Below, piece by piece: positions 1 through 64,000 of a DNA stretch of 64,000 nt (within the stretch, counting starts at the first letter, position 1; each line of letters starts with the position of its first letter). Position numbers and translations under genes: made by a program. The stretch covers positions 41,440 to 105,439 of the IMG/VR virus record IMGVR_UViG_3300044630_004416. The stretch is one strand, 5' to 3'. This stretch comes from a virus. Lineage: Duplodnaviria; Heunggongvirae; Uroviricota; Caudoviricetes. A model generated the notes under the pieces. It was not told the origin of the DNA and did no database searches. It saw only the letters and a program-made list of their open reading frames with translations.

Positions 1-190
1 CTCTATATTTTCTTACCAATTCAAATTCATTATTATGTTGACCTACCCCATCTAGGTCTAAATACTGACCAAAATAGGCACCTGCGGCTACTACCGAGGT
101 GCCATCATCATCATTGGGAGGCGCTGGTGAAAACGCCTTTGCTGGTTTTTTTCTTCTGTCCTCAATTGAAAACCCAAATAACTGAGTCAT
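1..190 (-). CDS. portal protein (gp20-like), N-terminal part; gene continues beyond window start
   Basis: Manual reverse-complement translation from ATG at 190-188 gives MTQLFGFSIEDRRKKPAKAFSPAPPNDDDGTSVVAAGAYFGQYLDLDGVGQHNNEFELVRKYR..., open to base 1. It lies directly downstream of the tail tube gene, matching T4 order 17-18-19-20. Below the track's 60-aa cut-off. Confidence 0.5.
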   Translation of the reverse strand, partial: MTQLFGFSIEDRRKKPAKAFSPAPPNDDDGTSVVAAGAYFGQYLDLDGVGQHNNEFELVRKYR

Positions 191-230
191 ATTATAATGT
201 CTCTAACGTTGTTCTATTATTTATTATATA

Positions 231-863
231 TCAAAGAGATGGACTTGTTACTTCAAAGAAGTTATATTGGAATTCTACTGTGAATTCTTCAATTTGGTCA
301 TTTGCCTCGTATGATAAATCAATTGATGAAATTGAAGAAGGCCATGCATCATAGAACTTATATGCACGAATAACATCCATTCCATCAGTTCCAGCAGTGT
401 TTGGATTGCTTGGAGTTCTATTTGGAGTAATACCGTCTCTTGATAGTTGGAATACTGTCATATCAACACAGTATGAAGCTCCACCATTTGCTCCATAACC
501 AAGTTGAGATACGTTTTCAGTTAAAGCATTAATTCCTCGTGACCAAGTTTCAAATGCTTTACGAACTTCAAAGCTTCCATCATTGATTACGGTGACAGAC
601 CATGGTTCAAATGTTCTGTCTCCAGCAACTTTAAGCATTCTTCCTCTATATGGAACTTCAATAGTTCCAATATTTGATGCTGGAATTTGTGCAGTTTTTA
701 CTAAAAATTCAGATTGAGTAGTTAATGTAGTTGAAGCTAGTGATGAACCACCAATATCTGCAACTTGTGATAGATTTGGGAAATTTAATCTTACTAGGAA
801 AAGATTTGGTCTTGCCCCACCTTTCTTTAAGTAAGATTTGAAATCTGAGATACTTCTTGCCAT
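231..863 (-). CDS. tail tube protein (T4 gp19-like)
   Basis: N-terminal GGARPNLFLV and internal VAGDRTFEPWSVTVINDG match hallmark T4 gp19 segments (ARPNLFQV, VAGDRTFDDWTVTVMND). AGGAGA Shine-Dalgarno 6 nt upstream. Follows the sheath gene. Confidence 0.8.
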   Translation of the reverse strand: MARSISDFKSYLKKGGARPNLFLVRLNFPNLSQVADIGGSSLASTTLTTQSEFLVKTAQIPASNIGTIEVPYRGRMLKVAGDRTFEPWSVTVINDGSFEVRKAFETWSRGINALTENVSQLGYGANGGASYCVDMTVFQLSRDGITPNRTPSNPNTAGTDGMDVIRAYKFYDAWPSSISSIDLSYEANDQIEEFTVEFQYNFFEVTSPSL

Positions 864-894
864 TGTTTTCTCCTAGGTTTTCTATAAAATTAAA

Positions 895-2934
895 TTAGTT
901 TACTAACTCACCAAAAGAAACACCAGTTCTTGTTGCAACAAATGTAATTGTAATGTAGTTAATGCTTCTTGCAGGTTTGATATAAATTTCTGCATTCATT
1001 TCATTTGAATCAATTACATCTGGTGTGTTGTTACTTTCATCACATACAACTAAGAAATCATAAATACCTCTTCTTCCCTGAACATTTCTGAGATAAGGTT
1101 CAACTGCAGCTTTGAATGAGCTTCTTGTAACTTCATCGTTAATTTCAAACAATTGGAATTTAGCAAATCTTCCAATATTCTTCTCTAGTTCGATGAATAG
1201 TCTACGAACATTGATTCTATTAAATGCGCTAGGAGAAGCAAGACCTGTCTTATCTCCAAATAGAACAATTCCTTGTCCTGGGAAGGAAACAATTGGATTT
1301 ACTCTATTTGAATAAAGTCTATCTCTTTCTGATTGCTTTGGACTATATGCTAGCTTAGTAGCATTCTTTAGATTTCCTCTATTATATCCAGCAGGTGAGA
1401 ACCAAGTTTCTGAATTGATAGTTGAATTGATGCATAATCCAGCAACATCTGCAGCACATGGTACATATCTGTAAACATCATTATACTTATCGTAGATATA
1501 CTTATATCCACTATCAAAAATAGCGTATGAAGAACTTGCAATTCCTCCGAAGAATGAAATAATATTTTCTGTTTTTGTAGTAGATGTGTCGCTACTAATT
1601 ACATCACTTCTTCTTGGTGATACTACAGCCATACAATCTTTTCTATGCTCTGCAATATCAATTAGCTTGGAAGCTCTTTCTGTGGAAATTTTTCCAGGAA
1701 CTAGGAAATCAACATCATTGAATGTTTCAGAATCTCTTACTAAATCATATGAAGATGTAATCGCAGATTCGATAGCAGCACTATCTGTTGAGAATACATA
1801 ATCAGTTCCTCCACCTAGGCTAAATCCAATTGTGGATGCTCCGCCAGATGAAATTAATGAATATAGTTTGTTTGAGCTATTGGATGTTCCAACTACGCCT
1901 TCAGACTGTCCAGTTCCTGCTTCTAATGTAACTTTATCTGTACCAACAAAGTTGATTCCAGTATCATAGCCAGGATACACATACTTAGACTTTAGTGCCA
2001 TATTAGTATGATAATATACTAATGCACCATCTAGAGTAGTTGCATCTTTTGCTTTAGAAACATAAAGATACTTCTCTAGAATTGTATTTGGATTTCCAGT
2101 GAGTGTTCCTTCTTCATCAATGACAAGAATATGCATTTCATCAAATTTTCCGCCCTTAGAGGAAACTGATGCTGAAGTTCCTGGCTGTGGTGCAATATCT
2201 CTCCACTTGAGTCCAGTAGCATACTCTAGAGTATCATAATAAGTGTTATCTGGAGCTGCTGAAATATCTCCTTCATCAATTAGAACATTAGGTGTTCCTG
2301 CATTATCTGTAATTGAATAAGTTGAATATCCAGTAGTAGGAATTCTCTTAGTTGTATCATTAAGAGTAATGTACAACTTATTGTTAGTAGCGTCTAACTT
2401 ATATACCCATCCAGTTCCTACAGTAGTTGCGCCATTTTTGATGACAATAGCATCACCAGCGGCAACGGTTGGGTCGGTTCCAGTGTAAGTAATTACTTGG
2501 TCTGCACCATGGTCAACTGCAACTACTTTAATAGAATTGAATCTAGTACCAGCGGTTCTTCCAGCAAAACGGAATGCAGTTGATTGGTAATTTGAATAAT
2601 CAAAATCACTCTTTACTATAAAATCTGTTAGTGTGGTTGCTGCATTGTATGCACTTCTGAGTTTGTTAGAACCACTTGAATATGATGGTCTAATTACTCC
2701 TACAATACCACCATACTGAATTACAGTTGATGCTGCAAACCATGACTCATAGTTGTCATTATTTGGTTTTCCAAAAATATTGATTAACTCTGTTTCGCTA
2801 GTAATATAAGTTACTGTATCAACAGGACCAGACTCAGCTGCAATTGCTACTATTGCAACATTTTGGTCAGATACATTTACGGTTGGAGTTAAATCAACCT
2901 CTTTTATAGTTACTCCAGGTGAAGCAAATGACAT
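895..2934 (-). CDS. tail sheath protein (gp18-like)
   Basis: 679 aa, between terminase large subunit and tail tube exactly as T4 gp18 (659 aa). Gly/Thr/Ser-rich structural composition. Confidence 0.7.
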   Translation of the reverse strand: MSFASPGVTIKEVDLTPTVNVSDQNVAIVAIAAESGPVDTVTYITSETELINIFGKPNNDNYESWFAASTVIQYGGIVGVIRPSYSSGSNKLRSAYNAATTLTDFIVKSDFDYSNYQSTAFRFAGRTAGTRFNSIKVVAVDHGADQVITYTGTDPTVAAGDAIVIKNGATTVGTGWVYKLDATNNKLYITLNDTTKRIPTTGYSTYSITDNAGTPNVLIDEGDISAAPDNTYYDTLEYATGLKWRDIAPQPGTSASVSSKGGKFDEMHILVIDEEGTLTGNPNTILEKYLYVSKAKDATTLDGALVYYHTNMALKSKYVYPGYDTGINFVGTDKVTLEAGTGQSEGVVGTSNSSNKLYSLISSGGASTIGFSLGGGTDYVFSTDSAAIESAITSSYDLVRDSETFNDVDFLVPGKISTERASKLIDIAEHRKDCMAVVSPRRSDVISSDTSTTKTENIISFFGGIASSSYAIFDSGYKYIYDKYNDVYRYVPCAADVAGLCINSTINSETWFSPAGYNRGNLKNATKLAYSPKQSERDRLYSNRVNPIVSFPGQGIVLFGDKTGLASPSAFNRINVRRLFIELEKNIGRFAKFQLFEINDEVTRSSFKAAVEPYLRNVQGRRGIYDFLVVCDESNNTPDVIDSNEMNAEIYIKPARSINYITITFVATRTGVSFGELVN

Positions 2935-2993
2935 GTTTATTACCTCTATGAGATTTTTTTCTCAAAACTATTTATTTATCTTTATATTTTGAA

Positions 2994-4712
2994 CTATTGA
3001 TACTCCCACATATAAGCTCTATCCCCATATTCATCTACATTCCACCCATTTCCTCTGCTAGGAATGTCCACGAAATCTCCATGGTATCTAGAATTGTCTG
3101 CGACTATCCATTTGTCTCCAGAATTATCTACAAAACTAGTTTCTTCATCTGTCAAGCCATCCAATACAAAACCAAATGGAGCCATATCCTGCTCAATAGC
3201 TTCTCTTTGGTCTTCAAAAATTCTTTTTCTAACATCATTTGAAGTTAACTCCCTGAAATATGGTTGTGTAGATAACCAAGAAAAAATTACCAAGCACATT
3301 GCTAGGTCATCATTACATCCATCCTCTGCACCAAAAGAATCATTCCTTTGAATAAAAGTTGTCAATTCACTAATTACATCATAATCATTAATCAATAATT
3401 TATCATCTTCAATCATGGCCTTTAAGTTAGCACAGCCATATTTTTTAACTGCCTTGGTCATTTTTACACCAAGTTGTGCTTTATTGGAGAATCCAGTTCC
3501 AACAATTTGACCTGCTCGACCTTTCATTGCACACATAAGAAGATTATCATATTCCAAATCAAATTGAAGAATATCTGCTACTTGTCCTCCAATATCATTT
3601 ACTTCTACAAGAACATTTGCATTATTATAACTTCTTCCAACTGTATCAATTATATTTGGAAATAGAATAGGTTTGATTTCATTGTTTTTATATTTTGCAA
3701 CTAACTTATATGGAATGGTAGTTACATCCATAACAGTAAATGCAGAGTAGTCATTTCCAACTCCTCTAGCAACGTCTACAGTCATAACATAATCATGACC
3801 TTCTATTGATTCCTCATATACGTCTAATCCACCACCTTTCTTCATAGCATCCTCATAAACCATTGTACGAAGTTTATTTGGATTAATTAATGTATCTACC
3901 GAACCTAGGAAGTTACATTCAAATTCTTGCTCAAACTGTCGTTGAGAAGTGTTTGCAATAGTTTCTTCTTTCCACTTTTGGTCTCTTCCTGGAACATCCC
4001 ACCAATTAACTTCAAGTGGAACGTAACTATTTTTACCTCGTTCTGCATCATGCCAGAACTTGTAAAACATGTTCATACCCTGTGGGGTAGAAATGATAAT
4101 AACTTTTGTAGTTTTACCAGATGAAATAGTAGGATATACAGAACTGAAGAACTGTTCTGCAATGTGGTTTGGAACGAATGCAAATTCGTCCAGGAAGATG
4201 ATGTTAAAAGAGTTTCCTCGGACAGCAGAAGATGAAGTAGATGCAGCAATAATCTTGGAACCATTCTCTAGCTCCAGTGAACCTCTGTTCCAAGAACCCA
4301 CGCCCTGCTGTAGCCATTTAGGCAAGTTTTCATAGGATAACTGCAATCGCTGTAGAAGTTCTCTTGAGGTCTCCGCTTTATTTGCAAGAATTGCTATTTT
4401 TACGTTTGGATTAAAAAGAGCATAGTGAAGTAGGTAAGACACCACAGTTGTAGACTTACCTGTTTGTCTTGGTAACTTTGCAATGTTGAATCTATTTTTA
4501 TGAAAATTTTCAATCATTCTTTCTTGAAAATCCCACATTTTAAATGGGACCAGACCTTCATCAAGAGAGACAATTTTTATATATTTTTTTGCAAAATATA
4601 TTGGGTCATCCTGACATTTCAAATACTCTTCTAATTCTTGAGCAGTAAATTGAATCTGAACATTAGAAGGTTTTAGATTGGGATTACCCTTATAACTAGA
4701 TTTTTGACTCAT
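2994..4712 (-). CDS. terminase large subunit (gp17-like)
   Basis: 572 aa. Walker A KLPRQTGKSTTV (T4 gp17 SRQLGKT type) and a C-terminal nuclease-like acidic region. Synteny with terminase small subunit and sheath. Confidence 0.85.
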   Translation of the reverse strand: MSQKSSYKGNPNLKPSNVQIQFTAQELEEYLKCQDDPIYFAKKYIKIVSLDEGLVPFKMWDFQERMIENFHKNRFNIAKLPRQTGKSTTVVSYLLHYALFNPNVKIAILANKAETSRELLQRLQLSYENLPKWLQQGVGSWNRGSLELENGSKIIAASTSSSAVRGNSFNIIFLDEFAFVPNHIAEQFFSSVYPTISSGKTTKVIIISTPQGMNMFYKFWHDAERGKNSYVPLEVNWWDVPGRDQKWKEETIANTSQRQFEQEFECNFLGSVDTLINPNKLRTMVYEDAMKKGGGLDVYEESIEGHDYVMTVDVARGVGNDYSAFTVMDVTTIPYKLVAKYKNNEIKPILFPNIIDTVGRSYNNANVLVEVNDIGGQVADILQFDLEYDNLLMCAMKGRAGQIVGTGFSNKAQLGVKMTKAVKKYGCANLKAMIEDDKLLINDYDVISELTTFIQRNDSFGAEDGCNDDLAMCLVIFSWLSTQPYFRELTSNDVRKRIFEDQREAIEQDMAPFGFVLDGLTDEETSFVDNSGDKWIVADNSRYHGDFVDIPSRGNGWNVDEYGDRAYMWEYQ

Positions 4713-4727
4713 GATATTTTTTATAAA

Positions 4728-4964
4728 TTAACAGTTCCAAGCTCTTAGTGATTTATTGATTCTTGAATTAGGGTCGTTTGCTGTTTTTGATGAAGTTAGT
4801 TTCTTTTTCATTCCACTCATGCGAGCACAGAATGATGCTCTGCGTGGATTTCCAACTTTCTTTGAAGGTGCTTTTAGGTCGCTTCCTGGATTTTCTCTTT
4901 CGTATGAGCGGCGACCCTTTTCATTCAGACCGCCGCTTGGTGCTTTCCCGATTTCTTTGTCCAT
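4728..4964 (-). CDS. small basic K/R/S-rich protein, uncertain
   Basis: 78-aa ORF overlapping the 3' end of the upstream gene by 40 nt. Lies in a locally GC-richer patch where all six frames are open, so coding status is uncertain. Confidence 0.25.
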   Translation of the reverse strand: MDKEIGKAPSGGLNEKGRRSYERENPGSDLKAPSKKVGNPRRASFCARMSGMKKKLTSSKTANDPNSRINKSLRAWNC

Positions 4965-5731
4965 GCAGCTCCTTCCTTCATTGGAAGACTTGGACCTTTT
5001 AATTTTTTCTGAGCTACTTCTTTCTCTCCAGGATTTGTTGTTCCTTTAGCTAAATTTCTAATTTTTGCTTGTCTTTTTGCAGCACTATGACCAGCACCAA
5101 TTTCAAAACTTACATTATTAGCTTCGCTCATGAATTGAGAGAATGATTTTTGCTCACTTAACTTTTCATCTGAAGATAGATATTCTGCTGCTGTATCAAT
5201 AAAATCTGCTGCTCTAGTAATTTTTGACTGAACCCAAGCAGGAAGTTGTTGATTTGACTTACGAATAATCTTACGCAACATTTGAATAGACCTTTCCATT
5301 TGGTCCATTTCAATATTTGCCATGTATCCTTCATGGTCCTTTATCTTTCCACTTGAAATTTCCTTGTGGTCTTCTTCAATATTCAATTTACGAGTGTACA
5401 TTTCCCATGCACTTGGTCCATAAGAACACTCTCCTTTTGTTTCATTTTTTTCACAAAGATGGCAATAACGAACTTCTTCTTTTTCTTCTTTAACGGATTT
5501 CTTTCCGTCTTTCCATTGAGTTTTTAATTGCTTTTCCATCTTTAGTAAATGCTTGTAATAATTAGGAAATTCTGATATATGCTGAAGAGCAATTCCATAA
5601 GCTTCTTCATGTGTGGTTACATGCTCTCGCTCTACAGTAGAACCAATCTCTGCCTGTCTAATAACATAATCAACAGAGACGCCATGTTTTCTGGCAATTT
5701 CTTTTTCTGTTGGAATTCTCTTCTTAGACAT
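4925..5731 (-). CDS. hypothetical protein with N-terminal helix-turn-helix-like segment
   Basis: 268 aa. EKEIARKHGVSVDYVIRQ resembles an HTH. C-terminus is Lys-rich. Lies between terminase small and large subunit genes. Confidence 0.5.
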   Translation of the reverse strand: MSKKRIPTEKEIARKHGVSVDYVIRQAEIGSTVEREHVTTHEEAYGIALQHISEFPNYYKHLLKMEKQLKTQWKDGKKSVKEEKEEVRYCHLCEKNETKGECSYGPSAWEMYTRKLNIEEDHKEISSGKIKDHEGYMANIEMDQMERSIQMLRKIIRKSNQQLPAWVQSKITRAADFIDTAAEYLSSDEKLSEQKSFSQFMSEANNVSFEIGAGHSAAKRQAKIRNLAKGTTNPGEKEVAQKKLKGPSLPMKEGAAWTKKSGKHQAAV

Positions 5732-6252
5732 TATCCACCTACGACTTGAACTTGTTCAAATACAACAGATGCTCCAATAGCTTCTAGTTTTGCAACTCTA
5801 ACTACTTGAGCTGGAACTCCAGTGGAATGAGTAAAATCTGAAGTTGCAGAAGATGCATCAATATCAGTAGTAATTGTGTTTCCAGTTTTTGCAGTAATTT
5901 TTTTCCCAGCAGATGCTGCAGATTCAAATGCTGAAGGAAGAATTGAACCTGAATCTACTACTGCGATATAATCTCCTACTCCAAATGGATGAGTATCTGT
6001 AGTTACTCCTGCCATACCAAGAGTATATACACAATTTAATGAATCTGATGCCTTATAAATTATTGCTTTTCCAGCTTTTCCTCCAGAAACTAATAAAGAT
6101 TCTGTAGATTTTAATACTATTGCAGGACCATCATTAATTTTAATTGTACAATCACTCCCAGCAGTTACACGAAATACTCCACTGGACATTTCTGTATAAC
6201 CAGTTGCTCCAGCTGCAACAGTAGTTGTTGATATTACATTAAGTACTGACAT
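5731..6252 (-). CDS. hypothetical virion-type protein
   Basis: 173 aa, Gly/Ala/Thr/Ser-rich with structural-protein-like composition. Start overlaps the stop of the upstream gene. Confidence 0.45.
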   Translation of the reverse strand: MSVLNVISTTTVAAGATGYTEMSSGVFRVTAGSDCTIKINDGPAIVLKSTESLLVSGGKAGKAIIYKASDSLNCVYTLGMAGVTTDTHPFGVGDYIAVVDSGSILPSAFESAASAGKKITAKTGNTITTDIDASSATSDFTHSTGVPAQVVRVAKLEAIGASVVFEQVQVVGG

Positions 6253-6262
6253 TAAAATACTC

Positions 6263-6706
6263 CTATTCTTCTGTATTATTTAGTTTTGATTGTTTTAGAA
6301 ACTTCTGTAGTTCTGCTGTACTGCCAATAAAAACAGAATTATTTACAGTTGATGGTCCTCTAGTACCAGATTCTTCTTCAATGTCTTTTAATTTTTTCTG
6401 CAAATCTATTAATTTTTCTGCCAATTCAGAAACATTTTTGATTCCTTGGAATGCAACTTCATATGCTCTTGGGTGGTCACTTTGCTGAGCGACATCCATG
6501 ATTCCATTGATTGCTTTTTGTCCTTTTTCAATTAAATTGTATAGTTGTGAACGGCTGTATTCAAAATCAGCATTTACTTTTTCTGATGTAGGTTCGTCCT
6601 CAGACTTTACAATTTCTACTGATGAAACTTCTGGTTCTATTGGAGTAATATTAAATGTTTTGTCTAGTTCTTCGTAGGATGCCATATCTATTAGGTCGTA
6701 GTCCAC
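6263..6706 (-). CDS. terminase small subunit (T4 gp16-like)
   Basis: 147 aa. Segment DFEYSRSQLYNLIEKGQKAINGIMDVAQQSDHPRAYEVAFQGIK...LQKKLKDI aligns with T4 gp16 [44 protein letters not shown]...LHKDMKDI. NNSVFIGSTAEL aligns with NATVFMGSPTEL. Confidence 0.7.
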   Translation of the reverse strand: MDYDLIDMASYEELDKTFNITPIEPEVSSVEIVKSEDEPTSEKVNADFEYSRSQLYNLIEKGQKAINGIMDVAQQSDHPRAYEVAFQGIKNVSELAEKLIDLQKKLKDIEEESGTRGPSTVNNSVFIGSTAELQKFLKQSKLNNTEE

Positions 6707-7491
6707 ATTTCATTAAATCCAAAATCATCATCTGGTTCTACAAATGCATCATCTGCAGCATTAATAACGCCATCATCATTATAATCAACCAGAGCTTTTG
6801 GAGTTACACTATATCTAATGTATCTTTCTGCATTAATTGCAGTTCCAATATCTACATTTACTTTCTTAATAATTTCAGATGTAGTAACTGGACCATAGAT
6901 ATATGATTTTGCAGTAAAATTCAAACTATAAATTATAGTTCTTCTTGTTAAAAAACTACCTTCATAGTCATCTCGTATTCCTATATTTTGAAGTACAATT
7001 GGAATATCTTTATATTCATCAGTCTCAGACAACATATTAATTGAGATGTTAAATACTGGCTGAAAAAATGGAAGAATTTGTTCAAGAATTTGAACAGCAT
7101 CATCATTTGTTTTACTGATAATTGCCAAGTCAAAATCTAAATTATATGGAACTGGCATATAATGTGAATATGTTTTTTCAGTTTCTCCATCCTTTGGACT
7201 TCTGCATACTTGAACTGGTCCCAATTTTCTGGATGAATCATATGATATATTTTTTAATTCAAATGAAATTCTTGGAAGTTGAATTTGAGTAGGTCTTCTT
7301 TTATCTAAGTCTGGTTCTGCCTCAATTCTTGCCAAGAATTTTTCTACTGGACCATATGCAAATGGTACTTTGATTGTTTGAACTACTCCATCTTCAGAAT
7401 TTTTTCTTCTCAATTCAATATTATTGAATAAAGTTCCAAATCCTATAATAGTTCTTCGTATAGATTCGTTATAAAAATGTTTGCCTAGCAT
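6691..7491 (-). CDS. gp15-like tail completion / sheath stabiliser (synteny-based)
   Basis: 266 aa (T4 gp15 is 272 aa), immediately upstream of the terminase small subunit as in T4. Confidence 0.5.
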   Translation of the reverse strand: MLGKHFYNESIRRTIIGFGTLFNNIELRRKNSEDGVVQTIKVPFAYGPVEKFLARIEAEPDLDKRRPTQIQLPRISFELKNISYDSSRKLGPVQVCRSPKDGETEKTYSHYMPVPYNLDFDLAIISKTNDDAVQILEQILPFFQPVFNISINMLSETDEYKDIPIVLQNIGIRDDYEGSFLTRRTIIYSLNFTAKSYIYGPVTTSEIIKKVNVDIGTAINAERYIRYSVTPKALVDYNDDGVINAADDAFVEPDDDFGFNEMWTTT

Positions 7492-8585
7492 TAAAATTCT
7501 CCCATGTTAGTAAATTCACCGAATGGATTTTTCTCAGACCAATCAACAATAGGATTAGCATTATCTTCAAACCATTTATTTTCATTGAAATCATCATTTT
7601 GATTTTCAATAGAACTAAATGTTTGTATTACCCATTCTGCGTTGCTTTCGTTTCCAATTAAAGTTTCATTATCTTTAAATGTTCCTACTATATCTATAAG
7701 CTCAATTTCACTATTTGTTACATCATATCTGATTACTTTTCCTGTTGCTCCACTTATAGAACCAGTCACAGTTTCATTTGTTTTATATACTCCATTTGCA
7801 GCCAATACTGCCTGTGCAGTAGCTCCAGTACCAGAGCCATTAATTATTACGCCAGGAACAGAAGTATAATTACTACCAGGATTTACTATATTGATTGCAG
7901 AAATTTGACCATTTGTTATGGTTGCAGTTGCTGTTGCAGTAGTTGCTCCAGATATTGTACCAAAAGAAACGGTAGTATTTGTTCCATAGTTATTACCACC
8001 AGATAGTATATCAACTTCTTTAATTCCCTTGGTAAGAGAGAATGTAATTGAATATCCTTCATCTCTTCTAATATTATCAATTTCAGGAACTCCAGTTTCA
8101 AATCTTTCACTGGAATCTTCCATGACTTCACATATTAATTGATATGTGGCAATTTGGTTTAATTGTCTAAATGGTTTATTATGCTCTACAAATTTAATTT
8201 GGAATAGTTGATTGGTTAATGGAAAATATATCACATCTCCTTCATTTGGTCTGTGATTGGAAATTAAATTATTAGAAGAAGAAATTAAATCTTCCCATCT
8301 TCTTTTTGAAATTATAAATGTTGCTTCCTCTGCAATTCGTACTCCAAATCTTGTCATTAATGCACCATCGCCTTCAAATCCCTGAATATTAGCGAGGTAC
8401 ATTTCTATTATATAATTTTCATCAAATTTTGCTAGTGGGTCTTCTCCAAATAATCTATCATCAGTTACAAGTTCTCTTGGTAAATAATATACATCAAAAC
8501 CATATATTTTCAAAGATTCTATGATTAAATCTTCATACAATCTTTGTTCTGAACTAGTTCCGTGAGAAAAATATACGTTTTTCAT
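7491..8585 (-). CDS. gp14-like neck protein (synteny-based)
   Basis: 364 aa at the gp14 position between the gp13-like and gp15-like genes. Confidence 0.45.
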   Translation of the reverse strand: MKNVYFSHGTSSEQRLYEDLIIESLKIYGFDVYYLPRELVTDDRLFGEDPLAKFDENYIIEMYLANIQGFEGDGALMTRFGVRIAEEATFIISKRRWEDLISSSNNLISNHRPNEGDVIYFPLTNQLFQIKFVEHNKPFRQLNQIATYQLICEVMEDSSERFETGVPEIDNIRRDEGYSITFSLTKGIKEVDILSGGNNYGTNTTVSFGTISGATTATATATITNGQISAINIVNPGSNYTSVPGVIINGSGTGATAQAVLAANGVYKTNETVTGSISGATGKVIRYDVTNSEIELIDIVGTFKDNETLIGNESNAEWVIQTFSSIENQNDDFNENKWFEDNANPIVDWSEKNPFGEFTNMGEF

Positions 8586-9409
8586 TATCCAACCATATCT
8601 AGTGGAGGTAATTCATATGTACTTAGTAGTTCTTGATATAATTTATCTACCTCTCCAATTGCATCATCATATATTTGACGACCATTAAATGTAACTCCAC
8701 CTGGCATTTGAATACCTTCAAATTTAATGAGATTTTGTCCCCATTGTTTCTTAATGAGTGCTGTTAAATATTTTTTAATCCAAATTTCATTATATAATTT
8801 ATTAAAATCATTTGGGTCTAATGCTCGATAACAATCAATGACAATAAAATCATCCTTAGTTTGCATTCCCCAATCTAAATCAATATACAATCTGTTTTGT
8901 ACTTTATTATATCTAATATCTTTATTTCCTTCCAACATAAAATCTAAGGTCTCAAGATAAGTCAAGACCATATAGTAATTCATAATATCATATGAATAAA
9001 AGTTATAGAAATCGTTCAAGAAGAACTGATATCTAAAACCAAACATGTTATTGACAAAAGCATTAGATACTTTAAAGATGCCTTGAACTCCAATAACATG
9101 GTCAGGAACAGTTAAGTATCCTCTTCCCTCTTCAAAATTTAAAGTTCTGGATAAATCAGAATCATTTGTATCAGTTTTAGTAGTGGTAAAATTTCTTTTC
9201 TTTCCATTATCAATATCTTCTTGTGTCACTTTATATTTTAAATACATTCTTTCCATTCCACCATATGCTCTTTCGTTGTAAAGCTGTATGGTGTCATCAA
9301 TCAAATCTTCAATCTGGTCGTCATCGACATTGATTTCGATAACTGGCTTACCAAGTTTTCTAAGACAATATTCTTTTAATTGTGCTCTACTACTTGGTTT
9401 TGCCATCAT
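8585..9409 (-). CDS. gp13-like neck protein (synteny-based)
   Basis: 274 aa at the gp13 position. Start overlaps the downstream gene start codon (ATGA). Confidence 0.45.
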   Translation of the reverse strand: MMAKPSSRAQLKEYCLRKLGKPVIEINVDDDQIEDLIDDTIQLYNERAYGGMERMYLKYKVTQEDIDNGKKRNFTTTKTDTNDSDLSRTLNFEEGRGYLTVPDHVIGVQGIFKVSNAFVNNMFGFRYQFFLNDFYNFYSYDIMNYYMVLTYLETLDFMLEGNKDIRYNKVQNRLYIDLDWGMQTKDDFIVIDCYRALDPNDFNKLYNEIWIKKYLTALIKKQWGQNLIKFEGIQMPGGVTFNGRQIYDDAIGEVDKLYQELLSTYELPPLDMVG

Positions 9410-9428
9410 CCTTACCTACTAAATTTGT

Positions 9429-9608
9429 TTATGCTGACTCAGTAAAATCTGAATTTTGAACTTCTTTATTCTCTGAATCTTTTTGAATTGATGCTAAAAT
9501 ATTATTCAAATGAATTACTTTAGCTTCTAACATAATATTTTGAGTTGTCAATTCAGAAATTTTCTTTTGCATTACAGATAATAAATTGTTCACTTCATCC
9601 GAATTCAT
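9429..9608 (-). CDS. small coiled-coil protein (59 aa)
   Basis: Manual translation MNSDEVNNLLSVMQKKISELTTQNIMLEAKVIHLNNILASIQKDSENKEVQNSDFTESA. Fills the gap between the tail fibre and gp13-like genes. Below the track cut-off. Confidence 0.4.
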   Translation of the reverse strand: MNSDEVNNLLSVMQKKISELTTQNIMLEAKVIHLNNILASIQKDSENKEVQNSDFTESA

Positions 9609-9628
9609 AATTGTCTCCTAATTAAAAA

Positions 9629-11386
9629 TTAATAAGTACCACCATCGAGGGTTGTAGTCCAAACAGGAACGCCAGAAGCATTCACAGTTAAAATTTGATA
9701 AGAAGTACTAGCATCATTACTGCCAGCAGCAACTGTTCTAGTTAGTCTCTTATACTGGTCAAAGAATGCAACACCATTTAAAATACCATCATCTAATTTT
9801 ACAGTTTTGAAGTATGCACTTCCTACTGTGCCAGAAAATACATTGTTAGTATTGGTAGCTTCTGGAATATATGTGAAATAGTAATTTACTACATCTTCAG
9901 AAATTCCAGACTCATCAAATCCAAAGAATCCAGTCTTCAATCCAGAACGATAGTATTTAAATTCAATACCACGGTCTAGATTGTCGTCTCCACCTTGAGT
10001 GAAAATTAATGCAGTACCAGAAGAAATTCCACCAGTAGTTGCAGTACTGATTGTAATTGTTGTTGAGTTATCAACGCTTACAATAGTAGTTCCATTAACA
10101 ATGTTGGCATCTCCAGAAACGATGTCCCCAGCATTTAGACCAGTTGTATTATCTAGGGTTAGTGTTGTAGCTCCATTTGAAGCAGATGCAGTTAATACCT
10201 TTTCACTGATTGCATCTCCCAATGTAAAAATTGGGTCATTTACTGTCATTACAGTTGAATTAACTGTTGTTGTAGTACCAGTTACTTTAAAATTACCTCG
10301 TACAACAACATCTCCACCAGAATCTCCACCTGCTGGATATGGGTCTAGTGTAATAGTCTGACTTCCAGACTCACTATAAATTGTAGTTCCCTGCAATCTG
10401 AGTGAACCAAAATCAATAACTGTTGAAGAATTTCCAATATTTAATGCTGCAGCATCACCAGCAAAATTAACAGTAGTCGCAGTAGCATTTAAAAGATTAA
10501 ATGTGGTTTGATTAGTTGTTAAATCTCCACCTTTAATTTGTAAATCATTATCAATTACAACATTTGCTGAACCGATAGTAATTAATTCAGATGAATTAGT
10601 TGTATCAATTTTAATATAACTATTTGTTCCTTCTTTAATTACTAACGCACTAGGAGTATTATCTTTTAGATTAATATTTGTTGCTACTTCAGTTATATTA
10701 ATATCTCCACCTTGTACTGTTAAATCTCCAGAAACAGTAAAGTTTGAAGGAGATACTAAAGTACCAACGTTTACTGAACCAGCAACGTTTAAATTTTCTC
10801 CAATTCCTACACCACCTGTAACTACTAATGCTCCAGATGTAGTGGTGGTTGAACTAGTTGCATCGCTTAGTGAAATTGAAACACCAGAGGCAAAATTCCA
10901 ATCTGCTCCAGTTACTTCTAATCTATCATCAGTTGCTTCATCATATTTAATTTTGGTATCCTTACTAGTTCCAAATGTTAAATATGTGTCATCAGGGATT
11001 ACAATCTCTCCAGTTCCATTTGGGTCGAGATTGATATCTCCATCTGTATTTGTTGATGAAATTGTATTTCCATCAAGTCCAAGATTATCTACATAAAACT
11101 CGTTAACCTTTTTAGCAGAGTCTACTATCAAAGCAGAGTTTGCTGTAAGAGTTCCATGCCCATGGTCAAGCATATCAGTGAAGTATTTTCCACCGATAAT
11201 TTCAATATTTGCTGCAACACCACCAGTTTCAGTTCCAGTTCCAAGGAACATCTTACCATATGATGTTACTATGGCAGATTGAGCATCTGTATAATTTGAT
11301 GTACCCCAGGAATATCCTAATTCACCCTGACCTAAGTTTGGTGTTGAAGTTCCTGAGGACCTTTTAATTTTAATTATAGTTGCCAT
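9629..11386 (-). CDS. tail fibre protein
   Basis: 585 aa. N-terminus MATIIKIKRSSGTSTPNLGQGELGYS matches the conserved tail-fibre N-terminal motif (T4 gp37 [32 protein letters not shown]). Gly/Thr/Asn-rich repetitive body. Confidence 0.6.
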   Translation of the reverse strand: MATIIKIKRSSGTSTPNLGQGELGYSWGTSNYTDAQSAIVTSYGKMFLGTGTETGGVAANIEIIGGKYFTDMLDHGHGTLTANSALIVDSAKKVNEFYVDNLGLDGNTISSTNTDGDINLDPNGTGEIVIPDDTYLTFGTSKDTKIKYDEATDDRLEVTGADWNFASGVSISLSDATSSTTTTSGALVVTGGVGIGENLNVAGSVNVGTLVSPSNFTVSGDLTVQGGDINITEVATNINLKDNTPSALVIKEGTNSYIKIDTTNSSELITIGSANVVIDNDLQIKGGDLTTNQTTFNLLNATATTVNFAGDAAALNIGNSSTVIDFGSLRLQGTTIYSESGSQTITLDPYPAGGDSGGDVVVRGNFKVTGTTTTVNSTVMTVNDPIFTLGDAISEKVLTASASNGATTLTLDNTTGLNAGDIVSGDANIVNGTTIVSVDNSTTITISTATTGGISSGTALIFTQGGDDNLDRGIEFKYYRSGLKTGFFGFDESGISEDVVNYYFTYIPEATNTNNVFSGTVGSAYFKTVKLDDGILNGVAFFDQYKRLTRTVAAGSNDASTSYQILTVNASGVPVWTTTLDGGTY

Positions 11387-11406
11387 TTGTGTTTTCCCTG
11401 ATGGTT

Positions 11407-11613
11407 TTAGTAGTTACCGCAATTAATGGTTAGCCCATTTCTTTCTATAGTATTTGAAGCAACCCAAGCACCAACAGAAGAATCATATTGAAGAAGTGCT
11501 CCATGTTGTGCATTCAAAGAATCTACATCACTTAAAGTAGATAATTTTTGAGCAGAGTTAGCTGAAATTGTAATAACCTGTGGCTGATTTGATACTGTTA
11601 CACTTGTTTTCAT
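11407..11613 (-). CDS. hypothetical small protein
   Basis: 68-aa ORF in the operon. Overlaps the stop of the upstream gene (ATGA). Confidence 0.4.
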   Translation of the reverse strand: MKTSVTVSNQPQVITISANSAQKLSTLSDVDSLNAQHGALLQYDSSVGAWVASNTIERNGLTINCGNY

Positions 11614-11945
11614 TTTGTTACCCCTGGGTTAATAGTAACAATTCCTTCTATAACTCTGGTCTTTTTACCAGCTCCATTCACTAAAACAACATCATATAAG
11701 TATCTACCGTATTCCATATTAGAAGTTTGGCTAGATGTCAAATCAAGATTAATAATTCCAGTAGTTCTCAATACATTAAAGGATACTGTAAAATCTACTG
11801 AGGTACTGCTATAATAAGATTTTCTTATTTTGGCAATCCCTGTGTAACCAGTCAAATCCCAAGGTGCGTTATTATCGTCATACACAGTAATTTGTGCATT
11901 AAAATCTGCTCCTTGGTCAATATACAGATTTTTTACAGCTGCCAT
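11610..11945 (-). CDS. hypothetical structural-module protein
   Basis: 111-aa ORF with beta-rich composition. Sits in the tail-fibre region. Confidence 0.5.
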   Translation of the reverse strand: MAAVKNLYIDQGADFNAQITVYDDNNAPWDLTGYTGIAKIRKSYYSSTSVDFTVSFNVLRTTGIINLDLTSSQTSNMEYGRYLYDVVLVNGAGKKTRVIEGIVTINPGVTK

Positions 11946-11991
11946 TTAATTATATTTATATAGAGAGGTTTCCTTAATATTTATAATACCT

Positions 11992-12165
11992 CTAATCTTT
12001 TGAATTAAAATTTTTACACATCATATTTGCAACAACTTGCTGCTGTACATGATACAGTCTAACTAACTGTTTTGCAATATTTTTAGCTTGACTTTCATCT
12101 AATTTATCAATATCATTATAAATTTTTTGTAAGGTAAACTGTTTATTTAAAGGAAGTTCATTCAT
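11992..12165 (-). CDS. small protein (57 aa)
   Basis: Manual translation MNELPLNKQFTLQKIYNDIDKLDESQAKNIAKQLVRLYHVQQQVVANMMCKNFNSKD. Below the track cut-off. Confidence 0.3.
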   Translation of the reverse strand: MNELPLNKQFTLQKIYNDIDKLDESQAKNIAKQLVRLYHVQQQVVANMMCKNFNSKD

Positions 12166-12388
12166 TAGACGATACCAATTGTACTAGCATGGTTTTAATA
12201 TCAGAAATATCAGATTTTAAATTTTTTATTTCTTCTTCTAGTATATGTATCTTCTGTTTTTCTATCTGTCTTTGATGATACATCTTCATGTAATTTTCAT
12301 ATTCACTGGTGGAGCCATTTATGATAGCTCCACTTTTTGCGTCACGATATAAATTTGTATGTCCATCAACTAATAATTTTTCTGTCAT
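12158..12388 (-). CDS. small coiled-coil protein
   Basis: 76-aa ORF immediately downstream of the giant 2089-aa gene. Confidence 0.45.
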   Translation of the reverse strand: MTEKLLVDGHTNLYRDAKSGAIINGSTSEYENYMKMYHQRQIEKQKIHILEEEIKNLKSDISDIKTMLVQLVSSNE

Positions 12389-12389
12389 A

Positions 12390-15300
12390 TCAGACTGCTA
12401 ATGCAATTGTTCTAAAATTCTTAACTTTTGGAACTGTAGTTCTGTCGTGAGAAATTAACACAATTTTGATTGCAAATTCTTTAAAATCACCGATGTTATT
12501 TTTTTCAAATTCAAATGATTTGTATTGTGTAGAAGTTGCAGAGATTGGATATGAAATTGAATCTAATTCAATGTATGACATTGATGTAAATGACCCAGAA
12601 TCATCATCTCTCTTAACTTTAGCAAATACTTTAATATCACAATTTTGTAGTCTAATTGCATCAAAGAATACTTTGATAGCAGTAGAAGAATTTTCTAGGA
12701 CAACTTTCTTACAAATATACACTGCATCATGTTTTCCTCCCTGTGGGAGTAATTCAGATGAAACATCTAATACACCTTCAGAGTCATCAATTCTGTTGAT
12801 TCTGTTCATTGCGGTGACTACTGATGCACCCTCATAATTAATAACTGGACTTACATTATCTTTAGATGTAGATATATTAACTGCAACAGTTAAAGATTTA
12901 TTAGAATCAAAATATTCTAATTCATTTGGTTCGGAAAGAACAGTTCTTGAAATATTTAATTCATTTATCTTTTCATTATTTACAGATTCAAATCCAATAT
13001 TTGTGTATGCTGAATAAGGATTATTTACAGAATTTCCAGTAATGCTTGAGAATTCTAAAGATGTAGTAGTATTTGGAAGATTAATCGCAGAGATTTTTGG
13101 AGTTATAACTTCATATTGTAAGTTCTTGGAAGCTTTCATTTTACTACCACCACATTTCTTTGTGCTAGATGCAACTGTAGTTGTAGTAATAGTATACCTA
13201 TCCATATCAACAATTCCACTTACAAAGTGCTCCTTTTCTAACTCATTAATAGGAATTCCATTAACTGTATAGCACTTAACTACACTTGATGCTGGATGAG
13301 ATACAATATTTGTACTAAATTGTCCTCTTCCTCCAATAGGAATGGTAAGTGTATTTCCACTTCTGGTGTATGAAATAATTTCATTATCTACTTTAATATA
13401 ACCACTTGTTGGGAATAGTGAAGCATCAGAAACAGTTACGGTAGAAGAAGCAGTTGTATTTTGTGTATTTGTAAAGCTACTAGTTGAAGATAATGTAGTA
13501 TCTGGAACATCAGAAGTTACTGATGAAATTAATACTTTATTATTTACAGAATACATTCCATGATTTGGCTGCAACACAGTAATAATATTACTGGAAGAAG
13601 TCATGGATAATGCATTTGAAGTTAATTTAACTAATGGCAACACATCATTCTTGAAGTATGCAGTAACAGTTGAATTTGTTACGAATTTAGCACGATATAA
13701 TGTATATTTAATGTCTTCAAATTGTTCTGGAGTCCATGTACTCATATTTTGTGATTTGAATACTGAACCTAATGTTGGTTGCTTATCAATAATTTTTTTA
13801 GTTTTAATATCATTTTCTCCCAACCTAGAAAGCCATGCTTTATATTCTAATGAGTTAGTGTAAAGAATAAATGCATATTCTTTGTTTTGTGCTAAGTATA
13901 CAGGATTTTTAAATGTAAATTTAGTAGCAACTGATGCATCATTTGATACACTAATTTGTGAAGGTTGGAGTGTAACTCTACTGTTTGGAATTTCTGTTTG
14001 AGTAGGAGTTCCATTTTCAACTGTTACAATATAAAAATCTACTGGGAAATCTGTTCCCTTCTTCTGGAAATAAACATCAGCAGAAGTTAGGAATACACCA
14101 CCTTCTTCTTCAATTTTAAATGATTGTGCTAGTGGGTCATGTCTTGGTGGTGGGTCTGGAACATAAACTACTCTTGAACTTGTAATTGGTGTTGTTGTTA
14201 CTTGAGGAACATCAAATGATACTGAGTTTGTTGTTACACTAACTTGTGAACCTTGAGATTTATATGTGGTGTACGCATTTGTATCAGAAACACCATAAAT
14301 TAATGAGTTGGTTGAGCTATCAGTTAAGGTGAATACCGTATCACCATTTTCAAAAGTTAACGCTGGTAATATAATAAATGCATAAATGTTACCATAATTA
14401 TCAGATTTTAGTCTCTGCTTTTTAGATAAAGTAGAAGTTGCAGTAGCGTTTGAAGTTATTCCAGTTATTTTTAGGCTATTTTCTTGTAATGCTGGAGGTG
14501 ATATTTTACTGATATTTGTTTGATTAACACTAATATCATCTATTACTAATACAGTTGAAGTGGCACTATATGCAGCAGATGTTGTAGTATCTGAATAAGT
14601 GGATGTTGATTTTACAGTAGCATATAGGAAATTAACACCATCACCAGTTATTTTTACTTTCTCTCCAACAATGAATGAAGTAGAGCCAGTTGACATTGTT
14701 ATTGGTAATCTCTTAGGGAAAATATATGAATTCATATCTTTGCCATCGGCAAAGAAATACATATTTGTCTTTGGCTTAATCTTAGATGCAGCTAAATCAA
14801 TAATAATTGACCTTGCATATTGAATTGTACTGATTCCATTGAATGTTTCAGTTTCAATATTTTGCTTTAATGTACTAAAGCTATTATTTACTCCTGTTCT
14901 AGTTTGAGTTACGTTAGTTCCACCAGATACTCTTGTAGACCCTGTACTGGTCCAATTTCCCCACTGGTCTCCATCTGCACTACTTTCATCATATAAGAAT
15001 TTAACTGCAGATGATAAATCAATAGTTACTGTGTTTGGATTTGGAGTTTTCTTGGTATCATACCAAACATCTTGTGAAGGACTGATTTGAATTTCTCCAG
15101 TCCAAACTATAACATTAAATGGATTTAAATTTTCTACTCTACTTGCATAACTATTTTTTGAATATTCTACTGAGGTATAATCTAGAGTGATTGATTTACC
15201 TGTTAATTTTGATTGTGAGTTAGTAGAATCATAGATTAATTTAACATTATTTACAAACGGATATGGTCTTACAATTCCTTCTTCAGTATCTAATGATACA

Positions 15301-18300
15301 TTATAATCAGAATTTAGTGTATCTGAAAATTGTTTTGATTTAAAGTTATCTACTAAGAATCCATTTTTAAATCTATTTCTACCTTCTGAATCAAGAATAT
15401 TCATAGTATTGGTATCTAATTCTAAAAGACTTAGTGAAGTATATTCTTCAACATTTTCAAGTCTCTTATCAAGATTACCAATATCTTTCATAGTATATCT
15501 TTGAGTTTTTTCAATCTCAATCTTAATATTTTCAATATTTTTTACATATGGTGGGCAATAAATTGTAGCTAATAATAATCCATTATTAACTGATGATGGT
15601 TTTTTTGGATTATCTGATGGAGAACCTTCTGAAATTATAAAATTGCCATTTTCATCCAAATATAGTTGGTCAATTCTTCCCAAGTAATAGCTATAATCTG
15701 CAGTTAATACTTCTCCAGGGTATGAAATTGCACCAGTAGAAGTAGTTACTGAATAGCTATTCAATGATGATTGATTTTCTTTATATGGAGATGCAATAGT
15801 TCCAGACCCAGTAACATTAGTATTATGCTTGAATCTAAAATCAATAATATCAGTATAACTTGTTCCATCATATGCTAATGGGATATTTTCATATTCAATT
15901 TCTGTATCATGGGATGCTACTGAATAATAATCACCTGTAGAACCATGTTGGAAATAATCATATACAACTACAATTTTTGCAGTAGGAATTGGTGCATTAT
16001 CCTTTCTTACCAGTTTTGAAATTTTATATGTATCCTCTGTGTCATTTTTAATTAAGTTAAAATCATCAGTAATATCTACATAGGCTCCGCTGGTAGCAGA
16101 AGTAATTGTTTTATCAAGAAGTGATGAATTTGTGATGAATGAAATTTTTAAACTTGGATTATAGTTTGAACTATTTGTTAATTTTTCTGTAGTTAGATAT
16201 TTGATGTATAGTGTATTTGAAGAAATAGCAAGAACTTTTGCCTTGATATTTTCATACACAAAAATATCTCCAGGTACAATTTCAGATGCACTATTTACGG
16301 TAACTTTATCAAAAATTTGAGTTAATGTATCTGAAGTAGTTTTTTGATATATTGCATGAATTTTATATACGTCTGAAACTCCCAATGAAATTTCTTTATC
16401 TACATATCTATTTCCATAAATGCTGCTAGTTCCAGTACCAGTTCCTTTGTTTGAAGAAACCTCAAAAAATGTAAATTTCTTAGTGTCTTTTGAGATTGGA
16501 TTTGCAAGATTTACTTTTACCTTATAAAAAACGTATGCAGTTCCTGTAAGACTTGTTGTAATAGATAATTGATTTCCTGAAACCACCACCGTAGGAGCAG
16601 TATCAATTCCAGTTGCATTAAATACTACAACATCAGTAGTTGGTGTATATGATGTGCTTACGTTAATTACTGCATTGCTATTATTGATGGTTGAATATCC
16701 TTGTAAAATGCGATAATAATCAGAATCTGAGATACTTCTAACTGAAGATTTTTTTAATTTTGTAAAATAATTGGTTGAATTGGTTCTTAGCTTACAAACC
16801 AATTTTTTGACACTATAGAAAGTGCCAGTTAATGAAGGTGAGCTAGGAATAGTAATTGAAGAACTTGTAACTGTACTTGCAGTAGTTACAGTATCACCAA
16901 TTTTTATCTTTTGATAATTTGGAATTTCGTTATCAAAATTTGTTCCTGTTCCAGTAAGAATATTTGAAGATACTGCAAAAACACTTCCACTAATGTTTGA
17001 TTCGTATAAGTATGGGAATACTACAAAATTAGTTCCTGTTTCTTCATCTACTATTTTATAAACTTGCTCTAATTTATAATCTACTACATTGCTAATTGAT
17101 AATGTATTGCTATCCTTAGAATTGGTTAGTACATCACCACTTCTAAATACTCCAGAAATTTGATATAGTACTATGCTAGTACCACTTGTTACAGATTGAA
17201 CTACTGCTTTTGCTCCAGATGCAGAAAATACAAAATCACCAGCAGATAGAGATGTAGTTCCTATTGATGCTGTTACATAAGTGGTGATATCTGTTAAATA
17301 TAATCTTGGTTTGGAAGCAGGAGAAGTTACAGTAACAAATTTTGCTCTTCCAATAGTGTCATTATTTGAATTTTTTAGAAGTAAAACTTCTCCAAAAGAC
17401 AAATTAGATGAATTGAAGCTATCTGCACTTGAACTAATATCTAATTCAATGTAAGAACCAAAATTTAAATTTACTCCTGAATTAGATACTGATGTATATG
17501 TTCTTGGTTTTAAAATATTAATATTACTCTTTAATTGCTTATTAATTTCAAATCCTTTTACATAAGCTTTTCCTGATGATACATTTAATGTATAATAATT
17601 TTTTCCATTTATTGAATCTTCTTCTGTGCTTGTTGGGTCAACATCAAGAATTTTTTGTTCGCCATCTGGAGTAAATTGTCCAGCAACATAAACACCACCA
17701 TTTTCCCCATTATCTAGGGTTTCATTAAACTTGAATGTAAAATCACTTACAGTATAATCACCAGATTCATCATATGTTCTTCTGGCAAGAGTTTTTTCTA
17801 ACTCATTATAAACTGAAGTTGTGACGATAGTAGTAGCAACTCCGTTCTCAATTCTTAATAGTTCAATGAAGTTTGAAGAATCTGAAAATGTAATATCTTG
17901 CTTTATTAACTTTGCTTCTAGTTTTAGTCTATCTGCACCAGGAGCAGTGTAATTGGAATATCCAGCAGCATTATCATATAAATCTTCATCTTCTTCTGCA
18001 GTTACAATGCTTTCATTTATAGCAATTCCTACTTTATATGTTGGAAAATTGTTGTACTGGTCTAGGATAATAGTTTGTGGATTAATTTCAATAAAATAAC
18101 CCTTTGCAAAAACAACTCCAGATGTAATGGAAGCTACGCTACCAACATATTCAGAGGAATTTTGGAATGATGTTACTGCGATAACTTCATTGGTATTTTT
18201 ATCAACTAAAATTTCATTATTTTTAAATTTCTTGAGTTGAGTTCCGTTTTCTGTTTTTCCAGAAGCAGTATAATTTACATAAAATGTAATAATATTTTTT

Positions 18301-18659
18301 TCCGATTCATTAACACCAATTGAAGTTAAGATTTGAGCTTCTACTTCAGAATCAACTCCTTTGATTATTAATCCATTGTAATTTTCTCTGAATTCTTCTA
18401 CACTAACTCCATTAATTAAATTTTGAACTAAAACTGCATTGTACTCTAAATTATATCCAATTTGCCCAGGAATTACTAAAGAACCTTCTTTAAAAATGTG
18501 CTGACCAAATCTTTCAATTTGATTTTGTAATATTGACTGTAGCGTAGTTAATTCTCTAGCCTGTACGGAATATCCAGGTTTGAATAATACCTTATGGTAG
18601 GAATTTTGTTGAGAAAAATCATCAAAATAAGGAGCTAGATTTAATTTAGTATCTTGCAT
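12390..18659 (-). CDS. giant structural protein (2089 aa), baseplate/tail-fibre position
   Basis: Uninterrupted 6.27-kb ORF. Thr/Ser/Asn/Gly-rich beta-type composition. Lies between the gp8-position gene and the tail-fibre genes. AATAAATA late-promoter-like motif about 30-40 nt upstream. Confidence 0.7.
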   Translation of the reverse strand: MQDTKLNLAPYFDDFSQQNSYHKVLFKPGYSVQARELTTLQSILQNQIERFGQHIFKEGSLVIPGQIGYNLEYNAVLVQNLINGVSVEEFRENYNGLIIKGVDSEVEAQILTSIGVNESEKNIITFYVNYTASGKTENGTQLKKFKNNEILVDKNTNEVIAVTSFQNSSEYVGSVASITSGVVFAKGYFIEINPQTIILDQYNNFPTYKVGIAINESIVTAEEDEDLYDNAAGYSNYTAPGADRLKLEAKLIKQDITFSDSSNFIELLRIENGVATTIVTTSVYNELEKTLARRTYDESGDYTVSDFTFKFNETLDNGENGGVYVAGQFTPDGEQKILDVDPTSTEEDSINGKNYYTLNVSSGKAYVKGFEINKQLKSNINILKPRTYTSVSNSGVNLNFGSYIELDISSSADSFNSSNLSFGEVLLLKNSNNDTIGRAKFVTVTSPASKPRLYLTDITTYVTASIGTTSLSAGDFVFSASGAKAVVQSVTSGTSIVLYQISGVFRSGDVLTNSKDSNTLSISNVVDYKLEQVYKIVDEETGTNFVVFPYLYESNISGSVFAVSSNILTGTGTNFDNEIPNYQKIKIGDTVTTASTVTSSSITIPSSPSLTGTFYSVKKLVCKLRTNSTNYFTKLKKSSVRSISDSDYYRILQGYSTINNSNAVINVSTSYTPTTDVVVFNATGIDTAPTVVVSGNQLSITTSLTGTAYVFYKVKVNLANPISKDTKKFTFFEVSSNKGTGTGTSSIYGNRYVDKEISLGVSDVYKIHAIYQKTTSDTLTQIFDKVTVNSASEIVPGDIFVYENIKAKVLAISSNTLYIKYLTTEKLTNSSNYNPSLKISFITNSSLLDKTITSATSGAYVDITDDFNLIKNDTEDTYKISKLVRKDNAPIPTAKIVVVYDYFQHGSTGDYYSVASHDTEIEYENIPLAYDGTSYTDIIDFRFKHNTNVTGSGTIASPYKENQSSLNSYSVTTSTGAISYPGEVLTADYSYYLGRIDQLYLDENGNFIISEGSPSDNPKKPSSVNNGLLLATIYCPPYVKNIENIKIEIEKTQRYTMKDIGNLDKRLENVEEYTSLSLLELDTNTMNILDSEGRNRFKNGFLVDNFKSKQFSDTLNSDYNVSLDTEEGIVRPYPFVNNVKLIYDSTNSQSKLTGKSITLDYTSVEYSKNSYASRVENLNPFNVIVWTGEIQISPSQDVWYDTKKTPNPNTVTIDLSSAVKFLYDESSADGDQWGNWTSTGSTRVSGGTNVTQTRTGVNNSFSTLKQNIETETFNGISTIQYARSIIIDLAASKIKPKTNMYFFADGKDMNSYIFPKRLPITMSTGSTSFIVGEKVKITGDGVNFLYATVKSTSTYSDTTTSAAYSATSTVLVIDDISVNQTNISKISPPALQENSLKITGITSNATATSTLSKKQRLKSDNYGNIYAFIILPALTFENGDTVFTLTDSSTNSLIYGVSDTNAYTTYKSQGSQVSVTTNSVSFDVPQVTTTPITSSRVVYVPDPPPRHDPLAQSFKIEEEGGVFLTSADVYFQKKGTDFPVDFYIVTVENGTPTQTEIPNSRVTLQPSQISVSNDASVATKFTFKNPVYLAQNKEYAFILYTNSLEYKAWLSRLGENDIKTKKIIDKQPTLGSVFKSQNMSTWTPEQFEDIKYTLYRAKFVTNSTVTAYFKNDVLPLVKLTSNALSMTSSSNIITVLQPNHGMYSVNNKVLISSVTSDVPDTTLSSTSSFTNTQNTTASSTVTVSDASLFPTSGYIKVDNEIISYTRSGNTLTIPIGGRGQFSTNIVSHPASSVVKCYTVNGIPINELEKEHFVSGIVDMDRYTITTTTVASSTKKCGGSKMKASKNLQYEVITPKISAINLPNTTTSLEFSSITGNSVNNPYSAYTNIGFESVNNEKINELNISRTVLSEPNELEYFDSNKSLTVAVNISTSKDNVSPVINYEGASVVTAMNRINRIDDSEGVLDVSSELLPQGGKHDAVYICKKVVLENSSTAIKVFFDAIRLQNCDIKVFAKVKRDDDSGSFTSMSYIELDSISYPISATSTQYKSFEFEKNNIGDFKEFAIKIVLISHDRTTVPKVKNFRTIALAV

Positions 18660-18700
18660 TTGTATTCAACACTTAGAGTTTTAGTTCTTATATATTTATT

Positions 18701-20428
18701 TTAAAATTCTATGACTAATTTTATATCTTCAATTTGGTCATCTGCTCTGGTAACAGGGCTTCTGTTTTCAATGTATAGAATATTTCCACTATTTTTTGTA
18801 ATTTCTGAGTTAGAATATCCACTAGAGAATGTTCTTCCAACAAAAGTTTCTCCAGAAGCAGTACTAAAAGATGTCCTTGGGGTTAGTCCAACAGTATTGC
18901 TAGCAGATTTGATTGCATTTGCTCCACTAAACGAAATTAATTTGTATGCATTAGTATTAAGTTGAGCTGCAGAAATATATTCATTTTGATAATAACGAAG
19001 AACCTTGTTTACACTATCCCAATGAACAACTCTTCCTTTTGCTCCTGTGGTATCTTGAGTAATGATTTCTCCAGGAATAAAACTTGTTGTAGTTTCTAGT
19101 GGAAACGCAATTGCTTTACAGACAGTTCCAGTTGGAGATAGGAAATCATCGCCAGAAATTTGTGGGTCTGAAATAAGTCCAAACCTTCTAAACTGCATAT
19201 CTACTGGAATATCTCCATCACCATCTAGGAAATCTAAACTTTTGTTAATCATAACTCTATATCCACCAAGCTCTGCTACTGGGTTGGTGCCATGTCCACC
19301 AGCAGGAGAAATTATTGCAACAATTTTTGCATTTGTTGCAGTTCCTAAATCTACTGTAGTTCCCCCAAAAGTACCACTAGAATAAGTTGTATAACATTTT
19401 GTTAAATCTATAGTTCCAAATGTATATCCACTACCAACGTTAATGATAGATGCAGAAGTAATTTTTCCAGTATTTGGAGAAGTATTTCCTACTGTAATTT
19501 GAACTGCACCATTTGTACCATCACCAAGAATTGGAGTGTAGTAAGTTGTAGCTGTAGTATAGTTTAATCCACTTCCAGTATTGCTTACAATGCATTGTTC
19601 GATGGTTCCTTCAGTAGCAGCGGCAGAAACATTATCATCTTTCTTGATTGCCATGAAGTCACTGGATACAAATTTAATGTAATCATTAATAGTTAATGAA
19701 TACATATATTTCCACTTATATCCATCTGATGTATTAATAATTGAAGTGCTGGTTCCACTTGGCTGTACAGTGGATACTCTTCCATTTGGATAAGTTCCAG
19801 GAAAATATCCGTTGTAGATGCACTTATATACTTGATATTGGTCATTAATCACATAAAATTGTGAATCATATAATTTAGAAGCACCAGTTACAGAAAGATT
19901 TGATGGGCTATAATCATGTCTATACATGTCATATACTGTACCAGTCTTCCAAATTCTCCTTCTGATTACTGGAGATACATCAGTTGCAGTTATTCTCTTC
20001 AATGAAATCATATCATCAAAAATTTCATTTAATTCATCAATAGAATCTACTGGAGATGGAGCAGTATCTGTTGTTAATGAACTATACTTTTCTGCTACTG
20101 TAGTTGGATTCCAAGCCTGAGGTCTTCCAATGAATAAGTAAATTTTACTTCTGAATGCTTTAGCTGAATCATCAGAATCAGAACGTAATTTCCAAACAGT
20201 TCCAGTACCAGTTCCTACTGCAATTGCAGTGAAAATAGTACCTTCAGTTGCTCCTTCAGGAGCACCAACTAATTGCCAGTTAGTATTGCCTAGAGTTTTA
20301 ATAGTATAAGTGCTACCAACAACAATGCTTGTAGCATTTACAATTGTTGGTTCATAAGGTTCTGCAAGAGATTCTATGAACTGCTGGGAAGCAAATATTC
20401 TAAAATTATCTGATACAATTGACGCCAT
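18701..20428 (-). CDS. baseplate protein at gp8 position (575 aa); carries N-terminal TNW-GAP module
   Basis: Follows the gp7-position giant gene. N-terminus contains TLGNTNWQLVGAPEGATEGTIFTAIAVGTGTG, also found in two other proteins. AATAAATA motif upstream. Confidence 0.5.
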   Translation of the reverse strand: MASIVSDNFRIFASQQFIESLAEPYEPTIVNATSIVVGSTYTIKTLGNTNWQLVGAPEGATEGTIFTAIAVGTGTGTVWKLRSDSDDSAKAFRSKIYLFIGRPQAWNPTTVAEKYSSLTTDTAPSPVDSIDELNEIFDDMISLKRITATDVSPVIRRRIWKTGTVYDMYRHDYSPSNLSVTGASKLYDSQFYVINDQYQVYKCIYNGYFPGTYPNGRVSTVQPSGTSTSIINTSDGYKWKYMYSLTINDYIKFVSSDFMAIKKDDNVSAAATEGTIEQCIVSNTGSGLNYTTATTYYTPILGDGTNGAVQITVGNTSPNTGKITSASIINVGSGYTFGTIDLTKCYTTYSSGTFGGTTVDLGTATNAKIVAIISPAGGHGTNPVAELGGYRVMINKSLDFLDGDGDIPVDMQFRRFGLISDPQISGDDFLSPTGTVCKAIAFPLETTTSFIPGEIITQDTTGAKGRVVHWDSVNKVLRYYQNEYISAAQLNTNAYKLISFSGANAIKSASNTVGLTPRTSFSTASGETFVGRTFSSGYSNSEITKNSGNILYIENRSPVTRADDQIEDIKLVIEF

Positions 20429-20456
20429 TAGTTTATAAGCTCTTTTTTATTATTTA

Positions 20457-23400
20457 TTAGATAAATTTATCGTAAACTACCAAATCATTTATAGAATGAC
20501 TGGATGCTGTACTACCAGCAACACCTCTTGTACATCCACTAATTACATTTGTTGTGCTATCAACATATGTGTAATCAATTGCTTCATTGTCAATGAATAC
20601 TCTAAAATTATCATAACCATATCCACCATTTCTAACGTTAACTGCAGTAAAACTTCCAGATGAATTAATCACTGGTTCTAATACACATCCACTTCCACCT
20701 CCTCCAGTAACAACCAATTCGGTGTCTAAATCATTGTAGTTACTTCCTCCTTGAGCAACTGAAACTTTTACAACTTTTCCTCCACTGACAAATATAGTAA
20801 ATGACGCTCCACTACCAGTAGCAGAAACACTAGATACTGTTATTGTTGGTGGATTTTGTTCAAAAATAGAAGTTCCAATAACACTAAATGAAGTAGCTGA
20901 AGAATTCATCGCAGCAGATAACTTAGTACATTTTCTAACTTCATTACTTGTGAGTAACTGTTTTCTTTGTACATAAGCATAATTTGTCAATTTAACTGTT
21001 GGAGTGACATAAGTATTGTAACCAGGATATTGGAAGGTAAATGTGGATTGAACTTTACCATTTTCATCAACAGAACCTACTACTTTTGGACCAACTCCGC
21101 TACCAATAGTTCTAATTATTGGAGGATTTACATATCTGTATCCAGAATTTGTTACATTAATTGAAGTAACAATTCCATTTTGAATACTTGCAGTTGCACT
21201 AAATCCAGTAGCATCTAATTGAGATGGAGTTGTTGTTGGAGTATAAGTTTCTGTTTCAAGGATAGTTGGACAAATTATATTAGTAACAGTTCTAGTTCCA
21301 TATTCTCCAGCAATTTTAATAGTATCTCCAACAGAGACTTGATTATCATAACTATCAACTTTAATATCATCCACAGTTCCTACAAAGTCTAATAGTACAA
21401 TTTTTGATGTAGTTGATGCAGGAGCAACATTAAAAATAATTTGATTGTTGTCAACGTAATAATCATAGATTGGACTTAATAGATTTCCATCTCTAATAAC
21501 TAAAATTTGATTTTCATATTTTCTTGGTCTATCTATAATTTTATTTGGATAATATGGATTTCCATTATATGTCATATTAAATGCCTTTGTTGTTCCATTA
21601 AATCCAGAAGTAATGCTGGTTAATTTTCTAAATGCACCAAATGTTTTAATATGGATGACATCAGTTGGAGCTGGAGGAGTTACAAAATCAATCAGAGTTT
21701 TATTTGGACCGTTTAGAGTATAATCTACTCCAGGGTCTAATATTTTATCATTTTTAGTTACTATAATTCCAGTTGGTTCTGGAATTTCTGGATTGTTTAC
21801 AGTTGTGTCTGGATTTCCTTCTGGTGCCAATAATTCATTATATGTACTACTCCAAATAAGTCTAAACTTATCTCTAATATTATCAAATGGAGTATTTAAT
21901 TCATCTAGAACTTTTGCTCCTTCAAATAAATACGCCCAAATATTACTTGGATATGAAGGCGGAGAATCTAAGTAACTATCAAATGTAATTGTATTAGAAT
22001 TTACAAAGGTAAACCCATTTCCAACAGTTTGTAATACACCATTATATGAAACCACCAGACCTTCTCTTTGATATGTTGAAATTGATGAACTTAGTGTATA
22101 GGTATTTCCACTTGTATTTGTCAATGTAATATATTGATTGTTATACATTCCAATCATAAAAATATCATCACCAGTACATGGAATATCAGTTAAAAATGTT
22201 ATTATTGATGAATTTGTAACAGTATAGTCAAGTCCTGGTTGTTTTACAACTCCATTGATTGAAACTAAAATATCTTGACTATCAGTATATGAATTGTATA
22301 ATTCAAAATTTCTTAAAATTCTGAATGTGTCATTTACACAATCAATGGTATCAGATAAATTATCTACTATTGCTTGACCAATTGCAGTGTCATATAAAGA
22401 TACTGTTGCTCCGTTTGTGATTTGATTGAATGTTATAGTAGTTCCTGAGATTGTATATGTTGATGGATGCTGAACAACTCCATTTACAGCAACTAAGACA
22501 GATTCTGATGGAATTGTGCTATTTACTGTAAAATGTAATGGAGTATATGCTACTGAATTTCTAGTAATGTTATATGTGGAAGTTCCAGTAACCATGCTAA
22601 TGTTATCTAACATATTTGCATGAATTAAGTAAACTTTTACTGTCTGAGTATTAATATTTACACTTTGACCTAAAGTAAGAACTTTAGTTGATGAGTTATA
22701 AGACCAAGATGAAGGAGACTGTAGTACCCCATCTACAAAAACTAAAAATGCATCTGATGTATACAATACAGTCGAATCATATGGCATAGAATTTACTTGA
22801 CCAGTAAAATTCACAGTTCCTGCATAAGTTAGTGTTATTGTAGTTCCAGCAGAAGCTTGAGTAAAACCAATTTCAGTGACGGTTCTCTTATTATAATATG
22901 CAAATATATTGTCTGTACTATCAGGGCAATCAGTAAATGTAATTGATGCTGAAGTACTTCCTGCATTTGTTACAACATAATCAGTAGTTGGAGTCTCATA
23001 TGAACCATTTTTAAATACAAATAGTTTATTTGATGCTGAAATATTTGTAGTATCTGTTATTGTGTATAAGTTACTATTGATAAATGTTATTGGGAACTGA
23101 CATGTATTCCCATCAAATTGTTTGAATGAATCTAGTACAATATTTTGATGATTAGTTGGAGTTAACTGTCTAACAAAATAAATTGGTTTAATTAATGTAG
23201 TTTCCTGTGGCTTATCAACAAAAGTAATTCTATGCTTAGATAGGGTATATGCAGTTGTATCTGGTCTCTGTAATACTCCATCACGAATTACAAAAACATC
23301 ACCAGCATTTTTAGTGTATTGAGGAACACCATCCTTAGAAAGAGCAAATGTATCTTTTACTCCATCAAATTGATTTGTTATTGGTTGTAACCATCCACCG

Positions 23401-26400
23401 CCATATGCTCTAACAACGTTATCAGAATCTTTAATTTTATATGAACTATTGAATGAGAATACTGTGGCTTTTGTATTTGCTGGATATGCTTGGTTTGAAG
23501 AATTTTTTATAACAATATTTGAACCACTTGTATAATATTGATTTTCTGAAATATTAGTTCCATTTATAGAGACTAATAGTGAATTGTCTGTAGCTGGATT
23601 TAATATATTAGGATTAGTTCCTCCCAAGCAAGTCATTTTAAATGATGTTAAGCTTCCATTAAATTGGGAACTCAAATCATCCAAAATTTCAACAAAACTT
23701 GATGAATATTCTGGAGTTGAATATCTAAATTTTGTATCTATACCATATACTTTTGTAGATGTAGCATATACTGTTCCATCTAGAACTTCTTTTTCAAGTT
23801 CATAGAAATTGTCTCTTGTTACTACATTATTAGATTCTACCTTTTGAGTTACATTTTTTCTTGTGCAAATGTTGTATAGAGATTTGATGGTATTATCTGG
23901 TAAACCACTTAGGTCAAATTGACCACATTCAATTTGCTCATTTACTTTAAAAATAAAAATGTCAGAGCGAGGTAATTCTTCACTGAAAGTTATTTGATTA
24001 GTATTTACATTATAAGTATAATCTGTAATTAATTCAGATTGATTTATACCATTATAGAATACTACCAATTTACAATCATCATCTACCGAAGAACTCATTG
24101 TAAAAGTAGTATCAGAAGCATTTCCTGATAGTGTTATCGTTGATATTTGTGGATGATAGTATATAAAAACTTTTCCAGTTTTAACTGTATCATTAAATGT
24201 AATTGTGTTATTTGTAGTACTAATAGTATATGTTGATGGGTCCTGAACTACGCCAGACATTGATACTATGAAATTTGAACTTGTAGCAGTTGATACTACG
24301 TCATAAATCAAATTATCTTTGAATAAATTGTATGTACTTTGTGTATTAACTAAGTTAAATGAATCTAGTAAATCAAAATCAGTTTCAAAGAAGAAACCTA
24401 TTAATTCATCACTTGAAACTAGAGGAAATTTTGGAATAAATGCAGTTGGGTTTTCTTCCGTTAGCTGATAACTATAATTTGGTTGTTGTAAAATTCCATT
24501 CCAGAAAATTAATGATTTTTTGTATGAAGAGATGGCAGAATTTGGTAATTCTAATCCTACTGGTATTGATAGAATAATTTCACCAATTATAAATCCTGGT
24601 CCAGAAATAATTTCTACAGTAGCAGAATCATCTAAATTGCTATCTGTTGCATTATTGAATACTTCTGTAACCATTGCAATAGTTTCACTTGAAATTCCAA
24701 ATACTAAATTATATGGAACAAATTTTTTCTCTTCACTATTTGAGTTATTAAATAATAACCTTTGTACGTTGCATGGAGGAGTTTTTAATTTTAGATTAAT
24801 TTCTCCATTTAAAGATATCTTGAATACTAGAGAACTTTGGAAGACTTCATTTAGATTATCAAATAATCTTCTAGTATTTTCAATATTATATTTTCCAAAT
24901 AGTTTAAATCCTGCAGAGTGAGTATTTTTTACTACTGCATCAGTCCAAACTTTTTTATTTTCTGGGTACTTAATTGTATATGAAAAATCTTGATAGTAAT
25001 TACTATCAATTATACGTTGAGAATTTTCACCAATCATTCCAACAGAATCTAAAAATTTCCCTTGTAATTTTTTGGAAGAATCTGATTTTACATAAATTTT
25101 TGGATAATTTACATCATAAATTTTTCCATAATTGATATCATAAATTTCTAATTTAACTACATCTTGAATTTTTAATTTATCATTTAAAATTGGTAATAAT
25201 TCAACAGTAGAATTATTATTGTCAAAATATAAAACTTTAGACTTATTTGTTATGGTTGCAGTACCTGACCCTCTTCCTGGAACTTTTGCAATAAATTTAG
25301 TTCCTACGGTAGCACCAGATGGAGCACCTAGAGATTGCCAATTTGTATTTCCTAAACTTGAAATTTCATATTCAAAATTTGGAACAATTTTATTTGCACT
25401 TACTGTTACAGTATTTGATAGAATAGAACCTACACTCAATCCACGTCGTCTTATTTTTGCTTTTAGTGTAGCACCAGAACCACTACCACTTGTTATTTTT
25501 AATTCTGGTTCTCTTGTGAAATTATAACCACCACCAATAACATTCACCGAGATAATTTCTCCTGCAAATACATATATGTCAAATTTGCACTTTTCAGTGT
25601 CCTCTGTGCTATTATTTACTGTTACACTAACTTCACTAAAATATCCAGAACCTCCATGAATAACTTCTACTTCATATATTTCAAAGTTGTTTTCAATTTT
25701 TGCAGTATATGTTGTGTTAACTTCATAGTGTACATTTTGATTTGTTGGGAAATAATTTCCTACAGAAGAATACTCAACATTTTTAATATTACCAATGGAT
25801 TTGGAATTTGTTTGTAAAATAGCACCAGAACCAGCAGAAGATTTAACTGATGCAATATATGGCAATAATCTATATCCAGAACCAGGATTTGTTATATCTA
25901 CAGTTTTAATTGGACCAGTAGCAGTTTTTGATTTTGTGCTGTATACAATATTAGTAAAAATACAGTTAAGAATATTTGTATTATTCTCTTCGATATAAAA
26001 ATAATTATCCTGCTCATTAATTTCTGTTACCAAATATTTTCCATAAACTTCTGGAGAAGAAGCGTAAATTTGGAAAATTTTAGTACCAACGTGAAGATAG
26101 AATGGTGTAATAATATTTGCTGCATTAATAGTAATATACTTTACTGACCCATTGGTTGTTACACTTATATCTTTATCAAATAATCTATCAGTACCAGATT
26201 TATCGAAACTAAAGAATGGGGAGCTTGTAGTTGTAATTGCTAATTTAAATTTTTTCTTGAAATTTAATGGAACAGAATATAAAGTTTTTCCAGAAATTCC
26301 AGAAATATTGGATGTGAGTTGATTTACATTATCCAAATTAATTTCATACACATCATCATCTTGAGAATAGTCAATATAAACATAATCACCAACTGATAAA

Positions 26401-29400
26401 TCATGCTTTTCTTTTGTCTTTATTTTTACAACATTATTAATAATTGATGTTGTAATATTAAAGCTATAATCAACTTCTTTGCCTTCTACTTGACCAACAA
26501 ACGCAGTAAGGCCATTTCCAAATGTATTTGTATTATCTACAACTAATTGGTCTCCAGTTTTATAATAATTTCCACCATATTCTACATAAATTGAATCTAC
26601 AATTCCAGATGAAATAGAAGTATTTACTAGTGTAGTAGTTTCATTTAAATTATATTGTCTTGGGAAATTAACATTTTGTGGTCTATTTAATCTTATATAA
26701 TTTTTAGGAATATTGTCATTAGTTCTTCCACCACAAGTATTGAATACATCTGGAGTTGAATAATAGTTAGTGCCTACAAAATATGGGAAATTTGCACTAG
26801 CAAAATACGCATAAGTTCCTTCTGGAAATTCTGGTGTTACGCAAAATCTTCCATTAAATTCATCTAGTTTTGAAGTGGAACTTCTGGTAAAATCTTCAAT
26901 AAATGTTCCTAATGCATAAGTTGTAGTAGATGGTCCACCACTTCTAGCTTTAGTCCAATTAGTAGAAGGACACAAATCTATGATGCTACTACTTGAATTC
27001 AATGGGTCACTAAATCCATATCTACCATAAATTGGATTTCCATCATAAGCCCAACCAATAATTGGAGAGTGAGCAGTGGAAGTTATTCCATAGAAAGTTT
27101 CAAAATTTGATGTTACTGTTGTTTGTAGATATGCAGTAGAATTACTTGAATCACTGATATTTTGCTTTGTTACAATTTGTTCATTAAGTGTGCCACTTAA
27201 TGCTCTATCAGAATCTGACGCAGAATACACATATCCACCATAATTATCAATAATATTTTGAATGCTAGGATTTGTGAAAGTTGAAACAATGTTAAAAGTC
27301 CAAGTTTTGATATTAGTTGTTAAAACAGCTAATCTTCCTTTAGCAGTAATTTGTACAATTGGATTTATTGTATAATTTTGTCCACCATTTAATACGTTTA
27401 AACTAACTATTTTTCCAGTTGAAGAATTTATTATGGCTTTTGCTGTGGCATTTTGACCAACACCTTTAATGATAACATCTGGAGTGACAAAGTAATTAGT
27501 ACCCTCATTTACTAATGTAATTGATTGTACAACTCCATTATTAACAATAGCTTCACCAGAAGCACCAGTACCATTTAATGATTGAACTACTGGATTTGAT
27601 GAGTAACTAGTTGAAGTGAATGTTGAATTGGTAGAAACATTAATTACATTTGTATATAATGTTGATACTATACTTCCGATAAATTCTACAATTGATTCTT
27701 GATAATTTGAATCTGTAGAATCATCATTAATTAATGGAATATCATAGGTTTCAGATTTACCTCCACCTGATATTCTGATAATAGGAGCTTTTGTATATCC
27801 ATCTCCAGAATCTTTAATTATAATTGAATCAATTATTCCATTTTTATAACTTAAATCTAAAATTGCTTCTCTATAAGTATTTGAATTAGTTCCGTTAGTT
27901 GCTGCAATTACAGTAATAGTTGGCTTTTCTGTAAATCCAGATATATTTGAAATCTCAGATTCTGGTAGATTATTTAAATTAATTCCATTAATTTTTGCAG
28001 AAATTAAGAAATTAGTTACTGTTGATGTATTCTCTAAAATTATATCAGTGGATTGATTTCCATTCTTTAAAATTTTAAATTTTGGATAATTTTGTGTAAT
28101 GAATGAAGTTTCATTAGTAGGTACAACATATTCACCACCATCTTGAATTGTTATTTGCTGTAGTGGTCCATAGTTTATAGTATTTCCTTTTGGAGATTGA
28201 ATTTCAATACCATCAACTGTAATTCCAATTGCTTTTGATGCACTGATTGCAGAATCTGATTTTGGAAAATAAGGAATAATTCCAGTTGGACGCTTTACTC
28301 TCTTAACAAATTTTTGTATGTCGTAATTTCTAGTTTGATTTAATGCAGTATTAGAAATTCCATATTTTGGAATTCCAGATGATGACACATATAGATTTTT
28401 TTCATATTCATATAAACCTGTAATTCCAATATAAGAGTTTGATGGTGCTCCAGCAGGCTGAGCAGCAGTTTTTATTAGATGTGTATCATTAACATTCCAT
28501 GATGAATGCAGTGGACTTGAATAGTCTGCATTAATTTTATCAGTAATTGAATAAATTAATTTATTGTGTAACGCACCAGAATTTTCTATGATAACTGGAG
28601 ATGTAAGTCCAAGAACTCTTATTTCATATGTTTTATTTTCTGAGGTATCAGTTCTTACTGCATGGAAATACTTATGTATTGCACTTCCAATGTAACTCCA
28701 TTTGGCAGAACCATCAATCTTTGTTCCACTTACATGAACAGGTGCAGTTGATGATGTAGTGCCAGCTTTTACGCACTTATACAAGTTAAATCCATAATAT
28801 CTTATTTGACCAATGGTTACACTGGTGCTTGCAGACCATTGCTTATCTACTGATAGTTTATATCTTCCATATGCAACAATTTCGGTTCCAACTACTAATG
28901 TAGTTGAACTATCTCTATTACATTTAAAAAATTGATTTGCACTTCTTGAGGCATATTTAATTTTTTGCCCATTACAATATAAAATTCCATTTGAGATTGG
29001 GAATCCAGAAGCATCTTCTACTGTGATAGTAAAATTAGAAGTTGATGTTATCTGAGCTGTTAGTACAGTAGAAGCTGGAGAAATTAGTTGAGTATTATTG
29101 TACTTTCTATTTGTGTTTAATGAAATTTCATATATTTCTCTGGAATCATCTACTTTAATTATATTGTTTCCAGATAATGTAACTTGTGAAATATTATAAT
29201 CAGTATCTGCTTCCTGAACTATTTCGACAATTTCTGGAAAAACATTTTTGTCATCTAATTTATATAATGAATCTCCAATACATTCAACCTTTACTACGCT
29301 TTCATTTAGATAGTTAGCAGAAGATGCTTTAAATAAATTTTCTCTTGGTAATTCTACAATTGGGTCAATTGGAATTATATTTACAGATGGTTGACCCTTG

Positions 29401-30584
29401 ATATTTGGATTTGAATCTTCAGTAGTGTAATTTAAATCTATAGTTGCAGTTGGAGTTTCAAATCCAATACCATAGATTTTTGCAGTTTTTGTGAAAGAAC
29501 CTGTAATATTGTTTAAAATAAGTTCTTCTGTCTCTTGAATCCAATCATAAACTTCACCAGTTCCAATTATATTGCCATTATATTCACAAGTTACTAGTTG
29601 GGATTGATAGAATGTTCTTTCTCTTACTTCTGCTCTAATAGAACCAACATAGTTCTCACCAATATTTTCTACGGTAACGCCAGTTATTGTTCCAGTATTA
29701 GCATTTATTTGAGAAGATGAAATTGTTATTTCTGCTCTTTCTGGACGAATATTATTTGCGTTTTTCTGACCAGTTCCAGAACCATAAACAATAACAAGTG
29801 GAGGATTCTCTGGGTCATACCCTTGACCACCACTTACAATTTGAACATTTCCAATTTTTCCTGAATAATTTAATATTTTTAATTCAGCACCATTTCCTCT
29901 TGGTTTAATTTTTAATTTGACTTGTTTTTTATTGTATAAAATTCTGAAAAGAAACTTATGAGATACTTCAGTTCCTTTGGAAAGATAAAAACTCTTAATA
30001 TTTGTAATTAATGTTGATAGATTAATCTCATCATTTAATACTTCTGGAATATCAGGAAGAATTTCATATTTTACTCTTCTTAAAAATTCATTTACAAAAT
30101 TAAATGCAACATTAGTTACTGGAGATAATTCTGAATGAATATCTGCAGATGAAGAAGTAAATTCTACTTCTTTGTAATCATTGAATATAAATGCAGAATA
30201 TCCTCTTACACAATTTTGAAATTGTGTATCAGTTTTGGTTTTGTAGTAAATGATTTCATTATCAATTAAAATATATCCATCAGTTTCTGGAAACCCGAAA
30301 GTGCTAGTTACAGTAATTGTTGTGTCATTAATAGTCAATTCTTCTCTTAATTGAGTTTTTTCTACTAATGAAGATTTAGTAAAGTGAGTTACACTGTAAT
30401 AGTCAATTAAATTCTTTGTTAAATCAAGTGGATTATATTTCTGTTCTAGTGAACGATAATATAATTCAATAAATTTTAAGAATTTAGGATTATCGTCTTG
30501 AACAAATTGAGGAAATTGCTCAAAGACTAGATTTGATACATTTGAAATTTTTTCTTGTAATGTATACATTTTTATACTAGGCAC
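20457..30584 (-). CDS. giant baseplate/structural protein (3375 aa) at gp7 position
   Basis: 10.1-kb uninterrupted ORF directly downstream of gp6 (13-nt overlap). Repetitive Thr/Ser/Asn/Gly-rich composition. Internal SLGNTNWQSLGAPSGATVGTKF module. Confidence 0.7.
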   Translation of the reverse strand: MPSIKMYTLQEKISNVSNLVFEQFPQFVQDDNPKFLKFIELYYRSLEQKYNPLDLTKNLIDYYSVTHFTKSSLVEKTQLREELTINDTTITVTSTFGFPETDGYILIDNEIIYYKTKTDTQFQNCVRGYSAFIFNDYKEVEFTSSSADIHSELSPVTNVAFNFVNEFLRRVKYEILPDIPEVLNDEINLSTLITNIKSFYLSKGTEVSHKFLFRILYNKKQVKLKIKPRGNGAELKILNYSGKIGNVQIVSGGQGYDPENPPLVIVYGSGTGQKNANNIRPERAEITISSSQINANTGTITGVTVENIGENYVGSIRAEVRERTFYQSQLVTCEYNGNIIGTGEVYDWIQETEELILNNITGSFTKTAKIYGIGFETPTATIDLNYTTEDSNPNIKGQPSVNIIPIDPIVELPRENLFKASSANYLNESVVKVECIGDSLYKLDDKNVFPEIVEIVQEADTDYNISQVTLSGNNIIKVDDSREIYEISLNTNRKYNNTQLISPASTVLTAQITSTSNFTITVEDASGFPISNGILYCNGQKIKYASRSANQFFKCNRDSSTTLVVGTEIVAYGRYKLSVDKQWSASTSVTIGQIRYYGFNLYKCVKAGTTSSTAPVHVSGTKIDGSAKWSYIGSAIHKYFHAVRTDTSENKTYEIRVLGLTSPVIIENSGALHNKLIYSITDKINADYSSPLHSSWNVNDTHLIKTAAQPAGAPSNSYIGITGLYEYEKNLYVSSSGIPKYGISNTALNQTRNYDIQKFVKRVKRPTGIIPYFPKSDSAISASKAIGITVDGIEIQSPKGNTINYGPLQQITIQDGGEYVVPTNETSFITQNYPKFKILKNGNQSTDIILENTSTVTNFLISAKINGINLNNLPESEISNISGFTEKPTITVIAATNGTNSNTYREAILDLSYKNGIIDSIIIKDSGDGYTKAPIIRISGGGKSETYDIPLINDDSTDSNYQESIVEFIGSIVSTLYTNVINVSTNSTFTSTSYSSNPVVQSLNGTGASGEAIVNNGVVQSITLVNEGTNYFVTPDVIIKGVGQNATAKAIINSSTGKIVSLNVLNGGQNYTINPIVQITAKGRLAVLTTNIKTWTFNIVSTFTNPSIQNIIDNYGGYVYSASDSDRALSGTLNEQIVTKQNISDSSNSTAYLQTTVTSNFETFYGITSTAHSPIIGWAYDGNPIYGRYGFSDPLNSSSSIIDLCPSTNWTKARSGGPSTTTYALGTFIEDFTRSSTSKLDEFNGRFCVTPEFPEGTYAYFASANFPYFVGTNYYSTPDVFNTCGGRTNDNIPKNYIRLNRPQNVNFPRQYNLNETTTLVNTSISSGIVDSIYVEYGGNYYKTGDQLVVDNTNTFGNGLTAFVGQVEGKEVDYSFNITTSIINNVVKIKTKEKHDLSVGDYVYIDYSQDDDVYEINLDNVNQLTSNISGISGKTLYSVPLNFKKKFKLAITTTSSPFFSFDKSGTDRLFDKDISVTTNGSVKYITINAANIITPFYLHVGTKIFQIYASSPEVYGKYLVTEINEQDNYFYIEENNTNILNCIFTNIVYSTKSKTATGPIKTVDITNPGSGYRLLPYIASVKSSAGSGAILQTNSKSIGNIKNVEYSSVGNYFPTNQNVHYEVNTTYTAKIENNFEIYEVEVIHGGSGYFSEVSVTVNNSTEDTEKCKFDIYVFAGEIISVNVIGGGYNFTREPELKITSGSGSGATLKAKIRRRGLSVGSILSNTVTVSANKIVPNFEYEISSLGNTNWQSLGAPSGATVGTKFIAKVPGRGSGTATITNKSKVLYFDNNNSTVELLPILNDKLKIQDVVKLEIYDINYGKIYDVNYPKIYVKSDSSKKLQGKFLDSVGMIGENSQRIIDSNYYQDFSYTIKYPENKKVWTDAVVKNTHSAGFKLFGKYNIENTRRLFDNLNEVFQSSLVFKISLNGEINLKLKTPPCNVQRLLFNNSNSEEKKFVPYNLVFGISSETIAMVTEVFNNATDSNLDDSATVEIISGPGFIIGEIILSIPVGLELPNSAISSYKKSLIFWNGILQQPNYSYQLTEENPTAFIPKFPLVSSDELIGFFFETDFDLLDSFNLVNTQSTYNLFKDNLIYDVVSTATSSNFIVSMSGVVQDPSTYTISTTNNTITFNDTVKTGKVFIYYHPQISTITLSGNASDTTFTMSSSVDDDCKLVVFYNGINQSELITDYTYNVNTNQITFSEELPRSDIFIFKVNEQIECGQFDLSGLPDNTIKSLYNICTRKNVTQKVESNNVVTRDNFYELEKEVLDGTVYATSTKVYGIDTKFRYSTPEYSSSFVEILDDLSSQFNGSLTSFKMTCLGGTNPNILNPATDNSLLVSINGTNISENQYYTSGSNIVIKNSSNQAYPANTKATVFSFNSSYKIKDSDNVVRAYGGGWLQPITNQFDGVKDTFALSKDGVPQYTKNAGDVFVIRDGVLQRPDTTAYTLSKHRITFVDKPQETTLIKPIYFVRQLTPTNHQNIVLDSFKQFDGNTCQFPITFINSNLYTITDTTNISASNKLFVFKNGSYETPTTDYVVTNAGSTSASITFTDCPDSTDNIFAYYNKRTVTEIGFTQASAGTTITLTYAGTVNFTGQVNSMPYDSTVLYTSDAFLVFVDGVLQSPSSWSYNSSTKVLTLGQSVNINTQTVKVYLIHANMLDNISMVTGTSTYNITRNSVAYTPLHFTVNSTIPSESVLVAVNGVVQHPSTYTISGTTITFNQITNGATVSLYDTAIGQAIVDNLSDTIDCVNDTFRILRNFELYNSYTDSQDILVSINGVVKQPGLDYTVTNSSIITFLTDIPCTGDDIFMIGMYNNQYITLTNTSGNTYTLSSSISTYQREGLVVSYNGVLQTVGNGFTFVNSNTITFDSYLDSPPSYPSNIWAYLFEGAKVLDELNTPFDNIRDKFRLIWSSTYNELLAPEGNPDTTVNNPEIPEPTGIIVTKNDKILDPGVDYTLNGPNKTLIDFVTPPAPTDVIHIKTFGAFRKLTSITSGFNGTTKAFNMTYNGNPYYPNKIIDRPRKYENQILVIRDGNLLSPIYDYYVDNNQIIFNVAPASTTSKIVLLDFVGTVDDIKVDSYDNQVSVGDTIKIAGEYGTRTVTNIICPTILETETYTPTTTPSQLDATGFSATASIQNGIVTSINVTNSGYRYVNPPIIRTIGSGVGPKVVGSVDENGKVQSTFTFQYPGYNTYVTPTVKLTNYAYVQRKQLLTSNEVRKCTKLSAAMNSSATSFSVIGTSIFEQNPPTITVSSVSATGSGASFTIFVSGGKVVKVSVAQGGSNYNDLDTELVVTGGGGSGCVLEPVINSSGSFTAVNVRNGGYGYDNFRVFIDNEAIDYTYVDSTTNVISGCTRGVAGSTASSHSINDLVVYDKFI

Positions 30585-32518
30585 TTATCGGTGGTTTCTG
30601 GAGTATAATTTGAAATATCTGGAACTGGAACAGTTTCCTCAGTTGTTGTACTGGTAGAAGTATCAGGTTCTTCTACTTCTGGAGTTGGAAGTTGCTCATC
30701 ATCTGCGGTAATAGTATCAGTATCCTCAAATATTTCACCATCATATTCTATATCTATAAATTCATTACTTGGTGCATCTACATCAGGATTTTCTGGAATT
30801 ACACTAATATCAATATTATCATCTTTACAAGCAGTTAATGTAAAGGTTCCTTTTCCAGTACCAAAATCTATTGTACCAACTTTTCCTAATACTGTGCCAT
30901 AAATGGTACTAATGTAAATATTATTATCTTCAGTTTCGCAATTGTCAGCTCCAACCCAAATAAACACAGGAGCATCAGATTCTTCAATACAGAACTGGCT
31001 ACTTACCATAGAGTATTGAGAAGTTGGATTTTTCTTGATTTGCTTATTAAAATTGAAATTATACTTAAATTCGATATTGCCATATAGAGGTATAGTTTTT
31101 TTCAAATAAGTTTTGATTATAATGTTTTTGATTGATGAATCTAAATCTTTAATGTCACAAGTAACCTCTGTAGAAATTAAACTTCCTCCAAAATTTTTAA
31201 CATCACTCTTATTACTATAATTTAAGATTGCACTATCAATAATTGATTTTAATTCTTCTGGAGTTTTTTTAGTCTTTGATTTAGTATATGAAATATAATA
31301 CTTCATTACTACTTTTAGAGTTTCTGCATCAATAATTTCTGGAATTACAGAACCAATATTATATTTTTTTAATTGATTCTTTATTTTGTTTTTATCAAAA
31401 TCACTAATGGTTCCTCCAATCTTTGGTTTGATTGATATTATTACCTTTCCATATTGAGGAGGAGTTAGGCTCTCTCCACCAATAACTTTAACTAATTCTG
31501 CGTTTGGATAGATGTTTTGAATCTGTGATTCATAGTCTAGAGTAGTTACTGCTCTGTGTTGAGATGCAAAGTATCTAGGTGCTCTATATTTTATTGACTT
31601 GATAGATTCAAATTCAGAACCTCCATCAGTTTTTTCACTTACTAAAGTAAAATCTACATTTACAATTCCAATTGTAGAAGTACTTAACCCAGAAATTCCA
31701 CTTAATGAATATACTGGGGTGAAATTAGTTTTGTTTTTAATATTATTAACAACTGCTCCTGAAGTAATCACATATTCAATGATAACTACTTCTCCATTAA
31801 TTAACTTTCTTCCTAATGCTCCATCGCCAAAAATGACTTCATATTTTTGGTCTTGAATTTCCTCTACAAAGAAAATTTTATCATTTGGTCCCAATTCATC
31901 AATTGAGTACACTCTAGTATATTCTTCAAATGATGTTGAAGTAGAATCATTTTTTACATATACTCTAATAGTAGCAGAGTCTACAAAATTGTTTGGAACG
32001 AAAAATCTTTGATTCTCATTACTATCATCTACAACATAAGAAATATTGTAGTTTGTTCCCTGAAGTAATTCTACATTTTTAAATGTTACTGTAGTTTGAC
32101 CAGAAGTAACAGGTTTTGTAATAGAGTCTCTAATAATAAATGGATATGTCTTATTATTGATTACTGTAGTTAAAATATTTCCAGAATTTAAACGAACATA
32201 ATCTAATGAACCAACATTAGATGCAGTTATATCAACAGTTACTTTTGCACATGTGTAAGAATTTGGATTATATCCTAATTTTTTGGCATGTGAAACTATA
32301 TTATCTCTCAAAACAGCAGTATCTAAATTTAATTCATTTGCTGCCATATTGATATTATATGACGTATACATTGTGTTATACGCCAGAACATCAACGAGCA
32401 TAGATAAATTAGAACCTTCAAAATCATAATCAGAAAAATCTGATTGATTTTTTAAGAAAGTTTTAATTGAATTTTTTATCTGCTCAAATTCTAGTGAAGC
32501 AACTGAAGGTAATTCCAT
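30572..32518 (-). CDS. baseplate wedge protein gp6-like
   Basis: 648 aa. N-terminal DFSDYDFEGSNLSMLVDVLAYNTMY matches T4 gp6 EFLDYDFEGSRLNVLCDLLAYNTLY. Follows gp25 as in cyanomyovirus order. Confidence 0.8.
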   Translation of the reverse strand: MELPSVASLEFEQIKNSIKTFLKNQSDFSDYDFEGSNLSMLVDVLAYNTMYTSYNINMAANELNLDTAVLRDNIVSHAKKLGYNPNSYTCAKVTVDITASNVGSLDYVRLNSGNILTTVINNKTYPFIIRDSITKPVTSGQTTVTFKNVELLQGTNYNISYVVDDSNENQRFFVPNNFVDSATIRVYVKNDSTSTSFEEYTRVYSIDELGPNDKIFFVEEIQDQKYEVIFGDGALGRKLINGEVVIIEYVITSGAVVNNIKNKTNFTPVYSLSGISGLSTSTIGIVNVDFTLVSEKTDGGSEFESIKSIKYRAPRYFASQHRAVTTLDYESQIQNIYPNAELVKVIGGESLTPPQYGKVIISIKPKIGGTISDFDKNKIKNQLKKYNIGSVIPEIIDAETLKVVMKYYISYTKSKTKKTPEELKSIIDSAILNYSNKSDVKNFGGSLISTEVTCDIKDLDSSIKNIIIKTYLKKTIPLYGNIEFKYNFNFNKQIKKNPTSQYSMVSSQFCIEESDAPVFIWVGADNCETEDNNIYISTIYGTVLGKVGTIDFGTGKGTFTLTACKDDNIDISVIPENPDVDAPSNEFIDIEYDGEIFEDTDTITADDEQLPTPEVEEPDTSTSTTTEETVPVPDISNYTPETTDKCLV

Positions 32519-32521
32519 CTA

Positions 32522-32938
32522 TTAACTTTCTCGTACTAGTAGAAATTCTACCGTTTGAACCGTAGGTGGTAAACCTACAATCAGATATTCAATGTATACA
32601 GTAAATTCATTTAAATCATCTTCAACGGTTACTGAAATATTTTTTAAAGTAATTCTTGGTTCGTATGTTTGTAATATTGTTTCGATTTCTTCAATCAATG
32701 AATTTGAAGAAAATGTAGTATTTAATTCAAACAAATATGTTGTAGTATTTGTTCCAAGAAAAGGTCTAAATAATCTTTCTTTTAATTTAGTAAGAACTAA
32801 ATTTTTGACTGACTGCTTAATTGCCTCTTCATTTTTAAGCACAACAATATCACCAGTTTTTGGATTCTTAGTAAAATTAAAACTAATATCTTTAAAAGAC
32901 CTAGAGATTTTTCCTAGTTCTTCTGAAACTGTTGACAT
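32522..32938 (-). CDS. baseplate wedge protein gp25-like
   Basis: 138 aa. ERLFRPFLGTNTTTYLFE and ILQTYEPRITLKNISV match T4 gp25 SRPFDPEFGCDLSDQLFE and AVRNYEPRIDKLAVNV. Confidence 0.8.
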   Translation of the reverse strand: MSTVSEELGKISRSFKDISFNFTKNPKTGDIVVLKNEEAIKQSVKNLVLTKLKERLFRPFLGTNTTTYLFELNTTFSSNSLIEEIETILQTYEPRITLKNISVTVEDDLNEFTVYIEYLIVGLPPTVQTVEFLLVRES

Positions 32939-32975
32939 TGAAGAAATTTAGAATGTTTACTATGTATATTAAAAT

Positions 32976-33128
32976 TTAAGAGTTATCTTGAAAATATTCA
33001 CAATAATTCAGTTGATACTTTTTAAATTTATTTGGTTTTTGTGGAATATAATCGGTAATAAGTTTAGTTGTACCCCACATTTCTTTCATATATTTAACAT
33101 CCCTATCGGGATTTGGGTTAACTGCCAT
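32976..33128 (-). CDS. small protein (50 aa), tentative
   Basis: Manual translation MAVNPNPDRDVKYMKEMWGTTKLITDYIPQKPNKFKKYQLNYCEYFQDNS. Lies in the gap upstream of gp25. Confidence 0.25.
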   Translation of the reverse strand: MAVNPNPDRDVKYMKEMWGTTKLITDYIPQKPNKFKKYQLNYCEYFQDNS

Positions 33129-33206
33129 CTGTCTTCTCCATAATGGGTCGAACAGAACTTTTAAAGGGGTTGCTATCCCTTCATATTATATTTAGTTACT
33201 TTTTCC

Positions 33207-33239
33207 GCAAAAAAACGGGCTAAAAGCCCGCATTTTTGC
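33207..33239. terminator. bidirectional rho-independent terminator
   Basis: GCAAAAAAACGGGCTAAAAGCCCGCATTTTTGC is a perfect hairpin (CGGGCT/AGCCCG, 3-nt loop) flanked by complementary A7 and T5 runs. On the minus strand it is followed by a T7 run. Sits directly after the stop of the basic 47-aa ORF. Confidence 0.7.
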
Positions 33240-33245
33240 CAATTT

Positions 33246-33389
33246 TCAGCTTCCTTGGCCCCTATATCTCTTTTTCCTGCCATTTCTGCTAGAAGCAGAC
33301 AGTTTGGTGTTCTTGCTTCTTCCTTGTCGAGTTGTTTTTGGGTTTCCAGGAATATAGCTTGATTTGTTGAAACTTGGTGATTTTGCCAT
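33246..33389 (-). CDS. small highly basic protein (47 aa)
   Basis: Manual translation MAKSPSFNKSSYIPGNPKTTRQGRSKNTKLSASSRNGRKKRYRGQGS. Ends 6 nt before the terminator. More coherent than the overlapping 80-aa track ORF 33173..33415, which reads through the terminator. Confidence 0.4.
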   Translation of the reverse strand: MAKSPSFNKSSYIPGNPKTTRQGRSKNTKLSASSRNGRKKRYRGQGS

Positions 33390-33404
33390 AGTAATAAAAA
33401 ACGA

Positions 33405-33725
33405 TTAGTTTGCAAAGACGGTCGTTGGACCTGATAGTATTGTACGTGGAGAAGAGGGAGCTGTCAAGTCCCCTACATGAGCTGTCATCCTACCTTCTTT
33501 AAAAACAGTACTCACTGAGATAATCTGTCTATACAGAGGAGGACAACCAGAATCGCAACTTGGAATTCCAGGAACAGGAGTTAATACGTCTCCTAGTTTA
33601 GCAGTTGGAAGTCCATTAGTAAAAATTCTACTTGCTACTGGAGTTACAGTATTTGGTGGATATGTACAACATGGAGGTCCAAATGAAACTGAATCTGGAA
33701 ATCCTAAAGTTGCTACTTGTCTCAT
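33405..33725 (-). CDS. small Cys-rich protein, possibly PAAR-like spike tip
   Basis: 106 aa with GPPCC and CDSGCPP, plus LGDVLTPVPG and AHVGDLTAPS segments (H-x-GD then T-A-P-S). Immediately downstream of the 959-aa structural gene with overlapping stop and start. Confidence 0.35.
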   Translation of the reverse strand: MRQVATLGFPDSVSFGPPCCTYPPNTVTPVASRIFTNGLPTAKLGDVLTPVPGIPSCDSGCPPLYRQIISVSTVFKEGRMTAHVGDLTAPSSPRTILSGPTTVFAN

Positions 33726-36601
33726 GTTTCGTCTCTCTTTTTATAAGGCCAGAATTGAGATAATTTAAACCCTACTTGATAACTTGTAATTACAGAATTT
33801 ATTTCTGGTGCATTTTCAAATGGAACAGTAGTACTTTCAAAGGTATAAGCCTTTCCTGTACCAGAACCATATCCAGTAGCTGTAAATATAGTGCCTACAG
33901 CTGCATTATCAGGAGCACCAATAGATTTCCAATTGGTGGTTCCTAGTGTATGTATTATATAGTCAACACCAGGAATGAATTGCCCAGCGTCGATAAGGTT
34001 TTCAAATGTTGATGTTGTTTGATACACTCCTCTAATACAATTACTAAAAGATGTATCAGTTTTTCCTTTGTAGTAAATAATTTCTTCACCTAGGTAATAA
34101 AACACAGATTCAATATTTTCTGTAATGTCTTCTTTTCTTTTCTCAATATATTTGGGAATGATTAAATACCCAGATGAAAGAAACCCACTGGTACTATCAA
34201 CATTAATTGTTGTTGCAGTTGAAGATAGATTTGAAGTTAATGATGCATATACTGGATTATCAATAAATCCATTTCCTTTATTGAGAATTACTTCACCAAT
34301 ATAGTTACTAATTTCTTCAACTCTAAATTGAAACTTTTTACCATAATCAATTTGTTGGTTTACTCCATCATTCCATACTTGTTCTGGATATGGTCTTGCA
34401 GATAGACCATCATCCCCTGCAGTAGGAGCAACCCATGATTTAGAAACAGTTGTTGGAACCAATGGATTTAATGGATTTGTAATGTCTGCAACCGCATCAA
34501 ATGCACCAGCAGAACAAGCAATGTTTGTAATATATCCGTTAGTTCTAGTTGTAGTAATGGTATATCCATCATTGACGATGTTATCACCAGTTACTCCATT
34601 AAAAGTAACAGTTCCTTCCCATCTTGGAATTGATTTAATAACTACATCAATTTTGTTTTCACTGCTGTCTACTATTACACTGTCGTCAGTCTCAAATACT
34701 ACATCATTTAATAAGTATTCAAGTTTAGAGAATTTTGGTGGAATTCTCTTAAATTTAGTTAATAATAAATCTACTGATGATTTATTCTCACCTATAATTG
34801 TAGCTGGAACTTGAGGAATTTTAGTATTGACTGGAACAGACTCTTCAATACTTTGCATTGCCTTCATTAAATTATTAACTAATGAATTTTCTCCTCCAAT
34901 AAATTGATTGTACATTTCTTGTGGAAGTACAATTGAGGATGAAGACAAAGTATTTGAAATAGTATTGTTTAGATATTGAGATAGCTCATCAACAGAATAT
35001 GCAGATTGTGGACGTACATCAATACAATCATCCTCTACTAGAGTATTGGTGACTGTATTAATCATATTCTTTGCCATAGAAATTTCTTTGTATGGATTAT
35101 ATACTTTCGCATATGTCTGAGAAATTTCATCACCACAAACATCATCTGTTACTTTGGATACTTTTTTTCCATTTAATAGAGTTTTGTTGTGAGTAATTAT
35201 TCTATCTTCTAATTCTGTATATGAAAGATTTTTTGAGTTACTTTCACCAAGCCAATAAAGTAGCTTAGTTTTATCTACAGGTCTATTGAAGTTTGTCCAG
35301 TAAATGTTATCAATAATATAAGAAGTTTCTGTCTTTGGATTTACACAAAGACTTGTATTTGTTAATAATGTAGTACCATCATTTAATATAATACTTCCTA
35401 TAATGTAGTCTGCATCATTTTCTGGAATAATTTCCTGTTCGCAGTCTGTACTTTTATTATAGAATAGTGGAAGATATTCTAGTGTTTTTTTATCTTGTGC
35501 AAAATAAGTTCCAACTACAGCAGAACGATTTGTAATTCCTTTACCTGCATATACTTTTATACTTGCACCAGAACCAGTGGCAGTATATGTACTTGTAGTA
35601 TTAAAACTGGAACCGCTACCAGTTAATTCTGCATAACAAAGTGTAGATGCATTGACTTTATTTGTAGCTGCACTTGTAAAAACTACTGATTTAATTTTCT
35701 TACTTTTAACAGGATTTGATAATACAATTTTATTATCTGTAGAAGAAATAGATGTTACTGTAGTATCTGATTCAATACCAGTACCAACTACTCCATCACC
35801 AACTGAAATGTTTGATTTATCACCAACATAAATGTAAGAATTGGTATTCCCTGGCTTTGAATGCTTTACTACTCTTTTTCGTAAAGATTTATCTGTAATG
35901 TAGTTAATGACTCTACTTACAGTCCATCCGTTTACAGTATCACCTTCTGTAATTACAGTATTTGTAGTTGAAGTATATTTAAAGAATATTTTATTGTCAT
36001 CAGTTCCTCCATGGTAAATGTAACTACCAGTAGGAATACTTTGAATGCTGCTGTCTACTTTATCTAAAGTTAAAGTTGCAGTAACATTTTTACTATCAAC
36101 TGTGTATGTTGTAAGTGCAGTTGTTGTTGAACCACCACCTCCACCACCAGCAGGAGAAGTAGAAGTTTGAGTAGTTGCAACAAAACCACCAACTGTTCTG
36201 GTTAGATTAAATGTAGTGGGCCATTCAAAGATATGATAAAAGTATTCTTCATCATAAGAGTGATTTGCTCTACACTCTCTTTCAAATACAGGTTTTACAC
36301 CGTTACTTCCATCTGGAACGTATTCTTGGTTTGAAACGGTAATTGTATCAAATGTTACATCACCATTATCATCCTCTCCTGATGGAGTCTTAATGGTTTG
36401 TGTAATAAACTTTTCTAACTTCTGAGCATTCTGTATGAACTTGTTGGTATTACTTGCAGGGTCTATCTCGTACCAATACTTTTTAGTGTGATTAAAGCTC
36501 AGTGTTGTACTAGAAGATACTGGAGGGTCTCCACTTGTAGTGGTGTATGTATAAGTATATGTCTTTGATATTTGCTCTTTTTTTGGTCTGCAATTTCCCA
36601 T
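33722..36601 (-). CDS. large structural protein (959 aa), candidate baseplate hub/spike-associated
   Basis: Poly-Gly stretch (PAGGGGGGSTTT). C-terminal HTLGTTNWKSIGAPDNAAVGTIFTATGYGSGTG module shared with two baseplate proteins. First gene of the baseplate operon. Confidence 0.6.
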   Translation of the reverse strand: MGNCRPKKEQISKTYTYTYTTTSGDPPVSSSTTLSFNHTKKYWYEIDPASNTNKFIQNAQKLEKFITQTIKTPSGEDDNGDVTFDTITVSNQEYVPDGSNGVKPVFERECRANHSYDEEYFYHIFEWPTTFNLTRTVGGFVATTQTSTSPAGGGGGGSTTTALTTYTVDSKNVTATLTLDKVDSSIQSIPTGSYIYHGGTDDNKIFFKYTSTTNTVITEGDTVNGWTVSRVINYITDKSLRKRVVKHSKPGNTNSYIYVGDKSNISVGDGVVGTGIESDTTVTSISSTDNKIVLSNPVKSKKIKSVVFTSAATNKVNASTLCYAELTGSGSSFNTTSTYTATGSGASIKVYAGKGITNRSAVVGTYFAQDKKTLEYLPLFYNKSTDCEQEIIPENDADYIIGSIILNDGTTLLTNTSLCVNPKTETSYIIDNIYWTNFNRPVDKTKLLYWLGESNSKNLSYTELEDRIITHNKTLLNGKKVSKVTDDVCGDEISQTYAKVYNPYKEISMAKNMINTVTNTLVEDDCIDVRPQSAYSVDELSQYLNNTISNTLSSSSIVLPQEMYNQFIGGENSLVNNLMKAMQSIEESVPVNTKIPQVPATIIGENKSSVDLLLTKFKRIPPKFSKLEYLLNDVVFETDDSVIVDSSENKIDVVIKSIPRWEGTVTFNGVTGDNIVNDGYTITTTRTNGYITNIACSAGAFDAVADITNPLNPLVPTTVSKSWVAPTAGDDGLSARPYPEQVWNDGVNQQIDYGKKFQFRVEEISNYIGEVILNKGNGFIDNPVYASLTSNLSSTATTINVDSTSGFLSSGYLIIPKYIEKRKEDITENIESVFYYLGEEIIYYKGKTDTSFSNCIRGVYQTTSTFENLIDAGQFIPGVDYIIHTLGTTNWKSIGAPDNAAVGTIFTATGYGSGTGKAYTFESTTVPFENAPEINSVITSYQVGFKLSQFWPYKKRDET

Positions 36602-36658
36602 TTAAGTTAACTATAAAATTGTATGAAACGCTTAATAATTTCTCAAAAAATTGCGAAA

Positions 36659-36838
36659 TTAATCTCCTACTTTATGTATACGAATACCTGGACTATCATG
36701 ATGCTCAAAGAATTCCCACTCTAAAGTGTCTCCTTCTGCCCACTGCATCTCATCTAGTAACTCATCTGGAAAAACTAAGAAATATTCTCCAGATTTTTCA
36801 TCATATTGAACTTCTGTAGTATAAGAAAATGTTGACAT
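36659..36838 (-). CDS. small acidic protein (59 aa)
   Basis: Manual translation MSTFSYTTEVQYDEKSGEYFLVFPDELLDEMQWAEGDTLEWEFFEHHDSPGIRIHKVGD. GTAAATA motif about 20 nt upstream of the ATG. Confidence 0.4.
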   Translation of the reverse strand: MSTFSYTTEVQYDEKSGEYFLVFPDELLDEMQWAEGDTLEWEFFEHHDSPGIRIHKVGD

Positions 36839-36839
36839 A

Positions 36840-37290
36840 TGTGTATGAATATTTACAGTATATAGTAAAAAAATTTTTTTTACATTTTTTCAGAATTTTT
36901 TGAATTTTTCGGTGAAATTTTTTCCGAGAATTTTCAAAATTTCTCTGATTGTGATGTAAATGTATGAAAATTCCTCGGAATGAGTCGTTTTTGTGCTTAT
37001 TTTAGTGATTTTTTGAGTCATTTTGAGGAATTTTGTGGGCAAATGGGGGAATTTGGGGAAAACTTGGAGGGACTTGGAGGGACTTGGAGATTTTTCGGAA
37101 AATTTTTTTGGGTGATTGAGTATCTTTCGGTCGTCTTCAAAGGTTTATAGCTTAGGAGGGACCCAAACTTTTTGTACGGGGCGGGGCGGCCAACCCATAA
37201 GGGGCGCTAATGACTGCCCTCTGCTCCCATAAGGACTGCTGATGCATCAGAAGGGCTGATGAATGGGGGCCGAAGCCCCCTGAATCTCTC
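36840..37290. repeat. repeat-rich non-coding region at a compositional boundary; candidate origin or regulatory region
   Basis: At least 8 copies of GAAWTTTT (36890-37100). Three tandem ACTTGGAGGG units (37061-37090). Imperfect 20-bp direct repeat CCCATAAGGnnnGCTrATG at 37193 and 37227. Palindrome CTGATGCATCAG. Ends in hairpin GGGGGCCGAAGCCCCC (37265-37280). GC rises from about 25% to about 60% across it. No ORF. Confidence 0.55.
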
Positions 37291-37291
37291 A

Positions 37292-37459
37292 TCAGACATC
37301 CATCTCCAGAAGCTTGCCCAGAAGGGCTTCCACATCCTGGCGGGATTCAAACAACTGCCAGGGCTGGCTGCGACGGTCGGCGGCAATCAGGCCAGACATC
37401 ACCAAACGGCGAGCGATGCGAATCTCGGCGTTGGTCAGGGTCAGGGTCTTGGTGGGCAT
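37292..37459 (-). CDS. small GC-rich-island protein (55 aa)
   Basis: MPTKTLTLTNAEIRIARRLVMSGLIAADRRSQPWQLFESRQDVEALLGKLLEMDV with strongly G/C-ending codons. Preceded by the TGCTAGGATT-CTCAGTTCAAA leader. The track's 168-aa version (37292..37798) is read-through across the upstream gene. Confidence 0.45.
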   Translation of the reverse strand: MPTKTLTLTNAEIRIARRLVMSGLIAADRRSQPWQLFESRQDVEALLGKLLEMDV

Positions 37460-37532
37460 TGGTCGGTTCCTTTGAACTGAGAGAATCCTAGCATGGATGG
37501 GGGAGCCCCGAAGGGCTCCCGTTAACATTTGT

Positions 37533-37844
37533 TCACACAGGCGTGTTGCGGTCCTGGCTCCAGTTACGCAGCCTGCGGTTGCTGGCCTTGCTGTAAACTC
37601 GGTCGCCAATGGTACGGTCCCCCACGGTGATGGCGCTGCGGCCTGCAGCATCAGCGGCGGCCTGCAGGGCTTGGCGACCCAGCTTGCGCTCAGAGGGAAG
37701 GGCGACCTCAGAGGTGGCCAGGTCAAACAGCCACTGAGCACGGTGGCGGCCCACGATGGTGGGTTCCTTGATGGTTCGCTTGGCGAGGGCCACGGCAATG
37801 ATGGTGGGAACAGCGGTGCGGGTCAGACGGTCGGAGCGGGTCAT
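37533..37844 (-). CDS. hypothetical protein of GC-rich island (103 aa)
   Basis: High-GC codon usage (acc, cgc, ctg, gcc). Preceded by GC hairpins and a TATAAT box. Confidence 0.5.
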   Translation of the reverse strand: MTRSDRLTRTAVPTIIAVALAKRTIKEPTIVGRHRAQWLFDLATSEVALPSERKLGRQALQAAADAAGRSAITVGDRTIGDRVYSKASNRRLRNWSQDRNTPV

Positions 37845-37958
37845 GGTCTCAGGTAGGTTGTGGGGGCTTCTCTCGCCCCCGTGTTCATATTATAGGGTAT
37901 CGGGGGGAGGCTGGCGATGCCCCAGCCCCGACTTGTAACAAACTGAAATAATTATATT

Positions 37959-38627
37959 TTAGGCGACAATCTCATTGACTGTTTTTTTAGCATTACCGTG
38001 AGCAGGGAAAGCAATAATGAAGTCCCTGTCTGCTTTAGCACAAAGGCCACAAGTTGCACAAGTTACATTCTCATGAATAGTTGCAGGACAAGTGATAACT
38101 TTACGACCAGATTCTGTTTTATAGAATCGTTCGGTTTTATCAGACTTGACAACAGCCACTGCAGGAATGTTGTGCTCAGTCATGATAGCATCAGCCACCT
38201 CAACATCCTCAGTGGATGCATTGATTGTGAAGCCTTTGTTGTTAGCTTCCTTGATGACTTGCAGGTTGTGGTTGTTAAGAACGTGGTGGGTATAAGTGTA
38301 ACCTTTGCGGCCTTTGTTTGCATCAGCCAGTGCAGATACCATGGGAGCATTAATGTCACCCAGGATATGTGGCAGGTCGCCAGATACATTGTGCCGCCAG
38401 AGTTGGCCACGCTGAAGCTTGCGAATTGCGTTCACAAACTCCTGGAAATTAACACCCCTTTCCTGTTCAGTTACCTTGCGCCAGTGAATAGCTTGGGGGC
38501 CAGACTTGGCGTAGCAACCTTTATCGTAAAAGGGGCAAGTGCTGGGGCAGGTCTCACGGCTGGAGGTGCTGGTAGGGATGGGGCCAGTCTTAGCGTTGCT
38601 GGAGACCTGGGTGAGAGCGAAGTTCAT
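37959..38627 (-). CDS. Cys-rich hypothetical protein (222 aa), possible metal-binding
   Basis: N-terminal CPSTCPFYDKGC and C-terminal CPATIHENVTCATCGLC clusters. Moderately GC-rich codons. Preceded by the same TGCTAGGATT-CTCAGTTCAAA leader as the 55-aa gene. Confidence 0.55.
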   Translation of the reverse strand: MNFALTQVSSNAKTGPIPTSTSSRETCPSTCPFYDKGCYAKSGPQAIHWRKVTEQERGVNFQEFVNAIRKLQRGQLWRHNVSGDLPHILGDINAPMVSALADANKGRKGYTYTHHVLNNHNLQVIKEANNKGFTINASTEDVEVADAIMTEHNIPAVAVVKSDKTERFYKTESGRKVITCPATIHENVTCATCGLCAKADRDFIIAFPAHGNAKKTVNEIVA

Positions 38628-38693
38628 GACTTGGGTTTGAACTGAGGTAATCCTAGCAGGTGGTGGGGGCTGGAGAGCCCCCTGTTACAAAGC

Positions 38694-38933
38694 TTAACCT
38701 TTGGCCAGCCAGTCGGAGACTGACATAATCCAGCCCTCGCTGTGCCAGGTGCGGAATCGGTCAGTCTTAAACTGTTCCCACTGTTCGGCAGTCAGCTGGT
38801 GGCCTTCCACCATAACGGGCTCGGTGCTGGGCTTGGGCTTAGCCTGTCCCAGGTTAGCACGGAACCGCTCGGCGGCAGCATCAGCCTGGCTCAGCTCAGG
38901 GCTCAGGCCAGGGAGGTGCTCGGTGTTGAACAT
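38694..38933 (-). CDS. hypothetical protein of GC-rich island (79 aa)
   Basis: GC-rich ORF preceded by a TTGTAACA-hairpin-TGTTGTAGGATT leader. Confidence 0.5.
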   Translation of the reverse strand: MFNTEHLPGLSPELSQADAAAERFRANLGQAKPKPSTEPVMVEGHQLTAEQWEQFKTDRFRTWHSEGWIMSVSDWLAKG

Positions 38934-39009
38934 TGGTCGGTTGCGACTGCCCCAGAATCCTACAACATGGGGGCTGCCACCTGGCCAGCCCTGTTACAAT
39001 TTGAAATAT

Positions 39010-39201
39010 TTACATCTCCAGCTGCCAATCTTGGTCCTTTGTAACATTAACCCAGAAGAAGTTCCTGCCATTCATACTACGCAGGAAGACTTTATCACCT
39101 TTGGATTGTTCAACGATGCAATGTTCACAAGATTCCATTAGATTGGCGAATCTGTTTTTAGCTTTCTTTGAGATAGGCTTGACAGAAACAATTGTTTCCA
39201 T
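39010..39201 (-). CDS. hypothetical small protein (63 aa)
   Basis: ORF with C-x2-C (CEHC). Preceded by the G7/C7 hairpin element. Confidence 0.45.
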   Translation of the reverse strand: METIVSVKPISKKAKNRFANLMESCEHCIVEQSKGDKVFLRSMNGRNFFWVNVTKDQDWQLEM

Positions 39202-39321
39202 TAGAGAAACTTCCTTTCAAACTTACGAAACAACATTAGCATGAACAGCAGGGCTAGAACTCCTGACATTTACAATTTGTAATGTTTGTTTGTGGGGGGA
39301 TTGTCTCCCCCCTTGATTGTA

Positions 39322-39585
39322 TCAGATGGCAGCCTGCTTGAGTTCTTCAGTGCGGCGAGCATCTGCAATGGTAGCACCTAGGCTAACCTTCATGAGTTGT
39401 TCATCATTAGTGAGCAAATCACTCAGGAATTGTGCATAATCTGCACTTGCAGCGAAAGCATAAGCCTTATCAGGATTCGACTGATAAGTGATAACAACAT
39501 CCGTACCTTCTACAGTTACACTGTGAATGGCACTGGATTGGTCAACAGTGAATTGGCGATGAACAGGATTGATAGCAACAGTCAT
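39322..39585 (-). CDS. hypothetical small protein (87 aa), weak KTSC-like resemblance
   Basis: ORF preceded by TTGACA-17-TACATT within a hairpin cassette. Confidence 0.45.
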   Translation of the reverse strand: MTVAINPVHRQFTVDQSSAIHSVTVEGTDVVITYQSNPDKAYAFAASADYAQFLSDLLTNDEQLMKVSLGATIADARRTEELKQAAI

Positions 39586-39795
39586 GATGTTTCAGTGAAT
39601 GAACTTTAATAATGTACAGGATGGGGGCTGAGTTGTCAACCCCCTTGTGACACTATCAGAATTGGATTTCTTCTAGTGTGGGCTCCATAGATTCATCCAC
39701 AGAATCTACAGAAAGCATGTCCAGAATGGTGAGAATCTCATCACCAGTCTGACCTTTGCGAAGCATCGAAATCAGCAGTTCTTTAGACATAATAA

Positions 39796-39927
39796 TCAAT
39801 AATCAATGTTAGAGTTAATATATTCTGCAAAGAATTGTTCATTGTTGTCATTCTCTGCAGGAATCAGCATGTCATCTTCCCAGTCGAAGACTTCAGCTTC
39901 AAGTTCAGCAAAATCGAAGGTGTCCAT
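39796..39927 (-). CDS. small acidic protein (43 aa)
   Basis: MDTFDFAELEAEVFDWEDDMLIPAENDNNEQFFAEYINSNIDY. The track's longer version (39796..39981) starts at a TTG inside the promoter element (TTGACACCAGCCCC read as MTPAP). Real start taken as the internal ATG. Confidence 0.4.
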   Translation of the reverse strand: MDTFDFAELEAEVFDWEDDMLIPAENDNNEQFFAEYINSNIDY

Positions 39928-39965
39928 GGGTTGTTCAGTAGTGAACGAGTTCAGTATGGCATGGG

Positions 39966-40009
39966 TGGGGGCTGGTGTCAACCCCTGATTGATTAGAGTT
40001 GCTTATCAT
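39966..40009 (-). promoter_or_regulatory. PeSL-like cassette copy A: GC hairpin overlapping a sigma70-like promoter
   Basis: Minus strand reads GGGGTTGACACCAGCCCCCACCCATGCCATACT (TTGACA-17-CATACT). About 43 bp nearly identical to copy B. Confidence 0.5.
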
Positions 40010-40121
40010 TGTCCATGGTATACTGTGAACAATGCTTTCACAAACTTATCTTCATCTAAGTAGTCTAACTGTTCGTCAGTTAAATTACTTAATAATTGAA
40101 GAATTGTTGAGATTGTTGGAG

Positions 40122-40328
40122 TCATGACAGAACATGAATATAATCAATAGAGTTAATGCACCAACCATAAGCACAGGTGATTTCCTCTACTAAATCATCT
40201 TCATCATCTGCCTCCCAAACTGTATTTGTGACCTCATCATGAAGGTCTGTTTGTTCTTCAAGTGTGGGAACATCGTCTTCATCATCCATAGTGAAATCGA
40301 AGCGAATGTTGGTGACTTGATACAACAT
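40122..40328 (-). CDS. small very acidic protein (68 aa)
   Basis: MLYQVTNIRFDFTMDDEDDVPTLEEQTDLHDEVTNTVWEADDEDDLVEE..., D/E-rich. Preceded by cassette copy B. Confidence 0.5.
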   Translation of the reverse strand: MLYQVTNIRFDFTMDDEDDVPTLEEQTDLHDEVTNTVWEADDEDDLVEEITCAYGWCINSIDYIHVLS

Positions 40329-40370
40329 TTGAGTGGTTCAGAATTGAACAATGATAATTTAACTCTAAAA

Positions 40371-40413
40371 GGGGCTGGTGTCAACCCCCTGACTGATTAG
40401 TGTTACTTATCAA
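40371..40413 (-). promoter_or_regulatory. PeSL-like cassette copy B
   Basis: GGGGCTGGTGTCAACCCCCTGACTGATTAGTGTTACTTATCA. Minus strand TTGACA-17-TAAATT. Confidence 0.5.
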
Positions 40414-40595
40414 TCCTCCAGCAGCTCAGGATTGTATTCACGAACCTCTGTAATCAGTTCTTCATCAGAATAAGATTCAAGATTCCCCACCAATGTATCA
40501 TAAGCAAGGGAACACACTGCATCCATATCCAGTCCATCTAAGATTTGCTGAGCATAATCAGCAATCAGAGAATCACGGTCAAAAGTGTTAGTCAT
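40410..40595 (-). CDS. small acidic protein (61 aa)
   Basis: MTNTFDRDSLIADYAQQILDGLDMDAVCSLAYDTLVGNLESYSDEELITEVREYNPELLED. Track start 40622 is a TTG; ATG at 40595 chosen instead. Confidence 0.45.
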   Translation of the reverse strand: MTNTFDRDSLIADYAQQILDGLDMDAVCSLAYDTLVGNLESYSDEELITEVREYNPELLED

Positions 40596-40653
40596 GAGTG
40601 GTTCAGAAGTGAACAGTAGCAACTTAACCCAGATTCAGAGCCCTGTCAACCAT

Positions 40654-40857
40654 TCATTCATAAGTGTTACTAATCTGATTGATAGTCTTTTCTAATGTAT
40701 TCAGTTCTTGTTCATTTAGTCCAAGAACATATTCTTCAATAATATCTTCTATAAGTTTATAGTTATTATTATACAATTCATTCGTGAGTGATTCAATCAT
40801 CTCATCTTGTTTCATGGATTTTGTGTTAAAGTATTGAAGAATTTCTGAGTAGTTCAT
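40654..40857 (-). CDS. small acidic protein (67 aa)
   Basis: ORF translationally coupled (ATGA) to the upstream 56-aa gene. Confidence 0.5.
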   Translation of the reverse strand: MNYSEILQYFNTKSMKQDEMIESLTNELYNNNYKLIEDIIEEYVLGLNEQELNTLEKTINQISNTYE

Positions 40858-41024
40858 TTCTTAATTACCAGGGCACCATACTTGTTGAGTTTACCTGCAC
40901 ATGGTTTGTTATCATACAGGCCAAAGTAATACTTACCAATACTAATACCAAACTGTTCATCACCTGATTTAGCCCTAGTATTAGCTCCAATGTAGAGGAA
41001 TCGGGAATCAATTGAGAATTTCAT
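40854..41024 (-). CDS. small protein (56 aa)
   Basis: Manual translation MKFSIDSRFLYIGANTRAKSGDEQFGISIGKYYFGLYDNKPCAGKLNKYGALVIKK. Sits 23 nt downstream of a near-consensus sigma70 promoter. Confidence 0.5.
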   Translation of the reverse strand: MKFSIDSRFLYIGANTRAKSGDEQFGISIGKYYFGLYDNKPCAGKLNKYGALVIKK

Positions 41025-41047
41025 GGGTTCAATGTGTGAACAGAGTC

Positions 41048-41077
41048 ACTATAGGGGGTTTTCGGAGGGTTGTCAAG
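41048..41077 (-). promoter_or_regulatory. sigma70-type promoter P1 (TTGACA-17-TATAGT)
   Basis: Minus strand reads CTTGACAACCCTCCGAAAACCCCCTATAGTGACTCTGT. Confidence 0.65.
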
Positions 41078-41156
41078 AGGGTTTGAATAAGTATATCTTA
41101 TATGGTTAATAATCTCTAGATATACTTAATAATTATTTGTTACCCTCCACAGAGTC

Positions 41157-41185
41157 ATTATACACATATCTGGGTGTGTTGTCAA
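41157..41185 (-). promoter_or_regulatory. sigma70-type promoter P2 (TTGACA-17-TATAAT, perfect consensus)
   Basis: Minus strand reads CTTGACAACACACCCAGATATGTGTATAATGACTCTGT. Shares TATARTGACTCTGT with P1. Direct repeats TATATGGTTAATAAT twice and ATATACTTAATAATT three times nearby. Confidence 0.65.
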
Positions 41186-41360
41186 GTGTATATGGTATAT
41201 GGTTAATAATTTGTAATATGGAGTTTTCCACAGGTTTTTCCACAGGGCTGTGGAAAACTATCAAAGGGGCTCGGAGTGATTAGGAGTGCTTATATTAGTA
41301 TTCCTTATGAGTGGCCTCGGAATGATTTGGAATACTTATGAGTTTTTTGGGGCTGGGGGC

Positions 41361-41389
41361 TTGACAAATTTCGGAAGTCATGGTATACT
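41361..41389 (+). promoter_or_regulatory. plus-strand sigma70-type promoter (TTGACA-17-TATACT), divergent from P1/P2
   Basis: CTTGACAAATTTCGGAAGTCATGGTATACTG on the plus strand. Perfect inverted repeat TTTTCCACAGGGCTGTGGAAAA lies 110 bp upstream. No convincing plus-strand ORF downstream. Confidence 0.55.
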
Positions 41390-41613
41390 GCGGGCCAAGA
41401 CTGCTGCAGCCCCGTACATTTCAGATACTTTCTCTGACACCATCGGACACACACACATACAAATACAGTATATACTTAATAATTCTCTCTCTACACATTA
41501 TATACTTAATAATTTCTCTTATTCCTTCTCTCTATACATAACACTCAACTATATTTTTTATTACATTTAATGAATGTTAATAATTTATACTAATTTTAAC
41601 ATATCTTTCCGCA

Positions 41614-41814
41614 TCACATATACTTTATCATTGAATCTGCTATTTGCCAACAATATACTGATACTAATTCATCAGCATCTACTTCTGCATCTTTTGCTGC
41701 TCTCTGAAAGTTTGTTTCTAATACATTTGATGCTAACTGTGCTAATGCTATCTTAGCAAATTCAATTCTTAATTCTTGCCTTGTTTCTTCTGTTAAATTC
41801 ATGTGAAGGTACAA
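41614..41814 (-). CDS. hypothetical small protein
   Basis: 66-aa ORF. Likely real start at the internal MNLTEETRQ. Confidence 0.4.
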   Translation of the reverse strand: MYLHMNLTEETRQELRIEFAKIALAQLASNVLETNFQRAAKDAEVDADELVSVYCWQIADSMIKYM

Positions 41815-42071
41815 TCCCGTTCAAATTAAGTTTAATGGTTAAAATGTAGTGTTTTTTGATTGGTTTTATTGGGCTTTGAGCTTGTTTTTTAGATGATTCA
41901 ATGCTTGCTTACGAGCTTTGAGCTTACCTTTACAGATACCTTTGGTTTTGTGTGGTTTGTTTGAGTGATGTTGCCAATTTGGTGTGGTCACTTGTCTTGT
42001 GTTTGAGTTGTACTCATTCTATGAGTAAAACCACCCCGATGTGGAGTGGTTTGTGTCAGTTATTTATCTGG

Positions 42072-42341
42072 TCAGAATAACTCTTTTATCATTTGCTTCA
42101 GATGCCACCATGTAGACTTTGGCTTATCCTCTTCGATTGGTTCTTCTCTTTGTTCAAAATCTTTTGCATTACGACCACAAAGAGATTCATCTTTTCTAAC
42201 CTCAATACAAATCATGTCAATTGCATATACAGTACCTTTGATGTAATCAAGTTCCTCAACATAATGTTTTTCGCAAACATGAAAAAGGCCAGGAATCAAA
42301 CGACAATGCTTACACTCTTGACAAGCAGGAATTGTGGTCAT
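42072..42341 (-). CDS. zinc-ribbon-like small protein
   Basis: 89 aa with CQECKHC...C...C cysteine pattern. Confidence 0.5.
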   Translation of the reverse strand: MTTIPACQECKHCRLIPGLFHVCEKHYVEELDYIKGTVYAIDMICIEVRKDESLCGRNAKDFEQREEPIEEDKPKSTWWHLKQMIKELF

Positions 42342-42570
42342 GTGATTTGAGTTTACTTAGTTTTGGTATAAGTGTGAAGAGTACCGAAGATTTTGATAGT
42401 CTTGGGTTTGGGTTGTTGGGAATAGGGTTTTTTGCTCATCGTGATACCTCGATTGTTTCTCGTAGTGCTTTTTGTGTTTCTCGGTGATTGTGATAATTCA
42501 TTATAATATCCATTACACAATAACCAAAGGCAAATGCTGCCATAATTGTTGTTAACATAGTTTTAATACC

Positions 42571-42987
42571 TCAGGGAGTAATCCAATCGTAACCAGAAGG
42601 TTCTACAACACTCTCAAATCCATCATATTCATCAATACGATAAGGACCAGAGACTTCTTCAATAGCAAGTTTAGCACACATTCCGTTTGCTTTGTCACCC
42701 AGTTCTTCTACAACTTGAACCAAAATAGGGTCGTGTCGAGCAACATTATAGTCACTCCAAGTTTGTTCAGAATACTTTTTATTGTAAGCAATTCGTTCTT
42801 CAATTGGTGTAGAATGCCAGGGTTCTGGTTTTTCAGGTCGTTCTTCGGGCGGAACCAACCAAACATTGAATCCCCAATTTGCATCTTCAATCCAAACTTG
42901 TTTGCCTTGAAGTTCCCAGTAACGTTGACACGCTTCACGGGACAGACCGAACCCACCGTAGCAGGCATTATAAACTACTTTTGTCAT
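42571..42987 (-). CDS. hypothetical protein (138 aa)
   Basis: ORF with balanced composition. Confidence 0.5.
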   Translation of the reverse strand: MTKVVYNACYGGFGLSREACQRYWELQGKQVWIEDANWGFNVWLVPPEERPEKPEPWHSTPIEERIAYNKKYSEQTWSDYNVARHDPILVQVVEELGDKANGMCAKLAIEEVSGPYRIDEYDGFESVVEPSGYDWITP

Positions 42988-42989
42988 AA

Positions 42990-43187
42990 TCAGTTATAAG
43001 TACAGAGTTGAGTGATGCGACCGTATTGAATACCTTCAGACCATTTGCCTCCAGCAGCAATACAGGATTGTTTGTTGGGAACAATAGAGTCGCCATTAGC
43101 AACACCCACGCCAATAGCAGCAAGAATACCAAGAATCACAAAAACAATCATCAGTTCAATGATAGTATAACCGTTGGGTTTAATCAC
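42990..43187 (-). CDS. type IV pilin-like (prepilin N-terminal cleavage/methylation motif) small protein
   Basis: MIKPNGYTIIELMIVFVILGILAAIGV matches the class III signal peptide G-[FY]-T-[LI]-I-E-L-[ML]-I-V followed by a hydrophobic helix. 65 aa. Two Cys in the C-terminal part. Confidence 0.6.
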   Translation of the reverse strand: MIKPNGYTIIELMIVFVILGILAAIGVGVANGDSIVPNKQSCIAAGGKWSEGIQYGRITQLCTYN

Positions 43188-43465
43188 AGTGCTGCAACCT
43201 CCTCCATAATGTTTTCTACATCTTGCTCATCACGATGACCGAGTACATCATCAGTGACTGGTGTATCATAACAAAGGTCATACTTATCTGCATCACCTTT
43301 GATGACTGCTACTTCATACAATCCTTCCGCAAATCCATAAGAACCAGGGAATCGTACTACACTCACTCCGTATCCATTTGGAAAGAAATGAAGTGCTTGT
43401 ACACCATCCTCAAACTTAGTAGGATTGAAGTTCAAATCAGTGAATTTCATAGTGAATACCTGCAT
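43184..43465 (-). CDS. hypothetical protein (93 aa)
   Basis: ORF overlapping the pilin-like gene start (ATGA). Confidence 0.45.
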   Translation of the reverse strand: MQVFTMKFTDLNFNPTKFEDGVQALHFFPNGYGVSVVRFPGSYGFAEGLYEVAVIKGDADKYDLCYDTPVTDDVLGHRDEQDVENIMEEVAAL

Positions 43466-43595
43466 TGTGGGTTGGTGGGTTGTTGTTTACAAAGTAAATC
43501 GTAAGATTCTATAAGTTTTTTGTCTCTTTCAATGAGTACAACATTCCATGCAATAATGATAGCAAATGCACAGAAACCAACTGCTAGATACTTTT

Positions 43596-43772
43596 TCATG
43601 CGTTGTAACCTTCAGATTTCAGAATAGCACGGCGAGCTTCATATGCCTGATATTCAGTAGCAAACTCAGCAATCTTTTGAAAATCATCTCGCCAGTACAA
43701 TCCCCAGCGAGTTGTACCATAAACTTGAACAATGCGAATCGGATTGTCGATGCCAAGAGGATAAGGTTTCAT
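43596..43772 (-). CDS. small protein (58 aa)
   Basis: Manual translation MKPYPLGIDNPIRIVQVYGTTRWGLYWRDDFQKIAEFATEYQAYEARRAILKSEGYNA. Below the track cut-off. Confidence 0.4.
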   Translation of the reverse strand: MKPYPLGIDNPIRIVQVYGTTRWGLYWRDDFQKIAEFATEYQAYEARRAILKSEGYNA

Positions 43773-44023
43773 GCTTCAATAATGCAGAAGGAGGCACAGA
43801 ACTTACGAACCCACTGAAGAGTTTGATAGTAGTTCCTGGGATTGGACATTACCATGCTAGCATTCTTTTGTGGATTGTGAGCAATAGCAACATATTGGTT
43901 GTCATCGACTTCTTCAATCCACATTTGATTCACATTACCCTCTTGCCAATCCCAACGTGATGTGGTGTAATGATACACTTCACGGGGCTTGCGGTTGGAG
44001 GTGAAAGTGAGAATGTCATTCAT
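43769..44023 (-). CDS. hypothetical protein (84 aa)
   Basis: ORF 28 nt downstream of promoter TTGACA-17-TAATAT. Confidence 0.5.
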   Translation of the reverse strand: MNDILTFTSNRKPREVYHYTTSRWDWQEGNVNQMWIEEVDDNQYVAIAHNPQKNASMVMSNPRNYYQTLQWVRKFCASFCIIEA

Positions 44024-44050
44024 GGGTGGTGTTCCCTTGATTACCTTTGT

Positions 44051-44079
44051 ATATTAGCCCACATGAGGGGGCATGTCAA
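44051..44079 (-). promoter_or_regulatory. sigma70-type promoter with embedded GC hairpin (PeSL-like)
   Basis: Minus strand reads GGTTGACATGCCCCCTCATGTGGGCTAATATACA (TTGACA-17-TAATAT). Confidence 0.55.
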
Positions 44080-44239
44080 CCTCTGACTCATTAGCTTTTT
44101 TAATCTTTGCGGAACGTTTCCGCATTTCATACTCATGGTTCCGTGTAAATGCGTAAAGAATCACTACAAGGGCACCAGCCAGTCCTGCAACAGCAGCAAT
44201 GGCGTTAAGGTCAGTGGGAAAGGTGGTGGTTTCAATCAT
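44054..44239 (-). CDS. small membrane protein
   Basis: 61 aa with hydrophobic segment AIAAVAGLAGALVVILYAF. Confidence 0.4.
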   Translation of the reverse strand: MIETTTFPTDLNAIAAVAGLAGALVVILYAFTRNHEYEMRKRSAKIKKANESEVDMPPHVG

Positions 44240-44528
44240 TGTGAATTTCCTCTAGATGGTCAAGACAAAGTGTAACATAATTTGGTTCACGTTCAATCAA
44301 CTCTCGATACTCTGCATAGATGGCATCAGCAATACGAAAGTTCTTGTGCATTGTTTTGTGTGTTTTGGCACGAATTGCACGTTGATTGAACTTCTCCATT
44401 TGTTGGAGAGCATTAGTCTCTGAGAGATAAATTGAATAATCAGTTTCTGTCATCATTACTTGGGTCTCCTTTTCCTTGGAGTGATTGAGCAAGAAGTTCA
44501 GCATACTTCTCAAGGTACGCCGTATCAT
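44232..44528 (-). CDS. hypothetical protein (98 aa)
   Basis: ORF in the operon. Confidence 0.45.
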   Translation of the reverse strand: MIRRTLRSMLNFLLNHSKEKETQVMMTETDYSIYLSETNALQQMEKFNQRAIRAKTHKTMHKNFRIADAIYAEYRELIEREPNYVTLCLDHLEEIHND

Positions 44529-44594
44529 AAGCTGCTAGGTGGTTACTTGTCAACTCTTTGTGCATGTTGTTGAGATTGTTCCAGTCTTCTCTGT

Positions 44595-45209
44595 TCATAG
44601 TTCTAGGTCAACGTATTCTAATTCACCCAAACCGATGTACTCAACACCTTGATATACAGTATGGTGATTGACATGCCAATGACCATGAATGAATAAATCT
44701 GGTTTGTGTATCTCTAGTATATTATCAAGAAATTGACGAGTTACAGATTTATCGTCATATTTCGTCATATTACACTTAGAGCATACTATGTATGTTAGGC
44801 TTTCTGGCATTTCGTGTGCCACTATCACAGATGGTTTAAGTTTCTCATATACATCGCACAGAATGAGAAACTCTTTGTATGATAGTTCTTCATTTATCCA
44901 CCAATTCAATCCTTCTGTTCGATACTGTGCATCAATAGACTTTGCACCACCAATACAGAAGATATTGTCATGTATCATTGTGCCATCAGGTATCCAGAAT
45001 GGATGCTTTTTACATACACTTGGATTGTCATGATTGCCACGAATGAACTTGTGGTCTCCTTTTTTCATGTGGTCATATGGTGGATTGGAATGACCAGAGA
45101 ATCCTACACCGAAATCACCAACTTGAATAGATGTATCGCATTCATTGATGATTTTCTTGTATCTTTTCCAATTACCATGAACATCACCAATGAAGCGAAT
45201 ATTTTTCAT
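44595..45209 (-). CDS. calcineurin-like metallophosphoesterase (Ser/Thr phosphatase family)
   Basis: Motifs GDVHG, GDFG, GNHD and GHWH in canonical order. 204 aa. Confidence 0.8.
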   Translation of the reverse strand: MKNIRFIGDVHGNWKRYKKIINECDTSIQVGDFGVGFSGHSNPPYDHMKKGDHKFIRGNHDNPSVCKKHPFWIPDGTMIHDNIFCIGGAKSIDAQYRTEGLNWWINEELSYKEFLILCDVYEKLKPSVIVAHEMPESLTYIVCSKCNMTKYDDKSVTRQFLDNILEIHKPDLFIHGHWHVNHHTVYQGVEYIGLGELEYVDLEL

Positions 45210-45532
45210 TTTTTAAGCCATTTGTAGATTAGATAGATGGCACCAATGACAAGTGCAGCAAGAATCACATATCGGAATGCCCAGATTGCCAACAGGCCAA
45301 GGACCACAGCAATTCCAGTCCAACTAATATCACCACCAGAACTAAAACTTGAGCTGTCTGAGGTTTCATAAGATGTTTTGCTGATTGGATTGCAAAATTT
45401 AACTTCTTTTGCTCCATACATCGACTTGACTTGTGCAATAGCATCTTCACGCCAAGGTCCAGGAGTTTCAATCTCAACATTCTGAAGAACATTAGATTGG
45501 GTGAGAATCAGTGCTTTCCAATAGTGTGCCAT
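45206..45532 (-). CDS. membrane-anchored hypothetical protein
   Basis: 108 aa with C-terminal transmembrane segments. Confidence 0.5.
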   Translation of the reverse strand: MAHYWKALILTQSNVLQNVEIETPGPWREDAIAQVKSMYGAKEVKFCNPISKTSYETSDSSSFSSGGDISWTGIAVVLGLLAIWAFRYVILAALVIGAIYLIYKWLKK

Positions 45533-45533
45533 G

Positions 45534-45710
45534 TTAGTGATTCACTCGATGGATGATACAACGCTTGAACTCTTGCCATTCAGTATCACTAAAATTATCG
45601 CTAGCATAAGGGATGCCAACATCGGCAGCACATTGCCTTGCAATACTTTCAGGAACAGGAGTCGATAGGAAATCATACTGAACAACTGAGGCGAGAAGAA
45701 ATGCAATCAT
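45534..45710 (-). CDS. small protein (58 aa)
   Basis: Manual translation MIAFLLASVVQYDFLSTPVPESIARQCAADVGIPYASDNFSDTEWQEFKRCIIHRVNH. ATGA overlap with the upstream gene. Confidence 0.35.
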   Translation of the reverse strand: MIAFLLASVVQYDFLSTPVPESIARQCAADVGIPYASDNFSDTEWQEFKRCIIHRVNH

Positions 45711-45931
45711 GATTCAGGTTGAAAACGATTGGACCAGAGCAACCCAAAGGTTTCTTTGAGGTTGTCCAGCATAGTGTAGCGTTGAATCAATGTGTTGTCA
45801 AGTGGTAGGTCATGCAGTCCATCATCATAGGGTGCCAGTATCTGGATTGACTCCAGAGCATGTGTGATGATGTCCATGATAAGCTCATGTTGAGACTCAG
45901 TGAGAGTCACTGTGATGTCACCTTGGTTCAT
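45707..45931 (-). CDS. hypothetical small protein
   Basis: 74-aa ORF. Confidence 0.45.
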   Translation of the reverse strand: MNQGDITVTLTESQHELIMDIITHALESIQILAPYDDGLHDLPLDNTLIQRYTMLDNLKETFGLLWSNRFQPES

Positions 45932-45933
45932 AA

Positions 45934-46206
45934 TCAGTTCTTAGTGTTAACAGTTACAAGTCCACCAAATGCAAGACGGAGACCAATCAGAATGCCCCAA
46001 ACTTGCCAGAGGGAGAGTACAGTATAATTGAATAGATTTACAAGAATCCAGTGCAGTACCCATGCAACTGGAATCATTAGAATTGCACCAATGGCAACTG
46101 CAACAATTACAATTCCAAGAATTGCAACACCAGCACCAATGATTTCTGCCCAGGTGTAATTTTTACTTGGCATAATGCGACGAAAGCGACGGGATGAGTT
46201 AGTCAT
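45934..46206 (-). CDS. small integral membrane protein
   Basis: 90 aa with two hydrophobic helices. Confidence 0.5.
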   Translation of the reverse strand: MTNSSRRFRRIMPSKNYTWAEIIGAGVAILGIVIVAVAIGAILMIPVAWVLHWILVNLFNYTVLSLWQVWGILIGLRLAFGGLVTVNTKN

Positions 46207-46212
46207 AGTTAA

Positions 46213-46587
46213 TTAGGAAGGAATTTCACAAATTGCAGGAGTATAATCATAGCAAATCCATTCATTATCTTTAGTGAAAATATAGCTATACTCTTCACTA
46301 TTATGAATATACTCTGTAATATCTTCATCAATACGAGGAGAACAATTATCACCACGCATTCTATAAGTCAGAACAATAGGATTACTTAGTTTTCTATTGT
46401 TCCAATCAGTAGATGATTCAAGGCAAGAAATGTCTCCTCTACGAATCAATGCGTGAACTTTTGCACGAGTATTATATTTAGATTTTAGCTTTTTGCCCAA
46501 CCATTCAGGATAACCATCCCAATGATGATATACTGATTTCACAGAACCATTTTTGAGTTCAATGCCAATGCGAGAGCGAGTTGCCAT
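46213..46587 (-). CDS. hypothetical protein (124 aa)
   Basis: ORF. Confidence 0.5.
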   Translation of the reverse strand: MATRSRIGIELKNGSVKSVYHHWDGYPEWLGKKLKSKYNTRAKVHALIRRGDISCLESSTDWNNRKLSNPIVLTYRMRGDNCSPRIDEDITEYIHNSEEYSYIFTKDNEWICYDYTPAICEIPS

Positions 46588-46662
46588 TTCAATAGGGGGT
46601 GAATGTGTTGGGCGAGTTGTCTCTCACCCATGAACGTAATATAAGATGGATGGTCTGGGATG

Positions 46663-46914
46663 TCAATACCATTGTGCCAGTCGTTCAGCCGCACGTTCCC
46701 TGGCTGCTGCACGACGGTCTGCCTTGACTTGCTCAGCATACTGGACAACGATGCCTTCCAGATTCTTGGGCATGTAGGCTCCCAGACCAGTGACAGGGGT
46801 GATAGTCATGCCCCTGCCGCTTCCAGGGCCGCCTCCAACGGCTACAGAGCCCTTTACGCCATCTGCACCGTTGCCGAGGTTGCCAATTGCTTTGTGTTGA
46901 TTGTGGAGTGCCAT
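46663..46914 (-). CDS. Gly-rich small protein in a local GC-rich patch (83 aa)
   Basis: GNLGNGADGVKGSVAVGGGPGSGRG. About 55% GC with G/C-ending codons. Directly downstream of the helicase gene. Confidence 0.45.
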   Translation of the reverse strand: MALHNQHKAIGNLGNGADGVKGSVAVGGGPGSGRGMTITPVTGLGAYMPKNLEGIVVQYAEQVKADRRAAARERAAERLAQWY

Positions 46915-46923
46915 AGTGAGAAA

Positions 46924-48222
46924 TCAGTCAACGTAATACTCAGGAGGGATGCCCTGCCTGAAAACAAAGTCTACCACACTTTGGAGCCGTTGCTGGGTGT
47001 TCTTACCATAATTTTTGTGAACAGGAACCGTGACAAACCCATGAGACTTGCGATAAGACATGTAATCTCCAGGGGTCAGGCGACCCTCAGCCATATCCTT
47101 AGCATCCTCACGGTCCACACGAATGACACGACCAATAGTTTGACACATTTCGATAACATTCAAATTTCGCATCAAAACACAGTGAGTCAGACCAGGACAG
47201 TTGATACCTTCACTGAGAATAGAATAATGAAACAATACAAACTTCTTGTGCTTGTTCAATCCCCACTGAGTCATAGTATCAAAGAATACTTCACGACTCA
47301 CTTTCTTGTCATTAACATATGCACCTTCTTTAGATGTGATGTGAAGAATATCATAACCACGTTGTTTGAATTGATGCATCACATCAGTACGAAACAACAT
47401 CTGACACAATACTTTGGTACTAGGTGCAGCGACAAGAAGCTTTTGTGCTTTACTATCATCCAGATTGTCTAGAATATCCAATAGAGTCTTGGCATCATGC
47501 TTAGCAGCATTATCTTTCTCACGCACACCATCAATTTCATGGACTTGCACCATGGGAGGAATGATGCTACCATTCTCGATTAACTCAGGTGCAGGAACAT
47601 TCTCGATAACTTGTCCAAACACAATAGAGTTATTCATGCCACGACCTTTAGGATTCTGAGACAATTTAGGTGTGGCAGTGAAATAGTATGCAGAGTCTGC
47701 ATGTTGAGACATCATTGCAGTAGAATAAAAGAAGTCTCGCTTACAGGCATTGTGAGCCTCATCAAAGTAGACTGTATCAATGTGTATTCCACTGTCAATA
47801 ATACGATGAAGAGAATGATAAGTAGTAAAAAGTAATTGGTGTTCATTGATTTGTTTAACCATGTTGTGAAACATGGTGATATGGTCAGGATTGGTAGAAG
47901 AAAAATGTTTAGTCTCTCCAGAGTGAACGTGAGCAACTATAACATTCTTGATTTCTTGTGTAAACTCTGCACATAGTTGATTCGCAAGAAGAATGCGAGG
48001 TGCAACAACAAGTGCAGTGAATGGCTTGGTTGATTCAGATAACCTACGAATCAGGTCACGAATCATAATCAGAGTTTTGCCGCCACCAGTAGGAACATAC
48101 ACCTGGCCCATGCGAACCAGCTCCATCTTGGTGAGACTGCGGCTTTGATGGGGGCGAAGCTTCATGGTCAAAACAGCGATGGGTCTACCATACCACGGCA
48201 GACCCAGGCTGTCAACCATCAC
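46924..48222 (-). CDS. SF2 DEAH-box helicase, UvsW-like core
   Basis: Motif I VPTGGGKT, Ia VVAPRILLANQL, II DEAH, III FTATP, VI QTIGRVIRV. 432 aa. Start overlaps the upstream 515-aa gene (ATGA). Confidence 0.75.
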   Translation of the reverse strand: MMVDSLGLPWYGRPIAVLTMKLRPHQSRSLTKMELVRMGQVYVPTGGGKTLIMIRDLIRRLSESTKPFTALVVAPRILLANQLCAEFTQEIKNVIVAHVHSGETKHFSSTNPDHITMFHNMVKQINEHQLLFTTYHSLHRIIDSGIHIDTVYFDEAHNACKRDFFYSTAMMSQHADSAYYFTATPKLSQNPKGRGMNNSIVFGQVIENVPAPELIENGSIIPPMVQVHEIDGVREKDNAAKHDAKTLLDILDNLDDSKAQKLLVAAPSTKVLCQMLFRTDVMHQFKQRGYDILHITSKEGAYVNDKKVSREVFFDTMTQWGLNKHKKFVLFHYSILSEGINCPGLTHCVLMRNLNVIEMCQTIGRVIRVDREDAKDMAEGRLTPGDYMSYRKSHGFVTVPVHKNYGKNTQQRLQSVVDFVFRQGIPPEYYVD

Positions 48223-49766
48223 ATCATAATAATGTGTGGAGCAGAAGTTACTGATACTTTTACTTCTTTATTTTTGTCAGTGAGTATTTTTTTACTCAAT
48301 GCATCTATTAATACATTTGATGCGGTTATTCCACCAAATGAACGTTTTGTAATTGCTCCAAATATAGTGAAAAATATCTGTTTCTTTAGATATAATCTAA
48401 ACTCTCTACCACCAGCAAGCCAGAAATATGACATCTGCAATGAAACATAATGATTAGATAAAATCTTTTCTGTTCTGATTATATCAATATTTGCAGTATA
48501 TCTTCCTTCTTCTCTGATTGATTTTACACATTCTCTTAAGTAACTATCAAGCAGTGCTACATTACCAATTTCTTCAAAATATGGTTCTACTACTTTCTTT
48601 AGTTCTTTATATGAATGAAATTGTCTTTTCTTTAAAAATGTTAATGCTTTTCTTCCTTCTGGTGTTGTTATATCGGATTCTTTTTGTACATCAGATACTT
48701 TTAAAAATGCAGCAACACGTTTTCTTGCTAGCATTTCCATTATTGTATTATAACCTGCATATGAAGATATCATTGGTTCTAATGTTTTTGGTGACATTCC
48801 AGCAACCCATGGAGTCTTTGCTGCAGCACCCTTTTTAATATCAAATTTACCATTATAACTTCCAGAACCACCAGATGGTAATGGTTCTAGATTAAATCTG
48901 TTATCTTCAAACTGTTTATTTATTTTTGTATAGTTAAAATCAAATACTAATTTCCAACTAGATGAATCTAAGTTTTCTCTGATGTTCCATAGATTATATT
49001 TGACATCAATTACTTCATCAATTAATCGTTGCACTTCGGCTGGTCTTTTATCTTTAAGAAGAAGCACAAATTGTGAATATGGGTCAATATGTTTACTATC
49101 ATATTTTCCTAATTTTCTTATATTACCAGCTATTTTGACAGTCGGCACACTTGATTTTGTAGATAACATTTTATGAGACACACCAATTAAATCTTGAGAT
49201 TTAAAAAGTTTTGCCATCATATGTTCATATGTTTTATCTTTATTTTTGTGATAGTTAATTAATATTTCTTGGTCACTTTTAACGTTTAAAATATTATCTT
49301 TGAATTGCTTTTCAATATCATTTTTTTCTGCATAATTTACTATAAAAAAGTCCACTGGTGATAGAATCTGTGCATCACCTTTTATATCAAATACTTGTTT
49401 TATTTTCTTTAAACAAGAATCTTTAACTGTTTTTGTGAATGAACTACTTTGTGTGTAAATTCTATAATTCTTTCTTTTGGATATAATTCCAGAATGATAT
49501 AATTTTTCAATTTGTTTGTATGCAACTACAACATGAGCGTGTGATGCATTTTTTGTATAACTATATGATGTTTTAATTGCATTATAATCAAAACCATATT
49601 CTAAGTAAGATTTATACTTTGACTTTACATCATTAACCTTCATATCATTAAATAAATTTTCCCACAATTTAAAATGTTCTGGGTCTCCTTTTCTTTCTGG
49701 TCTAGTATCCATGAAATAAGCAAAAGCTAAGCACATTAAATTTTCTTTTGCTGTAGTTGCTGCCAT
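48219..49766 (-). CDS. very AT-rich Lys/Asn/Ile-rich hypothetical protein (515 aa), ORFan coupled to helicase
   Basis: About 27% GC against about 42% in flanking genes. No motif I recognise. Translationally coupled to the helicase. Confidence 0.55.
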   Translation of the reverse strand: MAATTAKENLMCLAFAYFMDTRPERKGDPEHFKLWENLFNDMKVNDVKSKYKSYLEYGFDYNAIKTSYSYTKNASHAHVVVAYKQIEKLYHSGIISKRKNYRIYTQSSSFTKTVKDSCLKKIKQVFDIKGDAQILSPVDFFIVNYAEKNDIEKQFKDNILNVKSDQEILINYHKNKDKTYEHMMAKLFKSQDLIGVSHKMLSTKSSVPTVKIAGNIRKLGKYDSKHIDPYSQFVLLLKDKRPAEVQRLIDEVIDVKYNLWNIRENLDSSSWKLVFDFNYTKINKQFEDNRFNLEPLPSGGSGSYNGKFDIKKGAAAKTPWVAGMSPKTLEPMISSYAGYNTIMEMLARKRVAAFLKVSDVQKESDITTPEGRKALTFLKKRQFHSYKELKKVVEPYFEEIGNVALLDSYLRECVKSIREEGRYTANIDIIRTEKILSNHYVSLQMSYFWLAGGREFRLYLKKQIFFTIFGAITKRSFGGITASNVLIDALSKKILTDKNKEVKVSVTSAPHIIMM

Positions 49767-49793
49767 GAGAATACTTTGATTTTAAGTATTTAG

Positions 49794-49819
49794 AAAAAAA
49801 GAGGGGCTTTCGCCCCTCT
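49794..49819 (-). terminator. rho-independent terminator
   Basis: AGAGGGGC-TTTC-GCCCCTCT hairpin followed on the minus strand by a T7 run. Sits directly after the stop of gene 49823..50056. Confidence 0.7.
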
Positions 49820-49822
49820 AAA

Positions 49823-50056
49823 TCATTCATAAGTTTTTACTACTTCCTCAGTCTTCGGACCTTTACCGTTGATGTGATTATCCAACCAACGCTCAACAGC
49901 ATTCAAATCCACATCATATGAATCATATGTTGAAATGAAAGGATGAAAGCGAAGGTCAATCCACACACCAAAGATATTACGTTGAGCGTAATACCAATCC
50001 CACCTAGTAATGTCACCAAGAGTATTGGTGTTACGTTTTACGATACGGTATTTCAT
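49823..50056 (-). CDS. hypothetical small protein
   Basis: 77-aa ORF. Confidence 0.5.
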   Translation of the reverse strand: MKYRIVKRNTNTLGDITRWDWYYAQRNIFGVWIDLRFHPFISTYDSYDVDLNAVERWLDNHINGKGPKTEEVVKTYE

Positions 50057-50058
50057 AA

Positions 50059-50874
50059 TCAGTTAGCGAGTCCGCCAGGCAGGAAGTCCATCTTAGCACC
50101 GTTGATGATAACCATTTTCTGGATGCTACCATTCTCAAACGCTGCTTTCAGGATTTCGTTACGCTGATACTCCAGAGATTGAGTAGTCACAGTAGAAGCA
50201 AGTGCTTTGTTTTCTTCTGCTTTCAGTTGAGCAGTACGAGTCTTAACTTCCTGTTCTTTGTTAGCAGATTGAGCAGCAACCACACGGTTTACAGAAGCAA
50301 CCAGTTGGTCAGGCAGGTCTGCCTTCACAACCACCACAGATTCAATATCAATCTTACCAGCGAGGTTGTTCTTCTCCAGAGACAGATTCAGATTCTGTTT
50401 GATAGTCTCTTGGATTTTATCCAGACTGCTGTTCACTTCCAGAGCAGGGTATTCGTCAACCGATTGGTTCACAGCAGACGTAATCAGACGCTTGATGAAA
50501 CTCGCCATCAGTTCAATCTGACCGTTCTCACTTACACCGTGGTTAGTAATATCGTAACCAGTGTAGAAGTTATAGAGAGAAGTAGGAGCGAGACTGTAGG
50601 TAACAACCACATCCATATCTTTCATGATGGTGTTGTCTTTAGTCTTGGGAGTCAGGTCACTCGATTGTACCGTAATCTTACGAGTGTTGAAGACTTTGAT
50701 ACTACCAAAGCCATCATATTTAATGCCAGGAGTCAGCACTTCATTCTTCACCTGACCATCAAATCCCACATAGAGACCATTTTCACCAGTGTTGATGGTA
50801 GTAAACTGCCCCGCAGTCAGAATCAGAGCAACGAGAACACCACCAGCGCCAAGAACGATTTTTCCAGTAGACAT
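50059..50874 (-). CDS. SPFH/band-7 (prohibitin/HflC-like) membrane protein
   Basis: N-terminal TM (IVLGAGGVLVALILTAG). Then NTGENGLYVGFDGQVKNEVLTPGIKY...TKDNTIMKDMDVVVTYSL matches the SPFH core pattern. Coiled-coil C-terminus. 271 aa. Confidence 0.6.
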   Translation of the reverse strand: MSTGKIVLGAGGVLVALILTAGQFTTINTGENGLYVGFDGQVKNEVLTPGIKYDGFGSIKVFNTRKITVQSSDLTPKTKDNTIMKDMDVVVTYSLAPTSLYNFYTGYDITNHGVSENGQIELMASFIKRLITSAVNQSVDEYPALEVNSSLDKIQETIKQNLNLSLEKNNLAGKIDIESVVVVKADLPDQLVASVNRVVAAQSANKEQEVKTRTAQLKAEENKALASTVTTQSLEYQRNEILKAAFENGSIQKMVIINGAKMDFLPGGLAN

Positions 50875-50903
50875 AATTTAAATAGGGGATAAAGGATAAA
50901 GAA

Positions 50904-51065
50904 TCAGTCAGAAGTAAGACCAGCGTAGATAAACGCTACTCCTACGATGAGAATGAGAATGAGAGGCAGCATCTTCATGAAGAAGAGAACAGGGATGCCT
51001 CTCGCTAAGAGAACGAGCAGGATAAGAAATACACCTGCTCCAGTACCAAGAATGCGTCCTATCAT
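50904..51065 (-). CDS. small hydrophobic membrane peptide (53 aa)
   Basis: Manual translation MIGRILGTGAGVFLILLVLLARGIPVLFFMKMLPLILILIVGVAFIYAGLTSD. Confidence 0.35.
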   Translation of the reverse strand: MIGRILGTGAGVFLILLVLLARGIPVLFFMKMLPLILILIVGVAFIYAGLTSD

Positions 51066-51067
51066 GA

Positions 51068-51250
51068 TTAATCTTCGTAAATCATACCTTCCATTTGACT
51101 GGAGATTTGTAGTAAGTCATTGATTAGTTGTTTATTTTCTTCTTCAAGAGCTTCAATTTGTTTCTTGAGTTCTTGATTCTCTGCATAGAGGCACATTGCA
51201 TCTAGCTGCTCATCTGTGTATTTGTCAGATTTAATAGTGAATTCATTCAT
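51068..51250 (-). CDS. small coiled-coil protein
   Basis: 60-aa ORF. Confidence 0.45.
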   Translation of the reverse strand: MNEFTIKSDKYTDEQLDAMCLYAENQELKKQIEALEEENKQLINDLLQISSQMEGMIYED

Positions 51251-51400
51251 TTTAAGCCGACCTCTTTGAGATAATCATGGTAACGCATAAATCGTGTGAG
51301 TGATGGATGTCCTGGTGGGTTCAAGCTCCAACAGCACTCAGTATAGGAGAGAAACTCGTACCAAGGCGTGGTTGGGTCCAGAACATGAACTGGCACAGTG

Positions 51401-51637
51401 TCAGAGTTTTCCACCTACTGTACCCTCATATTTTGTACTTTCATTAAAACCTTCTTGTTTACCTTTAAGATAGAATCTTGTTGCAGCGATGCAAGATTCT
51501 TGTGTGAGAGAAGTAATAAGTGGGTCCCCATTCTTATGAAAACTCTTCCAAGTTTTCCAGCGAGACTGCTCAACACGAAATTCATCGTCAATCCACTCCA
51601 CTTCTGCAATTTCAGGATGCTCGTTTTGGTTTGTCAT
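51401..51637 (-). CDS. hypothetical small protein
   Basis: 78-aa ORF. Confidence 0.45.
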   Translation of the reverse strand: MTNQNEHPEIAEVEWIDDEFRVEQSRWKTWKSFHKNGDPLITSLTQESCIAATRFYLKGKQEGFNESTKYEGTVGGKL

Positions 51638-51972
51638 TCAAACTCTCCTGTGCGATTCTTGATTGTTCCTGTGCGATAAACGCCCTCAATTCTGGTGTTT
51701 CCTGCCATTCCCAGACTGTTCCATCTTTCTGAGTATGTGTTTTCTGAATTGTTTGAATTTTCATAGATTTCTACCTCAACATTAATTTCTCTATCATTCC
51801 AGTGTCGAATTACACCAGCTACAATAAAGCAGTTGGTGATAAGATATGTAGTAAAGATTATAGTTCTAACTACGGCTACTTTGTCTGCTACTTGGTCTTT
51901 TTTGTGTGCTTTTTCTCCTAGTGCGAGTGCCCAGAGGTGCCACAGTGATTTCAGTGGGGTCATTTGGTTCAA
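51634..51972 (-). CDS. membrane protein (112 aa)
   Basis: Hydrophobic segment IIFTTYLITNCFIVAGVI. Overlaps the next ORF by about 100 nt, so the start is uncertain. Confidence 0.4.
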   Translation of the reverse strand: MNQMTPLKSLWHLWALALGEKAHKKDQVADKVAVVRTIIFTTYLITNCFIVAGVIRHWNDREINVEVEIYENSNNSENTYSERWNSLGMAGNTRIEGVYRTGTIKNRTGEFE

Positions 51973-52177
51973 AAAATGTTTCTAATGATGAAAATAATTC
52001 TTTCTTTTGTTTTTTTGGAGATTTGCCAGTAAGGGTTTGAATATGTCCATCAATTGGTTTGTATCTCTCTATGTATTTTTGTAGATGTTCCTCACAGCTA
52101 AACCAACAAGTTTTAGTTTCAGAACCATCTTTATGTTCTAGTCTATATGGAAACCCATCATATGGAAAGTCTGTCAT
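51866..52177 (-). CDS. hypothetical protein with basic low-complexity tail
   Basis: 103-aa ORF. The C-terminal RTRRKSTQKRPSSRQSSRS may be an out-of-frame extension. Confidence 0.4.
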   Translation of the reverse strand: MTDFPYDGFPYRLEHKDGSETKTCWFSCEEHLQKYIERYKPIDGHIQTLTGKSPKKQKKELFSSLETFFEPNDPTEITVAPLGTRTRRKSTQKRPSSRQSSRS

Positions 52178-52557
52178 CGAAGTATTTCTACATGTGTAAT
52201 TTTACCTAGTTTAAAACAAATACTGCATCGTGGCCATTGCTCCCATTCTTGATTAGGATTTTGCTCAGGATAAACTTCAATACAATCTGTAATGTATACA
52301 GGTCGAACTTTACCGTGATTGCCATTAGGAATCCATTTAAATCTTTCCCATGGCATCAAATCTTCATCATCTAATTCTATAAAGTCTGCAGCCATATAAT
52401 CATCAATTTCATATAGCTCTCCTGCAGGAGTAATCCAATACTCAGTCATAGTATTAGACAGTCCTTTAGTTTGCAGAGTATTCTTGTTAAAATGCTCATT
52501 GATTGGAAACGCACAATGAATGCGGTCAAACATTCCCATGATAATTCCACCCCTCAA
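52174..52557 (-). CDS. hypothetical protein (127 aa)
   Basis: ORF. Confidence 0.5.
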   Translation of the reverse strand: MRGGIIMGMFDRIHCAFPINEHFNKNTLQTKGLSNTMTEYWITPAGELYEIDDYMAADFIELDDEDLMPWERFKWIPNGNHGKVRPVYITDCIEVYPEQNPNQEWEQWPRCSICFKLGKITHVEILR

Positions 52558-52807
52558 AGTAATCAGACAACAAATTAAAACTCAACCCAACCTTACCAAC
52601 TTGAAAATCTGCTCCAAAAAGATGAGAAGAAGTAAAAAATGAGAGTAGGATGTGCAATCCACCATTACAATGAATTAAACGAGTTGGGTATTCATAATGA
52701 ACCCAGAGTAATGAACGATTGTTGATGATACCAAACTGCCAAGTGTAGTCAGTATCACCATCGTCCCACACTTTTTTATCGTATTGGAAGAGTTTCATCA
52801 CATCCAC
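52526..52807 (-). CDS. hypothetical protein (93 aa)
   Basis: ORF. Confidence 0.45.
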   Translation of the reverse strand: MDVMKLFQYDKKVWDDGDTDYTWQFGIINNRSLLWVHYEYPTRLIHCNGGLHILLSFFTSSHLFGADFQVGKVGLSFNLLSDYFEGWNYHGNV

Positions 52808-53025
52808 TCCCTCAAATCAACAATTTCATACCACTCATACTCCGAACCTCTTATACTATGCTTTGAAACCATTTCATCACCGAACTTCTTGCTATGATAC
52901 TTTGGAACTTTAACACTAATCACTTCTTCCTTTGCTTCTTCATAAGTTTCAAAGCAGGCAATCCAATCACCAGTTCCATAAGAAGGATAATACTGGTCCC
53001 CAGCAATCAAAAGATAAGGTTTCAT
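52798..53025 (-). CDS. hypothetical small protein
   Basis: 75-aa ORF. Confidence 0.45.
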   Translation of the reverse strand: MKPYLLIAGDQYYPSYGTGDWIACFETYEEAKEEVISVKVPKYHSKKFGDEMVSKHSIRGSEYEWYEIVDLREWM

Positions 53026-53165
53026 TTCCTCACCTCACAAGCAGGAGTCATATCAACTAAAGTTGCGGCAAGTTTCAATCCACCAAGCACCGCAGTTGGA
53101 GCAATAAAAATCAACAACAGAATGCCAAGTGGAATGGCAACATATTCCTCAAAAAAACTTTTCAT
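53022..53165 (-). CDS. small membrane peptide (47 aa)
   Basis: Manual translation MKSFFEEYVAIPLGILLLIFIAPTAVLGGLKLAATLVDMTPACEVRK. ATGA overlaps on both sides. Confidence 0.35.
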   Translation of the reverse strand: MKSFFEEYVAIPLGILLLIFIAPTAVLGGLKLAATLVDMTPACEVRK

Positions 53166-53344
53166 CGTGGCACTCCACCATTATAAGGTTTGTTGTAAGT
53201 AATATACTGAGTTTTCAACTCAACATCAAAGTAATCAATATCAGGGTATTTTTCCCTGACATAGGTTTTACATTCCTCACGGGTGGAAAATCCACAGAGG
53301 ATTTTACCTTCGTAGATTGCGGTTTCAATTGCTTCAATCATCAC
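53162..53344 (-). CDS. small Cys-containing protein, paralog 1
   Basis: MMIEAIETAIYEGKILCGFSTREECKTYVREKYPDIDYFDVELKTQY is paralogous to the gene at 58914..59090. Confidence 0.5.
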   Translation of the reverse strand: MMIEAIETAIYEGKILCGFSTREECKTYVREKYPDIDYFDVELKTQYITYNKPYNGGVPR

Positions 53345-53622
53345 AATAACTCCATTTTACAATTACCATTTACATCATAAACCACTTTGACTTGAAACTC
53401 TTGGGTTGAGTTTGAATTCCAAAAAGCATCTTTGAACTCTTCAGTTTCTTTCTCTGGATACTTGGGAAAATAAAATCCACTTTCATCAAGTTCATTACAT
53501 TCAATATCACCCAGATAATGAAGGTTCAGGTATCGGGCAAGTTGTTGCTTTTGTTGATAGGTAAGTTGAATTTTGACAGTTGTGATGAATTCGTTTGATA
53601 CTGGGAGTTCTTCGTTAATCAT
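53341..53622 (-). CDS. hypothetical protein (93 aa, start re-assigned)
   Basis: The track ORF 53341..53700 overlaps the upstream gene by 82 nt. The internal ATG at 53622 gives an ATGA overlap and MINEELPVSNEF... Confidence 0.45.
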   Translation of the reverse strand: MINEELPVSNEFITTVKIQLTYQQKQQLARYLNLHYLGDIECNELDESGFYFPKYPEKETEEFKDAFWNSNSTQEFQVKVVYDVNGNCKMELL

Positions 53623-53879
53623 TCTACAATTAAACAATAACGACATTGGAAAGCAAAAGTTTCTTTTTGCCAAGTTTTCTTCACACCATTTTCTTCCCAA
53701 GAATACACAACTTCATACCAAGGGTCTGTGCTCCCATAAGAATTGAGACCTTCAACGGTCACATAACCTTTAGAACCATCTGCCCGTGCCCAACGAGAAC
53801 CAACTTGGATTTCGTGTGGTTTGAAGAAATGACGGACAACTGCTTTACGTCCATCTATGATTTCAGTTTCGTAGTTCAT
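53619..53879 (-). CDS. hypothetical protein (86 aa)
   Basis: ORF. Confidence 0.45.
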   Translation of the reverse strand: MNYETEIIDGRKAVVRHFFKPHEIQVGSRWARADGSKGYVTVEGLNSYGSTDPWYEVVYSWEENGVKKTWQKETFAFQCRYCLIVE

Positions 53880-54931
53880 CGGTCTTTATGCTTCAGTAGA
53901 TACGAGTTGGCAATTGCCTTGAAAGTAAAAGCACTCCAAAAAGATTTGAATACCAAACCTTCACGTTTTGTTTGAGGATTCAGTGATGGACCTTCAGCAA
54001 ACTCCAGAAGTTCATCAATAGTGCTGAGGTTCTTAGTAAGTTCAAAACATGGTTCAATAATAGGAACATGCTCAATATCAGCACCAGCTCGTTTTAGTTG
54101 GTCAAGAACAGCATAGCGTTCAAATGGAGTCATATAACGACTTTCAGTGATACTATAAATGTCAAACAGATAGAACCGTTGACCTTTGAGTTTCTCTGGA
54201 TTGCCCTGAATACCCTCACCAATCAATTCGCCTTGAATGGCATATTCTTCACCTTTTTCTTTAGAGAGTTCAAGAAGTGGTTCAATGATATTCTGCTCTC
54301 GTGCTGCTTTCCAGAAACTATTACCCTCAGTTTCCTTCAGGTCAATATTCCTGGAACACACACCAACCTCACCATCTTTAATGTAGATAGTGGTGCTACT
54401 GCCATCAAGTTTAGTAGTCACTTCATAAGTATTATCTTTATAAGTTTCAAAGATGTCTTTACGAAGATTCTGACAACGTTCTTGGTCAGTTTTAGGAATG
54501 AAGTGTGGGAAGTTACCCTTCATTGTGCCCTGAAGTTGAGCAGGGATAGGTGGTTCCCACTTCTGAATATTCAAAATATGAGATACATCTTCACCTACAG
54601 AAGCATCATTAGCAATAGAACCAAGACAATTCAGTGGCAGTAGCAGCCCCTGACTTACTTGACCACGAAGTTTAACAGTACGAAGACGTTCACCCTTCAC
54701 ACCATTATATTCACGAGGTTCTTTCCCACTGCTGAGAAATGGAGCGAGTTCATGAGGAACCCAACTATCAATCTCAAAATATACAGCAGTATCTCCAATC
54801 TTATATTCATCTTTTTTGACCACTACAGGCCAACCACCATCAACGATGGCACACTCAATAGCATCAGCACCTTCAATAGGCTTGATGTATGTGATAGGTC
54901 GAATCGAGGCAAGTTTACGCACAGTGTTCAT
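53876..54931 (-). CDS. RNA ligase, nucleotidyltransferase KxDG type (DraRnl/Rnl2-superfamily-like)
   Basis: Motif I TTKLDGSS, motif IV REGLVFK, motif V KAIANSYLLKHKD. N-terminal beta-rich extension. 351 aa. Last gene of the RNA-repair cassette. Confidence 0.55.
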   Translation of the reverse strand: MNTVRKLASIRPITYIKPIEGADAIECAIVDGGWPVVVKKDEYKIGDTAVYFEIDSWVPHELAPFLSSGKEPREYNGVKGERLRTVKLRGQVSQGLLLPLNCLGSIANDASVGEDVSHILNIQKWEPPIPAQLQGTMKGNFPHFIPKTDQERCQNLRKDIFETYKDNTYEVTTKLDGSSTTIYIKDGEVGVCSRNIDLKETEGNSFWKAAREQNIIEPLLELSKEKGEEYAIQGELIGEGIQGNPEKLKGQRFYLFDIYSITESRYMTPFERYAVLDQLKRAGADIEHVPIIEPCFELTKNLSTIDELLEFAEGPSLNPQTKREGLVFKSFWSAFTFKAIANSYLLKHKDR

Positions 54932-55404
54932 CAGAAGTCTCCTTTGCCCTGGGCAACGTCAAAAGTAAATATACCACGGTCCTGCCACATTGTCAAGACC
55001 CTCTTGCGGTCATCAAAAACTGCAAAGATTTGATACTGTTCTTCAATTATATCAGCAATCTCTGCTTTTACAATAGCATCATCACGATGGTCCTTATACT
55101 TTCTCATATAAAGAGCATTATAATCATCAGTAAATATATTATGTTTTTCCAGCCATTCTACAGTCACATCACGATAATCATCAGAACGACCACTCACAAA
55201 GAAAACAGGAAAGAAATACTTCAATGCATGAAACATTGCAAGCACTTGCTTTACAGGTTTGTCTTGACTAATTCCTTTGTTCCATGCATCCCAATTTCTT
55301 GGCTTGGTTGCAACAAATTGACGACGATGTTTTACATCACAAAGAGTACCATCAAGGTCAAAAATGATGCACTTTTCTTTAGGAGTATTCGTAGAGGAAT
55401 CCAT
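54931..55404 (-). CDS. HAD-family polynucleotide 3'-phosphatase (T4 Pnkp C-terminal domain homolog, stand-alone)
   Basis: IIFDLDGTLCD, FVSGRSDDY and FDDRKRVLTMWQDRGIFTFDVAQGKGDF align with T4 Pnk VIFDVDGTLAK, VVSGRESGT and [26 protein letters not shown]. Confidence 0.75.
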   Translation of the reverse strand: MDSSTNTPKEKCIIFDLDGTLCDVKHRRQFVATKPRNWDAWNKGISQDKPVKQVLAMFHALKYFFPVFFVSGRSDDYRDVTVEWLEKHNIFTDDYNALYMRKYKDHRDDAIVKAEIADIIEEQYQIFAVFDDRKRVLTMWQDRGIFTFDVAQGKGDF

Positions 55405-55756
55405 GATTAGTAGTATAATGAATGTGAGTGATACCTGCTTCTTTTAGTGCAAGTTCACAAATAGGACATGGGCGAGCCATTCGTAGTTTACCCTGTGGAT
55501 TGACCCTAGCAACAATCACAGTGTCAACTTCTTCACGACACTTAACAAGTGCTGCAATCTCTGCATGAAGGTAAATCTTTTCTTTCAGTCCTACACGCTC
55601 TGCAAACTTTGCTTGAAGAGGATGCGATTTAGTTTCAAGATTAGTTGCACTTACAATTACTTTATTTTTGTTAAGCAAAAGTGCTCCCACTTGTTTTTTA
55701 GAAGGAGAACTCTTTGCAGTTGCAATTGCTTGGTCAAATACCGAGTCAGAAATCAT
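55379..55756 (-). CDS. CDA-fold zinc deaminase (cytidine/dCMP/tRNA-adenosine deaminase-like), 125 aa
   Basis: LHAEIAAL followed by PCPICE gives the H-A-E...P-C-x2-C zinc-binding signature. Inserted between the kinase and phosphatase ORFs. Confidence 0.6.
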   Translation of the reverse strand: MISDSVFDQAIATAKSSPSKKQVGALLLNKNKVIVSATNLETKSHPLQAKFAERVGLKEKIYLHAEIAALVKCREEVDTVIVARVNPQGKLRMARPCPICELALKEAGITHIHYTTNHGFLYEYS

Positions 55757-56256
55757 CAGGCCACCTGCAGCTTAAGATGAGTGCCATCATGTGTCATAAT
55801 GACATCAAAACCTTCTTCTTCAGTTGGCATTTCAAATTGAAGGAACATGCGATGCAGAACAGAACGTGGAATAAATTTATTCGCTCTTTGCGAATTACGA
55901 ATAAGAGCATCTTCAAGTGTAATAGGAAGAATCACTACAGTCTTGGTATAAGTATCTGGAATCTTCTTCAGCTTCTGCCTACGAGATTTTTTAGATAGAT
56001 TGGTTTGGTCCCAGATGATTGACTTACCTCGTTGAATGGCAAGGTCTAGGTCTTGATACATTTTTGTGGTAGCATCCTTGATTGCTTCATCAAAGACTTC
56101 ATTGTAAGTTTTACCTACAGATGCAGCATATTCTTCGATGTAGTTATCTGTAGATAGTATCACATACTCATCAAAAACATCAGAGTTTTCAGTTCCCCTG
56201 CGAATGTAAGTAGATTTACCTGCACAAGGAATACCACACATCATAATCAGTTCCAT
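55756..56256 (-). CDS. polynucleotide 5'-kinase (T4 Pnkp N-terminal domain homolog, stand-alone)
   Basis: P-loop GIPCAGKST, SIIWDQTNLSKKSRRQKL and RNSQRANKFIPRSVLHRMF align with T4 Pnk GCPGSGKST, VIISDTNLNPERRLAW and RNSKRGTKAVPIDVLRSMY. Confidence 0.75.
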   Translation of the reverse strand: MELIMMCGIPCAGKSTYIRRGTENSDVFDEYVILSTDNYIEEYAASVGKTYNEVFDEAIKDATTKMYQDLDLAIQRGKSIIWDQTNLSKKSRRQKLKKIPDTYTKTVVILPITLEDALIRNSQRANKFIPRSVLHRMFLQFEMPTEEEGFDVIMTHDGTHLKLQVA

Positions 56257-57410
56257 GAAATACCTCCGAACATCCAGCGAGAATCGTTGAGTTTAGTTTG
56301 AGAAGACAAAGACTTCTCGATTGAATCAGTAAGTAGTTGCTTACATTCTTTACCTTGTTTCATGCCAAACATAAATGGACGATGAATAGGTAAAAGCATC
56401 TTGTTTACAAATTCAACGGCAAACTCCTTTTTGTCTGGATACATCTTATCACCACCTTCAAAGATTTTGGTGAGGTCAGAGGACACTTCATCAACTGCAC
56501 ACCAGAACTTCTGTTGGAAATCTTTGAGTCGCTGGGCATCCTCAGGAGTGAGCAGAGGAATCATATCATCTACAGAATCATTGAGAATAACTTGAATGAT
56601 ATTCTTTTCTGAGTTGATTTGTTCTTTTGACCGATGACGGAGAATATATTCATCTGCTTTTACTTTAACCATATGACCACTTTCAAAGCGAATAACTACC
56701 CCTTCTCCGTCATCCCACAAACGAATAGCATCTAACATGCTATCATCATACCAATGCCCACTAGCAAATGATTTAACTACAGGAATATTATAGTGAGTCG
56801 CTAGTTCTACCATATTAAAATATAGCAGATAATTACCTTTTATAGTATTGCGAATACCAGTGAGAATTAGTTGGTCTTCTGGATAGTCAACTACAATACG
56901 ATTTTTTCGTGAACACCATTCAAAGATAGGTGTCATCCCACCATCAAACATCGCATGAATGAAAGTAGAATATTCTGGCTTATCTGCAATGAAATACTCT
57001 GCATTCATTGCAACATCAGTGATGCCTGCTTTCGTACCTAGTCGAAAACCTTCTGGAGTTGGAATTGGACGAATCATGGAACCATCTAGCTTTTCCAGAA
57101 TTACATGAGATTGAGTCCAATCAATCTCTTCCTGATGAGTTTCTGCTCGCTCACCAACATTGAAGAACTTATGATATGGACGAGAGATAAGATTACCAGT
57201 AGCAGTATCAAATATCATACCACGACATTCACGGCGAATCTTCATATTATAATGACTACGCTCACGAACAAGTGAGAAAGTCTCTTCAAATGCTACCATA
57301 TAATTGATAACAGTATACCAATCTTTTTGCATCACTTTGAATTCTTGCCAATCCTCAATGTGAGGAATGACATCATCAATATGATTAATTTCTGGAAAGT
57401 CGTAGTTCAC
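56247..57410 (-). CDS. RNA ligase 1 (T4 RnlA-like)
   Basis: RRECRGMIFDTATGNLISRPYHKFFNVGE aligns with T4 Rnl1 [32 protein letters not shown]. Motif I KLDGSM. 387 aa (T4 Rnl1 is 374 aa). Confidence 0.7.
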   Translation of the reverse strand: MNYDFPEINHIDDVIPHIEDWQEFKVMQKDWYTVINYMVAFEETFSLVRERSHYNMKIRRECRGMIFDTATGNLISRPYHKFFNVGERAETHQEEIDWTQSHVILEKLDGSMIRPIPTPEGFRLGTKAGITDVAMNAEYFIADKPEYSTFIHAMFDGGMTPIFEWCSRKNRIVVDYPEDQLILTGIRNTIKGNYLLYFNMVELATHYNIPVVKSFASGHWYDDSMLDAIRLWDDGEGVVIRFESGHMVKVKADEYILRHRSKEQINSEKNIIQVILNDSVDDMIPLLTPEDAQRLKDFQQKFWCAVDEVSSDLTKIFEGGDKMYPDKKEFAVEFVNKMLLPIHRPFMFGMKQGKECKQLLTDSIEKSLSSQTKLNDSRWMFGGISWN

Positions 57411-57589
57411 TGATAATCTTCCTGTTCAAAGGTAAAGTATTCGTAAATTTGAGACATCACAGCATCCTCAATGTGCTCGATGATGGCACCTTCAGTTGGA
57501 TTCTCAACATGTTTGTGTGCCCGTGCATAACCACGACGAACACCTTCTTCAATTGCCATTTCTAAAATAACACGGGTTTTAGGTTTCAT
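57407..57589 (-). CDS. hypothetical small protein
   Basis: 60-aa ORF upstream of the RNA-repair cassette. Confidence 0.45.
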   Translation of the reverse strand: MKPKTRVILEMAIEEGVRRGYARAHKHVENPTEGAIIEHIEDAVMSQIYEYFTFEQEDYQ

Positions 57590-57726
57590 GATTTTAAGTG
57601 CTTGAGTAGTTCAGAGAAATTTGCATGTCCCTTGTATAATACACCACCTATCACGCAAATGTCAAGTAGGAAGAAGATTACAAGTGTTAATGTGATGTAT
57701 AAGATATCTTTATCAGATTTTTCCAT
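57586..57726 (-). CDS. small membrane peptide (46 aa)
   Basis: Manual translation MEKSDKDILYITLTLVIFFLLDICVIGGVLYKGHANFSELLKHLKS. Confidence 0.3.
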   Translation of the reverse strand: MEKSDKDILYITLTLVIFFLLDICVIGGVLYKGHANFSELLKHLKS

Positions 57727-58000
57727 TATTAACACCATGTTTAGTAATAGTTGACTGCCAAAACTCTGAAGTCATGTTATTCGACCCCTCAACCTTAGCA
57801 ATCACTACACCATCAATCAAAGCAATTAGAGTTGGTGTGGCGACTATACCACAATCAGTAGCAAATTGAGTCCACTGATTACCTTCTTTGGCATTTGTAA
57901 TAGTAATTACCTTTTCCCAACCATCAACCTTCTTTAGTTGTGTTTCAGCATATATGCAAGGTCTACAACCTTCTTGTACAAATAAATGGATTTCAGTCAT
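57713..58000 (-). CDS. thioredoxin/glutaredoxin-fold protein
   Basis: FVQEGCRPCIYA carries a CxxC after a beta strand. 95 aa, typical of NrdH/thioredoxin-like proteins. Confidence 0.5.
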   Translation of the reverse strand: MTEIHLFVQEGCRPCIYAETQLKKVDGWEKVITITNAKEGNQWTQFATDCGIVATPTLIALIDGVVIAKVEGSNNMTSEFWQSTITKHGVNNGKI

Positions 58001-58179
58001 CGTAGTTTCTCCCGTATCATCCTAATACACTCATTCCATTTATAAGAGTTCGTGTCGTGTTCCTTAGGCAACCAATCTTCCACCAAATCTACAATATCAT
58101 TACAAGTATCAAAATCATAACCAAGTTCATCATACAGTCTATTGTAAAGTGTCTGTGGTGTGGGTTGATATTCAGTCAT
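57997..58179 (-). CDS. hypothetical small protein (60 aa, start re-assigned)
   Basis: The internal ATG at 58179 gives an ATGA overlap with the upstream stop and MTEYQPTPQTLYNRL... Confidence 0.4.
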   Translation of the reverse strand: MTEYQPTPQTLYNRLYDELGYDFDTCNDIVDLVEDWLPKEHDTNSYKWNECIRMIREKLR

Positions 58180-58361
58180 AGGTGATAAGGTTGTTGTGGG
58201 TCTTGATACCAAAGTTCTTTATATGTAATCCACTTTTCTACATCAGTTTCCATTTGTGCCATCCAATGAATACCATTTTTATCAACAGCATCAAGATAAT
58301 GAATACCTGTCTTCGGGCAGATTGCTCTGGATACTTGTGTGAATTTTACTCGTTCAGTCAT
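58176..58361 (-). CDS. hypothetical small protein
   Basis: 61-aa ORF. Confidence 0.4.
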   Translation of the reverse strand: MTERVKFTQVSRAICPKTGIHYLDAVDKNGIHWMAQMETDVEKWITYKELWYQDPQQPYHL

Positions 58362-58578
58362 TTTCTTTCATACAAGGGTATTCAAACTTTTCACCTATTT
58401 GTTCTAATAGAGTGCGGGCAAGGTGAATTTCACCGTAATCAATACCCTCCGCAAAGGCATCATCATAATTACCAGCACTTGGAGTATAATCATCTCCATA
58501 TACATCATAGCAGTGTTTTACCTCTGCGTATTCTTTGAGAACCTTGAGGAGAAGTGTGAGTTTTTCTTCGTTAGTCAT
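58354..58578 (-). CDS. hypothetical small acidic protein
   Basis: 74-aa ORF. Confidence 0.45.
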   Translation of the reverse strand: MTNEEKLTLLLKVLKEYAEVKHCYDVYGDDYTPSAGNYDDAFAEGIDYGEIHLARTLLEQIGEKFEYPCMKEND

Positions 58579-58587
58579 TTCAGTCCC

Positions 58588-58917
58588 TCAAAATTGGTGT
58601 TCAATTTCTTCTTCTGTTGCTATCTCCACAATAGGATAACTCACATCTTCATAACCATACAATTCAAAATTTCTAATCAGGTCTGTAACAAGATTATCAC
58701 ACAGATAATCAGCAAAAATTCCTGGGTCAAGTTCTCCATCATATGTAAGCATATCATTATCTTTATGCTTTTCAGGGTCAAACCTCATATAAAAAGTTAC
58801 TTTATAACCTTTTAGATTTTCCAAAGCATCCTTTACCTTCTGTTGTTCCTTATGCTTTTGGATTTGAAGTTCAAGTTCGTTGAGTTGTTCTTTGGTCAGT
58901 TGTGAAAGGTCAATCAT
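58588..58917 (-). CDS. hypothetical protein (109 aa)
   Basis: ORF. Confidence 0.5.
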   Translation of the reverse strand: MIDLSQLTKEQLNELELQIQKHKEQQKVKDALENLKGYKVTFYMRFDPEKHKDNDMLTYDGELDPGIFADYLCDNLVTDLIRNFELYGYEDVSYPIVEIATEEEIEHQF

Positions 58918-59090
58918 CGTTCAAAGTATCCAGTGGGTTTGTAATCATTGAGGTATTGAGTTTTTATTGCAACATCAAAAGGGTCAATATCTGGAAATTT
59001 TTCTTTGATGAAAGTTTTGCAATCTTCACGACTGGTAAATGCACAAATGATTTGACCTTCATAGTATGCGACTTGAATTGCTTCAATCAT
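58914..59090 (-). CDS. small Cys-containing protein, paralog 2 (58 aa)
   Basis: Manual translation MIEAIQVAYYEGQIICAFTSREDCKTFIKEKFPDIDPFDVAIKTQYLNDYKPTGYFER. Paralog of the gene at 53162..53344. The 80-bp repeat abuts its start. Confidence 0.5.
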   Translation of the reverse strand: MIEAIQVAYYEGQIICAFTSREDCKTFIKEKFPDIDPFDVAIKTQYLNDYKPTGYFER

Positions 59091-59093
59091 CAG

Positions 59094-59172
59094 GTTTCTG
59101 TGTGTATGAAAGTATTATAAGGTATCACAGACCACTCTGGGTGCCCTGCTGTGCCAGTTCTTCAAGTGTCTG
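59094..59172. repeat. about 80-bp direct repeat, copy 1 (upstream leader element)
   Basis: GGTTTCTGTGTGTATGAAAGTATTATAAGGTATCACAGACCACTCTGGGTGCCCTGCTGTGCCAGTTCTTCAAGTGTCTG is about 90% identical to 61768..61849. Non-coding in all minus frames. Contains TATAAT on the minus strand 26 nt before the ATG. Confidence 0.7.
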
Positions 59173-59416
59173 CGTTGAAACTACTGCTTTTCCTATCATA
59201 CTTTATCTTTCTCTCATTCCCTTTAGTTCCACATTCAGGACACTTACCAATCTCACCACCAAAGTAGTAATCACAGACATCACACCAAAATCTACCATAA
59301 GTTGCTTGTCGTGATTTATGTCTGTTTCTTGGTTGATAGTCCTCGTCTTCAAAACTTATGGACATATACCTCAAAGGTAATTTTAGCACCAGCACTGTAA
59401 ATGCCCATATTATCAA
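59162..59416 (-). CDS. zinc-ribbon protein
   Basis: CDVCDYYFGGEIGKCPECG. 84-aa ORF. Confidence 0.5.
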   Translation of the reverse strand: MIIWAFTVLVLKLPLRYMSISFEDEDYQPRNRHKSRQATYGRFWCDVCDYYFGGEIGKCPECGTKGNERKIKYDRKSSSFNADT

Positions 59417-59603
59417 TCTCCATACTCATACTTGTTACTTGTGCCAAACCAGTCTTGACTTTGAATGCTGTTTCTATAAAAGATTCTTTTAAATTATCAG
59501 GGTCGTAAGTTTTGAATAATTTTGGTTTTTCTACTGGTGGTGGAGGTTCTGGTGGTTTTTGATTGTAGAGTTCATTATATTTGTCTATAAGAGGATTGGT
59601 CAT
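59349..59603 (-). CDS. hypothetical protein (84 aa)
   Basis: ORF. Confidence 0.4.
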   Translation of the reverse strand: MTNPLIDKYNELYNQKPPEPPPPVEKPKLFKTYDPDNLKESFIETAFKVKTGLAQVTSMSMEIDNMGIYSAGAKITFEVYVHKF

Positions 59604-59706
59604 TTCTTACACTGATGTAATGGAATACGAAGAAACTGAAAGAACCTTCCAGCCCATCCTATCATATCTCCACATTTTTGACAACGATAAGATGCATAAG
59701 TCATTT

Positions 59707-60231
59707 CTAATCCACCCATCTAATAGAAAGACATTTATTCATAAACCAACGAGTAATAGCATTCGGTTTCTTATCCATATAATACCTCAAATATCCATTA
59801 CCAAAAGTATAATATCCAACTTCTTTACCACCTGATTTAATCACAAAGTTGGAACTAATACAACTATTCGCAGAAAGACCACTACTACAAGTTAGTATAA
59901 GTTTAGGTGGAAATTGTCCGTGTTCCTTCGCATACTCAAAGTTCTCAAAAATTCTATTGAACTTTACTTGATACTGATACTCTTGAGTATATGCAAGTTG
60001 ATTAAACTTCTCTTTTACTCTCTCAATTCGTTTATCAATCTTCTCATCAAGTTCTTGTGAGATTTCTTCTAATGACTTGGGTGGTTCTGGAATATCAAGA
60101 TAAGGTTTGATTACATCAAAATACTCAAAATCTTCGGTGTAATAAAAAGCACCAACAACATAAGGAAGAATACTTTGAGGTGCTTTTTTGAGTTTGTTTG
60201 GATTGAGTTTATATCCTATTCGTTCAGTCAT
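59707..60231 (-). CDS. hypothetical protein (174 aa)
   Basis: ORF. Confidence 0.5.
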   Translation of the reverse strand: MTERIGYKLNPNKLKKAPQSILPYVVGAFYYTEDFEYFDVIKPYLDIPEPPKSLEEISQELDEKIDKRIERVKEKFNQLAYTQEYQYQVKFNRIFENFEYAKEHGQFPPKLILTCSSGLSANSCISSNFVIKSGGKEVGYYTFGNGYLRYYMDKKPNAITRWFMNKCLSIRWVD

Positions 60232-60455
60232 TTTCTATCCTCCCATAGTTGCTCAAAATACTTACCATCTCTACCACAGTGCATCTCAAACTCTCTGGCA
60301 AGTTTACAACTTTCACTTTTTTTGTCTCCTGTCACCAAATCACCAGTTATGATTGGATTGTAACACCTATCAAATGAGTTGTCCCCAAAAAGATGACCAA
60401 ACCAACTTTTCTTATAGTAGAGACAATCTTTACATAGTTTGCGTTGTTCAGTCAT
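60228..60455 (-). CDS. Cys-rich small protein
   Basis: CKDCLYY...C...CKLAREFEMHC. 75-aa ORF. Confidence 0.45.
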   Translation of the reverse strand: MTEQRKLCKDCLYYKKSWFGHLFGDNSFDRCYNPIITGDLVTGDKKSESCKLAREFEMHCGRDGKYFEQLWEDRK

Positions 60456-60658
60456 TTTCTAAAAAGTTCTTCAAGTTGTTGTTTTTTCTGCAAGAGTTCC
60501 AAAGATGCTATTCGTTCATTATAACACTTACTGATATGTCTACACAATTCTTCTTCTTGTTTAGTAATATCCATATGATACTTGTCTTTCAAGATAAGAA
60601 TAGTTTCCAAGTCTTTGAGAACACTAACTGGAATATTCAAAAACTCTTCGTAGGTCAT
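60452..60658 (-). CDS. hypothetical small protein
   Basis: 68-aa ORF. Confidence 0.45.
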   Translation of the reverse strand: MTYEEFLNIPVSVLKDLETILILKDKYHMDITKQEEELCRHISKCYNERIASLELLQKKQQLEELFRK

Positions 60659-60834
60659 TTTGCCCTCATAGCATTAATCACAGCATCACGGGCACTTTTA
60701 CCTTTTGCTTTACTCATAGGAAATCCACCATTCATAAAGCACCAACCACTTTCACCATTCATTTGAAGAGAATGTGCTTGGAACTGATTGAGTAGAAATT
60801 CAAGGATTTCTGTGTCTGTTGGTTCTTCAGTCAT
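60655..60834 (-). CDS. small protein (59 aa)
   Basis: Manual translation MTEEPTDTEILEFLLNQFQAHSLQMNGESGWCFMNGGFPMSKAKGKSARDAVINAMRAK. ATGA overlap downstream. Confidence 0.35.
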   Translation of the reverse strand: MTEEPTDTEILEFLLNQFQAHSLQMNGESGWCFMNGGFPMSKAKGKSARDAVINAMRAK

Positions 60835-60957
60835 AATTCCAAAGTCGTTGTTCCATCAATTCTAACACATCAGGGGGCACATAGGAAGTGTCTGTGGTTC
60901 TTGGAAGTTTTGCGACTTCCTCACAGATAAGTTCCAGTTCTATGAGAGTATAGTCAA

Positions 60958-61221
60958 TCATTCTGCCCTCACAGTGTTATTAATTTGTGGTGTTCCAGGT
61001 AGAACAGTAATACCAGGATTACAAGGAATTGTTTGAGAAGGAGTGAGAGGAGTATAAGGAGAACCAATATTATAAGTGAGTGGAGATTTACTCAAATACT
61101 CTTCAATAATATTACAAGACCATCCATCCTCATAGAATTGCTTACCATAGAAAATAGCATCTTCCTTATTTGGAAAGGAAGCAACATAAGTTTCGTTGTG
61201 ATAGAGTGAATAAACTTTCAT
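60958..61221 (-). CDS. hypothetical protein (87 aa)
   Basis: ORF. Confidence 0.45.
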   Translation of the reverse strand: MKVYSLYHNETYVASFPNKEDAIFYGKQFYEDGWSCNIIEEYLSKSPLTYNIGSPYTPLTPSQTIPCNPGITVLPGTPQINNTVRAE

Positions 61222-61385
61222 CGGATTCCAATAGCAAAGATTTTTTTGAGTTCATTATACACCAAAATCAAATCCCTATCAACAGACAAATGACCGACAT
61301 CTTTTGCTCCTCGTAGAAATTCATAAAGTTCCCTTGCTTGATTTTCTGTGAGTGTGAGTTTGTAGTTCTTTTGGATTTCAATCAT
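61218..61385 (-). CDS. small protein (55 aa)
   Basis: Manual translation MIEIQKNYKLTLTENQARELYEFLRGAKDVGHLSVDRDLILVYNELKKIFAIGIR. Confidence 0.35.
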   Translation of the reverse strand: MIEIQKNYKLTLTENQARELYEFLRGAKDVGHLSVDRDLILVYNELKKIFAIGIR

Positions 61386-61552
61386 AGTTTATTCCTATAA
61401 GTGTATGTAATTTCTCCAGTTTCCTTATTCATCAGGTATGCCCAGTCAGTTGGAATTGTATCACAACAATCCCGAAACTTTTCAGTTGAAGATACTTCCA
61501 TTACAATAGGAAGATTGTTAGAGTGATGATAAAAGATTGCTACAAGAGTCAT
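61382..61552 (-). CDS. small protein (56 aa)
   Basis: Manual translation MTLVAIFYHHSNNLPIVMEVSSTEKFRDCCDTIPTDWAYLMNKETGEITYTYRNKL. Confidence 0.35.
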   Translation of the reverse strand: MTLVAIFYHHSNNLPIVMEVSSTEKFRDCCDTIPTDWAYLMNKETGEITYTYRNKL

Positions 61553-61764
61553 TGTGGGTCTCCTACAAGTCCAGAATATTTTTCTCTATCCCAACCATCA
61601 GTATAACCTCTTTCATATTCAATTTCAGCAACTCGTTGAGCAAACTTCGTAGCAACCTCACGAAATGCGTTGTTCATAGCACCAGTCATTACACCAGCAC
61701 CAAGACTATTCATTCCAAACTGGGTTCCATCACCCCAGAGTTCAATAAGTTCTTGTTCAGTCAT
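61549..61764 (-). CDS. hypothetical small protein
   Basis: 71-aa ORF. The 80-bp repeat copy 2 ends 3 nt upstream of its ATG. Confidence 0.5.
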   Translation of the reverse strand: MTEQELIELWGDGTQFGMNSLGAGVMTGAMNNAFREVATKFAQRVAEIEYERGYTDGWDREKYSGLVGDPQ

Positions 61765-61767
61765 AAG

Positions 61768-61849
61768 AGGTTTCTGTGTCTATGAGAGTATTATAAGGCA
61801 TCACAGACCACTCTGGATGCCCTATTGTGCCAGTTCTTCAAGTGTCTCT
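61768..61849. repeat. about 80-bp direct repeat, copy 2
   Basis: AGGTTTCTGTGTCTATGAGAGTATTATAAGGCATCACAGACCACTCTGGATGCCCTATTGTGCCAGTTCTTCAAGTGTCTCTG. See copy 1. Confidence 0.7.
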
Positions 61850-62140
61850 GCTTTTATAAATGTTTGTTCTGGAAGATTAGAACCAACACGATTGAAAAAA
61901 TATTCACTCATATGTGGATTATACTTATTTTTCATAATCCACAACCAAGTTCTAAAATCTTCAAGAATACTCACTTTTCAATCTCCTCTGCTTTTACCCA
62001 TTCGGCAGTTCTCCATTCAGACCATTTCATATCAGGATTTGGTGGGCACAAATAACCACCCTGACCAACAGAAAACAACATAAAACGATACTGAATGTCT
62101 GGTTTCACTCCCAGTTCATTCTCAACGATACGAAGTTCAA

Positions 62141-62392
62141 TCATTTTTCACTCCAATACTCTTCATAATCAATAAAATCTCTGGGTTCTGTGTAAGGGTC
62201 TTCACAACCAGTATAGGCATACATTTTGTTATTCATCTTATACCAGTCGTGGTTGAGACAATACCAGAAATCCATAATATACCAATCATAAAACCCCAAG
62301 TTCTCTTTGCTTTTGAGTGCCCACATTAGGGTTCTATCTGGAAGGGTCATCCAGATTTTCCATTTATCAAAGATTATTCGTGTGAGTTTCAT
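62141..62392 (-). CDS. hypothetical protein (83 aa)
   Basis: ORF. Confidence 0.45.
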   Translation of the reverse strand: MKLTRIIFDKWKIWMTLPDRTLMWALKSKENLGFYDWYIMDFWYCLNHDWYKMNNKMYAYTGCEDPYTEPRDFIDYEEYWSEK

Positions 62393-62571
62393 TTCAGTTT
62401 CTCCAAGTTTAATTTAGTTTGAAGTAGTTGAATATCTTTTTCTAATCTTGAAAGATTTTCTTGCGTTTCAGGGTCGTTTTGATTGAGTTTTTTGAGTAAA
62501 TCGGCAAACTCAAGTTGAGATTTTAGTTTGCCTTGTAAAAACTCAACTTGTTCTGGTGTAAGGTCAGTCAT
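62389..62571 (-). CDS. small coiled-coil protein
   Basis: 60-aa ORF with ATGA overlap. Confidence 0.4.
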   Translation of the reverse strand: MTDLTPEQVEFLQGKLKSQLEFADLLKKLNQNDPETQENLSRLEKDIQLLQTKLNLEKLK

Positions 62572-62573
62572 AG

Positions 62574-62861
62574 TTATTTCAATATCTCATCAACTTCTTC
62601 AAGCAACTTATCTGTTTCTTCCATTCGTTCCTCAATACCATCATAAAGAACCCAGAGATTATCATAATAATTCTTTTCCCAATCTGGGTCAAGTTCTTTC
62701 AATTCTTTGATATAATCATCAAGTGAGTTTGGTGGTTGAGCAAGATTACCAAAGAAAACAGCACGGTCAAAAGCATCATAAGGATATTTGATTATCATTT
62801 TCCAGTGCCGATAATCTTTGAGAACCATTTTCCAACCTTCAAGTATTTGGTTCATCATCAA
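62574..62861 (-). CDS. hypothetical protein (95 aa)
   Basis: ORF. Confidence 0.45.
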   Translation of the reverse strand: MMMNQILEGWKMVLKDYRHWKMIIKYPYDAFDRAVFFGNLAQPPNSLDDYIKELKELDPDWEKNYYDNLWVLYDGIEERMEETDKLLEEVDEILK

Positions 62862-63235
62862 ACACCCAATAGTTCTCTTTCTCTTTGAGTAAGTTTAGCA
62901 AGAACTTTTTGTCGTTCTTCTTCTTTTAGTTGGTCTTCAAGTTTTTGAATATCAGCAATAATAAAATCAACTGCCTCATCAATACTATGAACTTTATGAG
63001 TGGTTTCAAAATCTATCCTCAATTGTCTTACCACCATCTTGTGAGCAAAAATTGGTTGAGTAGAACCTTTATAAAACTCAATATCATACTGAACTCCACC
63101 AAAGGCAAGTCCAGAGCAGACATCAGCATAAGCAAATCTTACAAAATAAGTTTTATCATCTGCATCAATAGAATGGATTTTATATCCATACTTTTGAAGT
63201 TTGATTGATGCATCAAAAAATTGTGTTAGGTTCAT
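62858..63235 (-). CDS. hypothetical protein (125 aa)
   Basis: ORF. Confidence 0.5.
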   Translation of the reverse strand: MNLTQFFDASIKLQKYGYKIHSIDADDKTYFVRFAYADVCSGLAFGGVQYDIEFYKGSTQPIFAHKMVVRQLRIDFETTHKVHSIDEAVDFIIADIQKLEDQLKEEERQKVLAKLTQRERELLGV

Positions 63236-63432
63236 TTCTGGTTCTCCACAAGTTTCAAATAATCAAAAGCAATCTTACACTCTTTGGGTTTCTCTACACA
63301 ATACACAATACCTACATCCTTTCCTACACTCATACCATTATGCCCACCGATATTGAAACCAAGAAAGAATATCACAGTAGCAATCGTTGGAATACCCAGT
63401 ATAAAAGGAATAATAATGCCTGGTTCATTCAT
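63232..63432 (-). CDS. small membrane protein
   Basis: 66 aa with hydrophobic N-terminus IIIPFILGIPTIATVIFFLGF. Confidence 0.45.
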   Translation of the reverse strand: MNEPGIIIPFILGIPTIATVIFFLGFNIGGHNGMSVGKDVGIVYCVEKPKECKIAFDYLKLVENQK

Positions 63433-63433
63433 T

Positions 63434-63655
63434 TTACTTCACCTCATTATAAAATACAGGAACTTGACCACAAATCTCATTTGCCGCAGTATCATTCACC
63501 GCATAAGACTTCCTACATTCTATCACAATCTCATAAGATTTCAAGAACATCTCTCTGTCCTTTTGAGTATTGTAAGTATTCAGTAGTTCCATAGAAAGGA
63601 AATAACCAGTAATGATGAGAAGTGGAATGATGAGAGTAAAGATAAAAAGTTTCAT
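63434..63655 (-). CDS. small signal-peptide/membrane protein
   Basis: 73 aa. MKLFIFTLIIPLLIITGYFLS N-terminus. Confidence 0.45.
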   Translation of the reverse strand: MKLFIFTLIIPLLIITGYFLSMELLNTYNTQKDREMFLKSYEIVIECRKSYAVNDTAANEICGQVPVFYNEVK

Positions 63656-64000
63656 TTGAGTTCTTTGTCAATAATGTCTTTAATGATATTATACTTGATT
63701 TTATCAATTTCTTCATCCACCCACTTCTTCACACCATCATTCATACTTTTGAGTGCGGTTTCCCATTCTTCGTCAGTCATCGTTCAGCAACCACCACAAA
63801 ATCATCCATAGAAATACTCCTCTTACTTTTAGCAAGAATACCTTGATTTGGAAAATAAGGAACTGCTACAAGATTATAGAATGGTCTTAACTGCTCATAG
63901 AGAGTATAAAGGTGTCCGTCTTTCTTGTATCGGTAGAGTTTCATAGTGCCTCCAGTTCCTCACACAATTCCAACACATCAGCACACATAATCACACCAGG

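Follow-up and report, generated by a model that had tools for sequence, protein, structure and literature searches.

A long-lived GC-rich gene array in a T4-like cyanophage, probably a variant of promoter/stem-loop cassettes

How does a phage with an AT-rich genome come to hold, at one point, a compact run of small genes in GC-rich DNA? The question is raised by a window of 64,000 nucleotides of viral DNA (IMGVR_UViG_3300044630_004416:41440-105439), the whole stretch analysed here, whose GC content by composition count is 0.557 over 37150-39000 and 0.346 overall. The flanks stand at 0.315 over 1-36800, the late genes adjoining the island, and at 0.377 over 39200-64000. Scanned in 200-nt windows, GC is 0.245 at 36800-36999 and climbs to 0.585-0.675 at 37200-37899; it falls to 0.43-0.475 within the gene g222, returns to 0.55-0.63 at 38400-38999 and reaches 0.38 by 39000-39199. 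Beyond that, on the early side, it is 41% at 39-40 kb and 36% at 40-41 kb, and lies between 35% and 44% as far as 48 kb. A preliminary description of this DNA had reported an island of about 1.8 kb that is GC-rich in an AT-rich phage genome, which these counts bear out, and had interpreted it as a recent import from a high-GC host or phage, arriving as leader-plus-gene cassettes. The span it gave holds genes from 37292 onward; the first ~140 nt (37150-37291) contain no gene and belong to a conserved non-coding element, termed here ncE.

The window comes from a T4-like cyanomyovirus. Its tail sheath, TerL, baseplate wedge proteins, helicase and RNA ligases are of T4-like type, all genes lie on the minus strand, and its DNA is similar to that of Synechococcus myoviruses. 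The island closes the early region: a series of small early ORFs lies on one side of it and the structural module on the other. Its genes and boundaries are as follows.

36659-36838, minus strand: g59, a conserved 59-aa gene at which the variable locus is bounded downstream (on the late side), with a 959-aa structural gene after it
36839-37099, minus strand: AT-rich spacer of ~25-35% GC with A-tract words, ending in a TATATACTGTAAATA motif just before g59
37100-37291, minus strand: ncE, a conserved GC-rich non-coding element closing the island
37292-37459, minus strand: g55, a 55-aa cassette gene (GC3 0.76)
37533-37844, minus strand: g103, encoding a basic, mostly helical 103-aa protein (GC3 0.77; GC1 0.65, GC2 0.56)
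37959-38627, minus strand: g222, encoding a DUF7227/GP88-superfamily protein (GC 0.48, below its neighbours; GC3 0.49)
38694-38933, minus strand: g79, a 79-aa cassette gene (GC3 0.73; dN/dS 0.2-0.3)
39010-39201, minus strand: g63, a conserved 63-aa gene matching phrog_1653 and forming the upstream boundary of the variable locus

GC-rich DNA yields long ORFs in several frames, here on both strands, and one might therefore suspect either an assembly chimera or a GC-rich structural RNA overlaid with spurious ORFs. The four small ORFs of the preliminary description nonetheless exist, all on the minus strand and encoding 55, 103, 222 and 79 amino acids, and they are protein-coding: dN/dS values of 0.1-0.45, conserved lengths and membership in real families rule out structural RNA. 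Scanning the window and the island for tRNAs and Rfam families found nothing, Rfam giving for the island and ncE no match at gathering score and just chance-level matches at E below 1. Because the same g63-g79-g222-g103-g55 order recurs in separately made assemblies (five samples or more, four data sources), the jump in GC is not an assembly chimera; collinear IMG/VR contigs of up to 172 kb carry this gene order too. An artefactual origin, to which we would give practically no weight, is already refuted by the dN/dS values, all below 0.5 in fixed-length protein families, and by this gene order.

Family searches with the island cargo ORFs returned no match of known function. The 222-aa protein, previously described only as Cys-rich, proved to be a real family without assigned function: it matches PF23872 (DUF7227) end to end over residues 1-221 (295.8 bits against a cut-off of 27, E 2.6e-88) and PF17338 (GP88) at 37.3 bits against a cut-off of 24.4. 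Its invariant cysteines form two clusters (C27, C31 and C38; C180, C190, C193 and C196), and an Fe-S or radical-SAM-like enzyme is one possibility for DUF7227. The hallmarks of radical SAM enzymes are a CX3CX2C cluster motif, placed on the loop that follows strand 1 of a partial TIM barrel, and SAM-binding motifs. Searches of DUF7227 against PDB sequences gave spurious ankyrin matches alone, Foldseek gave no significant match, and the literature search found no mention of DUF7227 or its Pfam accessions, 'GP88' there denoting mostly the unrelated progranulin. The family of g103 comprises 54 clusters at 60-95% identity, all metagenomic, and a search of 1.84 billion proteins clustered at 50% identity gave just 18 clusters; it has an invariant GRHRAQWL motif and dN/dS of 0.13-0.39, and its structure model (pLDDT 79) matches generic helical folds and nothing more. 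The g79 family is smaller still (7 clusters in 5.8 billion), and g55, with homologues in two related contigs, L006 (91%) and L019 (63%), and dN/dS of about 0.1-0.46, has no match in Pfam, PHROG or NCBIfam.

Ahead of each of these genes stands a three-part leader: first a TGTnAC box, next a GC hairpin, then TG(n)TAGGAT with (G)TTCA after it. The shared hairpin leader noticed earlier was found in full at all four positions named. Within the window the complete combination of box, hairpin and -10-like motif occurs on the minus strand in the island alone, four times, and in none of 20 shuffled windows; CTAGGATTnnCTCAGTTCAAA and the combination TTGTAACA-N15-35-TAGGATT each occur twice against 0.01 expected. 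The four leaders are listed here.

37460-37532, minus strand: g55 leader, with TGTTAAC box (37521-37527), hairpin (37501-37520) and TGC+TAGGAT (37485-37490), then CTCAGTTCAAA
37845-37958, minus strand: g103 leader, with an AT-rich stretch, TTGTTACAA box (37933-37941), hairpin (37907-37929) and TATAAT (37889-37894)
38628-38693, minus strand: g222 leader, with TTGTAACA box (38683-38690), hairpin (38665-38682) and TGC+TAGGAT (38650-38655), then CTCAGTTCAAA
38934-39009, minus strand: g79 leader, with TTGTAACA box (38992-38999), hairpin (38971-38991) and TTG+TAGGAT (38957-38962)

Directly 5' of the -10 motif, each of the four leaders, and likewise 14 from related phages, has a stem of 6-12 bp and -14 to -20 kcal/mol. 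The g55 hairpin has a predicted energy of -20.1 kcal/mol (z -2.9); the g103 leader holds a second hairpin in its predicted 5' UTR (37862-37880), and its two stems, at -20.1 and -14.4 kcal/mol, keep their positions in relatives while their sequences change. In orthologous leaders generally, the box, -10 motif and TTCA are kept and the stem sequence varies. The 18 differing hairpin sequences at equivalent positions all pair on the sense strand, with 134 Watson-Crick, 17 G.T and 3 A.C pairs, an excess of G.T over A.C that is partly circular, as the hairpin finder accepted G.T pairs; the pairs were counted by script, the MAFFT alignment of the leaders having left the hairpins out of register. As none of the island hairpins has a U-tract, they are not canonical intrinsic terminators, and none was listed as one on the sense strand. 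The leaders have no -35 hexamer 16-18 nt from the -10 motif; a TTGTAA-like box lies 29-41 nt upstream instead, a spacing that sigma-70-type recognition does not explain. Two accounts of this box were rejected, that of an NtcA-type activator site, for which the second half-site of GTA-N8-TAC is absent, and that of cruciform extrusion bringing the box to the -35 position, which would leave just 10-11 nt outside the stem.

The same phage's neighbouring early genes supply a direct comparison, since some of their promoters have the classic form of the promoter-early stem-loops, or PeSLs, defined in other T4-like phages (PMC2839356, PMC4122927).

39590-41190, minus strand: neighbouring small early genes with canonical TTGACA-N17-TAnnnT promoters
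39611-39639, 39953-39981, 40356-40384, 41048-41076 and 41157-41185, among others: -35 hexamer in the loop of a GGGG...CCCC hairpin, the classic PeSL form

These canonical early promoters (39.3-41.2 kb) and the island leaders carry a GGGG...CCCC hairpin at the same place relative to the -10 motif and a common arrangement of -10, 7-8 nt and TTCA start region; the 3' arm and spacer are alike as well, CCAGCCCCCACC occurring both in the g222 leader and in the promoter at 39953-39981. They differ in that the former hold TTGACA in the hairpin loop at N17, whereas the island leaders lack TTGACA and carry the upstream TGTnAC box. Because the (G)TTCA start region is common to the phage's own canonical early promoters, the leaders are native to the phage lineage.

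Whether the genes behind these leaders are recent arrivals was addressed with nine non-redundant related contigs (L006, L007, L009, L010, L012, L016, L017, L018 and L019). A GC-rich island of 55-67% GC lies upstream of the conserved g59 in 9/9 and downstream of the conserved g63 in the seven whose locus reaches that far. The gene g59, which matches phrog_661 and has a GC3 of 0.20, is 78-85% identical in all relatives and always just past the island; g63 always directly precedes it, at 73-86% identity in six of the seven relatives covering this side and 52% in L018. The Dishui Lake phage DSL-LC03, listed among metagenome-assembled genomes, has a weaker island (~49% GC, with peaks of 57-64%) in which the next ORF after the annotated DUF7227 gene lacks annotation but clusters with g103; in the marine phage Sf-FR1, where the island is seen more weakly, tblastn detects a g103 homologue, and a GP88 gene lies one ORF upstream of it. 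The comparison thus contradicts the earlier proposal of recent import: a GC-rich island stands at the same site in all relatives.

It could still be argued that the segment is foreign, having come with its own promoters from another phage or a GC-rich host, and is not yet ameliorated. The composition does step sharply at 37.1 kb, the codons are typical of GC-rich bacteria, the amino-acid composition is shifted too (g103 GC1 0.65, GC2 0.56), and g79 and g55 are patchy enough in distribution that single accessory cassettes could be imports of some date. Against this stand the fixed site in all relatives and DSL-LC03, the pairing of GP88 and g103 in a marine phage, the start region that the leaders have in common with the phage's own early promoters, and the failure to find any relative of the g103 protein in 185,579 prokaryote species genomes. 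Island genes have, moreover, diverged about as far as flanking backbone genes. A rough calculation of decay toward a GC3 of ~0.25 gives values below 0.5, but those observed in g103 are 0.62-0.80 at dS up to 1.2; and the bias is toward C-ending rather than G-ending codons, unlike plain GC mutation pressure. Recent acquisition of the island as a whole is largely refuted, and we consider it very unlikely. The locus is an old shuffling hotspot.

The shuffling is visible among the same relatives, which together carry ~25 ORF families in islands ranging from ~1.4 kb (L006) to ~4.9 kb (L016), that of the window being ~1.7 kb. One family, F3, stands at one end of the array in some phages and at the other end in others; a single slot is filled by either DUF7227 or GP88, relatives carrying a GP88 member where the window has g222; g79 is present in L017, L018 and L019 and absent in L006, L009, L012 and L016; and the nearest relative differs by gene, being L006 for g103 (95%), L019 for g222 (94%) and L017 for g79 (72%). 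Cassette order is otherwise largely conserved. Because g103 occurs in every relative whose locus covers its slot, it is a core gene of the island, and the conserved core of the locus is the GP88-superfamily gene plus g103; other cassettes come and go between fixed boundaries. The clearest event is the absence of g79 from L006, in which the single leader between g63 and g222 is a chimera: it matches the window's leader A on the 5' side and leader B on the 3' side, with the junction in TAGGATTCT, and the 5' half of the g79 leader reappears in it. This is the one clean chimeric junction documented. The earlier view of the segment as promoter-leader-plus-gene cassettes is supported.

What, then, keeps the island GC-rich? 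GC3 is 0.76 in g55, 0.77 in g103, 0.49 in g222 and 0.73 in g79, as against 0.16-0.51 in the other ORFs examined, and the codon counts (CTG 0.70, CGC 0.52, ACC 0.84, GCC 0.64 and GGC 0.67; GCG, ACG and CGG 0-0.05) confirm the G/C-ending codon usage (acc, cgc, ctg, gcc) noted at the outset. The bias is durable and gene-specific. GC3 of g103 is 0.62-0.80 in every lineage at dS 0.44-1.19, while g59, 450 nt away, is at 0.20-0.34; across nine genomes the third positions of g103 are C at 0.41-0.53 and A at 0.00-0.12; and g222 remains at 0.46-0.52 in all lineages between neighbours at 0.7-0.8. Since GC3 is stable despite dS of 0.4-1.2, the composition is maintained rather than un-ameliorated, and the bias toward C-ending and away from A-ending codons points to selection. 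Being an early gene does not by itself explain the bias, because most other early genes, those behind canonical promoters, have an ordinary GC3 of just 0.2-0.45. Cyanomyoviruses are known to retain low-GC genomes and to add tRNAs against GC-rich hosts (PMC3152331).

A regional mutational process would also yield lasting GC richness: the leaders would make the locus a recombination hotspot, where GC-biased conversion or repair raises GC locally with no contribution from codon selection. High cassette turnover and mosaic gene phylogenies imply frequent recombination, the non-coding hairpins and ncE are GC-rich too, and GC declines gradually on the early side (from 41% to 36%, then 35-44% to 48 kb). 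Such a process should not, however, spare g222 in mid-island, nor does it accord with third positions that favour C over G and T over A while NCG codons are nearly absent. This asymmetry is strand- and codon-specific and therefore fits translational selection; a regional process as the full explanation seems unlikely, though somewhat less so than recent import.

The late end of the array has its own signature. A hairpin resembling a terminator lies in ncE at 37265-37280; the element also carries ATCAGCAGT twice, with a CTGATGCATCAG palindrome, as well as a run rich in C and the invariant CTAAGCTATAA, which occurs once in the window. nhmmer places ncE at the same position in every relative and in DSL-LC03, with conserved blocks visible in the alignment. 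Its reading as a structured RNA was rejected (weak RNAalifold consensus, with a covariation term near zero or unfavourable on both strands, and no Rfam match), in favour of a DNA-level signal. By blastn the non-coding region had no match in phage genomes, and a 14-mer scan of IMG/VR with ATGCTGTAGGATTC gave >120 matches, which is about chance level by estimate and so uninformative. Beyond it, the AT-rich spacer carries three copies of GGACTTGGAG on the plus strand (37058-37090), is alignable in relatives, and has no ORF with homologues (36839-37099).

Our preferred explanation, which we hold to be probably correct, is that the island is a cyanophage variant of PeSL promoter/stem-loop cassettes: a long-lived hyperplastic locus with a conserved non-coding end and selected codon bias. 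The comparisons show how the locus is built and conserved, that its genes are coding, one indel with a chimeric junction, and a stable composition; that the leaders start or stop transcription, that the genes are expressed early, how cassettes recombine and why the codons are biased is inferred from sequence. The array would consist of tandem self-contained cassettes at the GC-rich end of a hyperplastic early-gene region, each running from the previous gene's stop codon and TGTnAC box through the GC hairpin, promoter, (G)TTCA start and ~20-nt leader to a small ORF. The hairpin may act in sense RNA as an attenuator or as a 3'-end stabiliser of the upstream message, and the putative promoter, -35-less and of extended-minus-10 type (TG(n)TAGGAT or TATAAT), would presumably be read by unmodified host RNA polymerase, on which early cyanomyovirus expression is thought to rely (PMC3152331). 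The leader repeat of 25-45 nt between cassettes would be a substrate for the phage's own homologous recombination. Because that sequence is repeated between cassettes, whole cassettes could be deleted, inserted, swapped and moved with the expression of neighbours undisturbed, cassette turnover being bounded by g63 on one side and by ncE and g59 on the other. High GC would be a maintained, gene-specific codon bias, plausibly selected for translation with a GC-rich host's tRNA pool at the very start of infection.

A bolder joint reading, which we offer tentatively and do not expect to hold in full, is that freshwater and estuarine T4-like cyanophages keep the g63-to-ncE locus as a host-codon-adapted, immediate-early toolbox swapped leader-to-leader. 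Its genes would be driven by a distinct -35-less class of signal (TGTnAC box, hairpin, TG-TAGGAT) and held by strong selection at host-optimal, C-ending codons, and ncE might be a T4-type origin or recombination entry site. If true, this would exceed PeSLs in offering a new promoter architecture, a selected composition in an AT-rich virus and a fixed capture site. In either form the proposal predicts a class of early promoters without a -35, attenuation at the hairpins and recombinants joined leader to leader; it nominates the GP88-superfamily gene, the 103-aa protein and ~25 accessory ORF families as candidates for action in the first minutes of infection of GC-rich picocyanobacteria, and it marks ncE out as a possible origin or boundary signal. 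A phage may have a strong GC island without recent transfer, composition having been stable here through near-saturating synonymous divergence with a codon-specific bias, and for this reason 'islands' seen in sliding-GC plots of viruses should be compared with relatives before being called foreign.

Two known kinds of cassette system invite comparison. Integron arrays resemble the island in having tandem small ORFs, mostly without assigned function, between hairpin repeats, with content varying inside fixed boundaries; they differ in that each island cassette appears to carry its own promoter. Integron attC sites are imperfect palindromes of 57-141 bp with R''/R' core sites RYYYAAC and GTTRRRY. 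An integron array was rejected here, as TTGTAAC departs from RYYYAAC, the stem is not followed by GTTRRRY and no intI is among the ORFs scanned near the locus. More generally, box and hairpin might form the recombination site of a dedicated recombinase, whether of an integron-type site-specific system or of a MITE/REP mobile repeat, as could be suggested by the promoter-proximal small ORFs between hairpin repeats, the fixed boundaries with ncE at one end, the presence of one cassette family at different positions in different phages, and the speculation by Arbiol et al. that a protein recognises GGGG...CCCC stems (PMC2839356). Yet the ORFs scanned near the locus include no integrase, transposase or recombinase, the hairpins are perfect GC stems of 18-24 nt and variable sequence rather than attC sites, the conserved part is the -10-like motif plus start region, as for a promoter, and the L006 junction falls in a homologous stretch, which fits homologous recombination; we regard such a system as highly improbable.

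The closer likeness is to PeSLs, known from the T4-like phages RB49/phi1, T4/PST and KVP40/nt-1 (PMC2839356, PMC4122927), that is, from enterobacterial, Yersinia and Vibrio phages only, so that the present locus would extend the cassette-shuffling idea to cyanophages. Few PeSLs were reported in S-PM2, the one cyanophage examined for them (PMC4503421), and shuffling by their means was judged unlikely there. Like PeSLs, the island leaders are intergenic composite elements beside small orphan ORFs in a hyperplastic region of a T4-like genome; in all four, a stable polyG...polyC-type stem-loop adjoins or overlaps an early-type promoter; they are densely repeated, with the upstream gene's stop codon 5' and the start of a small ORF 3'; and indels and replacements occur between relatives. 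Leader-to-leader exchange of cassettes is the mechanism described for PeSLs in other T4-like phages, and the L006 chimeric junction lies between -10 and ATG, where Arbiol et al. mapped PeSL crossovers (PMC2839356). There are also differences. The sigma-70-like -35/-10 pair ~17 nt apart is seen in the neighbouring promoters at 39.6-41.2 kb, whereas the island leaders carry in its place a -10-like TAGGAT extended by TG; 5' of the stem they have a further conserved box, TGTnAC, and they show no clear Shine-Dalgarno. The cargo is uniformly GC- and C3-rich in an AT-rich phage, with a composition kept across the clade, and the array lies between fixed boundaries, with a conserved non-coding element at its end. 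Finally, the host group of the island is cyanobacterial, and whereas the island is known here from its sequence, the promoter and terminator activity of PeSLs and their excised mini-circles were demonstrated by reporter assays and by inverse PCR in infected cells (PMC2839356).

The GC-rich island at 37150-39000 lies in a genome that, on the evidence of T4-type PHROG matches and DNA similarity to the Synechococcus myoviruses S-CREM1, S-SRM01, S-PM2, and DSL-LC03, is assigned to the T4-like cyanomyoviruses, the window being part of it. All long ORFs of the window are on the minus strand, and the structural genes include two giant ORFs of 2,089 and 3,375 aa. Along the transcribed direction, small genes come first in a long series (64 kb to 37 kb), then the structural module (36.8 kb to 1), and the island is located exactly where the two meet. 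The 64-kb window carries no tRNA genes. The landmark genes are as follows.

895-2934, minus strand: tail sheath (PHROG match)
2994-4712, minus strand: large terminase (PHROG match)
Within the window, minus strand: baseplate wedge proteins, a helicase, and two RNA ligases (PHROG matches)

GC content is 0.557 at 37150-39000 vs 0.315 at 1-36800 and 0.377 at 39200-64000, and a 200-nt profile climbs steeply at 37.0-37.2 kb, dips within the 222-aa gene, and drops at 39.0 kb. The four ORFs named in the preliminary description, designated here by their lengths in amino acids (g79, g222, g103, and g55), are all present on the minus strand, confirming its account of a GC-rich, four-ORF island. Independent assemblies, covering at least five samples, repeat the gene order, which rules out an assembly chimera as the source of the GC jump. 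The ORFs are genes under purifying selection, with pairwise dN/dS against relatives of 0.1-0.45 for g55, g103, and g79 and approximately 0.07-0.19 for g222; on these low values we reject the alternative of a structural RNA with spurious ORFs. Scans of the window and the island returned no Rfam or tRNA matches.

Over its whole length, the product of g222 matches Pfam DUF7227 (E 2.6e-88), with a weaker match to GP88; more than 1,700 clusters are known. The g103 family is tiny. The 54 clusters homologous to g103 show 60-95% identity, almost constant length, and an invariant GRHRAQWL motif, and no relatives were found among 185,579 prokaryote species genomes. Its predicted model is a small helical protein (pLDDT 79) for which structure comparison gave no informative neighbors. 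Three separate stretches of a 1,742-aa protein of the representative library, P0212, match the g103 profile (E 1e-26), an odd size for a family whose other members have 90-130 aa. Both g79 and g55 have few homologs and are orphans in family searches.

Each island gene is preceded by a conserved hairpin leader, as had been claimed. Four matches to the complete motif (a TGTnAC box, a stem of 6 bp or more, and TAnnnT within 3-13 nt) occur, all on the minus strand and ahead of the four island genes, and there are none in 20 shuffled windows; CTAGGATTnnCTCAGTTCAAA (exact) and TTGTAACA-N-TAGGATT each occur twice in the window vs 0.01 expected. On the minus strand, the leader starts at the stop codon of the preceding gene and runs through a short AT-rich stretch, whose 3' end is TTGTAACA, TTGTTACA, or TGTTAAC, into a GC hairpin of 6-9 bp (loop 4-9 nt, -14 to -20 kcal/mol). 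There follow 6-10 nt ending in TGC or TG, a -10-like TAGGAT (TATAAT in the g103 leader), 7-8 nt, (G)TTCA, approximately 15 nt, and the ATG. Island leaders have no -35-like hexamer 16-18 nt from the -10, the TTGTAA-like box lying 29-41 nt from it, and no U-tract after their stems.

Among 18 non-identical leader copies from the window and its relatives, stem sequence varies while pairing is maintained (134 Watson-Crick pairs, 17 G.T, 3 A.C, and 7 other), and orthologous leaders retain the box, -10, and TTCA but change their stems. That G.T outnumbers A.C on the sense strand is only suggestive of a role for the stem in sense RNA, since the hairpin search itself allowed G.T pairs. The g103 leader carries a second hairpin (37862-37880) just past the -10, at the predicted 5' end and 5' UTR of the mRNA. 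In relatives, at least three unrelated stems (GGGGGCGAGAGAAGCCCCC, GCGAGGCAAACGGACCTCGC, and GGGGACAGAGATCCCCC) occupy this position, which suggests a conserved 5'-terminal stabilizing structure. In a more distant relative (L003, 3485-3575), the same leader, with its hairpin and TGCTAGGATTCTCTCAGTTCAAA, stands ahead of an AT-rich gene; the leader therefore is not tied to GC-rich cargo.

Textbook TTGACA-N17-TAnnnT promoters precede the genes at 39.3-41.2 kb; several carry TTGACA within the loop of a GGGG...CCCC hairpin, with 7-8 nt and then TTCA further on. The g222 leader (GGGGGCTCTCCAGCCCCCACCACCTGCTAGGAT) and the promoter at 39953-39981 (GGGGTTGACACCAGCCCCCACCCATGCCATACT) agree in their 3' arm and over some of the spacer. 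The island leaders therefore derive from the lineage's own promoter/stem-loop elements, and the proposal that promoters were imported with foreign cargo does not hold. Nearby, the stretch at 41030-41620 is largely non-coding and contains three copies of ATATACTTAATAATT, an extreme GC skew (-0.6 at 41400-41700), and duplicated strong promoters inside a 38-nt repeat.

41157-41185: TTGACA-N17-TATAAT promoter
41048-41076: TTGACA-N17 promoter with TATAGT

Relatives were found by an exact leader-pattern scan and by protein-based scans for g103 and g79, which led to collinear IMG/VR contigs whose gene order was mapped by tblastn. In every relative, the island ends with a conserved non-coding element, ncE, and then the conserved boundary gene g59, which precedes the 959-aa structural gene; in the seven whose locus reaches far enough upstream, it starts directly after another conserved gene, g63. 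The stretch from g63 to ncE has 54-57% GC, with windows up to 70%, and ranges in length from 1.4 kb in L006 and 1.7 kb in the window through 3.4 kb in L009 to 4.6-4.9 kb in L012 and L016.

Cassette order in the window and in related contigs
Window, L019: g79, g222, g103, g55
L006: g222, g103, g55
L017: F3, g79, g222, g103
L018: g79, GP88-type gene, g103, one other
L009: one small ORF, g222, g103, six more
L012, L016: GP88-type gene replacing g222, g103, then 9-11 more small GC-rich ORFs (in L016, additionally one small ORF ahead of the GP88-type gene)

Approximately 25 ORF families occur across the nine genomes. Family F3 closes the array in L009, L012, and L016 but opens it in L017, and the nearest relative varies by gene (L006 for g103, 95%; L019 for g222, 94%; L017 for g79, 72%). 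The g222 slot is occupied in L012 (5041-5895), L016 (~5137-5895), and L018 (~6320-7080) by a 252-284-aa GP88-type protein (Pfam GP88, E 9e-43), apparently a distant superfamily member that has replaced g222 in this one slot. In L006, which lacks g79, blastn shows both flanks overlapping on a single leader. Its 5' side is that of the window's g63-g79 leader (loop CCAGGTGGC, ATGyTGTAGGATTCT) and its 3' side that of the g79-g222 leader (CTCAGTTCAmACCCAAGyC ATGAACTTC), and the alignment places the chimeric junction in TAGGATTCT, between the -10 and the ATG. The locus is an array with a repeated leader, conserved boundaries, variable content, and one chimeric junction.

In the Dishui Lake genome DSL-LC03, an unannotated 109-aa ORF (L001, 5087-5416) follows the DUF7227 gene and is clustered with g103 in blastp comparison; here, too, the island ends at ncE. 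In marine Sf-FR1, a g103 homolog, SfFR1_65 (36% identical), has a GP88 gene upstream of it, with one small ORF between the two, in a region of 48-51% GC within surroundings of ~38%, a few kb before the baseplate genes. A GP88-superfamily gene adjoining a g103-family gene, or one small ORF away from it, recurs in the freshwater/estuarine clade (window, 37533-38627), DSL-LC03 (L001, 4001-5416), and Sf-FR1 (L020, 3007-4375). The two proteins may work together.

The terminal element ncE (37100-37291, minus strand; also L001, 5807-5960) is GC-rich and non-coding, and marks the end of the island in DSL-LC03 as in every relative. Its features are a terminal hairpin, a CTGATGCATCAG palindrome flanked by two ATCAGCAGT repeats, a C-rich run, and an invariant CTAAGCTATAA, which occurs once in the window. 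Neither strand gave a convincing RNA fold or an Rfam match, and ncE may be a DNA-level signal, e.g. a T4-type origin (promoter plus downstream AT-rich unwinding region). Between ncE and g59 lies an AT-rich spacer of ~260 nt (36839-37099), alignable across relatives, with phased A-tract words (GAAAATTTTTTCC-like), three copies of GGACTTGGAG (plus strand, 37058-37090), and, just before g59, TATATACTGTAAATA, which looks like a late promoter. The spacer has received insertions in L017 (an extra AT-rich segment) and L009. In the latter alone, a 187-aa ORF with an HNH motif (HIDGNKQNN...NLRWV) directly follows ncE (8405-8968); it is likely a homing endonuclease at the island boundary.

GC3 of g103 is 0.62-0.80 in nine lineages at dS values of 0.44-1.19 to the window copy, and g79 and g55 behave in the same way; g222 is steady at 0.46-0.52 and flanking g59 at 0.20-0.34 (dS 0.8-1.2). 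By our own rough decay estimate (~0.5 substitutions per synonymous site per lineage, equilibrium near 0.25), a passive GC3 of 0.75 would now be below 0.5. The observed GC3 is not, and the island composition therefore is at a gene-specific equilibrium. Recent acquisition of the island as a whole, as first proposed, is not supported in view of this stability in nine lineages and the presence of the locus in DSL-LC03 and Sf-FR1: the notion of cassettes with their own leaders stands, that of recent foreign cargo does not, although single accessory cassettes may have been imported at some time.

The bias also differs from plain GC pressure. Island genes use CTG (0.70), CGC (0.52), ACC (0.84), GCC (0.64), and GGC (0.67), with GCG, ACG, and CGG at only 0-0.05, and in all nine genomes the third positions of g103 hold C at 0.41-0.53, G at 0.20-0.27, T at 0.18-0.31, and A at 0.00-0.12. 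Regional GC-biased conversion might account for the GC richness, but we consider it improbable given this preference of C over G and the stably lower GC3 that g222 keeps in mid-island. Codon choice across the window separates into three tiers.

Late structural genes: TTA, AGA, GGA, GCA
Other early genes: CGT, ACT, GGT, GCT
Island genes: C-ending set plus CTG (CTG, CGC, ACC, GCC, GGC)

Only one other ORF in the window is clearly GC-enriched (46663-46914, minus strand; 83 aa, 57% GC, GC3 0.51); its place is just downstream of the helicase gene. In sum, the island is a cassette locus that is long-lived and recombining, whose leader is a variant of the promoter/stem-loop type, whose codon signature is probably maintained by selection, and at whose end stands a conserved non-coding element; its genes are coding, under purifying selection, and stable in their codon-specific composition.

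In the mechanism we propose for this locus, the leader hairpin would act as an attenuator or stabilizer for the upstream message, and the leader as a -35-less extended-minus-10 promoter for the next gene, read early by unmodified host RNA polymerase; cyanomyoviruses are without alt/mod and motA/asiA (PMC3152331). The 25-45 nt common to the leaders would permit homologous recombination to delete, insert, replace, and move cassettes while leaving expression of their neighbors intact, and cassette exchange via repeated leaders is the model put forward for the promoter-early stem-loops (PeSLs) of T4-like phages (PMC2839356, PMC4122927). The C-ending bias could fit these genes to a GC-rich host's tRNA pool at a stage when phage tRNAs have yet to accumulate, an idea weakened by the fact that other early genes are without the bias.

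No earlier description of this GC-rich locus was found in the limited literature searched, which does not prove novelty. An integron-type array fails on both integrase, absent among the ORFs scanned near the locus, and attC. PeSLs, described for enterobacterial, Yersinia, and Vibrio phages, and judged too sparse to matter in cyanophage S-PM2 (PMC4503421), are the closest known kind. Like them, the island sits in a hyperplastic region, has stem-loops at its predicted promoters, and is associated with indels, with a crossover inside the element, in the same -10-to-ATG interval to which PeSL mini-circle crossovers were mapped (Arbiol et al., PMC2839356). The -35/-10 promoter with N17 spacing, in contrast, is absent from the island leaders and found in the neighboring promoters. 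As promoter and terminator function are here deduced from sequence, the island is best regarded as a variant that would work like PeSLs rather than as a proven member.

Follow-up and report, generated by a model that had tools for sequence, protein, structure and literature searches.

Putative PeSL-like promoter and stem-loop cassettes at the junctions of small genes in an uncultured T4-like cyanomyovirus

PeSL elements combine a sigma70-like early promoter with a polyG-loop-polyC stem-loop and an AT-rich upstream part, the stem-loop standing in a variable register that includes overlap with the -35 box, and are found in hyperplastic regions, beside ORFans and at recombination points (PMC2839356, PMC4122927). 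This published definition, drawn from coliphage relatives of T4, matches the type-1 sites of the window analysed here, a stretch of 64,000 nt from an uncultured T4-like cyanomyovirus, and a PeSL-like reading of its cassettes is supported. All genes of the window are carried on the minus strand and about 94% of it is coding; the helicase shows 58% identity to Synechococcus myoviruses and two RNA ligase ORFs have matches in the RNA-ligase families of PHROG/Pfam, among them the T4 Rnl1 family. Of the cultured relatives inspected, S-CREM1 (family Kyanoviridae) was the nearest. The stretch from 37.2 to 41.2 kb is probably a hyperplastic early-gene region, with outliers such as the promoter at 44079 (promoters are named by the highest position of their -35 box).

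Regarding the promoters, the window contains 12 perfect matches to TTGACA-N17-TAnnnT where 1.9 ± 1.35 would be expected (none of 100 shuffles reached 12). The coding strand carries 11 of these matches, and the perfect sites have an ORF start within about 100 nt downstream (Table 1). The five minus-strand sites named in the original prediction, TTGACA-17 nt-CATACT (39981), TAAATT (40384), TACATT (39639), TAAGTT (40649) and TAATAT (44079), proved exact, as did the near-identity of the ~43-nt stretches 39966-40009 and 40371-40413, which show 4 differences (~91% identity). The cassettes share an upstream block, TGATAAGYAACWCTAATCARTCA, and their leaders lack a Shine-Dalgarno sequence. In four cassettes a palindrome, GTTCA-N4-5-TGAAC, begins exactly 6 nt past the -10 box, at about +1; the window has five copies where 0.5 would be expected, and four of the five are inside cassettes. 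Both the block and the palindrome had been missed previously. Folding gave no significant hairpin at promoters 40649, 41076, 41185, 44079 and 33467, and since the first four of these are clear promoters, the hairpin is not required for a promoter.

The window has 11 inverted G4+...C4+ runs, compared with 1.0 in 1-kb block shuffles; nine of these hairpins fall within 37265-40389 and ten are intergenic although the window is largely coding. Hairpin-bearing cassettes had folding z-scores from -2.2 to -4.0, with the exception of 38931-39012. A perfect TTGACA is present inside the hairpin at three sites only (39623-39644, 39968-39985 and 40369-40390), and the at least ten hairpin/-35 fusions counted earlier were thus an overcount: among the examples given, fusion holds for 39618-39660, 39966-40009 and 40371-40413, whereas the promoters at 40628-40680 and 44051-44079 have no significant hairpin. 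Nor does the hairpin form the spacer, as had been suggested, as in type-1 cassettes the G-run and the first bases of the -35, TTG(A), make up the 5' arm, the remaining -35 bases lie in the loop, and only the 3' arm (CAGCCCC, one pair being a U.G wobble) enters the spacer, spanning its first 8-9 nt. Cassettes had also been placed at the GC-rich island, where hairpins (37265-37280, 37501-37520, 37862-37880, 37900-37931, 38665-38682 and 38971-38991) do lie upstream of -10-like boxes (TGCTAGGAT, TATAAT), but a recognisable -35 at 16-18 nt is absent (at best TCGCCA), and the promoter status of these type-2 sites is therefore weaker.

Table 1. Predicted promoters, cassettes and ORFs of the window, listed in the direction of the coding strand (L numbers denote related contigs)
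Feature	Position	Strand	Details
Promoter TTGACA-17-TATATT	54968-54996	-	65 nt upstream of RNA ligase ORF 53876-54931; conserved in L005 at 11147
Promoter TTGACA-17-TATGGT	48187-48215	-	just upstream of likely true helicase start (BLAST matches to the long ORF start at residue 18-20)
Promoter TTGACA-17-TATATT	46638-46666	-	upstream of ORF 46213-46587; L005 carries TTGACA-17-TAGATT at same place
Promoter-like TTGACA-17-TACACT	45773-45801	-	within ORF 45707-45931; TTGACA and TAnnnT retained in L002, L005, L008
Promoter TTGACA-17-TAATAT	44051-44079	-	overlaps 3' end of ORF 44054-44239; upstream of 84-aa ORF 43769-44023; ortholog in L008 at 6906; hairpin not significant (z = +1.06)
Promoter P1	41157-41185	-	perfect consensus TTGACA-17-TATAAT; 109 nt upstream of P2 and its partial duplicate (repeat family D2); conserved in L005 at 923
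Promoter P2	41022-41095	-	upstream of X1; -35 41071-41076; -10 TATAGT 41048-41053; palindrome GTTCACACATTGAAC 41027-41041; no hairpin on folding (z = -0.3); promoter conserved in L005
X1	40854-41024	-	downstream of P2
X2	40654-40857	-	
Promoter cassette without hairpin, X2/X3	40593-40656	-	-35 40644-40649; -10 TAAGTT 40621-40626; palindrome GTTCACTTCTGAAC 40601-40614; G/C hairpin absent on folding (z = -0.8)
X3	40410-40595	-	
Type-1 cassette, X3/X4	40326-40412	-	double stop and upstream block TGATAAGTAACACTAATCAGTCA 40390-40412; hairpin 40369-40390, followed by UUUU; -35 TTGACA 40379-40384; -10 TAAATT 40356-40361; palindrome GTTCAATTCTGAAC 40336-40349; ATG 40326-40328; MFE -24.7 kcal/mol, z = -3.5
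X4	40122-40328	-	68 aa; PHROG 2460; DNA 80-84% identical to marine phages S-RIM8, S-RIM50, S-SRM01
Cargo unit X4 + X5	40006-40328	-	between ~43-nt direct repeats 40371-40413 and 39966-40009; absent from close relatives L002, L005, L008, L009, L013-L023
X5	40006-40125	-	39 aa
Type-1 cassette, X5/X6	39925-40008	-	upstream block 39986-40008; hairpin GGGGUUG-ACAC-CAGCCCC 39968-39985; -35 39976-39981; -10 CATACT 39953-39958; palindrome GTTCACTACTGAAC 39933-39946; z = -2.2
X6	39796-39927	-	
X7	39656-39790	-	
Type-1 cassette, X7/X8	39583-39658	-	hairpin GGGGGUUGA-CAAC-UCAGCCCCC 39623-39644; -35 39634-39639; -10 TACATT 39611-39616; weak palindrome 39590-39604; z = -4.0; GGGGTTGACA, C-run and TA..T retained, loop variable (orthologous alignment A3)
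X8	39322-39585	-	
Cassette, X8/X9	39199-39324	-	hairpin GGGGGGA-GACAA-UCCCCCC 39294-39312 directly past stop codon; GAGACA in loop, no perfect TTGACA; extended -10-like TGCTAATGT 39233-39241; GTTTGAAAGGAAG 39210-39222; orthologous hairpins GGGGAG-GCAA-CTCCCC (L002, L009) and GGGGGGTGCGATTCCCCCC (L008), sequence changed, pairing retained
X9	39010-39201	-	
Type-2 cassette, X9/79-aa ORF	38931-39012	-	TTGTAACA 38992-38999; hairpin GGGCTG..CAGCCC 38971-38991; -10-like TAGGAT 38957-38962
79-aa ORF (cargo)	38694-38933	-	single-gene indel: in window and L019, missing from L014 and L015
Type-2 cassette, 79-aa/DUF7227 ORFs	38625-38696	-	TTGTAACA 38683-38690; hairpin GGGGGCU-CUCC-AGCCCCC 38665-38682; extended -10 TGCTAGGAT 38650-38658
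222-aa DUF7227 ORF	37959-38627	-	
Type-2 cassette, DUF7227/103-aa ORFs	37842-37961	-	TTGTTACA 37934-37941; compound hairpin 37900-37931, degenerate -35 TCGCCA in loop; -10 TATAAT 37889-37894; second hairpin GGGGGC..GCCCCC 37862-37880 in 5' leader; MFE -39.2 kcal/mol, z = -3.5; two-hairpin layout also in L009, L014, L019, L022
103-aa ORF	37533-37844	-	
Type-2 cassette, 103-aa/56-aa ORFs	37458-37535	-	hairpin GGGAGCCC-UUCG-GGGCUCCC 37501-37520; extended -10 TGCTAGGAT 37485-37493; GTTCAAAGGAAC 37466-37477; repeat family D17, 91% identical to 38636-38658; z = -2.2
56-aa ORF	37292-37460	-	
Last island hairpin GGGGGC-UUCG-GCCCCC	37265-37280	-	just past 56-aa ORF stop codon; promoter downstream absent
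Promoter TTGACA-17-TACAAT	33439-33467	-	outside range of original prediction; weak AGGG..CCCT flank only, MFE fold without hairpin

The hairpin around the -35 is conserved, with covarying arms, across the relatives, 80 related metagenomic contigs. Their 74 unique intergenic promoters have a mean folding energy of -12.4 kcal/mol, compared with -7.0 kcal/mol when flanks were shuffled, -8.9 ± 0.33 kcal/mol when promoters exchanged their 5' flanks (none of 500 permutations reached -12.4) and -5.4 kcal/mol for TTGACN outside intergenic regions. The -35 and -10 are invariant in orthologous alignments, in which loop and spacer are variable. A covariance-model alignment contained 50 matches, all on the coding strand, with 88% of cells paired and six of nine pairs varying on both sides; the covariation score, obtained on this alignment that had been fitted to the model, was 0.192 versus 0.103 in shuffles (0/500), and sliding the partners gave far lower values. 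Stems vary by cassette (GGGGG/CCCCC, GGGGTTG/CAACCCC, GGGCCAGC/GCTGGCCC, GGGGCAAGC/GCTTGCCCC) and TTGAC remains in the loop. The same architecture is present in cultured S-CREM1, with a canonical terminator-promoter fusion GGGGTCTTGACAGACCCCTTTTTTTGTGCCATACT.

Between 43184 and 37150, relatives differ in gene order and content at cassette junctions, and tightly joined pairs remain together. The order X1 X2 X3 X4 X5 X6 of the window is X2 n60 X3 X1 X6 in L002, X2 n60 X1 X6 in L009 and X2 X1 n92 X6 in L008, and L020 carries a tandem block duplication. Adjacency was broken at 5% of tight junctions versus 26% of the intergenic regions that bear a hairpin (Fisher p = 8e-10). Two cassettes found in relatives are clean chimeras of the cassette pair that flanks a single gene elsewhere, with the crossover within TCAGGGGGTTGAC in L009 and at a shared TAGGATT in L014, where the chimera contains the 5' half of cassette 38931-39012 and the 3' half of 38625-38696 and the 79-aa gene has been removed (alignment A4); these chimeras mark single-gene indels. 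The differing gene order at cassette junctions and the two chimeras agree with the PeSL-like, cassette-wise gene gain of the original prediction, and the comparison of gene content among related phages that had been proposed alongside it found X4-X5 and the 79-aa gene to vary at cassettes.

We consider it likely that these PeSL-like cassettes are junctions between small early transcription units that enable unit-wise shuffling. Small ORFs, singly or in tight pairs, would form separate transcription units joined by short conserved cassettes, each of which, read 5' to 3' on the coding strand, would comprise the upstream stop codon, an AT-rich block, a GC-rich RNA hairpin, a host sigma70/SigA-type promoter, a short leader often starting with a small hairpin or palindrome, and the next ATG; the compact type-1 form would have hairpin and promoter fused. 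Judged from its sequence, the promoter would direct early transcription by the host RNA polymerase, and the hairpin would fold in the sense transcript of the upstream unit, where it would serve as an attenuator or protect the 3' end, insulating adjacent units. Because 20-45 nt per cassette are near-identical, homologous recombination between cassettes may delete, insert, duplicate or reorder whole gene units, and every such event would restore a working junction.

Alternatively, the sites may be ordinary independent promoters and 3' hairpins, alike through a shared RNA polymerase and local duplication, with shuffling through recombination, illegitimate or otherwise, at any point in intergenic DNA. 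Breaks were no more frequent in hairpin-bearing intergenic regions than in the remaining ones (26% vs 42%), so the link to shuffling may be with intergenic DNA generally; the several promoters without a hairpin also fit this explanation, as does the finding that cassette DNA had no BLAST match in cultured phages. It is nevertheless unlikely, given that both chimeric cassettes cross over inside a shared core of 7-13 nt, that the window-specific X4-X5 unit lies between 43-nt direct repeats, that an 18-mer core of the X5/X6 cassette, GGGGTTGACACCAGCCCC, recurs exactly in 12 IMG/VR contig stretches with differing flanks and beside unrelated genes, and that the block duplicated in L020 is bounded by cassettes.

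The hairpins could also act in DNA, the inverted repeat at the -35 tuning the promoter as the operator of a dimeric regulator, or by forming a cruciform under supercoiling and thereby masking or exposing the -35, which we regard as improbable. Such a role would suit a repeat centred on the -35 and a +1 palindrome that is constant in sequence, like a protein-binding site. A T-rich tail follows only 1 of 49 strong -35-overlapping hairpins, which are thus not canonical intrinsic terminators, and their sense and antisense folding energies differ only as a trend (p = 0.078), so that a role in DNA is conceivable for this subset. However, stem sequences diverge widely between cassettes with pairing retained, which argues for structure and not a sequence-specific operator, a U.G wobble, which would be a C.A mismatch on the opposite strand, is more frequent than any other pair at the first T of the -35 in the covariance alignment, and many hairpins lie directly past stop codons and enclose no promoter. 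In a set of 142 intergenic tetraloop hairpins, sense-strand GNRA loops number 38 versus 1 for the complement and UNCG loops 14 versus 3, a bias of 52 to 4 that places intergenic hairpins in the sense RNA; in the window, sense-strand UUCG loops were detected at 37501-37520 and 37265-37280. Least credible of all is the idea that the motif arises by chance or composition from G- and C-runs in an AT-rich genome: such runs are locally more probable in the GC-rich island and cassette 38931-39012, its hairpin notwithstanding, folds over the whole region no better than shuffles (z = 0.05), but the excess of hairpins over composition-preserving block shuffles, the excess of promoter matches, the restriction of covariance-model matches to the coding strand and conservation of the motif across relatives all contradict it, and the shuffling controls together with conservation rule it out.

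The cassette mechanism that we propose, probable as a whole, is the one put forward for the PeSLs of RB49 and phi1. Unlike PeSLs, the cassettes described here have neither a Shine-Dalgarno sequence nor a U-tract and carry a palindrome at about +1. Elements of the PeSL kind were already known, and the PeSL-like cassettes of this phage, with these differences, add a new cyanophage member.

Regarding the identity of the phage, every sizeable ORF of the window lies on the minus (coding) strand, its helicase shares 56-58% identity with helicases of Synechococcus and Prochlorococcus myoviruses (BLAST), PHROG and Pfam searches gave RNA-ligase matches for two ORFs, with the T4 Rnl1 family among them, and one further ORF matches a metallophosphoesterase family. 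A megablast search with positions 37000-45000 gave no match to cultured phages. Identical window DNA is carried by four metagenomic data sets, with the sources ERZ27272049, ERZ27272090, SRR27430036 and JGI 3300034102, and the assembled copies from these four samples are 100% identical, with no strain-level variation. Thus, the helicase and RNA-ligase matches, the lack of a cultured megablast relative and the metagenomic copies identify the window as part of an uncultured T4-like cyanomyovirus. The GC content is ~30-40% except at 37-39 kb, where it is 53-56%. No tRNA or tmRNA was detected in a scan of the window, and a search of 32500-46000 against the Rfam 15 covariance models, with E-values up to 1 allowed, gave no credible match. 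Two very large ORFs in the AT-rich structural part presumably encode fibre-like proteins.

Perfect promoter matches of the form TTGACA-N17-TAnnnT number 12 in the window against 1.9 expected, a count attained in none of 100 shuffles. Eleven of the 12 are on the coding strand, spread over 33.4-55.0 kb, the distance to the downstream ORF start is at most ~100 nt, and the -35 and -10 hexamers are conserved in orthologous alignments. The minus-strand sequences originally predicted at five sites, TTGACA-17 nt-CATACT, TAAATT, TACATT, TAAGTT and TAATAT, are exact. The non-coding strand has a single perfect promoter (TTGACA-17-TATACT; TG precedes the -10), which is directed into non-coding DNA, away from genes, and is wholly enclosed by the 7-bp inverted repeat GGGGCTG...CAGCCCC; no Rfam match was found there, and it could give rise to an antisense or small RNA.

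Inverted runs of the type G4+...C4+ are likewise in excess (11 against 1.0 expected), nine of them within 37265-40389. Ten of the 11 hairpins are intergenic, in a window that is ~94% coding. Of the ten or more fusions of a hairpin with a -35 hexamer in the original prediction, folding upholds only three as strong hairpins with a perfect -35, those of the cassettes 39639, 39981 and 40384 (named after the window position of the -35 box), here called type-1. The two 43-mers described as nearly identical differ at four positions. Pairing of GGGGGUUG with CAGCCCCC, with one U.G wobble and a 4-nt loop, makes the hairpin longer than first read. At the sites of the GC-rich island (type-2), the hairpin is followed by TGCTAGGAT, TAGGAT or TATAAT and a clear -35 is absent, while folding found no significant hairpin at the promoters 40649, 41076, 41185, 44079 and 33467, the first four of which lack the stem-loop that characterizes promoter-early stem-loops (PeSLs), the elements published for T4-like phages.

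Positions of hairpins, promoters, repeats and genes in the window
Feature	Position	Strand	Properties
-35-overlapping hairpin, cassette 39639	39623-39644		Folding z -4.0
-35-overlapping hairpin, cassette 39981	39968-39985		Folding z -2.2
-35-overlapping hairpin, cassette 40384	40369-40390		Folding z -3.5; only cassette hairpin of the window with UUUU 3' of it
Hairpin upstream of -10	39294-39312		Loop contains GAGACA; in terminator consensus scan listed on non-coding strand only
Hairpin upstream of -10	38971-38991		
Hairpin upstream of -10	38665-38682		
Hairpin upstream of -10	37900-37931		
Hairpin upstream of -10	37501-37520		Sense-strand UUCG loop
Hairpin	37265-37280		Sense-strand UUCG loop
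Terminator scan entry	37859-37883		Listed on non-coding strand only
Intrinsic terminator	49800-49819		True terminator; sense-strand GAAA loop
Intrinsic terminator	33215-33231		True terminator
TTGTAACA/TTGTTACA box	38683-38690, 38992-38999, 37934-37941	-	Directly 5' of island hairpins
Non-coding-strand promoter	41361-41389	+	
GC-rich island	37150-39000		53-56% GC vs ~35%; array of separately bounded genes: 79-aa ORF, 222-aa DUF7227/GP88-like ORF, 103-aa ORF, 56-aa ORF
79-aa gene	38694-38933		
56-aa gene			Start likely ATG at 37460; ORF list overcalls 37292-37798
X4	40122-40328	-	68 aa; PHROG 2460, function-unknown family
X9	39010-39201		Query for related loci
Helicase	46924-48222		
Very large ORF	12390-18659	-	2089 aa
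Very large ORF	20457-30584	-	3375 aa
Non-coding gap	41025-41613		590 nt
46-nt repeat element	41222-41267	+	In non-coding gap
AT-rich repeat (three copies)	41091-41118, 41188-41215, 41491-41518		In non-coding gap
Short imperfect repeats	36900-37110		Between 959-aa ORF region and GC-rich island
Near-identical ~95-nt regions	59091-59185, 61765-61860	-	Upstream of small ORFs

Regarding relatives, the 18-mer GGGGTTGACACCAGCCCC occurs exactly in 12 stretches of IMG/VR contigs, beside different genes and with different -10 boxes, and four of these stretches, on three contigs, also share synteny and 70-85% identity with the window. A search with the small ORF X9 yielded 80 more loci, from which 74 unique intergenic promoters were folded from position -14 to position +26 relative to the -35. 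The mean minimum free energy (MFE) of the observed promoters was -12.4 kcal/mol, compared with -7.0 kcal/mol with shuffled flanks, -5.4 kcal/mol for TTGACN outside intergenic DNA and -8.9 +/- 0.33 kcal/mol when 5' flanks were swapped among promoters, where none of 500 permutations attained the observed value. Folding energy replaced an earlier metric, the presence of at least four pairs enclosing the -35, because the latter did not discriminate (0.86 observed vs 0.83 shuffled). The stems vary among cassettes (GGGGG/CCCCC, GGGGTTG/CAACCCC, GGGCCAGC/GCTGGCCC, GGGGCAAGC/GCTTGCCCC, GGGTCAGG/CCTGACCC), and despite these differences TTGAC is constantly in or beside the loop. A covariance model from X7|X8 orthologs gave 50 matches, all on the coding strand, in whose alignment 88% of cells pair, six of nine pairs show changes on both sides and the covariation score is 0.192 vs 0.103 shuffled (0/500), falling sharply when partners are slid, these figures being somewhat inflated as the alignment was fitted to its own model. 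In cultured phages, BLAST with an 84-nt cassette returned chance matches only.

The other parts of the cassettes also resemble those of PeSLs in most respects. The sigma70-like early promoter (-35, ~17 nt, -10) is present, with only a -10-like box clear in type-2, and the upstream part is represented by TGATAAGYAACWCTAATCARTCA in type-1 and by TAATTATTTCA..TTGTAACA in type-2. In cassettes 40384 and 39981 the stop codon and the G-run are separated by the AT-rich TGATAAGYAACWCTAATCARTCA, which also precedes promoters in the cultured S-CREM1; a kindred block is found in 40649. Leaders include the start codon and are short and A/C-rich (…CCACTC-ATG, …AACCC-ATG), with a median of 26 nt from -10 to ATG; the GGAG-type motif of a Shine-Dalgarno sequence is absent from the cassette leaders. 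Plausibly, picocyanobacterial hosts account for this difference. A palindrome, GTTCA-N4-5-TGAAC, starts exactly 6 nt past the -10, at about +1, in four cassettes; the window total, including one copy outside the cassettes, is five, against 0.5 expected. Among relatives it was detected in 11 of 77 leaders and is thus a subfamily feature rather than a universal part, and leader hairpins in general are weakly enriched there (20% vs 13% with an energy of at most -4 kcal/mol). In type-2 the stop codon is followed by TTGTAACA, a hairpin and a -10-like box, in some cases with another hairpin in the leader. The TTGTAACA/TTGTTACA box precedes the -10-like box by 27-30 nt, an arrangement shared by many relatives. 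Over the whole window the TTGTWACA box is not enriched (18 vs 11.9 expected), and inspection of type-2 cassettes by eye revealed no NtcA-type GTA-N8-TAC sites. The type-2 form, with its box, hairpin and -10, might represent a separate promoter class. Elsewhere, two ~95-nt regions (…CTTGAAGAACTGGCACA..GGGCATCC…GATGCCTTATAAT…) have a 6-bp hairpin adjoining TATAAT, no -35 at 17 nt and a weak match in the related contig L012; they appear to form a second cassette family.

Regarding the role of the hairpins, sense and antisense MFE of those overlapping the -35 showed a trend that was not significant (p = 0.078), and tetraloop asymmetry was used instead for the strand question. In these phages, 142 hairpins with tetraloops lie in intergenic DNA; GNRA loops number 38 vs 1 complement and UNCG loops 14 vs 3, a strong strand bias that points to a role in sense RNA. 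S-CREM1 has a full canonical terminator-promoter fusion, GGGGTCTTGACAGACCCCTTTTTTTGTGCCATACT; in the cassettes, at least five T in the next 8 nt follow 1 of 49 strong -35-overlapping hairpins, and for this reason the hairpins are not canonical terminators. Attenuation or 3'-end protection would be the likeliest functions.

The cassettes cluster at 37.2-41.2 kb, and of the 10 ORFs that they flank, four belong to PHROG families without known function and six have no family match. The comparison called for by the original prediction, of cassette-flanked gene content among related phages, showed that order and content both differ, as in the hyperplastic regions where PeSLs occur, among eight related metagenomic contigs (L002, L005, L008, L009, L014, L018, L020 and L022). 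The window has the order X1 X2 X3 X4 X5 X6 X7 X8 X9, L002 has X2 n60 X3 X1 X6 ..., L009 has X2 n60 X1 X6 ..., L008 has X2 X1 n92 X6 ..., L005 has X1 X2 n58 ... and L020 a duplicated f4-X6-X7 block (n58, n60, n92 and f4 being genes of relatives). This block is duplicated in tandem at ~3700-5600 in L020 and L021, with promoter-hairpin cassettes at the block edges. Downstream (3') of X9, relatives have single GC-rich genes in differing series, with hairpin cassettes bounding each gene, and at the position of the island their GC-rich arrays are different and longer. X4-X5, missing in the relatives compared, sits between 43-nt direct repeats; X4 has 80-84% nucleotide identity to the distant marine Synechococcus phages S-RIM8, S-RIM50 and S-SRM01 and its surroundings have no such identity, which suggests recent horizontal movement of one small gene.

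Two junctions are chimeric. The n60|X1 cassette of L009 consists of the 5' part of the L002 cassette n60|X3 and the 3' part of the L002 cassette X3|X1, with the exchange within TCAGGGGGTTGAC, and the X9|DUF7227 cassette of L014 joins the 5' part of X9|79aa to the 3' part of 79aa|222aa of the window, with the exchange at TAGGATT; the 79-aa gene thus represents an indel of one gene. These junctions give direct evidence of elements serving as crossover points, as proposed for PeSLs. The neighbour is kept in 95% of tight gene-pair comparisons. Breakpoints did not, as had been expected, favour intergenic regions that carry a hairpin over those that do not: adjacency is broken in 26% of the former vs 42% of the latter. 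Breakpoints thus map to intergenic DNA and not specifically to hairpins.

The non-coding gap contains further repeats. A 46-nt stretch, TTTTCCACAGGTTTTTCCACAGGGCTGTGGAAAAC, is a direct and inverted repeat of TTTTCCACAG, and the contigs L003 and L010, distant in other respects, have it at 91-93% identity; its inverted repeat also occurs in an intergenic region of L005 and two large intergenic regions of S-CREM1. Its appearance suggests a conserved site for protein binding, or else an element of replication or regulation. An AT-rich repeat (…TATATGGTTAATAAT… / ATATACTTAATAATT) is present three times, and ATTATTAAC strings resembling it recur in intergenic regions of relatives. Next to the GC-rich island are short imperfect repeats (GGGACTTGGAG three times, and AATTTTG variants).

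It is possible, though we consider it doubtful, that the hairpin/-35 element, by making plug-in gene units, constitutes an integrase-free, integron-like system driving accessory-gene exchange in cyanophages. In such a system the same bases of a ~20-nt element would encode an RNA hairpin and the -35 of the next promoter, the shared element would turn every small gene into a self-contained plug-in unit, and arrays of up to ~12 single-gene units, including GC-rich genes in an AT-rich genome, would turn over by recombination in the shared core. Documented PeSLs come from T4-like phages that infect enterobacteria and vibrios (PMC2839356, PMC4122927). Densely packed cassettes of this design, conserved across a widespread lineage of uncultured cyanomyoviruses and also present in cultured S-CREM1, would bring the mechanism to the phages of major aquatic primary producers; in such phages the variable accessory genes reside in hyperplastic regions. 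The conserved core GGGGGTTGACA..CCCCC offers a practical handle to delimit or amplify gene cassettes in metagenomes, and, given the chimeric junctions, existing reads could serve to test the recombination model.

Overall, the original observation is confirmed in part, and the PeSL-like reading is supported by the sequence features and by the comparison of relatives, the Shine-Dalgarno sequence excepted. The PeSLs of the T4-like coliphages RB49 and phi1 have near-consensus sigma70 promoters, an AT-rich upstream part, a Shine-Dalgarno sequence and a polyG-loop-polyC stem-loop in five registers, one overlapping the -35, and adjoin ORFans in hyperplastic regions (PMC2839356). The cassettes share with them the near-consensus TTGACA-N17-TAnnnT, the AT-rich part upstream of the -35, a polyG-loop-polyC stem-loop able to overlap the -35, the hyperplastic location between small genes of unknown function and chimeric elements at indel junctions of relatives. 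They differ in the cyanobacterial host and Kyanoviridae-like phage, the lack of a Shine-Dalgarno sequence and U-tract, the palindrome or hairpin that many cassettes have near +1, the upstream block TGATAAGCAACACTAATCA and the second form, which lacks a clear -35; for RB49/phi1, experiments demonstrated promoter and terminator activity and mini-circles (Arbiol et al., 2010, PMC2839356), whereas the elements described here are putative. The PeSLs of T4/PST and KVP40/nt-1 are lineage-specific variants (Comeau et al., 2014, PMC4122927), also composites of stem-loop and sigma70-like promoter, dense in hyperplastic regions and tied to ORF insertions, deletions, replacements and displacements; lineage-specific sequence is a further likeness, but their stem-loops (AGNA-loop-TCNT or A3-4G3-loop-C3T3-4) lie just upstream of the promoter (PMC4122927), whereas the G5/C5-type stems here embrace the -35. 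The sole remark on cyanophages found in the literature is the low PeSL density of S-PM2 (PMC4503421). Like Rho-independent terminators, the cassettes have a GC-rich stem-loop right after the stop codon, with sense-strand GNRA/UNCG loops, but a U-tract almost never stands behind it (1/49). With integron cassettes and attC sites they share arrays of single small ORFs bounded by imperfect, hairpin-capable inverted repeats, with order and content varying between relatives; a non-systematic look identified no integrase or attI site, and, unlike in integrons, each cassette has its own promoter and the junctions fit homologous exchange in the shared core rather than site-specific cleavage.

Follow-up and report, generated by a model that had tools for sequence, protein, structure and literature searches.

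A conserved non-coding early-promoter module in an uncultured T4-like phage may be a T4-style replication origin rather than a gene for a regulatory RNA

To our knowledge, replication origins have been mapped experimentally only in T4, and they are essentially unknown for the environmental T4-like group, including its cyanophage relatives. T4 origins are hotspots of recombination. The origins oriF and oriG each combine a promoter with an A+T-rich unwinding element of non-specific sequence, and an R-loop formed by the transcript primes replication (PMC3016281). oriE has an early-mode promoter and a cluster of direct repeats, the role of which is unproven in T4 (PMC3016281). In the T4 record, the oriE primer RNA is annotated as the complement of the gene 5 transcript, and segC adjoins it. 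Strong host promoters are also stacked in T7, where A1, A2 and A3 stand in tandem at the genome end, point in one direction and precede the earliest genes, which include one for a small, acidic protein. Here we describe a conserved non-coding module of an uncultured T4-like phage and compare it with these and other systems.

The gene-free gap and its leftward promoters

The window (the whole 64-kb stretch of DNA that was analyzed) comes from an uncultured T4-like myovirus whose TerL shares 73% identity with its counterpart in Synechococcus phage S-CREM1. The window also encodes tail sheath, baseplate wedge proteins and RNA ligases, and the minus strand carries all of its genes. An intergenic gap of 589 bp (41025-41613) in the early (hyperplastic) region contains three sigma70-type promoters close to consensus, a 14-nt direct repeat in five exact copies and a strong palindrome. 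Sites that score at least 11/12 are found 12 times in the window, compared with 5.6 +/- 2.1 expected from Markov simulations. The occurrence of three such sites in 340 bp has a probability of ~0.02 under uniform placement and was seen in 0/40 simulations. Searches for tRNAs, tmRNA and known RNA families found none, and composition skew does not switch at the gap and is uninformative as an origin signal. An N4-like virion RNA polymerase hairpin promoter was first suspected from a 3375-aa ORF and a palindrome with a 3-nt loop. This idea was dropped because the 3375-aa giant protein matches baseplate/virion families and the phage is T4-like. The sole match to bacterial genomes that might have pointed to a host was a chance one, in a 1.8-kb MAG contig.

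A non-coding module of ~450 bp in this gap recurs, always with the same synteny, in 21 further distinct sequence variants from contigs of related uncultured phages. A search with a DNA pattern found it in 19 loci, and a protein search alone found it in L006/L007. The copy in L006/L007, which is independent of the DNA search pattern, is 76% identical over 308 nt. A metagenome hit, L016, was rejected as a chance match. Among isolate phages, there is no DNA similarity except a 72-nt coding match to S-CREM1, and no cultured phage was found to have the module; the equivalent region of S-CREM1 lacks comparable promoters.

Two of the three promoters point leftward, toward small genes. The original prediction of tandem promoters P1 and P2 plus a divergent sigma70 promoter on the plus strand is borne out, with scores of 11/12, 12/12 and 11/12, respectively. 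P1 (41048-41076, minus strand) is an early sigma70-type promoter, TTGACA-17-TATAGT, located 24 nt upstream of a gene for a 56-aa protein. P2 (41157-41185, minus strand) reads TTGACA-17-TATAAT, a perfect consensus, and forms a divergent pair with the plus-strand promoter; the P2-to-P1 interval has no ORF. The promoter module is duplicated, as had been proposed: the minus-strand copies at 41040-41077 and 41149-41186 are 71% identical and both end in TATARTGACTCTGT, which is found 3' of P1 and of P2 and has no other exact occurrence. A P1-type promoter (TATAGT) is kept in 8 loci, as is a P1/P2-like tandem pair with a spacing of ~100-110 bp, and every locus that has a left flank has a leftward TTGACA-17 promoter 78-182 bp from the plus-strand promoter.

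The 56-aa ORFan gene (40854-41024, minus strand), served by P1 and P2, has homologues in 6 viral contigs at 82-91% identity, and a family search with its product gave no match. Both the 56-aa and the 67-aa product had been described as acidic; this is correct for the 67-aa product, but the 56-aa protein is basic (10 K/R versus 4 D/E). The order of the two genes is swapped among relatives, and several ORFans have been gained or lost. P1 and P2 are ordinary members of the phage's reused family of early promoters, a family that resembles PeSL cassettes, and together they would drive early leftward transcription of the small ORFan genes. The suggestion that the region might be an early-to-late switch is not supported, as the late promoters of this phage (NATAAATA) are situated outside the gap.

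The 14-nt repeat ATATNNTTAATAAT is present in five exact copies on one strand, all within 41100-41513. No exact copy occurs elsewhere in the window, and the copy number was reached in 0/100 shuffles. The original prediction placed the direct repeats between P1 and P2, which is true of two copies; of the other three, one precedes P2 and two lie beyond the plus-strand promoter. Copies 1 and 2 (41100-41113 and 41120-41133, minus strand) are in the P2-to-P1 leader and read (A)ATTATTAAS-ATAT on the gene strand, and the same pair is found in 8 relatives. Copy 3 (41197-41210, minus strand) is just upstream of the -35 of P2. Copies 4 and 5 (41470-41483 and 41500-41513, minus strand) are 30 bp apart; at this position relatives have 1-4 repeats, 30-42 bp apart, and number and spacing vary. 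In 7 loci a repeat copy at -81 or -93 lies between the divergent promoters and is transcribed by neither, which argues for a role at the level of DNA. ATTATTAAS also overlaps the -10/+1 region of real early promoters and occurs in other intergenic arrays. The repeats resemble halves of the phage's early promoters and may therefore be recombination scars rather than iterons. Two promoter assignments for the repeats were rejected: they do not match the late promoters, and a MotA-box-like middle promoter would need a -10 at a fixed distance, which is not consistently present. The repeat may bear some resemblance to RegA sites and Hfq (ARN) sites.

Two further elements lie between the divergent promoters. 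The palindrome (41222-41259, no strand) comprises three TTTTCCACAG half-sites, two direct and one inverted, and has 12-bp arms. TTTTCCACAGG is found there in two direct copies and one inverted copy, and the 12-nt arms are at 41222-41233 and 41248-41259. It had been described as an inverted repeat with a GGC center at 41243-41264; the arms are instead at 41236-41245 and 41248-41257, with a 2-nt center, GG, and three half-sites. Folded as DNA, the palindrome has z = -5.1. An intrinsic terminator was considered and rejected: the hairpin is strong, but a T-run is absent on both strands. The palindrome is found in only 3 of ~21 loci (the window, L010, where two copies flank the module, and L017) and is therefore an accessory insertion. 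This distribution also argues against a conserved operator and lends no support to the palindrome as a regulator site for the promoters. The second element is a conserved inter-promoter block (41270-41359, no strand) in which two CTCGGARTGATTWGGARTNCTTAT units (41270-41293 and 41317-41340) are followed by a T6 tract (41343-41348) and then by a G-run (41349-41359). On the minus strand, the CTCGGARTGATTWGGARTNCTTAT units resemble an ATAAG-N7-AATCA element that precedes other early promoters.

The plus-strand promoter and the DNA downstream

The plus-strand promoter is very probably real, judging from its sequence and from its conservation in all related loci, and from these we infer that it is transcribed. 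A GIY-YIG endonuclease gene placed right behind it on the plus strand in L026 lends this indirect support. It is early-type, TTGACA-17-TATACT (41361-41389, plus strand, 11/12), with the -35 at 41361-41366, the TG of an extended -10 at 41381-41382 and the -10 at 41384-41389. It is followed by a GC-rich discriminator, GCGGGCC, and a conserved first 50 nt (41390-41446, plus strand); the start, placed from spacing only, would be A41397. Across 13 distinct sequences, conservation is 97% for the -10 and 79% for the spacer, and the TG never varies. The DNA search pattern itself imposed the -35 and the first transcribed bases, save in L006/L007. Fixed hexamers together with a drifting spacer indicate selection on promoter function, not recent conversion. 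Identity of the module (73-87%) is equal to or higher than that of the flanking genes (69-85%), and the order of its parts is fixed.

The predicted plus-strand transcript would be non-coding and antisense in orientation. As the original prediction stated, there is no credible plus-strand ORF downstream, and a search of the window for a missed gene found none; among relatives no ORF is conserved. A hidden plus-strand gene was thus rejected as an explanation, the only real plus-strand ORF being a GIY-YIG endonuclease gene inserted in L026. A small 5' hairpin can form by pairing of 41421-41425 with 41433-41437 and of CCG (41412-41414) with CGG (41444-41446). The hairpin has 4-5 bp, and covariation is seen at two of its pairs, with UA/AU in 10 and 7 sequences and a change from GC to AU in 1. 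A longer 5' stem, of 8-9 bp in one subgroup, was rejected because it is lost without compensation in the subgroup of the window. The predicted RNA is scarcely folded (-18 kcal/mol over 217 nt, z = -1.8).

Little in this RNA recalls a regulatory RNA gene, as the locus had also been interpreted. There is no intrinsic terminator after the promoter, no stable fold, and no Rfam family at gathering score in the module (other hits were spurious). No trans targets of the conserved 5' end were found within the window, and we found no defined 3' end, conserved fold or described sRNA family of the kind expected of a trans-acting small RNA. The transcript had been proposed to be antisense to the gene at 41614-41814, an ORFan of 62/66 aa on the minus strand that is convergent with the promoter. 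The orientation is correct. A dedicated regulator of this gene is not supported: its position is variable among relatives, five unrelated genes occupy the right-edge position, leaving no conserved cis-antisense target, and the conserved portion of the module ends at the stop codon of the gene. The right edge is a hotspot of gene content, with an HNH endonuclease family gene in 8 loci (phrog_953, E = 1.6e-79, minus strand), a GIY-YIG gene in a single locus and three further ORFans. In L026, the GIY-YIG gene is on the plus strand, 177 nt past the inferred start, and is inserted exactly in the T-run block.

The original prediction made no mention of the DNA into which the plus-strand promoter would fire, which is the least stable and most G-depleted of the window. 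This AT-rich, G-depleted block (41447-41613, no strand) is, by its duplex stability, a candidate DNA unwinding element. It includes a near-invariant TATATTTTTTATTACATTTAAT (41550-41571) and a degenerate repeat (~41574-41585). Over spans of 60, 100 and 150 bp, no duplex anywhere in the 64-kb window is less stable than this block, and G is at its lowest here (2%). In 12/16 relatives this position is likewise the stability extreme of the whole locus, and in the others it is in the top 0.5%. As a control, we ranked T4 DNA (100-150 kb) in the same way: the validated oriF unwinding element is in the top 1-2.6%, and the T4 extreme is an ordinary intergenic region. Low duplex stability is therefore suggestive but not origin-specific. 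The promoter lies directly upstream of the A+T-rich block, the arrangement that characterizes oriF and oriG.

A candidate origin and alternative readings

We tentatively favor the possibility that the module is a transcription-activated replication origin with likeness to T4 oriE and to oriF/oriG. The gap would then be a conserved non-coding control module made of the parts of the phage's early promoters for host RNA polymerase. The rightward promoter, firing against every gene, would produce a short leader with a small hairpin, then 1-4 repeats and then the AT block, which has hardly any G on the transcribed-like strand. This untranslated, structure-free transcript could persist hybridized in the unwinding element as an R-loop and serve as a primer, or transcription might merely open the element. 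The repeats, also present in the untranscribed inter-promoter spacer, could be protein-binding sites on the DNA.

Some properties of the module speak against an origin. The predicted RNA is rich in pyrimidines and A, with ~2-6% G, which favors an unstructured RNA but gives the weakest RNA:DNA hybrids; the primers of classical R-loops are rich in G. A pure unwinding element would have no need of the sequence conservation seen in TATATTTTTTATTACATTTAAT. In addition, co-conversion by the adjacent homing endonucleases could have homogenized the region and inflated its apparent conservation. We also speculate, with very little confidence, that this is a new kind of origin. An early promoter would produce a G-free, unfoldable transcript that invades the weakest duplex, and a phage protein bound to the ATTATTAAS repeats would also shut off the early promoters that have this motif at -10/+1. 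If so, one short motif would couple the end of early transcription to the onset of replication.

A different function for the same promoter, which we consider rather unlikely, is to end or tune transcription from the right. Head-on polymerase collision or double-stranded RNA could terminate or degrade read-through from the variable right-hand genes and thereby isolate the early genes under P2 and P1; alternatively, a long antisense RNA could tune the stability of upstream mRNA. The promoter is conserved and faces all upstream genes convergently, there is no intrinsic terminator between the upstream gene and the module, and a role of this kind would be independent of gene identity and fits a variable neighbor. 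A C-rich, G-poor, unstructured transcript would be a good Rho loading site, if the host has Rho, and there is a documented case in cyanophage infection of antisense RNAs that shield mRNA from RNase E (PMC3113571). Left unexplained, however, are the repeats on either side of the promoter, the conserved T-run block and the conserved stability extreme. Moreover, the early region has no other plus-strand promoter of like quality at the boundaries of transcription units.

It is improbable that the module is only a mosaic of promoter scraps, in which PeSL-like cassettes recombine at a hotspot and an inverted complete cassette has no dedicated role. The upstream halves would be the ATAAG-N7-AATCA-TCCGAG units and the downstream halves the ATTATTAAS repeats. 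PeSL-mediated shuffling is documented for T4-type phages (PMC2839356, PMC4122927), and the gene order and content near the module are shuffled among these phages. The repeats and inter-promoter units resemble early-promoter parts, all in gene-sense orientation, and the copy number and spacing of the repeats are variable. An inverted scrap should decay, yet 22 loci show almost no variation in the -35, the TG, the -10, the discriminator or the 12 bases transcribed first. The promoter elements are also at least as conserved as the neighboring genes, and the order of the parts is fixed.

The endonuclease genes at the right edge raise the possibility, in our opinion a slim one, that the block is a landing or cleavage site for homing endonucleases, with the promoter kept for their expression and the conservation due to repeated gene conversion. 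The plus-strand GIY-YIG gene behind the promoter in L026 and the phrog_953 HNH-family gene that abuts the module in 8 loci are consistent with this. However, a plus-strand gene is present in only 1 of ~17 loci that have a right flank, and the HNH-family gene, being on the minus strand, is unable to use the plus-strand promoter. The promoter is intact in all endonuclease-free genomes, and fixed hexamers with a drifting spacer point to selection on the promoter more than to recent conversion. Lastly, a trans-acting, G-free decoy RNA, whose 2-4 UAUACUUAAUAAU repeats would titrate an RNase or RNA-binding protein of the host or the phage or pair with the P2-leader repeats, would be single-stranded by prediction, perfectly complementary to the P2-to-P1 leader copies and in step with them in its variants, which tend to agree on both sides per genome (e.g., TAGTT in L024 and L026), but it is very unlikely given that the left-hand repeat copy is untranscribed in 7 loci, that a terminator and a protective 3' structure are absent, and that some phages are down to one repeat.

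As a candidate origin, the module is recognizable by sequence and testable, and it would provide a simple search recipe for uncultured phages: divergent early promoters, an antisense early promoter and the weakest duplex of the genome. If the origin reading is wrong, there is still a conserved, strong, non-coding antisense promoter where all genes face the opposite way, and the module still marks an exchange hotspot of homing endonucleases and ORFans.

Comparison with described phage systems

As in T7 A1/A2/A3, near-consensus host promoters are stacked before early genes, although the stack here is internal and paired with a divergent promoter. As in PeSL cassettes, strong sigma70-consensus early promoters precede small ORFans in the hyperplastic region, where genes are inserted, deleted and reordered among relatives. 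Three neighboring promoters have their -35 within a GGGG...CCCC stem-loop (39623-39644, 39967-39985 and 40371-40389), the element that serves PeSL cassettes as a terminator. Such a stem-loop is absent at P1, P2 and the plus-strand promoter, and a G-run (GGGGGY) rather than an AT-rich tract precedes the -35 of the plus-strand promoter and of several other early promoters. In addition, PeSL cassettes are described in gene-sense orientation only, whereas a conserved inverted copy is found here. The antisense RNAs of P-SSP7 in Prochlorococcus are also made from the phage strand opposite to genes, and their post-transcriptional role is protection from RNase E (PMC3113571). They cover specific mRNAs, however, whereas here the overlapped gene is variable and the conserved part is wholly intergenic.

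The T4 origins have no sequence similarity to the module, and the comparison is one of anatomy. oriF (in uvsY) and oriG (in gene 34) have MotA-dependent middle promoters, and their transcript doubles as mRNA. In contrast, the promoter of the module is early-type and its predicted transcript is non-coding, antisense and very low in G. What they have in common is a promoter followed by an A+T-rich element, which here is the stability minimum of the window. The 12-nt repeats of oriE are evenly spaced within the coding sequence of gene 5, ahead of the promoter, whereas the 14-20-nt repeats of the module stand 30-42 bp apart in the non-coding DNA that follows its promoter. The oriE transcript encodes RepEA and RepEB; neither is encoded on the predicted transcript of the module, which has no conserved ORF. 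Like oriE, the module has an early-mode (host sigma70) promoter, a predicted primer that runs antisense to the local gene, an adjacent GIY-YIG endonuclease gene (in L026) and baseplate wedge genes downstream; its direct repeats, variable in number and spacing and similar to promoter halves, may or may not correspond to the oriE cluster. In its arrangement, the module tentatively resembles a T4-style replication origin more closely than it does a gene for a regulatory RNA.

Phage setting and early promoters

The window is a portion of a T4-like myovirus genome. Nearly all of its ORFs of at least 120 aa lie on the minus strand, and it encodes a large terminase (73% identity with its Synechococcus phage S-CREM1 counterpart), a tail sheath, baseplate wedge proteins including a 3375-aa giant, an SF2 UvsW-like helicase, two RNA ligases and a polynucleotide kinase/phosphatase. 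The giant virion proteins, of 2089 aa and 3375 aa, are encoded at 12390-18659 and 20457-30584, and the larger has only patchy matches, to several baseplate and virion-protein families. A 959-aa protein without any family match (33722-36601) occupies the position of T4 gene 5. A compact RNA-repair set (53876-57410) comprises an Rnl2-like ligase, a polynucleotide kinase phosphatase domain, a deaminase-like protein, a P-loop kinase and an Rnl1-like ligase, with separate genes for kinase and phosphatase. The GC-rich island at 37000-39000 (GC 0.53-0.56, versus 0.27-0.41 on both sides) resembles a recent insertion of foreign DNA. Along with GC-rich hairpins it contains a DUF7227/GP88-family gene (37959-38627), and at this site related loci have a gene of that family or another gene.

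The promoter hub proved to be real, and it is conserved. It lies in a 589-bp intergenic gap (41025-41613) flanked by two small ORFans, within a run of small early-type genes, and its DNA has no match among isolate phages. The original prediction placed two tandem sigma70-type promoters on the minus strand and a divergent one on the plus strand, and a consensus scan recovered all three: P1 (41076-41048, minus strand, 11/12), P2 (41185-41157, minus strand, 12/12) and the plus-strand promoter (41361-41389, 11/12, with TG). Both strands of the window hold 12 sites of such quality, versus 5.6 +/- 2.1 in Markov simulations, and finding three inside 340 bp has P ~0.02 if sites are placed uniformly. 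The proposed duplication of the P1/P2 promoter module was borne out. The direct repeats (five exact ATATNNTTAATAAT copies, all inside 41100-41513) and the palindrome are also present, with small details of their earlier description corrected.

P1 and P2 are ordinary promoters for this phage, in which many small minus-strand genes at 33-58 kb are preceded by an exact TTGACA-17 promoter. At three early promoters on the minus strand (39623-39644, 39967-39985 and 40371-40389; 0 expected by chance), the -35 TTGACA lies within the loop of a GGGG...CCCC stem-loop. This is the design of the PeSL (promoter-early stem-loop) cassette, a promoter/terminator composite described for T4-type phages (PMC2839356; PMC4122927). 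A GTTCA-N3-5-TGAAC palindrome (5 matches versus 0.5 expected) lies directly before the start codon in each of four early genes, at 39933-39946, 40336-40349, 40601-40614 and 41027-41041, and is possibly a 5'-end hairpin that replaces the Shine-Dalgarno sequence. Among relatives, the order of the 56-aa and 67-aa genes near P1 and P2 is swapped and further ORFans are gained or lost, consistent with cassette shuffling. The tandem P2-P1 pair is retained in 8 loci with a spacing of ~100-110 bp, and thus is not a fresh deletion scar.

A conserved module around the plus-strand promoter

A strongly conserved block around the plus-strand promoter was already evident in relatives retrieved via the 56-aa protein. 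A DNA pattern search for this block found 7 viral stretches and 15 genuine ones from metagenomes; another match was dismissed as due to chance. In two loci retrieved via the protein alone (L006 and L007), the block is present at 76% identity and departs from the search pattern by one change, indicating that the conservation does not stem from the search itself. The module, ~450 bp of non-coding DNA, has the same position in the gene order of every locus, with all real genes oppositely oriented, and the order of its parts is fixed. A divergent leftward promoter, 78-182 bp from the plus-strand promoter, is followed by an inter-promoter block of CTCGGARTGATT...CTTAT units, a T6 tract and a G-run. 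Next come the plus-strand promoter (-10 97% conserved, TG invariant, spacer 79%), a GC-rich discriminator, a conserved leader, one to four copies of the direct repeats, a C/T-rich stretch, and a near-invariant TATATTTTTTATTACATTTAAT whose end coincides with the next gene's stop codon. Between phages, the non-coding module is 73-87% identical, versus 69-85% for the flanking genes. The TTTTCCACAG palindrome, limited to some phages, behaves like a small mobile or candidate protein-binding repeat; it occurs on both module flanks in L010 (IMGVR_UViG_3300033571_016046) and as four half-sites in L017, another related locus.

We tentatively favor the view that the module is a transcription-activated, oriE/oriF-like origin. 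We rank this above antisense or insulator transcription, a mosaic of promoter scraps, an endonuclease platform and a decoy RNA, in that order.

Transcript, repeats and endonuclease genes

Antisense or insulator transcription from the plus-strand promoter is possible but doubtful. An antisense or regulatory RNA, or an early-to-late switch, had been proposed; the orientation and non-coding nature of the predicted transcript stand, and the specific target and the switch do not. No conserved ORF, tRNA, Rfam family or terminator was found for the predicted transcript, which folds very weakly (-18 kcal/mol over 217 nt, z = -1.8). Its sole supported structure, at +25 to +41, is a hairpin of 4-5 bp with two covarying pairs, one of them without broken cells; a longer outer stem was rejected, as it is not maintained among relatives. 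Five unrelated genes occupy, in different phages, the position that the transcript would overlap, which makes a dedicated cis-antisense regulator unlikely.

The direct repeats fit more than one reading of the module, including the view, improbable in our judgment, that it is a mosaic of early-promoter scraps. Their gene-strand sequence is AATTATTAAS and then ATAT, and all copies in the window and relatives have identical orientation. ATTATTAAS also coincides with the -10/+1 region of real early promoters and lies within the spacer of the promoter that serves the 959-aa gene (window sites of these two kinds are at 36618-36646 and 39611-39639), and other gaps contain arrays of it. The repeats could be binding sites for a protein (an origin-binding protein or an early-promoter repressor) or, just as well, remnants of promoter halves. 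Seven loci have a copy between the divergent promoters, outside both predicted transcripts, making a role at the DNA level more likely than one at the RNA level. In the related locus L012, four ATTATTAAS copies with 20-bp spacing, about -3670 to -3560 from the promoter, are the least stable DNA there.

The right edge of the module is a hotspot. In 8 loci (L009, L012, L013, L020, L021, L022, L028 and L030), a gene for a ~205-aa HNH endonuclease family protein (phrog_953, E = 1.6e-79; no Pfam match) abuts the module at ~+200 to +840 from the promoter, and the window has an unrelated 62-aa ORFan (41614..41814) in its place. L026 (166-kb contig JACCDW011618514.1) has a plus-strand gene for a 343-aa GIY-YIG (PF01541), SegE-like endonuclease at +177 to +1208 from the inferred start, inserted exactly within the conserved T-run block on the otherwise gene-free strand. 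This insertion is the strongest indirect indication of activity at the plus-strand promoter. It also opens two competing interpretations: the block may be a homing site, and its uniformity may owe something to co-conversion. We consider it rather unlikely that the module is an endonuclease platform. Least probable of all is that the plus-strand transcript is a decoy RNA.

Duplex stability and T4 origins

What stands out at this locus is the DNA rather than the transcript. The segment just 3' of the plus-strand promoter (~41450-41610) is the least stable duplex of the 64-kb window at 60, 100 and 150 bp, and its plus-strand G content (2%) is the lowest of the window. Of 16 relatives, 12 have their locus-wide extreme at this position, and in the remaining ones it ranks in the top 0.5%. 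A minimal T4 oriF/oriG origin similarly consists of a promoter with an A+T-rich unwinding element behind it (PMC3016281). In a control, the T4 oriF unwinding element ranked no higher than the top 1-2.6% of its 50-kb segment, where the extreme is not an origin, so the duplex-stability measure is suggestive, not specific. T4 oriE combines an early-mode promoter with direct repeats (PMC3016281). According to the T4 record, the primer RNA of oriE is complementary to the transcript of gene 5, and thus an antisense early transcript, and the segC endonuclease gene adjoins.
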